Source of the DNA: Somniosus microcephalus
Taxonomy: Eukaryota
Assembly (NCBI GenBank): GCA_052327205.1
Contig: CM126217.1
Location: 38,750,001-38,814,000, forward strand
Length of the DNA: 64,000 bases
Reading direction: 5' to 3'
This document shows, piece by piece, positions 1 through 64,000 of this stretch. Both the position numbers and the translations under genes were made by a program. Below the pieces are notes generated by a model. That model was not told the DNA's origin, did not search any database, and was given only the letters and a program-made list of their open reading frames with translations. How positions within the stretch are numbered: position 1 is the stretch's first letter; each line of letters opens with the position of its first letter.

Positions 1-2941
1 CCGGTGCCATACGCAATTCGTCCAGCCGTCGAGGCAGAGTTGGAGAATTTGGAAAAAGCAGGCATGTTATCCAAGGTAGATTGGAGCGAGTGGGCAACAC
101 CCATCGTCCCGGTCATGAAGAAAACGTTGAATAATGATAAATCTGAAGAACAGAGAAAAGTTTGCATCTGTGGGGACCTCAAGGTGACTGTAAACCTGGT
201 TCTTCACATGGTACAGTATCCTCTTCCGAGGATAGAAGATATTTTCGCCTCACTATCCGGAGGGAAACGTTTCACCAAAATTGACTTAGCACAGGCATAT
301 CTACAGATGGAGGTTGAGGAGGCCTCTAAAAAGTATCTCACGATAAACACACACAAAGGCCTGTACCAGTACAATCGACTGGTTTTCGGAGTGGCATCAG
401 CTCCGGCTATCTGGCAAAGAGCTATGGAGCAAGTACTGCAAGGGATTCTGAGGACTCAATGCTACCTAGACGACATCCTTGTAACAGGAGAAAACAACAA
501 CGAGCACCTTGCCAACTTGGAGCAGGTGCTCACGAGGCTGAGAGAACGGGGCCTACGAGCAAATCGCCCCAAGTGCGAATTTTTCCAGAAACAAATATCA
601 TATTGTGGCCATGTCATTAACGAAGAAGGGTTGCATAAGTCACCTGAAAAAATTGAAGTGGTCGTAAAGGCCCCAGCGCCTGAAAATGTCTCACAATTAA
701 GGTCGTTCCTGGGATTAGTAAATTACTATCATAAATTTTTACCAAACTTGTCGACGGTTCTGCACCCGCTAAACGCACTGCTACAAATGGGAGTAGTTTG
801 GAAATGGAGCGAAGACTGTAAACGTGCCTTCCATAAATGCAAAGGCTTGATCACGTCCGGGGAAGTGTTGGCTCATTACAACCCATCACTGCCAATCAGA
901 CTGGCGTGCGATGCATCCCCTTACGGAGTGGGAGCGGTATTATCGCATAGATTCCCTGATGGCTCGGAGCGGCCGATAGCTTTTGCGTCATGCTCATTGA
1001 ACTCAGCTGAGCGTAACTATGCCCAGATCGACAGGGAGGCACTCAGCCTGGTGTGGGGGGTGAAGAAATTCAACCATTACCTACACGGACAAAAATTTAC
1101 CTTGTTGACTGACCATCAACCCCTCATCTCCATATTCAACCCTAAAAAGGGCGTTCCCATTATGACAGCGCAAAGGCTACAGAGGTGGTCCCTTTTCCTA
1201 GGGGCACACCAATATGACACAGAATACAAAGGAACAAAACAGCATGGGAATGCTGACGGGTTATCGCGCCTACCGTTGCCAACGGTGGAAGAGGCACCTA
1301 CAGTGGACCCAGTGGAGATGTTCCACTCGACCATAGTGGAATGTCTACCGATGACAAATTCTACCATTGAAAAGGAAACGCGAAATGACCCGACTCTCTC
1401 ACGAGTCTACGATTTAACGGTGAAGGGATGGCCAGCACATGGCGAACCACTGTTGCCAGCATTCTCGCAAAGAAGAGAACAGCTGTCAGTGTGCCGAGGA
1501 ACCTTGATGTGTGGATCCAGAGTGGTGATTCCACCCAAACTCAAGGATAGAGTGCTAAAGGAGCTTCACGAGGGGCATCTGGGTGGAGTGAAAATGAAGA
1601 ACTTAGCCAGAGCGTTTGTGTGGTGGCCAGGTATCAATGGAGACATCGAAGAAATGACCAAGAGCTGTCTAGGATGCCAGAAGGTCCAAAACGCCCCACC
1701 ACAAGCCCCTCTACATCCATGGGAGTGGCCCTCATCTCCATGGCAAAGGGTACATATCAACTTTGCTGGTCCATTTATGGACTCAATGTTCTTAATCGCG
1801 GTGGATGCACACTCCAAGTGGCCGGAGGTAATAAAGATGTCCTCCACCACCACGGAGAAAACCATCACAGTATTAAGGACCATATTCGCCAGGAATGGGC
1901 TGCCTGAACAGATCTGTTCTGATAATGGACCGCAATTTGTATCCGAAGAATTCAGGAAGTTCTTAAAAAACAATGGGGTTAAGCACTACACGTCCGCCCC
2001 ATACCATCCCGCCACCAATGGATTGGCTGAAAGGTTTGTCCAGACCTTCAAGAAGGCCATAAAGGCCATGGGTAATGAAGACATAAATCTACAACATAAG
2101 GTAGATAACTTCTTGTTTGCATACAGGAATGCAACACATGTGGTTACAAACCAATGATGTTTTTCAATAGAAGACTAAGATGCCGGCTGGATTTGGTCAA
2201 GCCAAACGTCAGAAGGGACGTAGAGAACCGGCAATTTCAAAGCATGAATGAAAGGCCAACTAGAACCTTCCAGATAGGTCAACCAGTTTTGGCCCGGGAC
2301 TACCGTACCGAGAAATGGCAGCCTGGAACTATTTGCACACGACTAGGACCGCTGATGTATACCGTGGACATTGGAGAAAGCATAATAAGGCGCCATGCTG
2401 ACCAGATCATAGAGTCATCTGAAAAAGGACAACCTACACCATAACTCTATACGCCTAGTGATGAAGCAGAGATACCCATAGTATCTACCTCCGATCCGGT
2501 GATACTGGAACCAGATGAACCCGACACTGGCATTGAAGCCGAATCGACCTTGCCAAAAGAACCTACTACACCACCGAAACCTACTACACCACCAAGGCGT
2601 TATCCGGACCGAGTCAGGAAGCCTCCAGAGACTGAATTTGTAATTGATTAACTTCAGCAAATGTGTATATTGTTGTTCTTGTAAAAATGTTATTTAATGA
2701 TTACTTAAAATGTTATGTACTATTTATCTAAAAGGGGAGGAATTGTAGTGTATGTTTACCTTTAAGAGGAACTATGTTTTTGAAGCCCCTGTATACTGTA
2801 GTACCAGTAGTGACCACTCGGGTATATAAGCCTGTGTAGCGTCTTGTGTAGTTAGTTCAGCTCCAGACTTTGTTCAGTAAACACTTGTTAAATCAACTCC
2901 TGCATTCTGTGTCTCCATTAACACACGGATCGAACAGTACA
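1..2941 (+). mobile_element. Ty3/Gypsy LTR retrotransposon (Mag/K02A2.6-like), 3' part; pol and 3' LTR; inactivated; runs off the window start
   Basis: ORF 4-2157 has RT (YLDD), RNase H (DAS...DHQPL) and integrase (HHCC, SDNGPQF, NGLAER). It frameshifts at ~2154 and has a stop at 2442-2444. PPT AAAAGGGGAGGAA at ~2730-2742, then an LTR TGTAGTG (2744)...CAGTACA (~2941) with TATATAA and AGTAAA. Confidence 0.93.
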
Positions 2942-2943
2942 CA

Positions 2944-3370
2944 TGAGCAACGACATCAGCTTGTAGAAATACCAAATCAATGGCCTCCCTCAGGGTTCAG
3001 TTCCAGCAACACTCTTTTTTAATCTGTACATAAACAATCTGCCTGGAACCAAATTGCGGAAATTCAGCTATGCTGATGATGGTGCCTTTGGTACTAAGCT
3101 TTTCCACTCACTAATGACATGAAACATATGGCGTGCTGCCTGAAATAGCGTCTTCAGCCAAGTACCATGAAGTCTGTCTCCCCTGACTTTCACTTGCACG
3201 ATGCTAGTGCCTCTAGTGAACTCAATATCATCTTGAATAGTCAACTTCTCAAACATGATGCTCATCCTGTTTATGGCCTTGACCGGTCACTAACCTACAA
3301 AATCTATTTACCGAATACTACTGAGAAAGTCAAAACCTGAAATAACCTAATCTCCAAATTTGCCGGCAGT
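2944..3370 (+). mobile_element. Degenerate non-LTR retrotransposon RT fragment (RTE/Jockey-like), host of the Gypsy insertion
   Basis: Broken translation NGLPQGSV-ATLF-NLYINNLP...KFSYADD starts immediately after the LTR. Confidence 0.65.
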
Positions 3371-3661
3371 GTACTAACACAATGTCATCTAATCCCTCAG
3401 TATCCTTTAAAAAAAACAAATTATAAATAAACATTAGCGTCCTTTTTGCTATTTCTGACTTTCTACACCACACTGAACATGTATCTTCCTACCAATTGGC
3501 TTTCCAAAAGAGAAGAATTCACCAGAGAAAATCCCAGCACATTATATCCACCTTCAGTGGGCATGTTACATTTTATATGATCCGATGAGCTAGTGAATTA
3601 GAGAACAGTCATTCCCGAGTGCTGTTTTAATTTAAGTGCTGCCAGAATCAATGGGATTAAT

Positions 3662-5150
3662 AAACATCGAAGATAGGAGCAGGAGTAGGCCATTCGGCCC
3701 CTCGAGCCTGCTCCGCCATTCAATGAGATCATGGCTGATCATCCAAATTCAATACTCTGTCCCTGCTTTCTCCCCATATCCCTTGATCCCTTTAGCCTTA
3801 AGAAATATATCTAACTCTTTCTTGAATATATTTAATGAATTGGCCTCAACTGCCTTCTGTGGTAGAGAATTCCACAGGTTCACCACTCTCTGGGTGAAGA
3901 AATTCCTCCTCATCTCTGTCCTAAATGGCTTACCCCTTATACTTAGACTGTGACCCCTGGTTCTGGACTCCCCAGCCATCGGGAACATCCTTCCTGCATC
4001 TAGTCTGTCTAAGTCCTGTTAGAATTTTATAAGTTTCAATGAGATCCCCTCTCATTCTTCTAAACTCCAGCGAGTATAAACCCAATCGACCCAATCTCTC
4101 CTCATACGTTATTCCTGCCATCCCAGGTATCAGCCTGGTGAATCTTTGCTGCACTCCCTCCATGGCAACAACATCCTTCCTCAGATAAGGTGAACAAAAC
4201 TGCACACAATACTCAAGATGTGGTCTCACCAAGGCCCTGTACAACTGCAGCAAGACATCCTTGTTCCTGTACTCAAACCCTCTCGCAACGAAGGCCAACA
4301 TACCATTTGCCTTCTTAACCGCCTGCTGCACTTGCATGCTTACCTTCAGCGACTGGTGCACAAGGACAGCCAGGTCTCGTTGCACTTCCCCTTCTCCCAA
4401 TCTATTGCTGTTCAGATAATAATCTGCCTTCCTGTTTTTGCCACCAAAGTGGATAACCTCGCATTTATCCACATTATACTGCATCTGCCATGCATCTGCC
4501 CAATCACCCAATCTGTCCAAATCATACTGGAGTTTCTCGGCATCCTCCTCACAGCACACACACCCACCCAGCTTTGTGTCATCTGCAAACTTGGGGATAT
4601 TACATCTAGTTCCCTTGTCTAGATCATTAATATATATTGTGAATAGCTGGGGTCCTAGGACCGATCCCTACGGTACCTCACTAGTCACTGCCTGCCACTC
4701 AGAAAAAGATCCGTTTATTCCAACTCTTTGCTTCCTGTCTGCCAACCAGTTCTCTATCCAAGTCAGTACCTTGCCCCCAATCCCATGTGCCTTAACTTTA
4801 CATGCTAATCTCTTATGCAGGACCTTATCGAAAGCCTTCTAAAAGTCCAAATGCACCACATCCACTGGTTCTCCCTTATCTATTTTACCAGTTACATCCT
4901 CAAAAAATTCCAGTAGATTAGTCAAGCACGATTTACCTTTCGTAAATCCATGTTGACTTTGTCCGATTCTGTCACTGTTTTCCAGGTGCTCTGCTATTAC
5001 ATCTTTTATAATGGACTCTAGCATTTTCCCCACTACCGATGTCAGTCTATAATTCCCCGTTTTCTCTCTACCACCTTTTTTGAACAGTGGGATAACATTA
5101 GCTACCCTCCAATCCATGGGTACTGTTCCAGAGTCTATAGAATTTTGGAA
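3662..5150 (-). mobile_element. 5'-truncated CR1 (HER1-type) LINE, frameshifted
   Basis: RT fragments 4839-5117, 3930-4559 and 3749-3988 (QHGF, DKCEVIHFG, LVRPHLEYCVQF). The 3' UTR/tail lies at 3662-3745. Flanked by direct repeat GATTAAT (3655-3661 / 5151-5157). Confidence 0.93.
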
Positions 5151-5349
5151 GATTAATGGTGTGTAGTCATCAGAGTTCCTGTTCTAAACCAGGAGACTGA
5201 ATTGATTGAAGTACAAGATTCAGCAGAGAACCTGTATGTTTCTACAGTCTAGTCAGTGATTTTCTAAAGTTTTATTCAGCTCCCTTTTGCATATTCTACC
5301 AAAGAAGCTGCATGTTTCTACACTCTAATCTCACAGGTTTTTCCTCCAG

Positions 5350-5590
5350 TCCCCTACAGGATATGGTTCCACAGGCATTGGTAGCCCTCCAGTTCCTTGC
5401 CCAAGTCACCATTCTTCATGTCTGAGCCTGGCCTGAGAGAGTCAGCAGGCTATTTGAGCATGGGAGGGCATCACAGGCAAGACTGATCCTGCCCTTACCA
5501 GACATTCACACATATGCACTGGCAGTGACCCGTGATTATCCCTTTGTAGCCCCGTTGTCCTGAGGCAAGTGTCAGCATCCAGTTGCCAAA
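5350..5590 (-). mobile_element. LF-SINE-like degenerate copy
   Basis: Reverse complement of recalled LF-SINE segments (ccattcttcatgtctgagcct, caggctatttga, catcacag, gatcctgccc). Similar copies at ~8000-8260, ~18430-18620, ~20210-20470 and ~56950-57360. Confidence 0.55.
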
Positions 5591-7238
5591 ATAATTGTTT
5601 GCCAAACCTTTCTCCAATTGTTTGTGAGCACATAATGAAATGAAGTAAACATGGTTGATGTACATTGTCAATTGTGTAGGATGTCACTGTGATGGAAATG
5701 GTGTACAACTCTTCTCATTCCCCATTAACTTGTGCACCACATGGCAGAGTTGTGCTGATCATTAGGACTCTAACACTTGAAGCCTTGGAGCGAGGGATAA
5801 AACACAGTTTGTATTCCTGTGATGCTCAGTTACTCCCAGTGGCAAGAAGCCAAGCGGAGGCTGTGGCATTTCCTTGCAGGAGAGGGAAAAGTCAAAGGGA
5901 TTCCACCAAGTGGCTGGTTGGAAAGGGCGGTAGCGCTTGTTTGAGAGCAAGTTGTCCACTCCCACTCTAACCAGCTGTCAAATCCAGGCTACCAAAGATG
6001 GAGGAGGATTTACATGTTCGGTTTTCCAAATACCCCTTTCATTCGGAAAATGCCTGCTTAAGGCTCTGGAACTTACACTCATGAAGTATTTCTTTCCACA
6101 CCTATCATTAGGCTTGCAACACTCAGCAGTCTCTGTGGCTGCGATTATTCATTCATTACCAGTTGGATACTGGTAGGTGTACAGTGCAAAACACTGCCAA
6201 CACCTAGTTATAATGTGTGCTGTGCCTGTTTGTGAATCGCGCTCTGCCCGCCAGACCGGTTCTGCTCCCCCAGGGGCGAGTGAGATCATGTGCGTTCTTA
6301 TACTAAAAAGGCCAGTGAGTTTATTCGGTGCTCATGAAATCTAGTGGACAGCCTGAGCATTTTCTAAATCCAAGTGCACATCAATCACATTGAGGTTAAT
6401 ACTCCACATGGTGTCCAGTTCAAGAGCTGCGAGGAGCTCTACCCGGACAGGCCCATATTCCTTGGCTTTAGTGTATTCCGGAGTTATTTGGAACTTGACA
6501 AGCGTTATGTTGCCAATTTCACTGAAACCACGTCACATCAGCGCAACAGTGTAACTGCACTCACATGATGCACTTTGTTCGTATTCAGACCGAGTGGGAA
6601 AGAACTTACATTTATATAGCGCCTTTCACGACCTCGGGACGTCCCAAAGTGCTTCACAGCCAGTGAACTACCATTTGTTGAAATGTACATTCTTGTAATA
6701 CAGGAGTTGGTATTTTTCCAGTGAGACGTGTTGATTTATTTAATAAGTAAACAAGATAAACGTTTCAGTGGGTTTGTTAATGTCCTTATGGTTGTTGTCT
6801 GAGCAACCTATCAGCGCGCAACTCCAGCCTGAGCCGCGAGGTTTGAATGCAGGAGCAGGAATACCCTGACTCTGATCGTGGATGCTCGACAGCCTCTTTA
6901 AACAATGACAGGGTCACAACGAACCTCAAATAATCCGATTGATATGAATAAAACAATCTTTCTATTTGTGAGTTTAATTATGTTTGTGGTTTAAAAAAAA
7001 TCATTTTATGCCAGATTGTGAAGCACGAGGAAGAAGGAAGCGGGTAAATGGGTTTCAGGTGCTGTTAGCAGGGATTGGTGGGATGAGCTGGTTAGACTGG
7101 TTGAGTGGGTTAAACCAGCAGATCGCTTGCACCATTCAGCTTGAAGTGAGCACTTTGCTGCTCCTTAGTTACTTCCACTCGCTGGGTCTTTCCGCCAGTT
7201 TGTTTTTAGGAGCAGTTTGTTGCAACTTTCCTGCTAAC

Positions 7239-7293
7239 ATGAAGGTCGTCCTACTTTTATTAGGTGTTTGGATCTCATCTGCTTTCTGTGACG
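7239..7293 (+). CDS. UPK3: Uroplakin-3-like gene, coding exon 1 (signal peptide MKVVLLLLGVWISSAFCD)
   Basis: ATG in AACATG context, hydrophobic signal peptide, donor GTAAGT at 7294 (phase 1). Confidence 0.88.
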
Positions 7294-7455
7294 GTAAGTT
7301 AGCTCCTTGTGTTAAAACATAGTTTAAACTCAAATTCAAGTAACTTCTTGAATTTTGGCTCTTTAGTACAATCTACACTGATCGAGTTCCACTTGTTTTT
7401 AATAGATTTCCTCAGGGAAAAAAGTTTTTGAACTAACTCTCTCCCCTTTTCGTAG

Positions 7456-7599
7456 TTCTAAACTTCAAGCCAGAAATTCCCTCGACCGCTGAAATCCGAG
7501 CTCTCCGAACTGCTACTACCGTGACTCTAACCAAGCCCATCTGTGTGTTCACCAATGGGAATGTCGTCGAAGTCTTCGGAGTGCAAGCCAGTGTGCCGT
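7456..7599 (+). CDS. UPK3: Uroplakin-3-like exon 2 (VLNFKPEIPSTAEIRALRTATTVTLTKPICVFTNGNVVEVFGVQASVP)
   Basis: Pyrimidine tract + CGTAG acceptor, 144 nt, phase 1-1, GTAAGT donor. TATTVTLTKPICVF matches the UPK3 T.TTF.LEQP.CVF motif. Confidence 0.9.
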
Positions 7600-10500
7600 G
7601 TAAGTGTTGGGCGATTAATATAACTCTTAACTAGTTAGGTGGGGTACTCTTCCGACCAGCCTGTTGCCCTCTCTTCATATAAAGGATGAAAGGAGCGTCC
7701 AATCCTCCAGCTCCTTTTTTAGAAAAGTGACCCCTTGTATCAAAAGTTCTCTCAAATAACAGGCTCGACAAGTGACCATTCGATTGCAGGTATCTGGGGC
7801 TACAGGCTCAAGGTGGGAATTCCTATCAGTTGAGACTGAAGCTGGAAACCTTCGGCTCCAACTATTGGTTTACTAAGCGGCCGACTAGACCATACATTTA
7901 AATTGTCTGCTTGGATCAAATGTAATTTACCAGCCTGGTCTATATAGACTTAGTCTTCAAAAAGTATGGTTCCAATGGGGTTTATCGGTGTGGCAGGCCC
8001 CTGAGGTGTGGCTGGAGTGCGGTCTGACTGCCCAGGTTGCAATTCACGGGTGAGCCCAGAGTGAGAGATCGGCTATTTGACACAGGAGGATGGTATAGCT
8101 GCGTCTGATCCTTTTCCCATCGCTATCCACATGTCTTTTCAGAGGTCACTGGATAACCATCTGGATCTTACCCCTACCTAGGATGAGGCAAACTGTAGCG
8201 TTCCAATTATTACCCTGGCTGGGATCTGTTAACTCGGCACAGACTCAGGTTCATCTAGCCAGAGCTTGGTGACGATTGTGACTGCTTTGCAGAGAATAAA
8301 GCACTTGTGTATCAAACTGAATTGCTTTGATGTTTTCCTCTTGTCTGCTTTCCTGAAACTGGTTCCTTTTAATCTCCTGCCATGTTCATTGGACCCACAT
8401 TTTATTTGGTCTCTGATGTTGGTTCCTAAGCAAACCATTTTCTGCTATCAATCTGAAGTTAATCTTCTCTTGTTCATTTGAACCAGTGTGGTTAACTTGT
8501 CCTATTCTGTTTAATTTGAAGTGTTCCAGAGGTTATCCAGTTTATTTTTTTCAATCATGACTTCATCTCCTGACACTCTGAATTAGTCCTGTGGTCTTTG
8601 CCTTCTTGTATTTGTGACCATAACTGGACATGGTACTTAGTGTTTTTACTCTGTCACATTTGTTTCAGTGGACTTCTACATAAGTGTCTTGGTGCTCTTG
8701 CTTTATCATCCCCCCCCCCCCCCCTTATCAATCATTATGGATTTGTGAATCTATCCTTTTTTTTAATTTCACGTTGGCACTTTTTTAACTCAGTAATGTT
8801 GTATTAAAGCCTGCAGTGTCTCTGGTATTTACTGGTGACCAGGCTTTTTCCCTTTATGCTCTTGTATAATGTAACTGCTTCACCTAGAATGAATATACCA
8901 GGAATCTGTTTAGTTATATTGTGGGGACGACTGGAGCAACATTGAATTGATTGCAGGAACAGCTGTTTGAAAGTAGCAGCCTTCACTTTTTGGCTGCAGA
9001 CCTCCCTTAATGGTTGAGGAAGATCCATACTGTCCAACAGATTGCTTTCTATGCAATACAGGCTCAGAGGTTTGCTGTTTAAGTGGGAAGATGACACACT
9101 CTTGCCCTTTTACCCTGCGCCTGATCCTCCTGCTGTCAATGGTGCTCCTAAAGATTCACAGTAGACTTGATTTTTGTAAATGTTCCTGTGGGAACATGTG
9201 GCCCCTCCTGTGGTTTGATAAGTGCTTTGTTGAATTAGCATGCTGGTGTTGTGATAGAAAATGGTGTCAACACAAGCATGCTGACGTGGAATCAATGCAA
9301 TGTCAATTCCAAGTCTACAGTGATGTTTCCAGGCATGACAAATCCATTGTTTAACTTGCCTGACTAATTGAATGAGCAGTTACCTTAATCATTTGGTTTT
9401 CCTGTCTTAGTGACCTATTTTAGAACATTGGAAACCTGGGAAGATGGAGGAAAATTACAATAAAGACATAGGAGCAAGGTGCAGTGGTCATCTTGTGTTT
9501 GATGCCCTGCAACTGACTGTAGGTAAAAGGGCCTTGAGTATAAATCATTGCTGCTCTTGAGTATTCAAAGCTCTTGCCATTGAACAATCTCAATCTTAAG
9601 TTGATTTCTTTAACTCCTCCCATGTACTCTTCAGAATTTGTAATCTCCAAAGCTAGATAAATGCAACACAATAGTACTTCTAACTACAACTTGTATGTGG
9701 GTTTTTAAGGTGCCTTTAACACGATGCCATGGGTTTAATGCTCTCTTTATATAATGGGTGCTGCAATAGATGTTTTTGAGCTTTGTTGTCTATTTTCAAG
9801 TTTGAACTTTCGGAATGTACTGTTGGATAATTTAACTGCCAGCCCTTCAATTATGGATGGATGCAACATTATTGTAACAGATAATTCAAATGGTAGCTCA
9901 CATTAGGGCCAGTGGCTTAAGCAAAACTAACAACTGCTTGAAGTATGAATTATAGTAACCAGTATTAGCTGGCACACCAACTTTTTTCCCCCTTTTCTCT
10001 CTGACTTGTGCTAGGATATGGTACCTGAGCTTGTTATAGATCTGAGGCTTCATCTAGCAGCCCAGCTGTTGGCTTGTTGAGATTCAGTTATTGGACAAAC
10101 TTGGCACCTGCCTGGTCTGTAAGACTTGCACTTGCCAACTGAACTTTCTGGCTGGAGGTGCAACTTTCATATATTTAAAAAAAAAAAAAAAAAAAAATCT
10201 AGTAGTTGCAATTTTTGAAAGTAAAATGAGTGATTAAGAGCCAAAGAAACAAGCTAAGCACACACATTGATGAAGTAATCGTCCTTAATGATACTGGCTC
10301 TAACATTTTTAATAAAGTTGTTTGCTATGCAATTTTCAGAAATCTCACCAGGTCTTGTATAGTTGTGCTTAAGACAAGAACGGGTGTATCAGTGTTCCTT
10401 GCCCTTTAATCTGAAGTCTTTCCTCTTGCTTCTAAAGCCAGTCTTGGCAATAATTAATTTTGAACATCTTTCTTTCTATTGGAGAAGTTGTTTAGTAATG

Positions 10501-10818
10501 TCTCTAGGACCAACAGGCTGTTGCTGCTGTCCCTGATCGCTGGATTAGCTGCAGTGTCATGTACTGTAGGTTTTCTTTCTGTAATATCTGCAATGATATT
10601 GGGCAAGAACATGAACAAGCTCTTTCCATTTAAATCCTAGCCTATAATTTGCTGCCTTCTCTAGCTTAGCTGTAGATGACTTGCCTTTATATTACCTTCT
10701 ATTTCAAAATTTGCTACATCTCATCATTCAATAACTCAAATCTTTCTCGTGTGCAATTTGAAGTTTTCATGAACCAAAACAGCTGAACTGACGAGTTTCA
10801 AAATATTTCTGTTTGCAG

Positions 10819-11080
10819 CAATCCCAAATGAAATTGGCGATAGCGCCATACGCACTTACCAACAAACTAAAGGAGGGGAAACTGGGCCGTACCGTGCTGC
10901 GAGCTTTGGCATCCCAATCTGCACATCTTTGCCCTTCGTGGTGAGCACAGTTCCTGCAAGGATCCAAGCAGAGATCGATCAATATGTGTTCAGGGTTGGA
11001 AATGATGTCCAGTGTTTGAACCAAATTTCCAATAATCCAGAAAACTGTAATGCACCACTTAATGCACATGTACAGTACAG
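10819..11080 (+). CDS. UPK3: Uroplakin-3-like exon 3 (SIPNEIGDSAIRTYQQTKGGETGPYRAASFGIPIC...YVFRVGNDVQC...NCNAPLNAHVQYR)
   Basis: TTGCAG acceptor, 262 nt, phase 1-2, GTAAGG donor. UPK3 hallmarks: T..QT.GG..GPY, RVG.D..C, CNAPL.....YR. Confidence 0.93.
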
Positions 11081-11758
11081 GTAAGGAGGTAAAAATCTAT
11101 TCTCAGTGGGGAAATATGTTGTGAATTTTGTGCCACTTGCAGCAGGCAGGAACTTTCTCTGCTTGTATAAAACAACTTGACTACAATGAAGATAACTTTA
11201 CAGACATCAACTTAAAATCAGCCTTTTGACCTTTAGTCAACAGTCACTTGAATGAATAATGCTGACCAGAATTATTCCATCTAATAGAGTATTCCTTTAA
11301 GACCTACCTTTTTATTAAAACATCATTACTATCACTTTGGGGCCAGGGTATGGGTGTTGTCGATCAGAATGGTCATAACTTTGTGAAAACCCATTTCCCA
11401 GCGTATAATAGTACCCTGAAGAATGCTCCCTCAGTGCTTCCACCAGTGGCTTACCCCACCACCCAAAAAAAGACAAGGGATTGGGGGGGTAGGAAGATAC
11501 AGAATTTCCCTTGGCTAATTATCCAGGTCTATAAATATAATGGTGACTCCAAAGCTAATTCAAAAATTGTTTTGTATAGCTGCAAGATGTATATTGGTGT
11601 AGCAGCATCACCTTGCTGTAGACTCGTTGATAGTTAAGTGTCATTGTAGGCATGTATATTTGAGCATTGATTTTCAGCTGTCAATTCAAATTCCACAGAT
11701 TGAGGCTGGCAAAACTACTCCATGTGGTGCATCTACTCTAATGTTTTTAAAATCACAG

Positions 11759-11841
11759 GTTCAAGTATGCTGTGCGAAACATAACCACAAAAACAATTAT
11801 AGATGAAACACACTGGTCAGACTCCATCGCCCTTCTACAAG
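11759..11841 (+). CDS. UPK3: Uroplakin-3-like exon 4 (RFKYAVRNITTKTIIDETHWSDSIALLQ)
   Basis: CACAG acceptor, 83 nt, phase 2-1, GTTAGT donor. RFKY...ET.WSD.I motif and an N-glycosylation sequon NIT. Confidence 0.92.
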
Positions 11842-12879
11842 GTTAGTGTTCTTCATTGGGTATCTGTTCATATTTAGCCAGCAGAAGCTTGGCATGGTAG
11901 CATCTGTTTAATGTCTGCTAGAATTCTGCTTCCCGTATCTCATTCCGCACAGAGTCCTGCTCGTCTATCGTTCCTGTCCTTGGTGACCTACATTGTCTCC
12001 TCCTCTCCCAATACCTGCAATTTTACATTTTCATTCTTGTGCTTAAATCCCTTCATGGATTTACCTCGCCAAACTAATTCAGTGTGAACTTCTGGCCTGA
12101 TGACTTTGCCACATTTCAAATAGGTGGAATGTTTGATTGCTTTGCAGTCCGTGCATTCCAAGCTGCAAGTCTTTTTTGCATACGTGTACACTTAACTTTG
12201 ATTGTTTAAACTTTTTAACAGAAAATATTTACACAAATTTGAAAAGGGGAAAGAAGATCTGAGTCCTTGTGGAAATATTTTAGTTAAGTCAAGTAATCAC
12301 AAAACATTGTCCAAATGTAAATCTTTTGCTTTTGTGCAACATGGGCTGGATTGCTTGGTGAGTTTTCCCTCTGATTTTCTTTGTTTCCCCCAACCTTGTG
12401 GAATGTTTCTGAACTCTGGCCACTGCCCTACAGAGAAGCTGATTGGAATCTCTGGAATGTGGATGTCTGTAGATGTGAATTTGTGTTGAACCACTCTTGT
12501 GGCTCCAATACACTATGCCACAAAACTCTCAACACTGTGAATTCATAAATAACGTGTCAAGTGAGAATTTCACCCTTTTACATTAGGAATGTATTGCTGG
12601 AAACTATTTCAATTATGGCATGCATATAATAGGTCGCTATCAAATATGTGCATCATCTCCTCTTAATACCTTGTGTAAATTTCTGGCTAGACTTAGTATC
12701 AAAATGGCCCAAAGCCTGCATTGTTGCACATTTGCCCTGCAGGGTTTGAAATGTGTGCTGTATCTTCCCTTAAATTATCTGCTGCTAAAAAGTTGAATTT
12801 GGGATGACTTACCTAGGGGGAAAAAAGGAAATATTGTGCCACTTTTTTTTTGTTTTTTGAATTGGTTAAAAAGCTAGCA

Positions 12880-13320
12880 ACAACAACTTATATAGCACCT
12901 TTTTAATGTAGTAAAACGCCCGAAGGCGCTTCACAGGAGTATTAGACAAAAATTTGGGCAGATGACCAAAAGCTTGTTCAGAGGTAGGTCTTAAGGAGGC
13001 AGTGGTTTAGGAAGGGAATTCCAGAATTTAAGGCCAAGGCAACTGAAGGCACAGCCACCAATGGTGGAGCAATTATAATCAGGAATGATCAAGAGGGCAG
13101 AATTAGAGGAGCACAGATATCTCCGAAGGTTGTGGGGCTGGAAGAGATTAGAGATATCAAGGGCAAGGCCATGGAGGGATTTGAAAACAAGGATGAGAAT
13201 TTTAAAATTGAAGCATTGCTTAACTGGGAGCCAATGTAAATCAGCAAGCACAGGGGTGATGGGTGAATGGGACTTGGTGCGAGTTAGGGCACGGGCAGCT
13301 GAGTTTTGGTTGACAATCAA
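12880..13320 (-). mobile_element. L2-type LINE 3' fragment (in UPK3 intron 4)
   Basis: ORF 12991-13335 (QNSAARALTRTK..HITPVLADLHWLPV..FKILILVFKSLHG) plus tail. Other L2 pieces at ~11910-12070 (+) and ~25905-26175 (+). Confidence 0.85.
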
Positions 13321-14644
13321 GCACTGCAGAATCAAGCTGGAGATATGCAGGGAAATCTTTCAATTATAATGGGGGAATTACATCTTTGAAGTGACTTTAA
13401 AGTTTAGTATTAAACTAAACTGTATTAATGTGGATTATTTTTGTATTAACACAACTCAATTCTTTTAAGCTTTAAACTAGTAAGATGGGGCGAGGGATCT
13501 ACAAGAAATGTAACCAGTCTAAATATAAACAAAACCGGAAGAGCACAGGAAAGAATAAAGTAAGGGAGGACATTCATGGCAAGGGAATATAGTTATAGAA
13601 CAGAAATCTAAAGATGGTTAAACATAGTGAGAATCCCATTAAGAGTTAAACTGTCTGTACAGCAATGCACAGTGTCTCTAATAAAACAGGAGCTGGAGGC
13701 AATCATACATTGTGAGGAACCAGGCACATTAGGGATTACTGAGACATGGCTACAGAAAAATCAGGACTGGGAATTAAACATTGCAGGGTAAAACTTATTT
13801 AGAAAAAGGGGAGGTGGAGTAGCTGTACTTATTAGGGATAACAATGGCAGAAGAAAAAAGTGACGCACATATCAGCAAGACAAATAGAATCCATATGGAT
13901 AGCGATAAAGGACCAATCACACTAATAGATGTAGTCTACAGACCACCTAATAGTGGAAGGGAAGTGGAGGAAGAAATATGCAGACAAATTAGGGAAATGA
14001 GTTTTAAAAAAAAAAAAACAGAATAATAATCATGGGGGATTTCAACTACCCTGATATTAATTGGACAGAAGAGGTAGGCAAAGGGAATTAGGGAATGGCA
14101 TTCCTACAATGTGTACAGGACTCCTTTCTAACCCAGTATGTAAAAAGCCCAACCAGGGAGGATTCGATATTGGATCTAGTAATGGGGAATGAACCAGAGC
14201 AGATAAGAGAAGTAAAGGTAGGGGAACATATAGGAAATGGTGACCATAATACAATATGCTTTATGATAATTAAGGACATAAGTATGATGAAAACCAGGTT
14301 AATAGATTGGAGAAAAGCTGATTTTTTTTTTGAGGGGCTGAGAATAGAACTTGGGGAAACAAAAATGGGTAACAATATTGGCAAACAACTATGTAGAACA
14401 GCAATGGGAAACATTTTTAAGTGTTCAACAGAGTGCAGGAAAAATATATTCCATTAAAAGGAAAGAAACTAAACAATAGAGACTCCATGGATGAATAAAG
14501 CCTTGAAGGTAAGGAAAGAGGCATACATTAAGTACACAGACAGCAGGGGAGTGCATGAGAGTAAATGAAAAGGTTAGGAGAAGCCAAAAAAGAATTAGGA
14601 AGGCAAAGGAACTATGACACTAAATTATCAAGGAACATAAAACA

Positions 14645-15735
14645 AGGTATTGACTTGGATAGAGAACTGGTTGGTGGACAGAAAGCAAAGAGTTGGAATA
14701 AACGGGTCGTTTTCCGAGTGGCAGGCAGTGACTAGTGGGGTACCGCAAGGATCGGTCCTAGGACCCCAGCTATTCACTATATATTATGATCTGGATGAGG
14801 GAATTGGATGTAATATCTCCAAATTTGCAGATGACACAAAGCTGGGTGGGAGGGTAAGCTCTGAGGAGGATGTCGTGAAACTCCAGTACGATTTGGACAG
14901 ATTGGGTGATTGGGCAGAAACATGGCAAATGCACTACATAATGTGGATAAATGTGAGGTTGTCCACTTTGGTGGCAAAAACAGGAAGGCAGATTATTTGA
15001 ATGGCAATAGATTGGGAGAAGGGGCAGTGCAGAGAGACCTGGGTGTTCTTGTGCACCAGTCGCTGAAGGTAAGCATGCAGGTGCAGCAGGCGGTTAAGAA
15101 GGCAAATGGTATGTTGGCCTTTGTAGCGAGAGGGTTCGAGTACAGGAACAAGGATGTCTTGCTGCAGTTGTACAGGGCCTTGGTGAGACCACACCTTGAG
15201 TATTGTGTGCAGTTTTGGTCACCTTACCTGAGGAAGGCTGTTGCCATGGAAGGAGTGCAGCGAAGATTCACCAGGCTGATACCTGGGATGGCAGGAATGC
15301 CGTATGAGGAGAGATTGTGTCGATTGGGCTTATACTCACTGGAGTCTAGAAGATTGAGAGGGGATCTCATCGAAACCTATAAAATTCTGTCAGGCCTGGA
15401 CAGACTAGATGCAGGAAGGATGTTTGATGGCCGGGGAGTCCAGAACCAGGGGTCATAGTCTAAGGATAAGGGGTAAGCCATTTAGGACTGATGAGGAGGA
15501 ATTTCTTCACCCAGAGAGTGGTGAACCTGTGGAATTCTCTGCCACAGAGGGCGGTGGAGGCCAGTTCATTAAATATATTCAAGGAGTTAGATATATTTCT
15601 TAAGGCTAAAGGGATATGGGGAGAAAGCAGGGACAGGGTACTGAATTTGGATGATCAGCCATGATCTCATTGAATGGCGGAGTGGGCTCGAAGGGCTGAA
15701 TGACTGACCTCCTCCTATCTTCTGTGTTTCTATGT
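14645..15735 (+). mobile_element. Younger 5'-truncated CR1 (HER1-type) nested in the old CR1
   Basis: ORFs 14650-15000 and 14910-15458 are nearly identical to the 58052-60118 family. Ends in the typical 3' UTR and tctatgt tail. Confidence 0.9.
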
Positions 15736-16408
15736 AAAATATTTTATAGGCACATTAAGGGATAGTTGGGACAATACCACAAGTAACAATAAAGAAATGG
15801 CAGAAATATTAAATAATTTTGCTTCAGTATTTACCAGGGAGATGGAACAGGCATGATCTTATTGAATGGCGGAGCAGGCTCAAGTGGCCAAATGGCTTAC
15901 TCCTGCTCCTATGTCTTGTTATGTAGGTGGACATGACATTGGATGATAATGAGAAGTGCATTTAAAATAAAAAGGGATATATTAAATAAATTAATCAAAC
16001 TCCGAGGATAAAACCCCTGGTCTGGATGGATTGCATCCATGTATTTTAGAAGAATCTAGGGAAGAGATAGCTGAGGCATTACTATGCATATTTAATAATT
16101 TGTTAGAAAAAGGTATAGTGTCAGAGGACTAGTGGATAGCTAACTTAATACCGATATTTAAGAAGGGGGATAGAACATGTCCAGGGAATTATAGACCAGT
16201 CAGCTTAATATCAGTGGTAGGAAAAATAATGGAATCCCTACTAAAGGAGAAAATAAGAACATCTAGAAACCAAAAATATAATAATGAATAGTCAACATGG
16301 ATTTCAAAAGGGAAAGTCTTGCTTGACCAAACTTATTGAATTTTTTGAAGCGGTAACCGAGGACAATGGTAATGCAGTAGATGTAATTTATCTGGATTTT
16401 CAAAAGGC

Positions 16409-16770
16409 CTAGTGGTTAGCACTGTTGCCTCACAGCGCCAGGGACCCGGGTTCAAATCCGGCCTCGGGTGACTGTCTGTGTGGAGTTTGCACATTCTCCG
16501 TGTTTGTGTGGGTTTCCTCCGGGTGCTCTGGTTTCCTCCCATAGTCCAAAGATGTGCGGGTTAGGTTGATTGTCCATGATTAAAAATTGACCCTTCGTGT
16601 TGGGGGGGATTAAATACGTGGGGTTGCGGGGTTACAGGGATAGGGCTTGGGTGGGATGGCTGTCGGTGTAGGGACCGGGTGCTGGGGTTTGGATGATCAG
16701 CCATGATCTCATTGAATGGCGGAGCAGGCTCGAATGGCCTACTCCTGCTCCTATCTTCTATGTTTCTATA
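16409..16770 (+). mobile_element. V-SINE (HE1-like): tRNA-derived head, V-domain, CR1-derived 3' tail
   Basis: A/B-box head (tagtggttagc...ggttcaaatcc), V-domain (gtctgtgtggagtttgcacattctcc...gggtttcctccgggtgctctggtttcctccc) and CR1 tail (gatcagccatgatctcattgaatggcggagcagg). Splits the host CR1 motif DFQKA/FDKVPH. Confidence 0.88.
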
Positions 16771-17965
16771 AGGTACCCCATAATAGACTGATGAACAAGG
16801 TCAGAGAATGCAGAATCAGGGGACAAGTAGCAGAATGGATTGCTGGCTGGCTTCAGGACAGAGAGCGTAGGAGTAAAGGGTAGCTATTCAGTGGCAGAAG
16901 TTGGGTAATGGTCCACAAGGATCAGTGCTGGGATCACTGCTGTTCACAATTTACATTAATGATTTTGACTTGGGAATCAAAAACACTTTTTAAATTTGCA
17001 CATGACACCAAATTGGTGGGGATAGTCAATACTGAGGAGGACTGCAACAAGTTAGAGGACATTAATAAATGAAGTTCAACACCGATAAATGTGAGGTATT
17101 ACATTTTGGTAGGGAGGTCACATCACTTGGAGGATGCGAGTCCAGGTGGGGAGAGGAACCAAGGGATCGGAGTACAAATGCACAAATCACAAAGTTGTGC
17201 CACAAGTTAGCAAGGCCATTAAAAAAAGCAAACCAAACACTAGGGTTTATTTCTAGAGGGATAGAATTGAAAAGTAGGGAAGTTATGCTAAACCTGTATC
17301 GAACCTTGGTTAGACCACACTTGGAGTACTGCGTACAGTTCTGGTCGCCATATTATAAAAAGGATAGAGGCACCGGCGAGGGTGTGGAGAAGATTTACAA
17401 TGATACTACCAGAAATGAGGGTATACATATCTCGTGAAAAAAGAAGGCTGAGGGGTGACCTAATAGGTCTTTAAAATTATGAAAGGTTTTGATAGAGTGG
17501 ATACAGAGAATGTTTCCACTTGTGGGGAAGAGCATAACTGGAAGAGCATAACTAGAGGCCATCAATATAAGATAGTCACCAAGAAATCCAGTAGGGAATT
17601 CAGAAGAAACTTCTTTACCCAGAGATGTGGAACTCGCTACCACGGAGTGGTTGAAGCAAATAGTATAGATATATTTAAGGGGAGGCTGAACAAGCATGAA
17701 GAGAAGGGAATAGATGAGGAAAGATGGGAGGAGGCTTGAGTGGAGCATAAACACCGGCATGGACTGGTTGGATCGAATGTCCTGTTTGTGCTGTATATCC
17801 TGTGTAAAACAAAACTTAACATTACTTTTGATTTTTGTAATTTCTCTCTTCCACCCCCCCCCCCCCCCTCACAGGGTTTTGGAGTCCCACTTCACATGAT
17901 GATTCCTGAATCTGTTTGGGGAGCTAGTGTTGAGTCCATTTTGTAACATTTTTATTTGTCTCCAG

Positions 17966-18098
17966 CTCCTGAACCTGCAGTTATTGATACTTGGCCAGGT
18001 GAGAGGACTGGAGGAATGGTGGTGATCACAACTATTCTAGTCATCCTTCTCGCTCTTATCCTCGGTGCCTTTGTCACTTTGCTGATGTATATGTTTTG
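17966..18098 (+). CDS. UPK3: Uroplakin-3-like exon 5 (APEPAVIDTWPGERTGGMVVITTILVILLALILGAFVTLLMYMF; transmembrane)
   Basis: TCCAG acceptor, 133 nt, phase 1-2, GTGAGT donor. IDTWPG.R.GGM.VIT.IL is the diagnostic UPK2/UPK3 juxtamembrane motif. Confidence 0.94.
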
Positions 18099-19009
18099 GT
18101 GAGTATTCCTAGAATAAGCATGAGGAAAAAAAAAAAGTGGGTGGTCTTGAATGATATTTCTACATAGTGCTGTTTCCTGTTTTTCTACATGGTGCTTTTT
18201 CCTGTAACCTGATATTTAAAGGGTAGTAACATGGTTCCAACAGGAAGCCAGGTAAAGATAGGGCTGCAAAATTGTTGCCTCAAATCCCACAACCTTTGCT
18301 CACCACCAATGTGGCTACACGTTGGCTGAATTGCCCCTCAAGTCTTGCTTGCAAGATAAGCATCTTGGTAATTTTTTGATTTCTCTGATCTTCTCTGCTT
18401 AAAGTGGTGATTGGTGCAGACAAGTTTCTGGTACCTTGCCCAAGTATAAAGATCAGCAAGTGTATCCTTGTGTGTAGAGAAAGAGCTGGGAGTTGCAGGC
18501 AAGCTCAGTCTGGTCCTTATGACATGTAGTGTTGCAGTCTTCAGTGATCACTGGATAGTGATCAGAAATAGAAATGCATGCTCTTCTGCATATGTTATCC
18601 ACCCTTCCTTGCCCAAGTTTAAGGATACTGTTATCTGGTAACTGCATGTTTCTTTCCCTATTAGTGAACCAGCAGGATTTTTACAAGTGACTGCTTCATG
18701 GTCACTTTTACCAGCATTATTGGTAAACTGAATTTAATTTTCCAAAGTGAGATTTGAGCTTGTGTCCTCTCTTTAGTCCAGCCTCTAGATTACGAGTCCA
18801 GTAACAAAACCATTACACTACCACTACCCCCCCCTGGAGCTGTTCTATTGGCTTCCCCTTCCTTAACCATTGTTGAAGTTGTTGCTTATTTCCCAATTAC
18901 CGGCTGTAGTTAGTCACAGCTAAGATCACTTATGGAAAAGTGTCTTAACATTGACAGCTGGGGTTGTGAACATGTCTTTTTCTTTCCAGAGTAGTTTCTG
19001 AACTTGCAT

Positions 19010-19340
19010 TTAAGAACATAAGAAATAGGAGCAGGTGTAGGCCAATCGGCCCCTCGAGCCTGCTCCACCATTCAATAAGATCATGGCTGATCTGATCCTA
19101 ACCTCAAATCTTCTATCACTCTGCATCCACCCGAACCCATGTGATCTCCCGGGAGAGGCGAAAAACCAGAAAGACCCAATGGCCAATTTGGGAGAAAAAA
19201 AATCTGGGAAATTCCTCTCCGACCCATCTAGGCGATTGAAATTCTTCCAGGAGATCACTCTGTCCCTATATTTTCTACAGTACTTACCTTCTGTAAAGGC
19301 GATCTCCACCCCAGCCAGGAACAGGAATAAAACCATCTCC
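19010..19340 (-). mobile_element. CR1-type 3' tail joined to a structured CR1 3'-UTR-like module
   Basis: aagaacataagaaataggagcagg... tail at 19010-19095; 12-bp inverted repeat 19141-19152 / 19247-19258. Confidence 0.55.
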
Positions 19341-20493
19341 TGAAATCTAACACAGAATTAGAACACAGTAGGAGCAGAACAAGGCTACATGGCCCCTGGG
19401 CCCACTCCACTACCCACAGGGCCATGACCATTGTATAATGCTTAACTGTCATTTCCAGGTCGGGCAGAAGGTACCTCAACATCTTGCTCTGAAAATTGAG
19501 TGTGCAAAATACGTTTATCCAAAAACACTGGTCTATCATACCCCTAGTGCCTCACTGTCGATAAATGGTTTATTGAAATTGCACTTTTCTATAATGTTGC
19601 CAATCTGATGTAATAATCTCCCTTCTATAGTCTGCATGAAGAAAGCCCTGCAGTGGAGCAGCAGCCAGCTCCAAGGAACTATCTTGCACATCACAGAAAC
19701 CTTGGCTTTTCTGAAAGTATCTATGCAGATCCAACCAAAGCTGTCGCCCAACAGCCACCTGAGCCAGAGCGTTACCAATCTACTGTTGAAGCTTCTCCAG
19801 CTCCAGTGCAAGATAGTTGAAAGATCCAAGAGATGCAAGTATATATATCTCAATTTGCTATTGTGCACTCTTGGGTTGCTGCACATTCAGGATCCCAAAC
19901 TTTTTGGTCAAATGCTAGAGATTAGAGAAAATAAACCAACAGCTGGATTAAGAGAACCTGCCATTACTTTACAGCACTTGTATCTACTGGGACTGCAGTC
20001 TAAATCCTCCATTCAAGATTCCACTTTACTGCAGCAGTCAAACATTCCATTGTTGAGGATCTCATGAACCTGGCAGTTCCATTTGCCGAAGATGATTTAT
20101 GGGCTTCAGTTGTTGAAGCCTGAGATTGAGAACACTTGCACTTGCTTTGGAACACTTCTGGAAAGGTGGTTTAATCTGAGTTAAATATTCTAATCCATCT
20201 TCTATCTCCTTGCTGGATACTGGGGCACTATTATCCCTCTAGTGCCTTGCTCTAGTGGCCATTATTCATGATGAATGTTGCAGGCCACAGCTGCATTGAA
20301 TCTTTCCTCACCTGAAGTGTGCACATGCATACTTTGGCAGAGGTGACCATCTAGGGGCTTAAAAAAAAATCCTTCCTTAGCCCAGAGGCACTGGGACTAA
20401 CTAGTGACAGTACTGCTACCATGGCTGAGATCAGCCATTCAATGTAGATTGGTGATCAGACCTAGTCTGCATCAATGAGATGGAGATTTTACA

Positions 20494-20682
20494 AAATGAT
20501 GCTGGAAATCTGAAATAAAAACCAAATGCTGGAGATACTCAGCAGGTCAGGCAGGTGAAGAGAGGAACAGAGTTAAAGTTTCAGGTCGATGACAAAAGGT
20601 CATCAACCTGAAACATTAACTCTTTCTCTTCACAGATGTTGCCTGACCTGCTGTGAGTATCTCCAGCATTTTCTGTTTCTAT
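20494..20682. mobile_element. Palindromic Penelope-like pLTR insert with 13-bp TSD (degenerate hammerhead cores)
   Basis: Arms tgctggagatactcagcaggtcaggca...gtttcaggtc / cctgaaacattaactct...tgcctgacctgctg..gagtatctccagca. TSD TGGAGATTTTACA at 20481-20493 and 20683-20695. Confidence 0.8.
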
Positions 20683-20979
20683 TGGAGATTTTACATCCCT
20701 GTGGTATGGATGTCTGGTTTAAATAATTGTAGGGGCAAAATGGATTTTTGCCAAATTAGGTTGTTTTACATGTAGGTTGTTTTACATTTCTGTGATGTAG
20801 GTTGTTTTACATTTCTGTAATGTAGGACTCCAAATTAATCTCCAAATTTAGTGTAGAATGAGATGAAGGTCTCCTAGCTGTAAAGCAGAAGTAGTGGAGG
20901 CAGTACTTACCAAATTGTAGCAAGTGTGTTTTTTGAGGAGAGGGGGAGGCGGATGATGTTTCAAAATGCAGGAAGGTAT

Positions 20980-21262
20980 TTATTTTTATTTGTTTATGGG
21001 ATCAGGGCATCGCTGGCAATGCCAGCATTTATTGCCCATCCCTAGTTGCCCCTTGAGAAGGTGGTGAGCTGCCACCTTGAACCGCTGCAGTCCGTGTGGT
21101 GAAGGTGCTCCCACAGTGCTGTTAGGTAGGGAGTTCCAGGATTTTGACTGACTATGAAGGATCGGCGATATACTTCCAAGTCAGGATGGTGTGTGACTTG
21201 GAGGTGGTGATGTTCCCATGTGCCTGCTGCCCTTGTCCTTCTCGGTGGAAGGAGTTGCAGGT
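20980..21262 (-). mobile_element. LINE (CR1/L2 group) 3' end fragment
   Basis: The minus strand ends gggcaataaatgctggcattgccagcgatgccc-atccca-aaataaaaataaa. The same tail occurs on the SINE at 54481-54856. Confidence 0.7.
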
Positions 21263-21423
21263 ATATCCTGTATTCAGCCAATGCCTGTCATAAGTGCATC
21301 TTTTCTCTTTGACTGGACATGGATGTTTTTTGGGTAGGGAGAGACAGGGACACCAGCTGCACTGTTGGAATTACTGAAGCATGATGGCATTTAAATTTAA
21401 AGTAACCTTAATTCTCCTTTTAG

Positions 21424-21436
21424 GGCCAGTGATTAA
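21424..21436 (+). CDS. UPK3: Probable terminal coding exon 6 of the UPK3-like gene (W-A-S-D-stop), followed by ~230-nt 3' UTR
   Basis: ccttaattctcctttTAG acceptor gives the in-phase TG|G GCC AGT GAT TAA. AATAAA at 21646-21651 is followed by GT/T-rich sequence. Too short for homology support. Confidence 0.55.
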
Positions 21437-21645
21437 AAATGAAGACTCTCTGAAGATTAATGACTGGGCAGCAGAAGTACTGATCAACTACACTGGTGAC
21501 TTTGTATTCTGCCAGGGTAAATGCATAATTGTTGGAGCCCAAACTTGCTTTTAGAACCCCTGTTTGACCGTGACTACAGGGATAGTTAAATTCTCACTGA
21601 CTTGGCTCAATTTTTGTATGGTGTTTTCTTGTATACATTACTTAC

Positions 21646-21651
21646 AATAAA
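21646..21651 (+). terminator. Polyadenylation signal of the UPK3-like gene
   Basis: AATAAA 210 nt after the predicted stop, with TG/T-rich downstream sequence. Confidence 0.5.
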
Positions 21652-23254
21652 GTATCTTTCTGTGTAGCTTGAGTCGCTGTATTTTTAACTGAATTATCTT
21701 TTTTGCCTCCCTTTTACAATGACCTGTACGTCCATGAGGATTGTCTCTGGCCCAGGTGATCTAGTACAATGGCTATCTTTCTTCAACTCTATTTTCTCCT
21801 CTCCTAAAGGTATTTCTTACTGTAATAATCTTCCATTGATTCCAGTTGCCCATCAGTACATTGCTTTAAAACATTTATTTGTGAGCCTGGATGTTGTTGG
21901 CAAGCTGGACTGTGGGGGCATCATGACTGAGCCAGATCTGTTCTAGTTGAACAATCCACTGTTAAGTAGGAGAAAGCGGGTCGGCAGGATTGAAGTGCTA
22001 CCAAAAGAAGGACTTTTGGACACCGATCAGGAGTTGATGAAACCAAGATGTTGAGGTGGGCAGAGTGTGGAATAATGACTTCAAAATGATGGAGTAGAGG
22101 GTGTGGGAAATGGAGTAGTTCCATGTGTGTGCGCACGTGCTTTTGGGGAGCAGCGTCCAGATCTCTGGGGTAAAAGGGCTTCCTGACATCGCTCCCAAAT
22201 GGCCCAATTATGCTTGTGTGTGGTTTGGTGCCTAAAACTGAACACTGTACTCCAGGTGGGTTCTGACTAAGGCTCTAAGCAGCACTTGCCAATCTGAACA
22301 TTCCCATTACCCTTACTCTGTCTCCTACCTCCCAACCAATTGCCAACACATCTCGATGTATTCAGTTCTCTGCCTGAGAAGAGAGACTGCCATGTTTACA
22401 TCTGTGAATGGACCAGCAGAGGGACAGAAACGGTAAACCCAGTTTTGCCAACTTACTACTGGAAGTCTGTCCATTCTGATTTTCAGGTGGACTTCAATTG
22501 AGGCGGCAACACTTCTAACAGGCGGGGCTCTCAAATGTTTGTAAAAGGGAGTAAAGTAAAATGAGATCCCAATGCTGATAAAATGCTAAATGGTCTGGGA
22601 GATGTTTTGCTGGTATTGGGTAGTGATTTTTTGGTTACTTCAATGATTTTAAACTGCCAGGTTATGTAACTTCCAGAACACACTCTAGGGGCTTCTGGCA
22701 ATGTACTTGGTGGTGCTGCTGATTCCAGCAACTCCATTCTGGCAGGAGGAGGCGGGAACTGCGACAGGAAGAAGCAGCAAACCACTGCAGGGATACCAAA
22801 TAGCAGGAGGTATGCTCACAGGAATCCTTAAGAGTTGAAAGGCAAAGGACAACAGACCTATGCCTTTTTGTGTGATTTCTTGGAATAGGGTGGGGCTGAA
22901 GTTGGTTGGAATCATCTCTGGTTGTTTAGTACAGAATTGCTCTAGGATGCTTCTAGCTGACGACAGTTATTCAGTGGCCTAGCTGTCAAAAATTACTTCT
23001 ATAAAATGTGGAAGTATTTTGAACCAGTGTGGTTCAACTTTTTTACCTTTTTTTTAAGGCTAGCACATTTTTGTTTTCCAATTATATAGATACTACCATA
23101 TTTTCAAATCAAAGTTTTTGTTATAGGTAGAAAATACATTCCCCTCTTTCTCTTTTTTTTCCCCCCCCATTTTTTGTGGCTCAGTGGAATGGAACTAATG
23201 GCATTTTTTATTATGTATATTTTCATGTAAGCAGCATAAACACACATCTCTTTC

Positions 23255-23410
23255 CTTCCCCTCCCCACTTTCCCTGCCCCACACTTGCTTAAAATCTGTT
23301 ACATCTCTAACCTTTTCCAGTTCTGATGAATGGTCATTGACCTGAAATGTTAACTGTTTCTCTCCACATATGCTGCCTGACCTATACTGAGTAGTTCCAG
23401 CACTTTTTTT
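23255..23410 (+). mobile_element. Single-arm Penelope-like pLTR with hammerhead motif at 23318-23356
   Basis: CAGTT-CTGATGA-A-TGGTC-ATT-GACCT-GAAAT-GTT-AACTG, followed by the same arm sequence as the 57.5-kb palindrome. Confidence 0.7.
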
Positions 23411-24559
23411 CTTTGTATGAACATGAACTGGCTTGTGGCTGAACCATTTACAGTGAACTGCCCCCTCTGCTGGCTGTGCCCTAGAAGAACAACCTCCAAG
23501 TTGTTCCTTTTATAATTTTGTACAAAAGGAGATGTTTGTGTTTGAGCAAAGGACACAGGGAAAAAAACAAGGAAGCAAAAGTACTATCTGGCCCTGGGAA
23601 ATGAGATAAAAGGTTGGGATAGACAGATAAAATCTAGAGAAGTAAATAAAGTATTTATTTAAAAAAAAAAAAAAATTGCAGATAAGAAAGCTACAGATAA
23701 GCTGGGATGTAGAACTAATAGCCCACAAGTGACATGATCTGCAAATTCATGACTGGTGAGTCATGGTTGAAAGTATATAGAAGCAGGTTTAATTGAGTCA
23801 CTCTTCACCATAGAGCTTGTTCATTCTCTCTACAGATAGCACTCCCTTAGCACTGCTTGGGAGCGTTAACCTAGATTTTTGTGCTGAAGTGTCTGGACTG
23901 GGACTTGAACCCACAACCTTCTGACTTTGAGGCGAGAGTGCTGCCCACTGAGCCTCGTCTGACACACGTTCAGCAGTGAACCTCAGCTGAACCTTCTTGA
24001 TCTTTAACGATATCCTCAGTAAGAAATCACAACAGAAAAAGATTGAGATATAAGGTGTTATAAAAAAAATAAAACACCTGAAAGTGCTTCACATAAAATT
24101 AATTGATTTCAGAGGCTAATAGGGCAGTCAGTTTATTCACAGCAAGATCCCACAGAGGTGACCAATTCATCTGTTTTTGATGGTGCAAGGTGAATAAGGA
24201 ATATTTACAAGGAAATCAGAACCTTTTAGCAACATAACCAAGTTATAACACACATGACTTTAAAGATTTGTGCAATTTGCTACTGAGAATAATGTATCTG
24301 GATCTTGCAGGTTATACAGGATGCATTCCAGTACTGTATTATACTATGTCATGTGGGTATATAGAAAGGTCATTGTGGCTTTGAATGAGGGAAGGAAAAA
24401 TCAGGCAGGATTCCCACTCCTGATTGATTGTAGCTTCCTCTGAGGAGTCTTCAGGCTCATGCTGTTCCTCTGGGCTAGTGGGGATGGGTGCTTGTGATGG
24501 TTCTGTGGGGGAGTAAAGGAAAGAGTCAGATGTGATGCCAAGGTTACATGCATATTGCA

Positions 24560-25662
24560 GATGATCATAAGTCTGTCTGTTAGAGCTTCAGAATCATTAT
24601 CAGCGACTCATACCATGTCAATGAGAGAGATGGAAAACTATTCTGTCACCAGCTTGCTGTGATACACCCCTCTGTTCGTCCCCCACTTGCGCATCTTCCT
24701 CCACTCCTATGATCTCCAGGACCGCCTCCTTCCCAGGGGGTGAGGTCGGCTACTGAGGGTGGCCCTCCTCCTGTTCTCGCTTATTGTGCGCTCTCTTTTC
24801 CTGCAATGAGGGAGACAAGTGGAGGTTGAGGGAGAATGAAGGAGTAAGTGTAGAGATTCCATAGCATAGACACTTAGAAGGAGACAAAGATGGAGTGAGG
24901 TGGCAAGACCAAGGGCCCTCCCTGTGTGTTGTCAGTTGTTTTCATAGCATCACCGTGATGGGGAGTGTGAGGGCTGCATAGTCGAATAGTTAGGTGAATG
25001 TGACCATAGAGAGAGAGGGAATGGGTAAGGGTGCCAGGATGTTAGTGTCAAGTGGGATGTGGCGGAAGAGATTGCAAAAGCTGAGTGCTGGTGAGGAAAG
25101 GCAATGGGGATCAGATTGAGGGTGATGGGAAATTCATACTCACTTTTCCAGTGTGCAGAAGGTCATGAAATCTCTTCCTGCACTGAATCCAGGTTCTGTG
25201 GGTTACTGATAATGAGTTGACCTCCTCTGCCACCTGGATCCACACAGCCTTGGTCTGCTGGGGAGGCTTCTTCCTCCCTGAAGAAAGGAAGAGCACCTCT
25301 TTATGAGCTCTTGCTCTCTCAACTAAAGCCTGCAAGACAACATCATCAAACGTGGGAGCAGACCTAGATCTATCGCTGGTCATTCTGCCTCCAGGTCCCT
25401 GTAGCATGAAAGGCCAAAAGGTTGGAAGTCTGCCCAAGAAGCGAAGCTTGTTGCAGACCTTAAACGCAGCAGCAATGATGACGTAATCGGAGGCGACTTT
25501 CAGACTGGAAAAACTCATTTGCCATGGGTTCCCACACGTTGGAACTCAATTGGACAATTAAGTTAAAATCGCATCAGTCTCCCACATCGATTTAGATTCG
25601 GGTGGATAACATGAAATACGGATTACACAACCACAGCCCGCCCCTGAATTAAAGTCCAGCCC
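24560..25662 (-). mobile_element. Harbinger relic: Myb/SANT-like gene exons 1-2 and right TIR
   Basis: ORF 25111-25518 (APTFDD..LQALV...KKPPQQTKAVW..VAEEV...RTWIQCRKRFHDL) is homologous to 35866-36132. Second exon ~24648-24801. Terminus reads GGGCTGGACTTTAATT on the minus strand. Confidence 0.75.
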
Positions 25663-27218
25663 TATATGTTTGACAATGAGTAGTTAGATGGGCTGAAAGC
25701 TATAATATGCCCAGAAAACCATGAGTTCAGCGGAGGGAACACTTGTAACCAATGCAGACCAAATTCACCAGTCACACAACTTCCCACTGTGGTAATTATT
25801 TCCTGGTCCCTGGTGAATTGTGATTAAAGAAGCTGAGCCACTACATATTTCTTTTTAAAGCATACGAGCTTGGAACTGTATCATCCAATTCATAGGTAAG
25901 ATACAAAATGCCTCTTGTACATCCCCGATTTCCATCGCTCCACTATTAGCAGCTGTGCCTTCAGCTGTCTAGGCCCTCAGCTCTGGAATACCCTTCCCTA
26001 AAACTCTCTACCTCTCTCTCCTTTTGAGATGCTCCTTAAAACTTGTCTCTTCGACCAAGCTTTTGGTCATCTGCCCTAATATCTCTGTGATTGTGTCAAA
26101 TTTTGTCTGATTATGTTCCTGTGACATGCACTGAGATGTTTTTCAACATTAAAGGGAATATATAAATGCAAGCTGTTGATAGTGAATATGTCACCAGCAT
26201 AAAGACCACTTTTATTTCAGAAATAAAAAATGAGCCCACTTAATCGTTCTCTTCCACATCATTGTATTTTCTAGGTTCAGCACCTGATGTTTTCACTCAC
26301 CCATCCCCCTTATGTAGCTCTTGGAAATGTGTGAGAGAGGGAGAGGGATATTATATATTTTGGTTGTCCTGTTATTGCTGCTACAGGGGTTAAACTTGTT
26401 CACAATATAGGAGAACTTAAATAAGAATGCACAATGTGCAAATGAACGTGTGAAGCAGGATTTCCTGATCTAACGAATGAGAGATCTACCCACCATTAGT
26501 TCCTACCATTTCTACTGGTGTTAAAAGTATGCTGTATGTAGAAGGGAGTTCTTAAGGGGACAGGGGATTTTCCTGGTTTATTCTCTTGACTATTTTTCAG
26601 CAGACTTTTTTGGGGATATGGTTACTGAAACATGTTTAGTAAGTGGAAAAGTAATGAAATTATTGTCTCTGAAACTCCTTTTAATTCTGACCGTTAATAA
26701 CGCACTTACAAGATTTCAGCAGAATACAAAGATTCTTAAAGAGAGGTTCTGCCAAGTGGCTCCTTGAATACAGATTTTCTCTCCCGCTGAGGGAATAACA
26801 GGGTATCTAACTGCAAGCTACAGAGACTGGTGCTATTTGGCAAGTGAATGTAACCTTATTGGTGGGGGTAGCTTTTAATGGTGGAAGATGATAGAAGCCA
26901 TGCCCAAGAGATCAGCTGGCACCAGAGCCAGACTGGCCACACCCACCATTATGTCACCGACTGTATCTCCAGGCCTTGGCATACCTATCTAGCAATGACC
27001 AAGGTCAAATGCTGCGGCAGTTCAGCAGGGAGTTTCTTGGACAACTGTACTTTCTGATGTAAGATTTCTGCTGCCAACCGCCACCATCTACCTTATGCAA
27101 AGCACTTCTGCTTTGGGATCCATCAAGCAGGTGGTTCAAGACCTGTGCCAATCCTTTTACCATCTACATGATTTTGTCAGTCACTTTTTACCAACCTGAT
27201 TCTTTTGATGGCCAAAAA

Positions 27219-27512
27219 TGTTGTGTTGTAGGAATGGTCAAATTCCTATCTAGAGATTGAGTTTGACACAGGCAATCAATCAAAAAGGTTTTTAATGTCA
27301 AACTAACGAGTTTAAACAGATTGATGCAAGAGAACTATGAATACAGGTCTTAATAGGTCGGAGGCTCCACGAGGACAGCCAGGGCGGTCCCGTGGATGGC
27401 GTCATGACGGTTTTCCTGCGTTTGGGTGATCACGTGATTAGCGGCATGACGTCATCGCGTTTGCCCGCACTCTTAAAGGGACCGCGCACTGTACATGCAA
27501 ACAGTATATACA
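27219..27512 (-). mobile_element. Probable solo LTR (CpG-rich)
   Basis: TGTTGTG...TATACA boundaries, ATTAAA on the minus strand and abrupt CpG enrichment. No convincing TSD. Confidence 0.45.
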
Positions 27513-28314
27513 ATGGTACAGATTTAGTCTGTAGCTAACACATCGTTAAAGGGAATTATGTACAGTTGTTCAGAGTCCCTCAGTGGCTCTGCCACAGTGT
27601 TATCCAGTGATTTTGCTGAATTAAAAATTGCATGTTGTCTACCTTTCAATGGCCACATTCCCTTTTAAATGGGTGCTATGCTCCCCTGCTGCTGTATTCT
27701 CACAAGCTCAGATTTGGGTGGTCCTGTCTGCTAATTGGGTGGCCCGTGGCCTATCCAGACCCACCCATAGCTCGGCCCCTCCTGTGGATGTCAGGCAAAG
27801 ACAGGAGCTTGGACTTGGTTATGGTGCCCTCCACAGTTAAATAGCCCACTGACACTCATTGTCTAAACTCATACACGAAGAATGACCATTGGGGCAAGGG
27901 TTTCTGACATCCATGGAATCATACCTGAGCAAGCCAGGGCCTTCAGTGGGAACTGTAGCTGAATTTTCTCCTCCTAACCAGAAAATTTTGAGGCTTTCTA
28001 CAAACCAACTTAAGATCTGATAAACAAAACAAAAAGAGAAGAGAACTATGACTGGAGACATGTATATAATTTATCTCCAAAACAAATTGTGATGTAAATG
28101 AGATTTACAGATTGTTAGACCCAAAAGTGTTTTGTTTTGTACAATGACTGTGTTCTGACACTTTATTTAGAAGACAATGTTTCAGTGTCAGTGGTAAGAT
28201 CGCAGGATCACGATTTCACACTCACTGCATAAGAATTCAATCAACCATTGAAAGTTATCTTTAAAAAATCAAACCACAAAACACAAACCTCCCTTCATAA
28301 AATCCTTATCACCA

Positions 28315-28528
28315 CATAACAATGTCCTGACCAATATTTATCCCTCAATCAACATCACTAAAAAAACGGATATCTGGTCATTATCACATTGCTGTTTGTG
28401 GGAGCTTGCTGTGCGCAATTGGCTGCCGTGTTTCCCACATTACAACAGTGGCTACACTTGAAAAAGTACTTCATTGGCTGTAAAACACGTTGGAACGTCC
28501 CGAGGTCATGTAAGGCGCTATAGAAATG
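28315..28528 (+). mobile_element. SacSINE1/Deu-SINE-like 3' half with L2-type tail
   Basis: ccaatatttatccctcaa...tctggtcattatcacattgctgtttgtgggagcttgctgtgcgc...aggcgctata. Related pieces at 6600-6665, 23835-23965 and 62575-62680 (all minus). Confidence 0.75.
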
Positions 28529-29554
28529 TTGGCATATGGAACTCAGTTAACTCAGCTTCTGAACGGTCTTCACGTTTAGTTCATTTGATCTGGGGAAAAA
28601 AGATGGTTTGCACTGTTAGAGAGAGAGATACAGATTTCACTTAGCAACAGCCAGTGTTCAAGCCTGAAGATGCTAATAGTATTGCCATACTGTAAACATC
28701 CCATCACACACCATTGCAATCTTGGCAAGACGATGGTAAAGTACAAGCCGGTTGAAGGATGGTACATTGAATGTAAACCACCGAATGTTGATGTACGAGA
28801 AATGTAAACTTGTGTGCGTCGGCTGAAGGACGGTGCTTTTGGCCGGATAAGGCAAGGCTACTTCCAGTTTGATAAAGGAAATAGTGTATAAGAAAGAAGT
28901 TTTTGTGTTAAGTTTGGAGAAGAAAGAAACCTTTCTTGGGTGCATGCCTACACTCAGAACGGTTGATGAAACTCCGCTTGTAAACTGCGTTATACTCTGA
29001 AGAAGTTATACTCTGCCTTTAGATTGTTTTTTTGTGTTAAAGTAGGAAAAATTAAAGTGATTGTAACCATAAAACTGAATTCTTTACTACTCAACGGAAC
29101 AACAGAAGACTGTTTAAATACAAATGCAAGTCTTTCTTTTCTTTTGAAAAGATTACTTAGTGTAACAACACAACTGCAGAGCTCCTAAAACAAGGCCCGA
29201 GGCAACATATATGAACAAAGTAAGTTCTCCTGTTAGAATTATATATTTAGTTATGTGCATATATATTTTTAATGAGTTAGGCATTGTATTAACAGGGGCA
29301 CCGCATGGGTCCCAGTGTGATACCACATTTGTACAGCCCATGGGCAATAACCATATTTCACACACTTATGATTGTATCATGTTGTGATCCACATAATACG
29401 ATCAATGCCCTATAGGTGGTCAGAACTTTTATTGTAAAAGTTCTCAGTTTTCTTCTCTCCTTTACTGAACACAATAACTTGCTCAGGTACAGTTCCATGG
29501 CACTGGCAGCCCTTTGGTACCTCTATTAAATGACCAAACTCCAGTATGACCATT

Positions 29555-30389
29555 GGGCGCGATCTTGCCAGCACTGGGGAGGCGAGTATAGAGGTGGGAC
29601 TGCTGGGAAAATGGCAGAATCTGGGGGCAGGTGCCCAACCCGCCCCCAACCTGCCTCCGTGCCATCTTGCCAGGAGGCGGGTAGCCAACCCACGCCGGGT
29701 CCCGTCTCCTTGGAGGCGGGAAGGGAATTTGTTCCACTTATCAGCCTGTTAACAGGTAGTTAACAGGCAGATAAGAGGATTATCCCCATTTTACCCACAA
29801 GTGCGGGCTTCCCGAAGGCTCCGAACCCCACCAGGGTCACCAAGGTGAGTAGTGGGTCTGCGGGGTGCAAAAGTGCACTGTGAAGGTAAGTGATGGGTGC
29901 AAGTGTGGAGAGGTAAGTATGTGAGATAAGTGGAAAGTGTTAGTAAAAGTTTACTTACCTTTGTTTCTTCCTGCAGGCTTCAAAAGCTGGGGATGCGGAG
30001 AGTCTCGTACCTCCGCGGCAGAGATGAGAGATGGCTGTTGCATTCTCCAATGTAGCAACCATCAATTTTCTGCTAAAGAAAGAGGTTTGATGAGGTCTTG
30101 AATTCAAGAACTCATCAAACTACAGAGAATGTCAGTGTTTAACAGCTTCACAGAGCTGTCAAGTGATGACAATTCATCTCTCAAAACTTTTTGACAGATG
30201 CAACGTCACACATTGACGTTCTCTGTTGCCGGCTTCCCCTTAATTGGCCTGCTAGGCCTGCTGGGTGGGATTAACAAGGTCAATCAAGGGAAGATAGCGC
30301 GGGTTGGCCAGACGTTGATGGAGGCGGGGCTGAAGCCTGACATGTGGGAGACCCACCCCCAAAAGCTCCCCATTGGCAAAATCCAGCCC
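29555..30389. mobile_element. Non-autonomous Harbinger-like MITE (~835 bp)
   Basis: Imperfect TIRs GGGCGCGATCTTGCCA / TGGCAAAATCCAGCCC, 3-bp flanks ATT/ATA, no coding capacity. Confidence 0.6.
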
Positions 30390-32653
30390 ATAGTGTCACT
30401 TGGTAATTTCACTGTTCCACCATCAGAGCATCACAGCTGAGTTCAATCCTGTCTTATGTCCACATATAAGAACATAAGAAATAGGAGCAAGAGTAGACCA
30501 TTTGGCCCTTCGAGCCTGCTCCACCATTCAATAAGATCATGGCTACCTCATCTCCACTTTCCTGAACTATCCCCATATCTCTTGATTCCCTTAATGTTCA
30601 AAAATCTATCGATCTCTGTCTTGAATATACTCAACGACTGAGCCGCCACAGCCCTCTGGCGTAGAGAATTCCAAAGATTCACCAACCTCTGAGTGAAGAA
30701 ATTTCTCCTCATCTCTATACTACTGAATGGCCGACAGGGGAAACATCCTCCCTGCATCTACCCGGTCAAGTCCTGTAAGAATTTTGTATGTTTCAATGAG
30801 ATCACCTCTCATTCTTCTAAACTCTGGATAATATCGGCCTAGTCTACTCAATCTCTCCTCATAAGACGTTCCCCCCATCCCAGGAACCAGTCTGGTGAAC
30901 CTTCGTTGCACTCCCTCTATGGCAAGTATATCCTTCCTTAGGTAAGGAGACCAAAACTGTACACAGTACTCCAGGTGTGGTCTCACCAGGGCCCTATATA
31001 ATTGCAGTAAGACGTCTTTACTCTTATACTCAAATCCTCTTGTAATAAAGGCCAACAGACCATTTGCTTTCCTAATTGCTTGCTGTACCTGCATGTTAAC
31101 TTTCAGTGATTGGTGTACAAGGACACCCAGGTCCCTCTGAACACCAACATTTCCCAATCTCTCACCATTTAGAAAATACTCTGCTTTTCCAATTTTCCTA
31201 CCAAAGTGGATAACTTCACATTTCTCCACATTATATTCCATTTACCATGTTCTTGCCCACTCACTTAGCCTGTCTATATCTCCTTGAAGCCTCCTTGCAT
31301 CCTCCTCACAACTTACATTCCCACCCAGCTTTGTATCATCAGCAAACTTGGTCCCCTCATCCAAATCATTGATGTAGATTGTGAATAGCTGAGGCCCAAG
31401 CACGGATCCTTGCGGTACCCTACTAGTTACAGCCTGCCAACCCGAAAATTATGCATTTATTCCTACTCTCTGTTTTCTGTCCATTAACCAAACCTCAATC
31501 CATGCTAGTATATTACCCCCAATCCCATGGGCCCTAATTTTGTTTAATAACCTCTTGTGTGATACCTTATCGACTGCCTTCTGAAAATTCAAATACACCA
31601 CATCCACTGGTTCCCCCTTATCTATTCTGCTAGTTACAACCTCAAAAAAACTCCAACAGATTCGTCAAACACGATTTCCCTTTCATAAATCCGTGTTGAC
31701 TCTGCCCTATCCTATTATTATTTTCTAAGTGCCCTGTTACCACGTCCTTAATAATAGATTCTAGCATTTTCCCTACTACTGATGTCAGGCTAACCGGTCT
31801 GTAGTTCCCCTTTTTCGCTCTCACTCCTTTCTTAAATAGTGGGGTTACATTTGCTGCCTTCCAATCCGTGGGAACCGTTCTAAAATCTATGGAATTTTGG
31901 AAAATGACAACCAATGCATCCATTATCTCTATAGCCACTTCTTTCAAAACCCTAGGATGTAGGCCATCAGGTCCAGTGGATTCATTGGCTTTCAGTTCCA
32001 TTAATTTCTCCAGTACTACTTTTTTACTGATACTAATTTCTTTCAGTTCCTCATTCTCGCTAGACCCTTGGTTCTCCACTATTTCCAGGAAGTTTTTTGC
32101 ATCTTCTTCCATGAAGACAGGCACAAAGGCTGCGAATTTAATAGACCTCAGAGGGCAGGTTTGGAGGTGGGTCGGTTGTGAAAATCGGAAAAATTGCCGG
32201 CGGGCTGTAAACCCGCCTCCATCCCGCCTCCACGCAACTTTGGCAAGTGTCAGGTCAGCAGTTCCCGAACTGACCCGACACCAAACAGTGGGAGAGGCAA
32301 TTCAGGCAGTTAACAGGTCATTAACTAATCCTATTTTAAAGGACTGTTCGGATTTTGGAGGTTTTTCAGCCGGCTGCCTGCCTTCATAAAAACACGCCAG
32401 GTGAATCGAGCCGGGTTGAGCTAGGACCTGAATTGTTGCCAGCTGCTCGAACAGCTTAAAAGCGGTCCTGCTATCGCTCATTCTTTCACATGCCACAATT
32501 TAGTGCTTTGAGGTTTGGGAGACATTTTTCAGCTCTACTAATCTTGTGAGTGTTGAGGCTGAAACCCATCTGCAGAGTGAATCCTTGGAATACCCTCTGG
32601 TCACTTTGAGCGCAAACAACCTCTATTCCTCGACTGAGATATATACCAGCGGT

Positions 32654-33922
32654 ATGGGAACAAGTTATACCCTCTCATCCTGGTCCTCAAATTCGGAGGA
32701 AGGGCAGCCGCGACAGCAGCAGAACCAGGCACAACAGCAGCACCAACAAGAGCGCCAACCTCCTCCTCAGCCACCTGATGCTGCACAGGGCAGAGAGCGT
32801 CAGCGCAGGCCTGCACGTCGCCGCAGGAGATACCCCCAACACAGGGTTTACAGGCCGAGGATGAGCTTCCTCAACATGAGTGAGCAGCAGTGCCAAAGGA
32901 GGCTGAGACTGTCGCGAGAGGTAGTTGCTGACATCTGCGCAATGCTGCACCAACACCTGAAGCTCAGAGGAGCGGGTGGACACTCTTTACCAGTGGCTGT
33001 CAAAGTCACCACCGCCCTCAACTTCTTTGCTTCGGGCTCCTTCCAGGGATCAGCAGCAGACGTCAGCGCCATCTCCCAGGTGGCCGCACACACCTGCATC
33101 ATGCAGGCTACCGACGCCCTCTTTACAAAGGCGCACAATTACATTCACTTCTCCACGGATGAAGCAAGTGTAACTGTGCATGCGGTTGGCTTTGCAAATA
33201 TGGCAGGCTTCCCGAGGGTGCAGGGTGTCATAGACTGCACACATGTGGCCATTAGGGCACCCCAGCACAACCCAGCTGTTTTTGTCAACCGCAAGGGCTT
33301 CCACTCCCTTAACGTCCAGCTGGTGTGTAACCACAGGAAGAACATTATGCATGTTTGCACCAAGTACCCTGGCAGTTGCCATGACTCCTTCATCCTGCGG
33401 CAGTCTACGGTGCCTCAGCTCTTTAATCTGCCAACCCAACTTTCTGGAGGGCTACTTGACGACAAGGGCTATCCCCTGAAAAAGTGGCTCATGACACCAA
33501 TGAGCAGGCCATCAAACAAGGCTGAGGAGCGGTACAATGTGAGCCACATTTCCACCAGAAGCATCACAGAGAAAACCATCGGCTTGCTCAAAATGCGATT
33601 CCGATGCCTCAACAGATCTGGTGGAGCCCTACAGTATGCACCATCCAGGGTGTCCAGAATCATCGTGGTCTGCTGTGCCCTGCACAACATTGCACAGCAG
33701 CGTGGCTTAGTGCTGCCTGAGGAACAAATGGCTCAGCGCAGACCATTCTCGGAAGAGGGGGAGGAGGAGGAGGAAGAGGATGAGGAGGAGGCTGAGGAGG
33801 AGGAGGACAAGGATGAGGAGGAGGCACGCCTTGTGGGACCGGGTGTGGCCATTGCAGTAGCACTCGAGCACATTGCTGGCCGTCACGCAAGGGATGCACT
33901 CATCCATGCCAGATTCACGTAA
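32654..33922 (+). CDS. Harbinger (HARBI1-like) DDE transposase, uninterrupted ORF
   Basis: [62 protein letters not shown] and an acidic tail. First ATG at 32654. Confidence 0.9.
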
Positions 33923-34206
33923 GCTTATGCTTCAACCACAGATGGCTGGCATATGGCTATGAATGTGTGGATGACCTTCTTAAAATGCCATATATCATCT
34001 CTGCAATAAACTGTGCTTTCCTATCTCTCTCAGCACCATCATTACAAATGCAAGTCGCCCTGAGCCCTCAATGTGCAACTTCCATTTCCCAGAACACATA
34101 GGCCAGAACTTCAACTGTTTGCCATCACTTTTGTTTAACTCATCACAGAAGGATGACAATCAAAAATATACAACAGAACAAAACACCCAAGTGATTACCC
34201 TTGTGA

Positions 34207-36108
34207 CTATTTGTGTGTTAGCTTCCTCTTATGCGTGCTTCTACGTGGTGCTTCCCTTGTGGCTTCAGCAGATGTAGAGGCACCTTGCTCACTTTGATGC
34301 TGCGCCTGTTTAGACGCCTTTGGTGGGTGTCCTCTGGGTTTGGGAGCCTGGGAGGGCTCTACCACAGTCTGCTTTTCCTGCGGCTGTGCAGGGGCTGAGA
34401 CGGCCATCTCAGTTGGGTGAGGACTCTGGGGCTCTGACCGAGGGCTCCGCAGTGGCATGGTCGTGTGAGCAGTTGGAGAGGAGCCCACACTTCCTTGTTG
34501 TTGACCACCAACATCCCACTCATGGGTCAGCAGCACTTCACTGCTAGCAAGTGGCTGGAGAGCACCTTGCTGCACATCAGTGGGGCCATGAGGACCTGTC
34601 TCTGTACTGACAGTCCTCATAATGGGGACATCCATGTACCTCTGGTGTCTCTCCTCAATAGATGCCCATCTCTCCTCCATAGCAGACCATCTATTTAGAA
34701 GAGTCACCGTGTTCTCGTGTGTCTGGCGACTTATGTCCTCCATGGAGGTTGCCACCCTCTCCATGGCAGCACGTTCATGCGCCATTGCCTCCACAAAGGC
34801 AGTGCTCATGTTAGAGATGGACTCCTCCATTCTCTCCACACTCGCAGTTATCCTGGAGGCAAACCCTGTCAGACACTCCTGCACTTGTTCCTGGAGTTCC
34901 AGCACCATTCTCTTTCTGGATGGCCCCAAAGGCACAGTGTCTACATGCAGCTGAGCAGAGCTAGGAGTGTCCTGCGGCCTCCGGCGAGGACTCGCCACTG
35001 CTGTCCCTGTCTCCACCATCTGCTGATGCTCACTTGTGAGCTGTGATACACCAGGTGACAACACCACACTATGTCGTGCAGGACCCACCAAGGTGTGCAT
35101 ATCTACGCTGGTGCTGGGTGCGCTGAGTCTTGGTGACGCTGCTCCCTCAGAGGCTGCAGGGTCCTCTGAGAAGTCGTGGGATCTTCCTCCTGGACAGTGG
35201 GGAGGGGGATGCTCGATGGTCCTGTGGGAGAGTAAAGGCATGAGATAGACATGTGATTTTTAGGTAGCAGACACATCCAATTGTGCAGATGATCCAAAGT
35301 CAATCTCTATGAACATCATATACCATTGCAGTCAATCATGAAATCTAAATGCGAGGTTTGAAAATCTATTCTGTCACCAGCTTCCTCTAATGCGCCCGTC
35401 TCTTCGTCCCCCACTTCCACCTCCCACGATCTCGTGCACAGCCTCCTCAGCACTTGTCAATGTCACCAGGGATGGTGGGCCTCCTCCTGTCTTCGCTCTC
35501 TCCCTCTTATTATGAGCTATCTTTTCCTGCAAGGAGGGACACAAGTGGAGTTTCAGTGAGAGTGATGGAGTGACTGTGAAGAATCTATAACATTGAAGCT
35601 TAGAGGGAGATCAAGATGGAGTGAGGTGCCAAGAGGAAGCTGCCTCCCTGTGCATTGTTAGTTGTTGTCATTGCATAACAGTGAGAGTGAGTGTAAGGGG
35701 TGCATAGTAGGATGGTGAAGTGATTCAGTACAGAGAGAGTGATGGGAAGGTGAGGGTGCAAGGGAAGTAAGGGTAAGGTGGGATGTGGAGGAGCAGGCTT
35801 ACAATGCAGAGTGCTGGTGATGAGAAGAGAAGGGAAGCAGATTGAAGGTAAGTGTAACGTGATGCTCACTTTTGATGCTGCAGAAGATTATTAAACCGTT
35901 TCCTGCACTGGACCCAGGTGCGTGAACAAATGGAATTTGCGCTTACCTCCTCAGCAATCTGCAGCCAGGCTGCCTTTGTTTGCTGAGGAGGCTTCCTCCG
36001 GCCATCGGGAGGGAACAGAATTTCCCTGCGCCCTCTTACTCCCTGCGCAAGAGCTTGGAAGGAGTCCTCATTAAACCGTGGAGCAGCCTTGGCTTTTGCA
36101 GCACTCAT
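34207..36108 (-). pseudogene. Harbinger Myb/SANT-like (MSANTD-type) DNA-binding gene, 3 exons, apparently frameshifted
   Basis: Exon 1 36108-35870 (APRF...AAWLQIAEEV...TWVQCRKRFNNL; GTGAG donor), exon 2 ~35526-35379 (EKIAHNKRERAKTGGGPP), exon 3 ~35222-34207. Splice phases do not join without small indels. Confidence 0.75.
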
Positions 36109-39100
36109 TGTAGCCTGGGCCCATTCAAACACAATCAGAAACGAGAAATGAAAGGCTGAGGCTGCATGGGCCCCTTAAAAACAACTGCAGCAATGACGTC
36201 ATCAGAGGCGACTAATAGACCCGATCCCACCCATTGGACCAGGCAGCGCGCACGACGGGACTTAATAGGACACTTAAATTAAAATCTCAATTTGGGAGCA
36301 GCTAAAACCGGCCACGGTTCCGGAACCCGCACACCAGGCAACCCGACTCCAACCCGCCTCCTCTATTAAATTTGCGGCCAATGTATTTGTTTAATTTCTC
36401 TGCCATTTTCTTATTCCCCATTATAATTTCTCCTGTCTCAGCCTGTAAGGTACCCACATTTACTTTTGCTAATCTTTTCCTTTTTACATACCTATAGAAG
36501 CTTTTACAGTATGTTTTTACAGCTAGTTTACTCTCATATTCTATTTTCCCTTTCTTTATCAATTTCTTGGTCCTCCTTTGCTGAATTCTAAAATCCTCCC
36601 AATCCTCAGGCTTTTTGGCAGGATTATAAGCCTCTTCCTTTGATCTAATACTATCTTTAACTTCTCTTGTTAGCCACGGTTGGACCACTTATCCTGTGGG
36701 GTTTTTATGCCTTAAAGGACTGTATATTTGTTGTAAATTATGTATTAATTCTTTAAATGCTCGCCATTGCTTGTCCACTGTCATACCTTTTAATGTAGTT
36801 TCCCAATCTACCTTAGCCAACTCGCCTCTCATACCTACATAGTTTGCTTTGTTTAGATTTAAGACCCTAGTTTCGGATTTAACTAAATCACTTTCAAACT
36901 CAATATAAAATTCTATCATATAAGTGCACTTTCCAGCAGTGATTAATGATCAATGACCTGGAACCTTGATTTCTTTTTCCTCTCCCACACTTGGGAAATA
37001 GGAAAGAAAGATTAGATTAAGAGAGAGAGAGAAAAGAGGCAGAAAGGAAACGTAAGAAAAATCTTTTTTACATTTAAAATTTGTCATTTAAAAAATCTCT
37101 AACAACAATTCACTACCTGAAGGAATGAGACTCCAAAGTTTAAATTGTTCACTTTCTGGGCCAGGCAGGTGGATTGGCAGTCATTAACAATTATCACATC
37201 GTTAAAAGGGTACTTGCACTGTTAAGTTCCAGCCCTAACTTTCTGCGGCGAGTTTAATGGACAATTAACATGCAAATCCGACAAGTTCTTAAAAATAATG
37301 GAGAGGCTAAGGGTGAGATGCGATTTGTGCAAAGCAAACAGCAGAGTGGCGTAAATCGACCAGTAAGTCCTGGAGATTCGCAACTCATGGCATATCTCAT
37401 CATCCCCTAAATTTGCTGACCAATTTGCACATTAGTAACAGCGTGCGTTGTTCACACACCATTATTTTTTCAGCAAGTTCTGGCCCAATATTAATACTCA
37501 CAAGAAAGGATGTTATGTTGGGCAGATTTATATAGGACGTATCCAGCTTTGATCAGGGTGAAGATCAGCTGGGATAGCAAGGATCATATTTCATTGAAGG
37601 AGCAAATTCAGCCGTCTTCCCCTTGGTTCCTGGAGCTCTGGGAGTTTACTTGGAGCCGATTCTGTGAGCCTTGACTTAATGCTTGGAGCTATGGAAAATC
37701 CTTCTTGAAGCAAAAATATACGTCACAGCCTAGATCTTCTGATCCATTTATTTTAAATGGGTTAATGCCGGGATTGAAATAACCTTCATTGAAAAATATA
37801 GGCTCATGGTCCAATTCATTTGAACTGTTCCAGGTTAATTTAGGAAATATATTGAATTCTCCCAGCCTAGAGGGTTAATTTTTTGTGGATGCCACTTTGA
37901 AAGAACAATTCAGAGGCTTCCCCAAAGACCTAATGGGACAAATGCACTTCACTGTGTGTTATTGCACATATTAAGTGTCGGGGCAGTGTCAAGGGAGTTT
38001 TCCCACCACCCCCCCACCCCGATCAGGGAATGCTTGATGGTGGATGCATAAAATATAAATGATCTATTATTCAACATTCCCATTTTCACAGAATAGAAGA
38101 GAAACGGCAAGAAATTGAAAAAAAATAAACATGAAACCAGAACGTACTCTTGGAAAAGGGAAAAAAAAAGCTACTTTTAATTCACAACATTGAGTACTGT
38201 AAATGTCTGGATACAGGGATTGTAAAAGAGGTGACTTTGTCATCGAGCTGACTGTTACTGAGAATATTTGAGAATGGCCATGAATTAGCATAGCTGTCAG
38301 GATTTTAATGTAATTGAAGGCTTTCTTCAATATGGTCATAAATCTCAGAGAAACAAGGGCATCTTGATAAATTCCTCTGAGAAAGAACAGTGTCATGCTG
38401 AATTTCAACATGAAAGGTGAGTATAACTGTGACTCTCAAGAGAAATTAGATTGTGCAGCTCTGGAAGGGACAGGAAAATCTGAATGAGAAATAAGAGAGT
38501 TGAATCCATGTGAAAAATCCATGGTGAGCTCTGAAAAAGCAATGGCCCCAGCACTGACCCTTGGGAAACACCACTGTCTACCATCCTCCAGTCTGAAAAA
38601 CAGCCATTTACCACAACTCGCTGTTTTCTGTCTTAAGCCAATTCCTTATCCAAGCTACCACTGACCCACCTATTCCATGAGCCTCAATTTTGTTAACCAG
38701 CCTTCTATGTGGTATTTTGTCAAACACCTTCCTAAAATCTAGGGTTGTGAAGGGGCGGAAAGTTTCCGGTAAATTTCCACGGGAAGTTTAGCTTGGGAAT
38801 TTTGCCCAAAAAAGCACGTGCTAGCATAATATTGGGGTTTTCTTTGTATCTCTTTCATTTTTTTTCACAGGTCGTTTCTTAAAATTACTAACAGAGATGG
38901 AATCTTAATTATTAAGGAATTTCTTAATCAATATATGTTTATCTTCTTACTTGGCTTGTTTTAATAATTACAAGTTTTATGTGTGGCTGTGAACAAATGT
39001 GTCCTGATTGGTTGGATGAGTGGATGAGCGATTAGCTCCCTCTATTGGTGATGTAGCGTTGTGCATGCACAGGTCATGCTTCCATCACATGGAGCATCAG

Positions 39101-40303
39101 GAAAAATTTACTCACCCTGTTGCAATCATGCTGATCGACCGCAGTTCGACACAGAGAAGAATGCCCTTTATTTCTCTGCATAGAACAATGCCACATTTAC
39201 CGTCGGATGTGTGGAAGCATTTTACCCCAGGCATTAAAGATGGAAAGACGGTGTACATGTGCAAACACTGTACAAAGCCATATGTAAAGAAAGCCACAAA
39301 GATGCTGCAGCATTTATTCAAATGCAACAACTTCACTCAAAGCTCATAGCAGTCAGCCCAGAGTTCCTCTGCTTCCATTCAAGAAGATGATGGTTCTCAT
39401 TCAACATCAGGCTCCTTATCATCAGCAACTCCTGGCCCACTTGGAAGGTTCTTTGATACAATGGATAACCATAGCCAGAAGAATGCAGATGAGTGCCTTG
39501 CTCGAGCTGTATATGCGACAGGTTCACCCCTCATGTTCACAGCCAATGGGTTTGAGAACCATGGAAACACTGTACAAGAGAGCCAAGCAAGTTGTTAAGT
39601 ATGTCAGGGGAAAACAGGTAGTTGCAGCTGTTGTGTATGTAATATGTATGCTACTTTAACCCTATGGCCAGGGCAGCACTACTTTGTAGGGCGTAGTGAT
39701 ACCGTAGTACCACTCCTGGCCATAGGGGTATAAATAGTACTGCGGGTACTGATCTCCCCTCAGTTCCCGCCTGTGGGTATGAAGTAAAGACCTAAGTTAA
39801 ACCCTTCCAAGCTGTCTCTTCCTTTTTGTATCAAGTATATGCGCATACTTTACACTGGCGACTAGGAACGTTCGAACTCACCAGTACAAGGTGCAACAAA
39901 GGATCGGTAGCAGTACGGGGAGAGAAGCTTCTCACCAGCCTGCAGAGTCCAGCGTCGACCGAAGGAGGCCACCCAGTTCAGGAGGAGCGGCAGCAACGGA
40001 GCGAGAGAGAGAGGTTCCAGCGAAGGCTGCGGCAGCTGAGAGAAGAGGCTGAACGGGCGTTCCAGCCACGGGGCAAAAGTCCACCCAGGGTCAGGTAAAC
40101 TGCAATCCTTCCTGGGGAACGCGAGCTGCAAGGGCCAGAACGGGCAGGCGATCTGGGGAACAAACGGAGCCACGAGGACTAGTGGGCCACGAGAGGGGAA
40201 GGTCGTTGTAATAGCGGCGGTGGCAATAACGGGAGCTGCAAGAAAAAAAAATAACGAACCTGGAGAGACGTCGTTGACAGCAGAGGGAGAAAAGGCGGGA
40301 AAA

Positions 40304-40429
40304 GCGCCATCTAGTGGACAAAGGGGAAAAGTTTTTCTCTTCAGCAGTTTAAAATGAACAGCGCCATCTAGTGGACAAAAGGGGGAAAGTTTTTCTCTTA
40401 GAAAAAAAAATAACAGCGCCTTCTAGTGG
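40304..40429 (-). promoter_or_regulatory. Three tandem CTCF-consensus motifs in the Gypsy 5' UTR
   Basis: GCGCCATCTAGTGG (40304-40317, 40361-40374) and GCGCCTTCTAGTGG (40416-40429). The reverse complement CCACTAGATGGCGC fits CCASYAGRKGGCRS. Confidence 0.65.
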
Positions 40430-40464
40430 AAAAAGGCGGGAAAACCTCTTCAGTAGTTTTAAAA

Positions 40465-43400
40465 ATGGCTAAAGAAGCTCGGTTGTCAGAATTTGTTGCC
40501 GACATAGAAGATTGGGACGCATATGTAGAAAGGCATGAACTTTATTGCATAGTAAACAAGGTGAAAGATGACGAAAAGGCAGCAACCTTATTAAATTCTA
40601 TGGGGGCAAAAACATACGGTCTGCTGAGGAATCTTCTTACTCCAGAAAAGCCAGCAGACAAAACGTATGCTCAAATTGTTGATACGTTAAAGGAACATTT
40701 AAACCCTAAGCCACCATTTATAGCGGAAAGGTACCGCTTTTACAGACGCGACCAAAGGAATGATGAGTCGCAGGCAGCCTATTTGGCTGAGCTCAGACGG
40801 TTGTCCAAACATTGCCAGTTTGGAGCCTTTTTGGCGGAAGCGATCAGAGACAGATTTGTCTGTGGCATGTTAAATGAGAGTACACGAAAACGGTTGCTGG
40901 CCAAGAAACAGCTCAGCCTAGATCAGGCGATAGAAATAGCATTGGCACATGAAGCAGCAGCACAGGGTGCTGCCCAAATACGACAAAATACAACCGGCTA
41001 TGACACCCATGAGGTGACATTTCACAAAGGTAAATGCTACCGTTGTGGCAAAACCACCCACGACCAAAGTAATTGTTGGTTTCGTGATAAAATATGCCGG
41101 CAGTGTGGGAAAAAGGGGCATATAGCGAAAGTTTGTCGGTCGGGTACGAAACCCAATAGTGGGGGCAGTCCGAGCAGTACCAAGGCAAGGACAAAAATAC
41201 ATAAGATATCTGACAGTAGCTCAGACGAGTCACAGGAAGGCACAAAAGCAGAGCCTAAAGGTCTGGGATGTCTCAAGTTATATGGTGTAGACAAAACGGA
41301 GGACCACAGCACAATGTGGGTTAAAATGAAGGTAGCAGGCGTCGAAGTTAATATGGAGCTGGACACGGGTTCAGCCCTATCAGTAATTAATGAACAAGAT
41401 TATAACAGGCTGTTCAAACGCATTCCCTTAAAGGATACCGAAATCAAATTAAAAACATATACGGGACAAAAAGTTTACCCGAAGGGAAAAATGCAAGTAA
41501 CAGTTAAATACAATGGCAGAAAAGTGCCAGGACTTTATTTATACGTCCTACCAAACGGCGGACCACCACTTTTGGGTAGGGAATGGATAAGAAAAATCCA
41601 TTTCGACTGGAAGTCGATACACGAGATAAAAGTAGAGACCACCAAGGATGATACAACCATTACAAGCAGGCTGTCGAAACTATTGGCAAAAACGCCAGAG
41701 GTGTTCCAACAAGGGCTGGGGACCTTAAAGGACATTAGAGCAAAAATAACTATTGCTCAAGACGCAAACCCCAAGTTTTGTAAGGCCAGACCGGTGCCTT
41801 ACGCCATCCGGCCAGCTGTGGAAGCAGAACTGGATGCCTTAGAGAGTGCAGGTGTCCTTACAAAGATTGAGTGGAGCGAGTGGGCCACGCCCATCGTCCC
41901 AGTTATAAAGAAATCTGCAAATAACACGCCGGGGGAACCAAAGAAGGTTCGCATTTGCGGGGATTTTAAAATAACTATTAACCCAGTCCTGCACACGGTA
42001 CAGTATCCGCTGCCACGGATAGAGGACATATTCGCATCGTTAGCTGGGGGTAGACACTTTACGAAGATTGACCTTTGTCAAGCTTATTTACAGATGGAGG
42101 TGGAGCAGGACTCGAAAAAGCTCCTAACGATTAACACCCACAAGGGATTGTACCAGTACAATCGCCTGGTATTTGGTGTGGCGTCCGCCCCAGCCATATG
42201 GCAGAGGACCATGGAACAGGTCCTACAGGGCATTCCAGGAACGCAGTGCTACCTGGATGACATCCTGGTGACAGGACAAACGGATAACGACCACCTCGCT
42301 AACCTGGAGCGAGTACTTCTGCGGTTGCAACAATACGGACTCAGGGCGAACAAGCAGAAATGTGAGTTTTTCCAGGAACGTATCTCATACTGTGGTCACA
42401 TTATAGATAAGGAAGGCCTGCATAAGTCCCCAGAAAAGATCGAGGCAGTAGTGAAGGCCCCGCCCCCTGAGAATGTATCTCAGTTACGATCATTCTTAGG
42501 CCTTATAAACTATTACCATAAGTTCCTCCCGAACTTATCGTCCATTTTACATCCACTAAATTCATTGCTGCAAAAGGGAGTCTCCTGGAATTGGGACGAA
42601 GCGTGTGAGGCTGCTTTTAAAAAGGGTAAACAACTCATTACATCAAAGGAAGTGCTCGCACACTTTGACCCAAAAATGCCAATGAGGTTGGCATGTGACG
42701 CCTCCCCGTACGGTATAGGGGCAGTGTTGTCACACAAATTTCCCAATGGGACGGAGAGGCCAATAGCATTTGCCTCAAGGTCGTTAACTACAGCCGAAAG
42801 AAACTATGCGCAAATCGACAGGGAGGCCCTCAGTCTGGTGTGGGGTGTAAAAAAATTCCACCACTATCTACATGGACAACGTTTCACACTACTGACGGAT
42901 CATCAACCGTTGGTGTCGATATTTAATCCAACAAAAGGGGTGCCCCTGATGACGGCCCAAAGGCTACAGAGATGGTCACTGTTCTTAGGAGCACACCAGT
43001 ACCTTATCGAATATAAGGGTACCAAACAGCATGGCAATGCGGATGGCCTGTCGCGGCTACCATTGCCTGCAGAGATCGAAGAGATAGTACAGGACCCCGT
43101 GGAAATATATCATACGGCGGTTATGGAACACTTGCCCATCACCAGCCAATGTATCGAGCGGGAAACACAGAATGACCCGACACTGGCAAGGGTTTACGAA
43201 TTGACCGTGAAAGGCTGGCCGGCGCAGGGTGACGCATCATTGCCGGCGTTTTCGGCAAGGAAGGACCAGTTGTCCGTATGCCGGGGCACATTGATGTGCG
43301 GAGCCAGGGTGGTGGTCCCTCAAAAATTACAACATAAAGTGTTGCGGGACTTACACGAAGGTCATCTGGGGGGTGTCAAAATGAAAAGCCTCGCCAGAGC

Positions 43401-44475
43401 CTACGTCTGGTGGCCCGGCATTGACAGGGACATCGAGGAAGTAGCAAAAGCATGCCAAGGGTGCCAGATGGTACAGAACGTACCACCCCAAGCCCCACTA
43501 CATCCGTGGGAGTGGCCCTCAACGCCGTGGCAAAGGATCCACGTGGACTTCGCTGGGCCCTTCATGGATGCGATGTTCCTTATTGTAGTGGACGCCCACT
43601 CAAAATGGCCGGAGGTCATAAAGATGTCATCAACGACAGCCGAAAAGACGGTCGCAGCCTTAAGGACCATTTTTGCCCGAAACGGGGTGCCCGAGCAAGT
43701 CTGTTCGGACAATGGGCCACAATTTGTGGCAGAAGAATTTCAAGCATTCCTAAAAAGGAATGGAGTGCGACATTATACGTCCGCACCATATCATCCGGCT
43801 ACAAATGGGCTGGCAGAGCGATTTGTACAGACTTTTAAAAAGGCCATCAAGGCGATGGGGGAGGAAAGGTTGCCACTACAACACAAGGTGGACAATTTCC
43901 TATTCGCGTACCGTAATGCTGCACATACGGTGACCAACCAGGCCCCCGCTGTCATGTTCTTTAATAGAAGGTTAAGGTCTCGCCTCGAATTGCTCAGACC
44001 AAACATCCGGAGAGATGTGGAAAACCGAGTATTTCGTAGGGCTCCTGACAGACAGACACGGAGCTTCGAGGTGGGGCAGCAAGTGTTGGCCCGTGATTAT
44101 AGAAATGAAAAGTGGCGGTCTGGTACGATAAAGGCCCGCCAGGGACCTTTGATGTACACAGTGGATACTGGGGACGGCATAATCAGACGACATGCTGATC
44201 AACTTGTGGAGTCCAGAAACCCAACTGATTCACTACCTCAAACGTCTCAGCACATTGTTCCAGCGGAATCACGGCCCAGCTCGTCGCTACAGAAGTCTCA
44301 GGATGGCGAGGAGTTCAGCACTCCAGTGAGCTCCACGGCACAGGATGTGCCATCAGACACCGACGACTCCAGCGATGAAGTGGTGACGGAAGTACCGCCG
44401 CCTACACCGAGACCGACTAGAGAAAGACGTTACCCTAGTCGAGACAGGAGGCCTCCTCAGAGACTGAATCTATAA
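40465..44475 (+). CDS. Gag-Pol polyprotein (1336 aa from ATG 40465): gag with 2 CCHC knuckles, protease, RT, RNase H, integrase
   Basis: CYRCGKTTHDQSNC, CRQCGKKGHIAKVC, LDTGSA, YLDD, CDAS, HVDFAGP / SDNGPQF / NGLAER; no stops. Confidence 0.96.
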   Translation: MAKEARLSEFVADIEDWDAYVERHELYCIVNKVKDDEKAATLLNSMGAKTYGLLRNLLTPEKPADKTYAQIVDTLKEHLNPKPPFIAERYRFYRRDQRNDESQAAYLAELRRLSKHCQFGAFLAEAIRDRFVCGMLNESTRKRLLAKKQLSLDQAIEIALAHEAAAQGAAQIRQNTTGYDTHEVTFHKGKCYRCGKTTHDQSNCWFRDKICRQCGKKGHIAKVCRSGTKPNSGGSPSSTKARTKIHKISDSSSDESQEGTKAEPKGLGCLKLYGVDKTEDHSTMWVKMKVAGVEVNMELDTGSALSVINEQDYNRLFKRIPLKDTEIKLKTYTGQKVYPKGKMQVTVKYNGRKVPGLYLYVLPNGGPPLLGREWIRKIHFDWKSIHEIKVETTKDDTTITSRLSKLLAKTPEVFQQGLGTLKDIRAKITIAQDANPKFCKARPVPYAIRPAVEAELDALESAGVLTKIEWSEWATPIVPVIKKSANNTPGEPKKVRICGDFKITINPVLHTVQYPLPRIEDIFASLAGGRHFTKIDLCQAYLQMEVEQDSKKLLTINTHKGLYQYNRLVFGVASAPAIWQRTMEQVLQGIPGTQCYLDDILVTGQTDNDHLANLERVLLRLQQYGLRANKQKCEFFQERISYCGHIIDKEGLHKSPEKIEAVVKAPPPENVSQLRSFLGLINYYHKFLPNLSSILHPLNSLLQKGVSWNWDEACEAAFKKGKQLITSKEVLAHFDPKMPMRLACDASPYGIGAVLSHKFPNGTERPIAFASRSLTTAERNYAQIDREALSLVWGVKKFHHYLHGQRFTLLTDHQPLVSIFNPTKGVPLMTAQRLQRWSLFLGAHQYLIEYKGTKQHGNADGLSRLPLPAEIEEIVQDPVEIYHTAVMEHLPITSQCIERETQNDPTLARVYELTVKGWPAQGDASLPAFSARKDQLSVCRGTLMCGARVVVPQKLQHKVLRDLHEGHLGGVKMKSLARAYVWWPGIDRDIEEVAKACQGCQMVQNVPPQAPLHPWEWPSTPWQRIHVDFAGPFMDAMFLIVVDAHSKWPEVIKMSSTTAEKTVAALRTIFARNGVPEQVCSDNGPQFVAEEFQAFLKRNGVRHYTSAPYHPATNGLAERFVQTFKKAIKAMGEERLPLQHKVDNFLFAYRNAAHTVTNQAPAVMFFNRRLRSRLELLRPNIRRDVENRVFRRAPDRQTRSFEVGQQVLARDYRNEKWRSGTIKARQGPLMYTVDTGDGIIRRHADQLVESRNPTDSLPQTSQHIVPAESRPSSSLQKSQDGEEFSTPVSSTAQDVPSDTDDSSDEVVTEVPPPTPRPTRERRYPSRDRRPPQRLNL

Positions 44476-46769
44476 CATGTTTCTTTTTATATATATATAG
44501 GTAGACAACTCTGATGTAAATATGTTATGTATGTTGTGTTACCAAATGTTATTAGCCCTAGTTATGGTGCATCTGTTGACTTAATTGCACGGGTACGTTT
44601 TAATTAAAAGGGGAGGAATGTTGTGTATGTAATATGTATGCTACTTTAACCCTATGGCCAGGGCAGCACTACTTTGTAGGGCGTAGTGATACCGTAGTAC
44701 CACTCCTGGCCATAGGGGTATAAATAGTACTGCGGGTACTGATCTCCCCTCAGTTCCCGCCTGTGGGTATGAAGTAAAGACCTAAGTTAAACCCTTCCAA
44801 GCTGTCTCTTCCTTTTTGTATCAAGTATATGCGCATACTTTACAGCAGCAACCTACAACTCCAAGCAAATGACAAAGAACAAGAACAGCACACTGAAGCT
44901 GCCCAGCAACACTAGATGGGGTGGCATTGTCATAATGTACAACAGCCTTCTGGAGGGTAAGGAGTCGCTGCAAGACATGGCAATATCCCAGTCTGGGGAT
45001 ATGGAAACCACCATCAAGAAAATACTGCTGGATGATGTGTTTTGGGAGAGAGTGGTTAGCAGCCTTAAACTACTTTCACCAGTAGCATCTGCAATTGCTC
45101 AGATTGAAGGAGATGATGCTGTCTTGTCAGATATTCTCAGGCTTTTTGCTGATTTAAAAGAACAAATCAGCATTGCCCTACCCACATCCCTGCTGCTCAA
45201 AGCAGAGGAGAAGGCAATTGTTCAATTCATACAGACGCGTCAAGAATTTTGTGTCAAGCCGATTCATGCTGCAGCATACATGCTGGACCCAAAGCATGTT
45301 GGGAGACCAATACTTTCTGGAGAACAGATCAACAGCACTTACAGTGTGATTTCTACCCTCCCACGCCACCTCAATCTGGACGTGGGCAAAGTTCTGGGAA
45401 GTCTGGCAAAGTTCTCTACCAAGCAAGGTCTTTGGAATGGGGACGGGATATGGGAATCATGCAAGCATATCAGTGCACATACCTGGTGGAAAGGACTTTG
45501 TGCATCTGAGGCCCTGTCACCCATTGCATCGGTGATACTCCAAATCCCACCTTCATCAGCAGCCTCTGAACAAAACTGGTCATGATTTGGGAATATGCAT
45601 ACAAAGGTGCGCAACAGGCTGACTAACAAGAGAGTGGAGAAACTGGTGGCTATCCGGGCAAACCTACAACTTATTGCGCCAGATACAGAAGTGTCCACCA
45701 CACAGCTAGACAGTGACACAGAGGAGGAAATGGACACGTCAGAGCCAGAGTCAGGGAATCAGGAGGAGCAATGATGAGTAGAAGACTCAGAAGACTCATG
45801 AGTAGAAGACTCAAAGGGACAAAATAAGGACAAATTACAGGCTAAATAAGCTGACGCTCTTTTTATTTTATTTTAGATGGGTCTTTTTTATGGGGGTTCA
45901 ATAAAGTTCAAAATTATAACCTAAATAAAGTTTTGAAAGCCTGTTTTTATTTGTATGGAACAGTATGTCTATTTTGATGACAAAGATAATATAAGGGTCA
46001 GAGACAAAAACCATCAGTGTGCAAAAAAACTCAAAATTCCCATAAATTCCCAAAAATTCCCATGGAAAGTTTCCTCTTTTAAAAATTCCCAGAATTTTGC
46101 AACCCTACTAAAATCCATGTAGACAACATCCATTGCATTCCCTTCATCAATCCTCCCTGTTACATTATCAAAAAATTCAATTGGATTAGTCAGACATGAT
46201 CTGCTTTTTACAAATCCATGTTGGCTCTCCTTAATTAGCTTAAACCTCTCCAAGTGCCCGTTAATTTTTTCCTTGATTATTGTTTCTAAAACTTTACCCG
46301 CCACTGATGTTAAACTGACTGGCCTGTAGTCACTAGGATTGTCCTTGCACGCTTTTTTGAACAATGGCGTCACATTTGCCACCAGTTTGGGAAGTGGGAA
46401 CTTTGGGAGCATCGTCACTAAACTCAGTAAGGTTTGAGATTCACAACAAATGTACTGAAATTGAGAACATCAGGAGTCTAGAAAAGCACAATGCATCCGT
46501 GGAAGGATAAGTGTTTTGATGAATTACTGTAAGGAAAAAGAGTAACACAGAATGTCATTGTGAGAAACATGATGCTGTGGATTGAAAGAAAAGCACTGTG
46601 GGTAGATAATGTGAGAAAATGAACAGCAAGCTGAAGGTGCAGCAGAGTTTCACAAACATATACAGAGCCTCACACACCATTGAAAAGACTAGTTTGTTCA
46701 AGACCCCTGTGCTACCCATTGATGTTCATTTACTTTCCTAGCACCTTCAGGATGTGGAAGATTCATCTG

Positions 46770-49700
46770 TGTATGTATGAAGGGGACGGTCTACACCTGA
46801 ACTGTGAGGGAGCCGATGTCCTCGGGGTAATATTTTCTATGGCGGTTCGGGAGGATTTAAACTAATTTGGCAGGGGGATGGGAACCTAGGTAGTGGAAAA
46901 GAGGGAAGTCATATGAAGTCAGAAATAGATGGTAGAAAGGTGAGAAGCAATAAGCAAAGGAGAGAAACACAAAGGGCCAAACTAATTCATAATGAGAGTG
47001 TGAAAAAAGCAAGCCTGAAGGCTTTGTATCTTAATGCTAGAAGCATTAGGAACAAGGTGGATGAATTAGTTGTGGAAATAGAGGTAAACAAGTATGATTT
47101 GATTGGGATTACAGAAACGTGGCTGCAGGGTGGGCAAGGCTGGGAACTTAACATCCAGGGATATACAATATTTAGGAAGGATCGGCAAAAAGGTAGGGGA
47201 GGTGGGGTAGCATTGCTGGTAAAGGAGGGGATTAATGCAATGGAAAGGAAGGATATTAACTCGGATGAAACGGAATCTGTATGGGTAGAAATGAGAAATA
47301 GCAAGGGGAGGAAAACGTTAGTGGGTGTGATATATAGGCCTCCAAATAGTAATATGGAGGTGAGGGAAGGCATAAAAAGGGAAATTAGAGAAGCGTGCGA
47401 TAAGAGCACAGCTGTCATCATGGGTGACTTTAATTTACATATTGATTGGACTACCCAAATTAGTAAAAATTCTGAGGAGGAGGAATTCCTGGAATGTTTT
47501 CGGGACGGTTATCTGGACCAATATGTCGAGGAGCCGACTCGAGATCAGGCCATTTTAGACTGGGTATTGTGCAATGAGAAGGGACTTATCAGCAATCTTC
47601 TTGTACGAGGCCCCTTGGGTCAGAGCGATCATAATATGATCGAGCTCTCAGTCGAGATGGAGAGTGAGGAAATTGAATCAGAGACTAAGGTCCAGAACTT
47701 AAATAAAGGGAATTACGAGGGTATGAGACGGGAATTGGGTAAGATTGATTGGGTGGTGTTTCTGGGGGGATTGACAGTGGATAGACAATGGCAAGCATTC
47801 AAAGATAGAATGGAAGAATTCCAGAACATGTTTATACCGGTTTGGCATAAAAATAAACCTAAAAAGGTGACTCAACCGTGGATAACGAGGGAAATTAGGG
47901 ACAGCATAAAATCAAAAAAAAGGGCATATCAACTGGCAAAAAAAAGCACCAGACCGGAAGATTGGGGACAGTACAGGATACAGCAAAAGAGGACAAAGGG
48001 ATTAATCAGGAAGGGGAAAATAGAATACGAAAGTAAACTTGCAGCAAACATAAAGACAGACTGCAAAAGCTTTTATCGGTATATCAGGAGGAAAAGACTG
48101 GTAAAATCCCAAGTCGGTCCCTTGCAGTCCGATTCGGGAGAATATATAATGGAGAATAAGGAAATGGCAGACCAATTAAACTCATACTTTGGTTCTGTAT
48201 TCACAAAGGAGGACACAAATAACCTCCCAGGAATATCGGCAAACATAGGGACTAATGAGAGGGAGGAGCTGACAGAAATTAGTATCTCTAGGGATATGGT
48301 GTTGGGTAAGTTGAGGGGACTGAAGGCCGACAAATCCCCGGGGCCTGATAAACTACATCCTAGGGTACTTAAGGAGGTGGCCCTGGAGATAGCAGATGCT
48401 CTAAGGATCATCTTCCGGAACTCCATTGACTCGGGAACAGTACCCGTGGATTGGAGGGTAGCTAATGTTACCCCAATATTTAAAAAGGGGGGTAGAGAGA
48501 AAGCAGGGAATTATAGACCAGTAAGCCTTACATCGGTTGTGGGCAAAATGCTAGAGTCCATTATTAAGGATAAAATAGCGGAGCACTTGACAAATGGGGA
48601 AAGGATCGGACAGAGTCAACATGGATTTACAAAGGGTAAATCGTGTTTGACTAATCTGCTGGAATTTTTTGAGGAGGTAACTGGTAGAATAGATGGGGGA
48701 GAGCCAGTGGATGTGGTGTACCTTGACTTCCAGAAAGCCTTCGATAAGGTTCCACACAAAAGATTATCATGCAAAATTAAGGCTCATGGGATTGGGGGCA
48801 AAGTATTAACGTGGATAGAGAACTGGCTGGCAGATAGAAAACAGAGAGTTGGAATAAACGGCTCGTTTTCGGAGTGGCAGGCAGTGACCAGCGGGGTGCC
48901 GCAAGGATCTGTCCTGGGACCCCAGCTGTTCACAATATATATAAATGATCTGGATCAGGGAATTGGATGCAATATTTCCAAATTCGCTGACGACACTAAA
49001 CTAGGAGGAGGGGTGGGCTCTGATGAGGATGTCAGGAGGCTACAGTGCGATTTGGACAGGTTGGGGGAATGGGCGGATACGTGGCAGATGCACTATAATG
49101 TGGATAAATGCGAGGTTATCCACTTTGGGGGTAAAAACAGGAGGGTAGATTATTATCTAAATGGCAATAGATTGGGAGATGGGGAAGTGCAGAGGGACCT
49201 GGGTGTTCTTGTGCACCAGTCACTGAAGGAGAGCATGCAGGTGCAACAGGCGATTAAGAAGGCAAATGGTATGTTGGCCTTCATATCAAGGGGGTTCGAG
49301 TATAGGAATAGGGATACCTTACTACAGCTGTACAAGGTGCTGGTGAGACCGCATCTGGAGTATTGTGTCCAGTTTTGGTCGCCCCATCTGCGGAAGGATG
49401 TTCTTGCCATGGAAAGAGTGCAACGGCGATTCACCAGGCTGATACCTGGAATGGCGGGAATGACCTACGAAGAGAGATTAAATAGTTTGGGCTTGTACTC
49501 ACTGGAGTTTAGAAGATTGAGAGGGGATCTCATCGAAACATATAAAATTATGGCAGGCCTGGACAGGCTGAATTCAGAGAGAATGTTTCCAATGGCCGGG
49601 GAGCACAGAACCAGGGGCCACAGTCTAAAAATAGCGGGCAAATCATTTAAAACAGAGATGAGGAAGAATTTCTTCACTCAAAGAGTGGTGAGCCTGTGGA

Positions 49701-49942
49701 ATTCCCTGCCACAGAGGGCTGTGAAGGCTAATTCAATAAATATTTTCAAGAGAGAATTGGATATATTTCTGAAGGCTAAGGGGATTAAGGGTTACGGAGA
49801 AAAGGCGGGGACGGGGTACTGAACTGGTAAGATCAGCTATGATCTCAGACGAAGATCAGCCATGATCTCATTGAATGGCGGAGCAGGCTCGAAGGGCCGA
49901 ATGGCCTACTCCTGTTCCTATCTCTATGTATCTATGTATCTA
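46770..49942 (+). mobile_element. Young CR1 LINE, 5'-truncated within the end of ORF1
   Basis: ORF1 C-terminus (DGLHLN...AVREDLN*) to 46865, intact ORF2, and a 3' UTR with a duplicated aagatcagcYatgatctca and (TCTATGTA)n tail. Confidence 0.93.
46913..49822 (+). CDS. CR1 ORF2 (APE endonuclease + reverse transcriptase), intact 969 aa
   Basis: NARSI, ITETW, MGDFN, SDHN; [23 protein letters not shown]. Confidence 0.95.
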   Translation: MKSEIDGRKVRSNKQRRETQRAKLIHNESVKKASLKALYLNARSIRNKVDELVVEIEVNKYDLIGITETWLQGGQGWELNIQGYTIFRKDRQKGRGGGVALLVKEGINAMERKDINSDETESVWVEMRNSKGRKTLVGVIYRPPNSNMEVREGIKREIREACDKSTAVIMGDFNLHIDWTTQISKNSEEEEFLECFRDGYLDQYVEEPTRDQAILDWVLCNEKGLISNLLVRGPLGQSDHNMIELSVEMESEEIESETKVQNLNKGNYEGMRRELGKIDWVVFLGGLTVDRQWQAFKDRMEEFQNMFIPVWHKNKPKKVTQPWITREIRDSIKSKKRAYQLAKKSTRPEDWGQYRIQQKRTKGLIRKGKIEYESKLAANIKTDCKSFYRYIRRKRLVKSQVGPLQSDSGEYIMENKEMADQLNSYFGSVFTKEDTNNLPGISANIGTNEREELTEISISRDMVLGKLRGLKADKSPGPDKLHPRVLKEVALEIADALRIIFRNSIDSGTVPVDWRVANVTPIFKKGGREKAGNYRPVSLTSVVGKMLESIIKDKIAEHLTNGERIGQSQHGFTKGKSCLTNLLEFFEEVTGRIDGGEPVDVVYLDFQKAFDKVPHKRLSCKIKAHGIGGKVLTWIENWLADRKQRVGINGSFSEWQAVTSGVPQGSVLGPQLFTIYINDLDQGIGCNISKFADDTKLGGGVGSDEDVRRLQCDLDRLGEWADTWQMHYNVDKCEVIHFGGKNRRVDYYLNGNRLGDGEVQRDLGVLVHQSLKESMQVQQAIKKANGMLAFISRGFEYRNRDTLLQLYKVLVRPHLEYCVQFWSPHLRKDVLAMERVQRRFTRLIPGMAGMTYEERLNSLGLYSLEFRRLRGDLIETYKIMAGLDRLNSERMFPMAGEHRTRGHSLKIAGKSFKTEMRKNFFTQRVVSLWNSLPQRAVKANSINIFKRELDIFLKAKGIKGYGEKAGTGY

Positions 49943-50462
49943 AGATATGCTTCATTTGAGGAGATTGATATTAATTAGAGACTATTAAATGACACAATCA
50001 TATTAGACAATGATTTATGATAAGTGCAGATGATAATGTATAGTAAACAGTACCTATCCATAGTTGTACAATTTTTAATTGAATACAGCCTCCCATATTT
50101 CATTGTCACAAATTTAACTTGCAACTTTTCCAAAATTTGCAAGCTGTTTTTGTAATACATGTACTTACTAGAGTCAGACAACTGATTACAATGTAATCTT
50201 GCATTTCTTTTTATTCCCATTGTTCCCTTTGTGCCCTTATATTGTTGTGGCCCATCGTTTCCTTACCAGCATTTTCCGTATCAGCAAGTGGTCCCATCGT
50301 TGGTCATATTGTCACAAGAAGATTATCAAGCAGAGGTTTTCCTCACAGGGAAAATATAAAAATCAGAGAATGAGTTGTATTGAGCATTCTCATCCACCCC
50401 CTATTGAGCTTGTTATGAAGTAGCATCCCCATTGGTTTGGGAGCAGGTTGCCAGTGTGTTAT

Positions 50463-53209
50463 TGTTGTGTCTCAAGGGGTTTTATACCCTTACCTATATA
50501 ACAATTAAGAAGGACTCCGGGGTGGAGAGTTTAGTTAATGGCCATTTTATTTACAATGTGCTTCTTCACTCAATGCACTACATTTCCCATAGTGCATTGC
50601 AAATCACCACTACGGTATCCCATGTGGGACCATTCTAATACACATTCAAAATACACAACATATTTCCTCCCCCTTAAAATAGAATGTCCACAAAACAGAA
50701 TAACTGAAAATGACTATAACTTTGGAAGAGAGGGTAGACTGCCTCTACACTCCGCTAACCCTGGGGATTATTCTGCCCCATGCACACAGGTTGGCACTAA
50801 CTGTAACTAAGGCGCTCTGGAGGCTGCCTTTCTCTTTGGGGGTAACGCCTAGTCTCAGGAGCAGGCTCTGGCTGGCTCTCCCGTGACCCTGCAGGCGTGG
50901 CTTCCTCCCTCGATGGCACAAGAGTGGATGGTGCCACCGTCTCAGGGTCGGACAACCAGTCCCTGCTGGAGCCCCCAGCAGGTCCTTGATCCTCTGTTTC
51001 TTGGGTTACCTGTGGCGACTGTCTTGGCAGCAATTGGTCTACATGCCGTCTCCATGTTCGGTCGTCTCCGGTGCGGACTCAGTATGAAATGGGGCCCGTC
51101 TTTTGAATGACCGTAGCCGGGACCCACCGCTCCGGGGTGGTGTAGTTACGCACGAGGACTTTGCCCCCCACCACAAAGTGTCGTTCTTTGGACCTCTGAG
51201 CTCGTCTGCTGACTTGATCCTGCTGATTGGCATGCACCACTGCTTCTGTGGACGTTGGCCTCAGCAGGTCAAGGCGTGTCCGTAGCTGCCTTCCCATGAG
51301 TAGGTAAGCAGGAGATGCTCCAGTCGTAGCATGAGGCGTGTTTCGGTATTTCAGCAAGAAAGCATTCAGGCGCTGCTTTAGAGGAGCATCACTTCTTGCT
51401 GCTTTCAACGTGCGTTTCAGCATTCTGACAAATCTCTCCGCCAATCCATTCGTGGATGGATGATAAGGCGCGGAGAACGTGTGCTGGATTCCATTGCTCT
51501 TGAGGAACTTCTCCATCTCCTGGGATGTGAACTGTGTTCCATTGTCGGTTACGATCTGCTCCGGCAGACCAAATCGCCCGAACATCTCTCTCAGAGACTC
51601 GATGGTTTTCTCCGTAGTGGTAGTGGACATTACTGCAACCTCCGGCCATTTGGAATGGGAGTCCACCGCGACCAGGAACATCGCTCCTTCCACTGGTCCC
51701 GCGAAGTCCAGATGGATCCATTGCCACGGTGTCACCGGCCATTCCCATGGATGCAGTGGCGCTGCTCTTGGCGTATCCCTGGTTGTCTCGCATGATGGGC
51801 ATAATTTCGCTTCAACTTCAATTTCATGATCCAGACCGGGCCACCAGAAGTAGCTTCGTGCCAGCTCCTTCATCCGGACAATACCACAATGTCCTGAGTA
51901 CAGCTCGTTGAGGACATGTTTCCGCAGCTTTGGTGGTATGATCACTTGCATGCCCCAAAGGAGGCATCCTGACGTGACAGACAACTCCTTCCCTCTTGAC
52001 AGGTAAGGTAGGAGCTCAGGTGGTGCGTCTGACACCCGTGATCCGTCTCCTCGCATCACCCGATCCAGCACCTTGGATAGCGTAGGGTCCACTCTGGTCT
52101 CTTTCTTGACCTGCCGCGCCGTGACAGGGGCATTGCTCACCATGTCAAAGTAGAAAATCTTCTGCTCACAGCCTTCAGAGGGCACAGGCAGCGGAAGTCT
52201 TGACAATCCGTCCGCATTGCCATGTGCTGCTGACCTCCGGTATTTGATGTTGTAATTGTGAGCACTTAACATCAGCGCCCAGTGCTGCATCCTGCACGCT
52301 GCCAGGGAGGGTATTCCTGTGTGTGGATCAAAGATCGATGTCAGAGGACGATGATCTGTCAGCAAGGTGAATTTCCTGCCGAACAAGTAGTGATGGAACT
52401 TTTTGATTCCAAAGATGATGCCCAAAGCCTCTTTTTCGATCTGCGGGTATTTCACCTCCGCCTTGCTCAGGGACCTTGACGCGAATGCAATTGGCTTCTC
52501 TTCGCCTGAGGGAAAGATGTGGGACACGACCGCGCCGACGCCATAAGACGACGTGTCACAGGCCAGCTGAATCTGCAACGACGGGTCAAAGTGCGTCAAC
52601 ACTCAGGGGTCAGTCAAAGCTGCTTTGGCTTTCTTGAATGCAGCTTCACACTCCTTCGTCCACGCCCAGGCCTTGCCCTGACACAGCAACTCATGTAATG
52701 GCTTCAACAGTGATGCCAGCTGTGGAATAAACTTTCCGTAATAGTTCAGGAGACCTAAGAATGACCGCAGCTGGCCGACATTTGTAGGTGCAGGAGCGTC
52801 GGCAATGGCTTTCACTTTCAACGGTGCTGTGTGTAGGCCGTCCGCGTCGATGACATGGCCTAGGTACTCCACTGATGGCTTGAAAAATTCGCATTTGTCC
52901 TTGCGAACTCGTAAGCCATATTCTTCAAGTCTTCCCAGTGTCTTTGTCAGGTTCTGCAGATGCTCGTTGTCGTCCTTTCCTGTGACAAGGATATCATCGA
53001 GATAACATTGTACCCCTGGAATGCCACTTAAGATCTGGTCCATAGCCCGCTGAAACAATGCTGGTGCTGACGTTATACCAAAGGGTAGGCAGCAGTACCT
53101 GTAGAGGCCCTTGTGGGTGGTGATGGTGAGGTACTTCTGTGAGTCCTCTTCTACATGCATCTGCAAGTAGGCTTGGCATAGATCTAATACACATTCAAAA
53201 TACACAACA
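50463..53209 (-). mobile_element. Ty3/Gypsy element with a large internal deletion (27 nt of 5' LTR fused to RT); complete 198-bp 3' LTR at 50463-50660
   Basis: Perfect 5-bp TSD GTTAT (50458-50462 / 53210-53214); LTR TGTTGTGT...ACACAACA; PPT at ~50661-50676. RT-RH-IN has in-frame TGA stops at 52603 and 51079. Confidence 0.93.
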
Positions 53210-53419
53210 GTTATCATGGCTGGGGAATTGTATGGGACACAATCGGAATCTGGTGATCTTCTTATAATGAGATTTAGGAAAATCCCCATATAGAGCCATC
53301 AAATCTGAAGCAGTTCTGACTATCACAACTTAAGGTAATGGTAGTGTGGGCCAATTTTCTGTGCCCAGTATAACAGAGATTAAAATATTCAATGTGCTTC
53401 GCTACTGCTGTTGGTATTA

Positions 53420-53830
53420 GTTCACTAAGATCAGCTCCCCAATCGCTTAGAGGATGAATGCACCATCCACTGTGGTACTCAGCCATATAGAGAAAGAAGG
53501 TTCCAGATCTGATCCTTGGTCTGTGCTGAGTTGATGTTTGCACTTACAGCGCTGCAATTGGCTTTGGGAAGAGTAAAATTAACTATGATTCCTGCAACTG
53601 ATCCCTATTCAGCGATCCCTGCACATGTGAACGTGAGTAAGGACAGGATTGTCTTGGCACTGATGACCTCTAAAGTCAATTAACCTGCTACACTCTCTGT
53701 GTAGGTTTCAAATGAAGGATGGAGATGGTACAAAATACCAGAGGATATTTTGGACCATTTTTGGAACTGTGTCCCAGCAAAAGTTGGCACCTTCAGGAGG
53801 GGAGGTTATAAAAGGAGAAAAAATTGGAAA
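53420..53830 (+). mobile_element. Near full-length LF-SINE-like element
   Basis: ggtctgtgctgagtt...gctgcaattggc...ggacaggatt...tgaaggatgg...ccttcaggaggggagg...aaaattgg follows the recalled LF-SINE consensus order. Confidence 0.6.
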
Positions 53831-54480
53831 AAAGCAACAAGGGCCTGAAGGGAAATGCAAAATATATTTTAAATGGGAATATGAAAGCTATATCCCCCAA
53901 AACTGAAGCAAAAAGGATTTTTTGTGACTGCTGTTGCTTGGATATGCATTTTGGACCATTTGTTTAGACTATTATTAAAACAAACAGTTAGTGGGCCAAT
54001 AACCAAACGATCCTCGTCCTTGATCTTTCTGATTTCTTAAAAGTGATTACTATTGCATTTGTGTTGCAACAGCCTATGAGGTATTCTTTTGTGAAGTGTT
54101 ATTCTTGTGACTAACTAAAGCTTGCCATTGGGTTAGTGACATTACTGACACATTTAAAATCCCTGTGCTTGGGAGCTTAAAATCCCTGTACTAGTAACAT
54201 CAATGGTTATACAACCATCAATCCAAGGTGCTTCAACCACCATGTCATTTCAGTGATGTGCTCATTAATTCAACTCCCTCACTTACATAGAACTACATTG
54301 AATTTACAGCACAGAAACAGGCCATTTGACCCAACAGGTGTTTATGCTCCACACAAGCCTCCTCCCACCTAAGTTCATCCTATCTTTCTCCCTGATGTAC
54401 TTATCAAGTTGCCCTTTCAATGCATTTATGCTATTCACCCCAATAACTCCATGTGGTAACAGGTTCCATATTCTAACCAC

Positions 54481-54856
54481 TGGGGTATGGTAACATTGTG
54501 GTTATGTTACTGGACTAGTAATTCAGGGGCCTGGACTAAGGATCCAGAGACATGAATTCAAATCTCACCATTTGAGATGAGTGAGGGGAATTTAAATTCA
54601 GTTAATTAAATAAATCTGGAATAAAAAATTAGCATCAGTAATGGTGACCATGAAACGACTGGATTGTTGTAAAAACCCATCTGGTTCACTAATGTCCTTT
54701 AGGGAAGGAAATCTGCCGTCCTTACCCGGTCTGGCCTATATGTGACTCCAGACCCACAGCAATGTGCTTGACTCTTAACTGCAAGGGCAATTAAGAATGG
54801 GCAATAAATGCTGGCCTTGCCAATGACACCCACATCCCATGAATGAATAAAAAAAA
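54481..54856 (+). mobile_element. tRNA-derived SINE with LINE-derived tail, nested in a CR1 3' fragment (~54285-55030, minus)
   Basis: tRNA-like head (gtggttatgttactggactagtaa...ttcaaatc), core aaaacccatctggttcactaatgtcctttagggaagg, tail gggcaataaatgctggccttgcc...gaataaaaaaaa. A degenerate minus copy lies at ~18655-18825. Confidence 0.75.
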
Positions 54857-57435
54857 CCTCTCTGAGTAAAGAAGTTTCTCTTGAATTATTTATTAGTGAC
54901 TATCTTATATTTATGGCCCCCACAAGTGGAAACATCTTCTCTACGTCTACCCTATCAAACCCCTTCATAATTTTAAAGACCTCTATCAGGTCAACTTCTC
55001 CTTTCTGGAGAAAAGAGCTCCAGTCTGTTCATTGGGATCAATAGCTCCTCGCTCCAGAAAGTGATGGTGGCAGGATTCACTATTTAAATAATATTGTTTT
55101 AAAAATCAACAGAAACAAGAGCTTGGATGATGCAATGGATTGGACATGTCTTCACTTCTGGGGCCTGTGCCTGAATTCAGACCAGATCAATGGCACGGAC
55201 CTCTCTCTCTGTGGCTGTAGGAGTCCTAAATGAAGTGATTTGGGGACATCAGTTCCAAGTCCACAACACAGAACTGTGTTAATTAGCATTCAATTGATAC
55301 TCTAATAGGCCGGTGATAAGAATGCCTGATGAGAATATTATCTCACTGGTGCAGTGGAAGGTGTTGCTCTGAGGTAGTGGTTAAAGCACATTGTTGGGCA
55401 GAGATAGGGAGCTTTACTTTGCTATGACTGACCTGGAAGTACTTGATATGGACACAAAGTAGAAAAATGTAATATTCTGTTCCTCAGCAATGATATTTGT
55501 TATATTAATGGGAACTAAATAATACACAAGTACCAGAAATAGACAGAGAATACACTGATAGTCTCACCACATGAAACAAGAGAGCATGATCTAAATCAAA
55601 AAGAGATGAACACTATTAGAATTACAGTACCACAGTTACTAGAGGTAGGTTTATTAGATGGGGATTGCTGAATTCTAATACAATTATCTCCAGTGACTCA
55701 TAGTAATGATTCAGGACCAGTGACTTAATGAAAATGTGTTCAGTTGACCTTTTTATGGTTTAAGGGGAAGATAAGCTCTGTGTCATTTCCATCACAAGGG
55801 TATAGTGTGAACGATACACTTCATTGAATTCAGCACCATCACGTATTGTGCTTGTAGAGAACAAAAGGTTGTCCATCATAAAGATGATTGGAACTTATGA
55901 GGCTTGAGAGGGGAGTTGTTGGAGAATGGGTGCACAAACATCCACTCGCTTATTCAAGAATTAGTAACCTATCGTGATTGGGTAGCAGCAAAGCCAGCTA
56001 TTGCTGCTGAAACGCTGCATCTGATGGAGTCTGGGGTTTGTCCATTCTACGGTCAGAGCGACAATGAGTTGTGCTGCCACGCTGGAGGGATTTCCTGCTG
56101 TCCACTTAGTAAGGGCTCACAACCATGCTATTTAGATGTTCCATGACCATTTAGTGACTTTCCTCCATGGAGGAGAGGTAAAAGGGGTCTCTATAGTTTA
56201 GTTGGTTCCAAGAGAACGCACCTGACGATGGGAAATTAGAACCGACGTCCCCTGTAGCGGACTCGGTTATCAAGTACCTCGATCAGGTAGGTTCAGTGTA
56301 CTTCACCAGTGCTGTTGATAATTAACCAGCACATCGACTCCTTGATGGGACTTCGATATACAATTTTTCTGTTTATGGCTCGGAAGCACCGTGGTATATT
56401 TTTGCTATGTTAAAGACGCTATATAAATGCAAGTTATTGTTCTAGAGGGGCTGGCCTGTTGCTCGGGATAGGATTTTTCCCACTTAGCTTTGGATAACCC
56501 TGTAAGCCAGTGCCCTCTGTGGGCAAGTGGTCATAGCAAGATAAGCAGCGGGAAGCTTACCAGTGCTGTGTGTTGGTGAGCTGTGCAATGTTGGCTGGTA
56601 CAGCTTCAGTAGTACCTCTTGTGTACACGTGGGGTCTCTAAGTCTTTGCTCTTGCCAACCTATGCTAAATTCCCTGGCTGTAGGTCAATAAAGGGTGTCC
56701 CTATGGAGAGATTGTGCACTCCATGCCAGGGTGTTAGATACGCTACTTACGAGGATTTCTGCATGATGATGGGGTTCTGTGCCGGTCAGACACCTTGCTG
56801 ACCAAATAAAATGCAGGTTGGGTTCTTGATCTTCATTCAAACAAATTGGTTTATAGCAAGAGTGTTTAGGAATATACCACATGGATCATCATTTTCACAC
56901 AGCTCTAAGATGCTGTCATCTTTATTTTAATTCCCCGGCTGAATTTCTCCCCTTCTTTCTTGAAGACATTGACCCATGCTGGGGGCATCTTCCATGTTCC
57001 AATGGTTGCAGAACCTTTCTGGTACATCCCACAAATGGCCATTCTCCATGCCATGTGTGATAGTGAGTGTCAGCAGCCGATGCAAATCATGGGGAGCCTA
57101 GTATCATCCTGATTCCTGTTCTCAGCAGATGTTTAAACAAACACACTTTCCAGACTCACTAGATAGCAATCTGGAGTGGGTACTCTTGCTTATTTTTCAC
57201 TTTTCTTGCTCAGATGTGCTGAGTCCAATTGTAGTGCTTCATCTCCTGCCCTGGTTGAGATTGGCAACATGGCACAGCTTAGGAAATGAACCTGGGATGG
57301 TCTAGTTTGTGTGGCTTGCTGCTACACTCAGAGCTTTCTTTACCCACTAGGCTATCGGGGAGTTATTTTTTAAGCAGAGTGTATGGTGCAGAACATGCAT
57401 TCATAAGTTACCTGCAGCCAAGCCATGCAGTATCA

Positions 57436-57674
57436 CAATAGCAAAATACTGTGGATGCTGGAAATCTGAAATAACAACAGAAAATGCTGGAAATACTCAG
57501 CAGGCCAGGCAGCATCCGTGGAGAGAGAAACAGAGTTAACGTTTCAGGTCTGGGACCCTTCATCAGAACTTATGATTCTGATGAAGTTCTGATGAAGGGT
57601 CCCAGACCTGAAACGTTAACTCTGTTTCTCTCTCCACGGATGCTGCCTGACCTGCTGAGTTTTTCCAGTGATTT
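57436..57674. mobile_element. Palindromic Penelope-like pLTR insert with 13-bp TSD
   Basis: ~85-bp near-perfect inverted arms. TSD CCATGCAGTATCA at 57423-57435 and 57675-57687. Confidence 0.85.
57585..57621 (+). ncRNA. Minimal type I hammerhead ribozyme motif (identical copy on minus strand 57534-57570)
   Basis: AGTT-CTGATGA-A-GGGTC-CCA-GACCT-GAAAC-GTT-AACT: core CUGAUGA and GAAA, helix I AGUU/AACU, helix II, palindromic AACGUU helix III. Confidence 0.7.
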
Positions 57675-58051
57675 CCATGCAGTATCATACTGGCCTAGCA
57701 AGTATCCCTTTCAACCGAGTGAGAATGTGATAATAAATTGAATATGGGTTATATTGTAGATGGGGATTAATAAATGATAATTATTACTTTTACCTTCAAC
57801 AATTTTTGATGTCAATATTTATTGTAATTTGTCAAATTGTGAGTTTAAATTTACAAAGTGGCTTTTCTGTGAGGTGTAAATAAGTGACTTATTTGGAATT
57901 CAATCACTGCTCATAAAACTGGATTGTTTGTTAAGGGGGCCTCCAATTAACATATTAAACATAGAAACATAGAAGATAGGAGCAGGAGTAGGCCATTCGG
58001 CCCCTCGAGCCTGCTCTGCCATTCAATGAGATCATGGCTGATCATCCAAAT

Positions 58052-60913
58052 TCAGTACCGTGTCCCTGCCTTTTCCCCATATCCCTTGATCCCTTTAGCC
58101 TCAAGAAATATATCCAACTCTTTCTTGAATATATTTAATGAACTGGCCTCCACCGCCCTCTGTGGCAGAGAATTCCACAGGTTCACCACTCTCTGGGTAA
58201 AGAAATTCCTCCTCATTTCAGTCCTAAATGGCTTACCCCTTATCCTTAGACTATGACCCCTGGTTCTGGACTCCCCGGCCATCAGAAACATCCTTCCTGC
58301 ATCTAGTCTGTCCAGACCTGACAGAATTTTATAGGTTTCGATGAGATCCCCTCTCAATCTTCTAAACTCCAGTGAGTATAAGCCCAATCGACACAATCTC
58401 TCCTCATACGTCATTCCTGCCATCCCAGGTATCAGCCTGGTGAATCTTCGCTGCACTCCCTCCATGGCAAGAAGGTCCTTCCTCAGGTAAGGTGACCAAA
58501 ACTGCACACAATACTTAAGGTGCGGTCTCACCAAGGCCCTGTACAACTGTAGCAAGACATCCTTGTTCCTGTACTTGAACCCTCTTGCTACGAAGGCCAA
58601 CATACCATTTGCCTTCTTAACCACCTGCTGCACCTGCATGCTTACCTTCAGCGACTGGTGCACAAGGACACCCAGGTCTCTTTGCACTTCCCCTTCTCCC
58701 AATCTATTGCCATTCAAATAATAATCTGCCTTCCTGTTTTTGCCACCAAAGTGGATAACCTCACATTTATCCACATTATAGTGCATTTGCCATGTTTCTG
58801 CCCAATCACCCAACCTGTCCAAATCGTACTGGAGTTTCCCGACATCTTCCTCGCAGCTTACCCTCCCGCCCAGCTTTGTGTCATCTGCAAATTTGGAGAT
58901 ATTACATCCAATTCCCTCGTCCAGATCATTAATATATATTGTGAACAGCTGGGGTCCTAGGACCGATCCTTGCGGTACCCCACTAGTCACTGCCTGCCAC
59001 TCGGAAAACAACCCGTTTATTCCAACTCTTTGCTTTCTGTCCGCCAACCAGTTCTCTATCCAAGTCAATACCTTGCCCCCAATCCCATGTGCCTTAATTT
59101 TGCACGCTAATCTCTTATGTGGGACCTTATCGAAAGCCTTCTGAAAGTCCAAATACACCACATCCACTGGTTCTCCCTTATCTATTTTACCAGTTACATC
59201 CTCAAAAAATTCCAGTAGATTAGTCAAGCATGATTTACCTTTTGTAAATCCATGTTGACTTTGTCCGATCCTGTCACTGCTTTCCAAGTGCTCTGCTATT
59301 ACATCTTTTATAATAGACTCTAGCATTTTCCCCACTACCGATGTCAGGCTTACCGGTCTATAATTCCCTGCTTTTTCTCTGCCACCCTTTTTGAATAGTG
59401 GGGTAACATTAGCTACCCTCCAATCCATGGGTACCGTTCCAGAGTCTATCGAATTCTGGAAGATGACCAGTAATGCATCTACTATCTCTAGGGCCACTTC
59501 CTTAAGTACCCTGGGATGTAGACCATCAGGCCCTGGGGATTTATCGGCCTTCAGTCCCATCAATTTTCCTAACACCATTTTCCTACAAATACTAATTTCT
59601 TTCAGTTCCTCTCTTTCATCAGACCCGATGTTCCCCGGCATCTCTGGGAGGTTATTTGTGTCCTCCTTTGTGAAGACAGAACCAAAGTATGTATTTAGTT
59701 GGTCTGCCATTTCCTTGTTTCCCATTATAAATTCCCCTGATTCTGACTGTAAGGGACCTACGCTTGACTTCACCAATCTTTTTCTCTTCACATATCTATA
59801 AAAGCGTTTACAGTCAGTTTTTATGTTCCCTGATAGCTTACTCTCATATTCTATTTTCCCTTTCTTAATTAATCCCTTTGTCCTCCTTTGTTGACTCCTA
59901 AACTGCTCCCAATCCTCAGGATTATTGCTTTTTCTAGCCAATTTATATGTCCTCTCCTTGGATCTTATGCTATCCCTAATTTCCCTTGTTAGCCACGGTT
60001 GAGTCACCTTTTTTGTTTTATTTTTATGCCAAACTGGGGTGAACAAATTCTGTAGCTCATCCATTCGGTCTTTGAATGTTTGCCATTGCCTATCCACCGT
60101 CAACCCTTTGAGCGCCATTCCCTACTCAACCCTACCCAACTCGCTCCTCAGACCATCGTAGTTTCCTTTATTTAAATTGAGGACCCTTGTCTCTGAGTCA
60201 ACTACTTCATTCTCCATCTTAATGAAGAATTCAATCATATTATGATCGCTCTGACCCAAGGGGCCTCGTACAACAAGATTGCTAATTAATCCTTTCTCGT
60301 TACATAATACCCAGTCTAAGATGGCCTGATCTCTGGTTGGTTCCTCGACATATTGGTCCAGGAAACCATCCCGTAAACACTCCAGGAATTCCTCCTCCAC
60401 AGTATTGTTACTAATTTGGTTGGCCCAATCTATATGTAGATTAAAGTCACCCATGATGACTGCTGTGCCCTTATTGCACGCTTCTTTAATTTCCCTTTTA
60501 ATGCCATCCCCAACCTCCGCCTTACTGTTGGGAGGTCTATATACCACTCCCACTAATGTTTTTTTCCCCTTAGTATTTCTCAATTCTACCCATACAGATT
60601 CCACATCATCAGAGCTAATATCCTTCATTACAATTGTATTAATCCCTTCTTTAACCAGTAATGCTACCCCACCTCCCTTTCCTTTTTGCCTATCTTTCCT
60701 GAATATCGAATCCCCTTGGATGTTGAGTTCCCAGTCTTGGCCATCCTTGAGCCACGTTTCTGTAATCCCAACCAAATCGTATTTGTTTACCTCTATTTGC
60801 GCAGCCAATTCATCCACCTTATTACAAATGCTCCTCGCATTAAGACACAAAGCCTTCAGGCTTGTTTTTTTAATGCTCTTAGACCTATTAGAATTATTAT
60901 TTACTGTGGCCAC
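58052..60913 (-). pseudogene. CR1 ORF2 interrupted by a single in-frame TAG at 60122-60124
   Basis: ORFs 60122-60913 and 58052-60118 are in the same frame. The stop aligns with Trp (LGKIDW) of the intact copy at 46913. Confidence 0.9.
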
Positions 60914-61035
60914 GTTTGATTTAAACCGTTGATTTCTCTGATTGCCACTTTTGTTTTTCTCCTTCCTATCTTTTGCTTTTATCCCTGTTTTCCTTTCCTC
61001 TGTCTCCCTGCTCAGGTTCCTAACCCCCTGCCATT

Positions 61036-61986
61036 TTAGTTTAAACCCCCCCGAACAGTGCTAGCAAACCTCCCCGCAAGGATATTTGTCCCGCTCTGGT
61101 TCAGGTGCAACCCGTCCGACTTGTACAAGTCCCACCTTCCCCAGAAGCAGGCCCAGTGCTCCAGGAAACTAAAGCCCTCCCTCCTGCACCAAGTCTTTAG
61201 CCACGCATTCATCTGCTCTATCCTCCTATTCCTATACTCACTAGCACGTGGCACCGGGAGTAATCCAGAGATTACAACCTTTGAGGTCCTACTCTTTAAT
61301 CTGCTACCTAGCTCCCTAAATTCTTGCTGCAGGACCTCATCCCTCTTCCTACCTATGTCGTTGGTCCCAATGTGAACCACGACCTCTGCCTGGTCACCCT
61401 CCCCCTTCAGAATGCCCTGCAGCCGTTCAGTGACATCCTTGACCCTGGCACCAGGGAGGCAACAAACCATCCTGGAGTCACGTCTACGGCCACAGAACTG
61501 TCTATCTGTTCCCCTTATGACAGAATCCCCTACCACTATTGCTCTCCCACTCTTTTTCTTCCCTTCCTGAGCAGCAGAAGCACCCCCGGTGCCAGGAAGT
61601 TGGCTGCTGCTGCCTTCCTCTGGTGAGTCATCCCCCTCAACAGTATCCAAATTGGTATACCTGTTTGAAAGGGGGATGGCCACAGGGGTCCCCTGCACTA
61701 CCTGCCTGCTTCTACTGCTCCGCCTGGTGGTCACCCATTTCCCTTCTGCCTGTGCAGCCCTACCCTGCGGCGTGACCAACTCATCATACGTGTAATCCAC
61801 GACCATCTCAGCATCGTGAATGCTCCACAACCCATCCATCCACAGCTCCAGCGCCTCAATACGGCCCGTTTGTAGCTGCAGCTGGATGCATTTCTGGCAC
61901 ACGTGGTCATCAGGGACACTGGCAGCATCCCTGAATTCCCACATAGAGCAAGAGGAGCATAACACGGGGCTGGGCTCTCCTGGCAT
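61036..61986 (-). CDS. CR1 ORF1: zinc finger/leucine zipper + SGNH esterase domain
   Basis: CSSC...CQKC; VVGDS, CLPGA, HIGTND, DGLHLN. Confidence 0.92.
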   Translation of the reverse strand: MPGEPSPVLCSSCSMWEFRDAASVPDDHVCQKCIQLQLQTGRIEALELWMDGLWSIHDAEMVVDYTYDELVTPQGRAAQAEGKWVTTRRSSRSRQVVQGTPVAIPLSNRYTNLDTVEGDDSPEEGSSSQLPGTGGASAAQEGKKKSGRAIVVGDSVIRGTDRQFCGRRRDSRMVCCLPGARVKDVTERLQGILKGEGDQAEVVVHIGTNDIGRKRDEVLQQEFRELGSRLKSRTSKVVISGLLPVPRASEYRNRRIEQMNAWLKTWCRREGFSFLEHWACFWGRWDLYKSDGLHLNQSGTNILAGRFASTVRGGLN

Positions 61987-63059
61987 GACTTACCCCTTTA
62001 ATTAATTTAAATTAATTCAATACCACCAGTTAAAGATATACTCTAGGGCGCTTATTTACCAACTGTCCCCACTACACCACAGAGACCCAAGAAATTATAA
62101 ACCGCAGAATTTAATCTTGTAATAAAAGAAATACTCACCAACCAATCACTTACCTGCTTCCTGGTGACGTCACATTTGGATTACTTTTTACCTCTCTCCT
62201 CTGCTGTTGAATTGGTATACCTCGTTCGCTGCCGCCGCTCTTAACTGCCGCCGGTCGCGCCTCTGCTCTCTCCCAGGTCCAAGCTCTCTCAGGGCCAGGG
62301 AACGGAGGATAGAATGGTTGCCACAGTTCTTCAATCAGCTGGTTTTCAAGTCAATGCAGGCTGGTTCCATTATTGGTATCAGTTACAACTGGTCCAAGTA
62401 TCCTGTAGATATTGAACCCTTAAACTGCTGGGTGGTTAGATGGCAGGTTTCCTGGGCTGGTCATTTGTTTTGTGTTTTAAGCTTAATTACTGGTGGTAAA
62501 ACAAATTATTGCAACAGTGAAGGCAGTCAAATGCCAGGAGGAGTTTTATTGCCATTGTATTAACCCTGTAAAAAAGAACTTGCATTTATATAGTGCCTTT
62601 CATATCCTCAGGATGTCCCAGAATACTTTACAACCAATGAAGTATTTTTTAAGTGTTGCCACTGTTGTAATGTAGGAAATGCATTACAACTAAAATAAAC
62701 ACCAACATTTTAAATAGACATTTAAAATAAACACAACTTCTGCTTGTCCAGACTTTCCTCCTCACTATTCTGTTTTTATTATTTTAACTTTACATTTATT
62801 TTAATTTTTATATCTTAAAACACTTGAGCCTCAAAATTACTGTTGATGATAGCAGATGATTGCTTAACACTTCTGTATGACATTCCTCTGTCTGCCATTT
62901 TAGTGGAGGTGCTATCTATTTATAATAAATGGGACATTCCTGTTTTAAAATAGCCCTTAGAGGATGTTATGCAAATTCATAAAGTGCAGCTAGCTAATAT
63001 TTCCAGCAGTAATTCCTAAACATCCCAGGATGTTTTCTTCCTTTCATTGATTTGAAATG

Positions 63060-64000
63060 AACTCTATGGGCTCCAGCAACTGCACTGACTAAATCCCCAC
63101 TGTCCAGCCTGTGGTCCTCCATTCACCATGACATTTCTGCAGCTACTGATCTGCTCAACCACACCCTCACCACCACCGTTGATGCCTTAGTCCCTGTTAA
63201 AACAATTACCCTCTCTCATCCTGGTCATTTCCCCCTGGTATGGCCTCATCTTCGCTCCCTTAAGTCCAAGGAACACAGACTTGAAAAGATATGACAGACA
63301 ACTGGTTTAGCCTTTCACCACCAGATCTGGCCGGACAACTGGTTTACCCATTCACCACCAGATCTGGCCAGATAACTGGTTTACCCATTTACCACCCGAT
63401 CTGGCTGGATCACATAAAGCATTATCGGGTCCTGCTCATCTGCCAAAACTGCTCACTATTCCAGAATCATTCTGGAATGCAAAGATAAACCCCAGCTTCT
63501 AATCTCTACTGCTAGCCGTCTTCTTAAACCCCTCTCCCCTGTCTTCTCCACCCTCACCTCCAACAACAAATGTGAGGAGCTCATGGACTTCTTTGTCTCT
63601 AAGATTGAGACCATCCGTTCAACTGCCTCTGCTACTTCCCTTCCTTCCCCTAGCCCACCAAACTTAGCCCTGAACTCGCATCTTTCTCTAGTTTCTCTCC
63701 ACTCTCCCCTCATGCTCTTCGTGCTCATCTTGTCCATGAGACCCACTTCCTGCTCCCTCAACCCTATTCCCACTAAACTGCTGACCACCCAACTTCCTTT
63801 TCTGGCTCCCATGTTAGCTGACATTCTCTCTCCTCAGGTATTGTTCCCCTCTCCCTCAAATCTGCCATCATCACCCCTCGCCTCAAAAAACAACCCTTGA
63901 CCCCTCCATCCTTGCAAACTACAGCCCCATCTCCAACCTCCCTTTCCTCTCAAGTCCTTGAAGGTGATGTCTCCTCCCAAATCTGTGCCCATCCATCTCC
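63060..64000 (+). mobile_element. Degenerate L2-type LINE ORF2 fragment with a 3x ~37-bp tandem duplication (~63298-63410)
   Basis: CEELMDFFVSKIETIRS...MRPTSCSLNPIPTKLL...LDPSILANY.PISNLPFL. Confidence 0.8.

Follow-up and report, generated by a model that had tools for sequence, protein, structure and literature searches.

A 239-bp insert occupies positions 57436-57674 of the window, the 64,000-nucleotide stretch of Somniosus microcephalus contig CM126217.1 (38,750,001 to 38,814,000, forward strand) analysed here. It is flanked by an exact 13-bp target-site duplication (TSD), CCATGCAGTATCA, which occurs in the window at 57423 and 57675 alone and cannot be extended on either side. None of 2000 random pairs of 40-nt windows placed 250 nt apart contained an exact repeat of at least 13 nt; the longest was 11 nt. 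The arms of the insert (57480-57571 and 57584-57675) are 92 nt each, lie head-to-head and are 95% complementary, and they are the stronger of the two inverted repeats found in the window when arms of at least 30 nt within 2 kb of each other were considered. The left arm extends about 44 nt beyond the right arm as a tail, which makes the insert asymmetric. From helix I of its hammerhead to the end of the tail the left arm measures 135 nt and represents only the 3' end of an element.

Both arms carry the same 37-nt hammerhead motif, identical on the two strands, and an 11-nt unit, TTCTGATGAAG, is present as two tandem copies at 57576-57597. The original prediction had described a 239-bp insert with an exact 13-bp TSD, two head-to-head hammerhead arms and an extra sequence in the spacer. 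The coordinates proved right, and both motifs lay where they had been placed. The features are listed in Table 1.

Table 1. Features of the palindromic insert and of related copies in the window (runs and organisms as defined in the text)
Feature	Position	Strand	Basis or remark
Left TSD, 13 bp	57423..57435	+	exact, unextendable; single at the empty site of organism C
Long arm, pLTR-like 3' end of the Penelope-like type, element sense, 135 nt	57436..57570	-	five-arm alignment; loose-end peak at 57435
Tail of about 33 nt between two preferred family 3' ends	57436..57469	-	loose-end peak at 57469, run X3
Minimal type I hammerhead motif; predicted cut between 57538 and 57537	57534..57570	-	sequence
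Junction filler, 14 nt, partial copies of the hammerhead 5' core	57571..57584		overlaps the 11-nt repeat at 57576-57597
Minimal type I hammerhead motif; predicted cut after 57617 (GUU)	57585..57621	+	identical to the minus-strand motif
Short inverted arm without tail, 90 nt	57585..57674	+	10-18 nt short of the usual tail-less end
Right TSD, 13 bp	57675..57687	+	exact, unextendable
Second fold-back insertion, same family, 189 bp (20494-20682)	20481..20695		13-bp TSD; centre inside helix II
Older solitary copy of this family end, native sequence upstream retained	23285..23420	+	no convincing TSD

Several other elements share the window. An uninterrupted 1353-aa frame at 40414-44475 (+) has aspartyl protease, reverse transcriptase (RT), RNase H and integrase domains (Pfam) and represents an LTR retrotransposon that looks young. 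At 32504-33922 (+), a DDE_Tnp_4 transposase frame faces a 350-aa frame at 34207-35259 (-) with no Pfam match, a layout (32504-35259) that we take to suggest a Harbinger-type transposon. Long LINE-type frames, which we assume resemble CR1, are present at 46808-49822 (+; 1004 aa, uninterrupted) and 58052-61989 (-; 689 aa with RVT_1), the latter ending about 270 bp to the right of the palindrome. The 37-nt inverted repeat at 27911-27947 and 29464-29500 (76% complementary, 1,516 nt apart) is possibly what is left of decayed DNA-transposon ends. A scan for sigma-70 promoters was discarded as not applicable to an animal genome.

No RT/GIY-YIG ORF was seen among the window ORFs as read, 5 of 49 of which were scanned with Pfam. 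The 42-aa frame that begins at an ATG inside the hammerhead gave no match at E<=0.01 among 17 candidates in a weak search, and no longer homologue was found. Since no RT or GIY-YIG ORF is tied to the insert end, the label Penelope-like element (PLE) is used below in an anatomical sense only.

The repeat family and the empty target site

Four of the 24 listed public runs were compared with positions 56800-57945: contigs of runs X1, X3 and X4, from organisms A, B and C respectively, and RNA reads of run X21. Run X1 is possibly the source of the window and so is not independent of it.

The insert arms correspond to the 3' end of a repeat of very high abundance. Aligned contigs numbered 62,249, 73,945 and 51,753 in the three contig runs, with the depth concentrated on the insert; these counts do not represent copy number. 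Among the positions listed, loose contig ends piled up at 57435 (468, 472 and 398 contigs in the three contig runs), with a second peak at 57469 (262 contigs in run X3) and more at 57438-57440. The ends at 57435 and 57469 indicate that the family has two preferred 3' ends, which delimit a tail of about 33 nt. In an alignment of five arms, the tail extension was confined to the left arm in both palindromes of the window, and the right arm of the palindrome at 20.5 kb stopped near the point equivalent to 57469.

The upstream sequence of the single copy at 23.3 kb is that of the loose-end consensus found behind 57570 in all four runs (agreement 0.56-0.69). The native element therefore continues there, and the 14-nt spacer of the insert is non-native. 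Candidate TSDs of the 23.3-kb copy were at most 8 bp long and came from a wide search window, and they are not credible. A weak nhmmer match to the 5' part of the element at 36927-36985 (E 0.0014) is doubtful and may be a degraded copy or chance. Two sequence patterns compared with viral contigs gave no matches, and the six loci returned by a metagenome scan, all GC-rich (60-66%) and aligned over only 21-32 nt, were attributed to chance.

The target site is empty in organism C. In run X4 one contig (record 17; 1,603 nt) joined 57422 directly to 57675 at record positions 589/588 and covered 56800-57422 and 57675-57945 without a gap. The site in organism C, as represented by this one contig of one run, has a single copy of the 13-mer and lacks the insert, from which it follows that the insert is a true insertion. 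The flanks of organism C differed from the window at 28 of 860 letters (3.3%), while those of organism B, in which the insert is present, diverged by 0.3%. Flank contigs of both organisms A and B entered both ends of the insert; its centre was spanned by no contig among those listed. The insert was most likely acquired after the split from organism C, and it is young and lineage-restricted. Relative to the window, the flanks of organism C also carried indels of 26, 5, 10 and 16 nt (at 56912, 57046, 57361 and 57737, respectively), in line with unconstrained DNA.

The second palindrome and the question of a mobile unit

A second palindrome with a 13-bp TSD had been predicted at 20.5 kb, and its TSD, TGGAGATTTTACA, is indeed repeated exactly at 20481 and 20683. 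The pair had raised the question of a separate non-autonomous family, whose members would be transcribed and retrotransposed as entire palindromes, always with a 13-bp TSD. The 13-bp TSD of both palindromes would fit such a family, as would a class of joints at element positions 21/55 that turns up in each of the three contig runs, in no more than 8 contigs of any one run. However, the two palindromes differ in their centres, lengths (239 vs 189 bp) and helix II alleles, while within each of them the arms agree. The CUGAUGA core is absent from both arms of the 20.5-kb palindrome, in which the tail is likewise on the left arm and the arms are more diverged, and thus the catalytic core is missing from one of the two supposed members.

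The joints that cross palindrome centres were also heterogeneous. The 16 readable joints, 12 from the best 15 of 545 rows and 4 from 12 of 557 between-letter rows, fell into 15 distinct pairs of arm starts, and each of the 15 listed joints was represented by at most 8 contigs per run. Joints gather near element positions 21 and 55 because the reference differs from the majority allele and clipping is distorted, so that some of the listed joints may not be palindrome centres. The 21/55 class itself could reflect a hot spot of microhomology, or else a palindromic subfamily that is small and mobile. Moreover, the consensus behind 57570, at the agreement given above, is the native upstream sequence and not the spacer of the 57-kb insert. 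TSD length does not discriminate in a sample of two, since a preferred endonuclease stagger would give similar lengths in ordinary insertions. We conclude that the palindrome is probably not a family of its own, and we regard its retrotransposition as a fixed unit as quite improbable.

Short length, inverted arms and terminal direct repeats would also be expected of a class II MITE, or could have been left by a fold-back rearrangement of a single copy after insertion, unrelated to integration. Against both, the ends of the insert are not mirror images owing to the tail of about 44 nt on one side only, and the arms belong to the 3' end of a repeat of which a solitary copy is also present, at 23.3 kb. 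The palindromes at 20.5 and 57.5 kb have different centres and no shared interior, contrary to what is expected of a MITE, and the arms reach the TSD at both ends, so that the inversion dates from the insertion itself, which argues against a later rearrangement. Of all the readings weighed here, we give this one the least credence.

The hammerhead motifs and their predicted folding

In order, the 37-nt motif comprises a 4-bp helix I, CUGAUGA, an extra A, a 5-bp helix II, GAAAC, GUU and the 3' strand of helix I. With its core, the extra nucleotide after A9 and palindromic positions 15.2-16.2, it is a putative minimal hammerhead ribozyme (min-HHR). The G10.1-C11.1 closing pair is absent from the insert copy, in which helix II is closed by G-U. 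The loose-end consensus shows A-U at this pair for the majority DNA subfamily, and G-C for another subfamily, seen in RNA reads. The variation among A-U, G-U and G-C indicates that the family keeps the helix II stem, and this points to a function in the source elements, not in the 57-kb stub. RNA reads over 57507-57570 were enriched for a paralogous subfamily with CUGACGA, a helix II closed by G-C and a GUC triplet. GUU triplets cleave more slowly than GUC triplets. Judged by its motif, the paralogous subfamily would be more plausible than the insert copy as an active ribozyme.

Rfam gave no match at the gathering score and no hammerhead among the 21 matches listed at E<=10. Matches to miRNA families at a relaxed E-value were all below gathering and reflect the hairpin alone. 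In a two-strand energy calculation on the 37-nt core, the hammerhead dimer had an energy of -8.5 kcal/mol and was not the lowest-energy form; this value was not used further.

As RNA, the 239-nt insert folded with an energy of -172.5 kcal/mol (z -25), and none of 200 shuffled sequences folded as well. In the folding model a lone arm was predicted to form helix II with a probability of 0.87 but helix I with one of only 0.07. Within the palindrome, forcing helix II alone was predicted to cost 31.8 kcal/mol on either strand, and in growing prefixes of the palindromic transcript the predicted probability of helix II was about 1e-20 in both directions. Given the head-to-head arms, transcription from either side reaches the antisense arm before the ribozyme, so that no folding window is predicted. 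Furthermore, each transcript contains one ribozyme, so the dimer that would be needed is impossible in cis. If transcribed, the insert would be expected to form a duplex of about 85 bp and not to cleave itself.

These predictions bear on whether the insert is a functional RNA, either a ribozyme switch held by its antisense copy or a selected source of dsRNA or siRNA. The near-perfect hairpin (z -25), the intact and identical motifs and the presence of the insert in two organisms would be consistent with such a role. The folding model, however, predicts that the motifs are blocked by their own antisense copy, and it offers no on-state for the self-inhibiting switch that had been suggested; such a switch is unlikely. 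A lone motif would also be of little use, as min-HHRs were inactive as monomers and weak as dimers in vitro according to excerpts of PMC4209133. In addition, the insert is young and lineage-restricted, and the two internal differences between its arms fit neutral decay.

The RNA reads argue in the same direction. About 24% of X21, one standard RNA-seq run, was sampled. Reads on the insert numbered 6,179, in both orientations, yet only 170 of them were at least 99% alike, and 81% continued into unlike sequence. All 23 flank bins (of 30 bins) were without reads. The insert reads in this run come mostly from paralogues. There was no pile-up of read ends in X21, standard RNA-seq being an insensitive test for cleavage, and a single run cannot show that the locus is silent across all tissues. 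As a source of dsRNA, which had been offered as the other possible role, the insert could serve in principle, but neither flank is covered by reads in X21. Overall, selection for a functional RNA at this locus is very improbable.

Probable integration of a Penelope-like end and comparison with known systems

We assign a probability of about 0.8 to the reading that the insert is a one-off, very short 3'-end insertion of a hammerhead-bearing PLE, with an inverted arm likely built during integration and with ribozyme motifs that are predicted to be inactive passengers. The insert displays the anatomy of PLE insertions: a minimal hammerhead, an inverted, 5'-truncated copy arranged head-to-head, a tail on one side and a TSD. 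The suggestion that it is a minimal Penelope insertion thus fits the tail, the inverted arm, the TSD, the hammerhead and the empty site. The insertion at 57.5 kb is real and dated; it is of PLE type, lacks an ORF and has an inverted arm, in a layout already published for PLEs. The locus is ordinary, one of very many PLE-type stubs, and is probably inert.

The published layouts, cited here and below from excerpts of the papers, agree in outline. In PMC3846280 the pLTR is inverted, a 31-bp tail may be present, the TSDs measure 8-10 bp (compared to 13 bp for the insert) and palindromes lie at the head-to-head junctions. In PMC8557442 the same layout has a tail of 30-40 bp, the origin of which is described as unresolved, and in PMC2377424 the tail is 34 bp and the inverted repeats vary in size from copy to copy.

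The insert could have formed as follows. A PLE RT/GIY-YIG protein acting in trans would have cut the two target strands 13 nt apart. Synthesis of the long arm would have begun at the tail end of the element RNA, primed by the left 3'-OH, and that of the short arm at a more internal site, primed by the right 3'-OH; the two cDNAs would have been joined head-to-head. Both cDNAs may have halted near the 5' edge of the hammerhead, and one of them may have re-aligned on an AG...AG redundancy and recopied 11 nt. We lean towards two-sided priming followed by end joining as the origin of the short arm, while fold-back self-priming of a single cDNA is a serious competitor at a little under even odds. 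In vitro, both target strands are cut and extended by the PLE protein of the anole, and its RT starts at two internal sites that bound the tail (PMC11167929); the anole hammerhead was cleaved only with protein, and its cleavage was not needed for insertion. In the excerpted text of PMC11167929 the two-strand priming in vitro is not linked to inversions. PMC3846280 argues for self-priming of inverted PLE ends, and PMC8557442 counts the way in which tandem and inverted PLE structures arise among the open questions. Short palindromes with a dated empty site, an exact TSD, an asymmetric tail and a readable junction can separate the models of inversion.

The junction itself is informative. Both arms of the 57-kb insert end at most 2 nt from one AG/UU point, at which the 11-nt stutter repeat restarts. 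In the native sequence, as represented by the 23.3-kb copy (23285-23330), this point is preceded by CTAAC and a pyrimidine run. We take CTAAC, the pyrimidine tract and AG to resemble a branch point and 3' splice site, and presumably also the initiator consensus. The AG/UU boundary is not obligatory, since the 20.5-kb palindrome does not stop there. Splicing from a pLTR donor to the next acceptor-like site was considered as a source of the 11-nt repeat and rejected, as no GT follows the repeat unit in the insert subfamily. Telomerase re-aligns on its template, and fill-in by polymerase theta would look similar to the filler. In Drosophila virilis, the intron of the PLE extends as far as the 5' end of helix I, according to excerpts of PMC4209133.

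A more specific proposal is that the insert is the fossil of a dimeric PLE complex, in which two RTs with two RNAs primed on both strands and ran to the AG/UU boundary, the 11-nt repeat being a telomerase-like stutter; we consider it unlikely. At 57494 each arm has a different allele, and the two alleles are both common in the family (32%, 31% and 19% of the summed depth), a weak hint of two templates that was noticed post hoc and would be expected by chance in about 5% of cases. If the dimeric proposal were true, thousands of such palindromes would allow the origin of inverted PLE ends to be tested by counting.

ORF-less, hammerhead-centred PLE palindromes of sharks were not found in full-text searches of the literature, a scope that leaves out most subscription papers and Repbase reports, and this absence is weak evidence of novelty. 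Among known systems, animal non-LTR retrozymes (bioRxiv 10.64898/2026.07.22.740005) are also non-coding, PLE-derived and equipped with a type I hammerhead, and in the excerpted text they are present in the sole chondrichthyan sampled. Unlike the insert, which is head-to-head with one ribozyme per strand, they form head-to-tail tandems with a ribozyme in each unit; tandem units of this type were absent from 56500-58100, where the tandem repeats were just those of 11 nt and 8 nt.

Poseidon PAc of Anolis carolinensis (PMC11167929) likewise has two 3' ends that delimit a tail, with a hammerhead about 100-130 nt upstream of them. PAc has a protein, whereas the shark repeat is known from its non-coding end alone, and the two are likened by layout. 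Inverted insertions of PAc are not reconstructed in the excerpts of that paper.

The metazoan min-HHRs, as excerpted from PMC4209133, share with the insert motifs the CUGAUGA and GAAA core, a 4-bp helix I, the extra nucleotide between A9 and helix II, the palindromic 15.2-16.2 without a loop III and the occurrence in opposite-strand pairs. In Schistosoma mansoni the members of such pairs are 100-700 bp apart, compared to 14 nt in the insert. The insert motifs further differ from min-HHRs in the G-U pair that closes their 5-bp helix II in place of the highly conserved G10.1-C11.1, and in their GUU triplet.

The closest likeness in arrangement is to the complex insertions of EN+ Penelope-like elements (PMC3846280, PMC8557442 and PMC2377424, in excerpts), with which the insert shares the head-to-head inversion, the one-sided tail of about 33 nt, the short TSD and the junction palindrome. 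It differs from them in having no ORF at all, in comprising only the last 135 nt of the element and in the 11-nt stutter repeat at its junction, and relative to the Adineta PLE (8-10 bp) its TSD is longer, at 13 bp.
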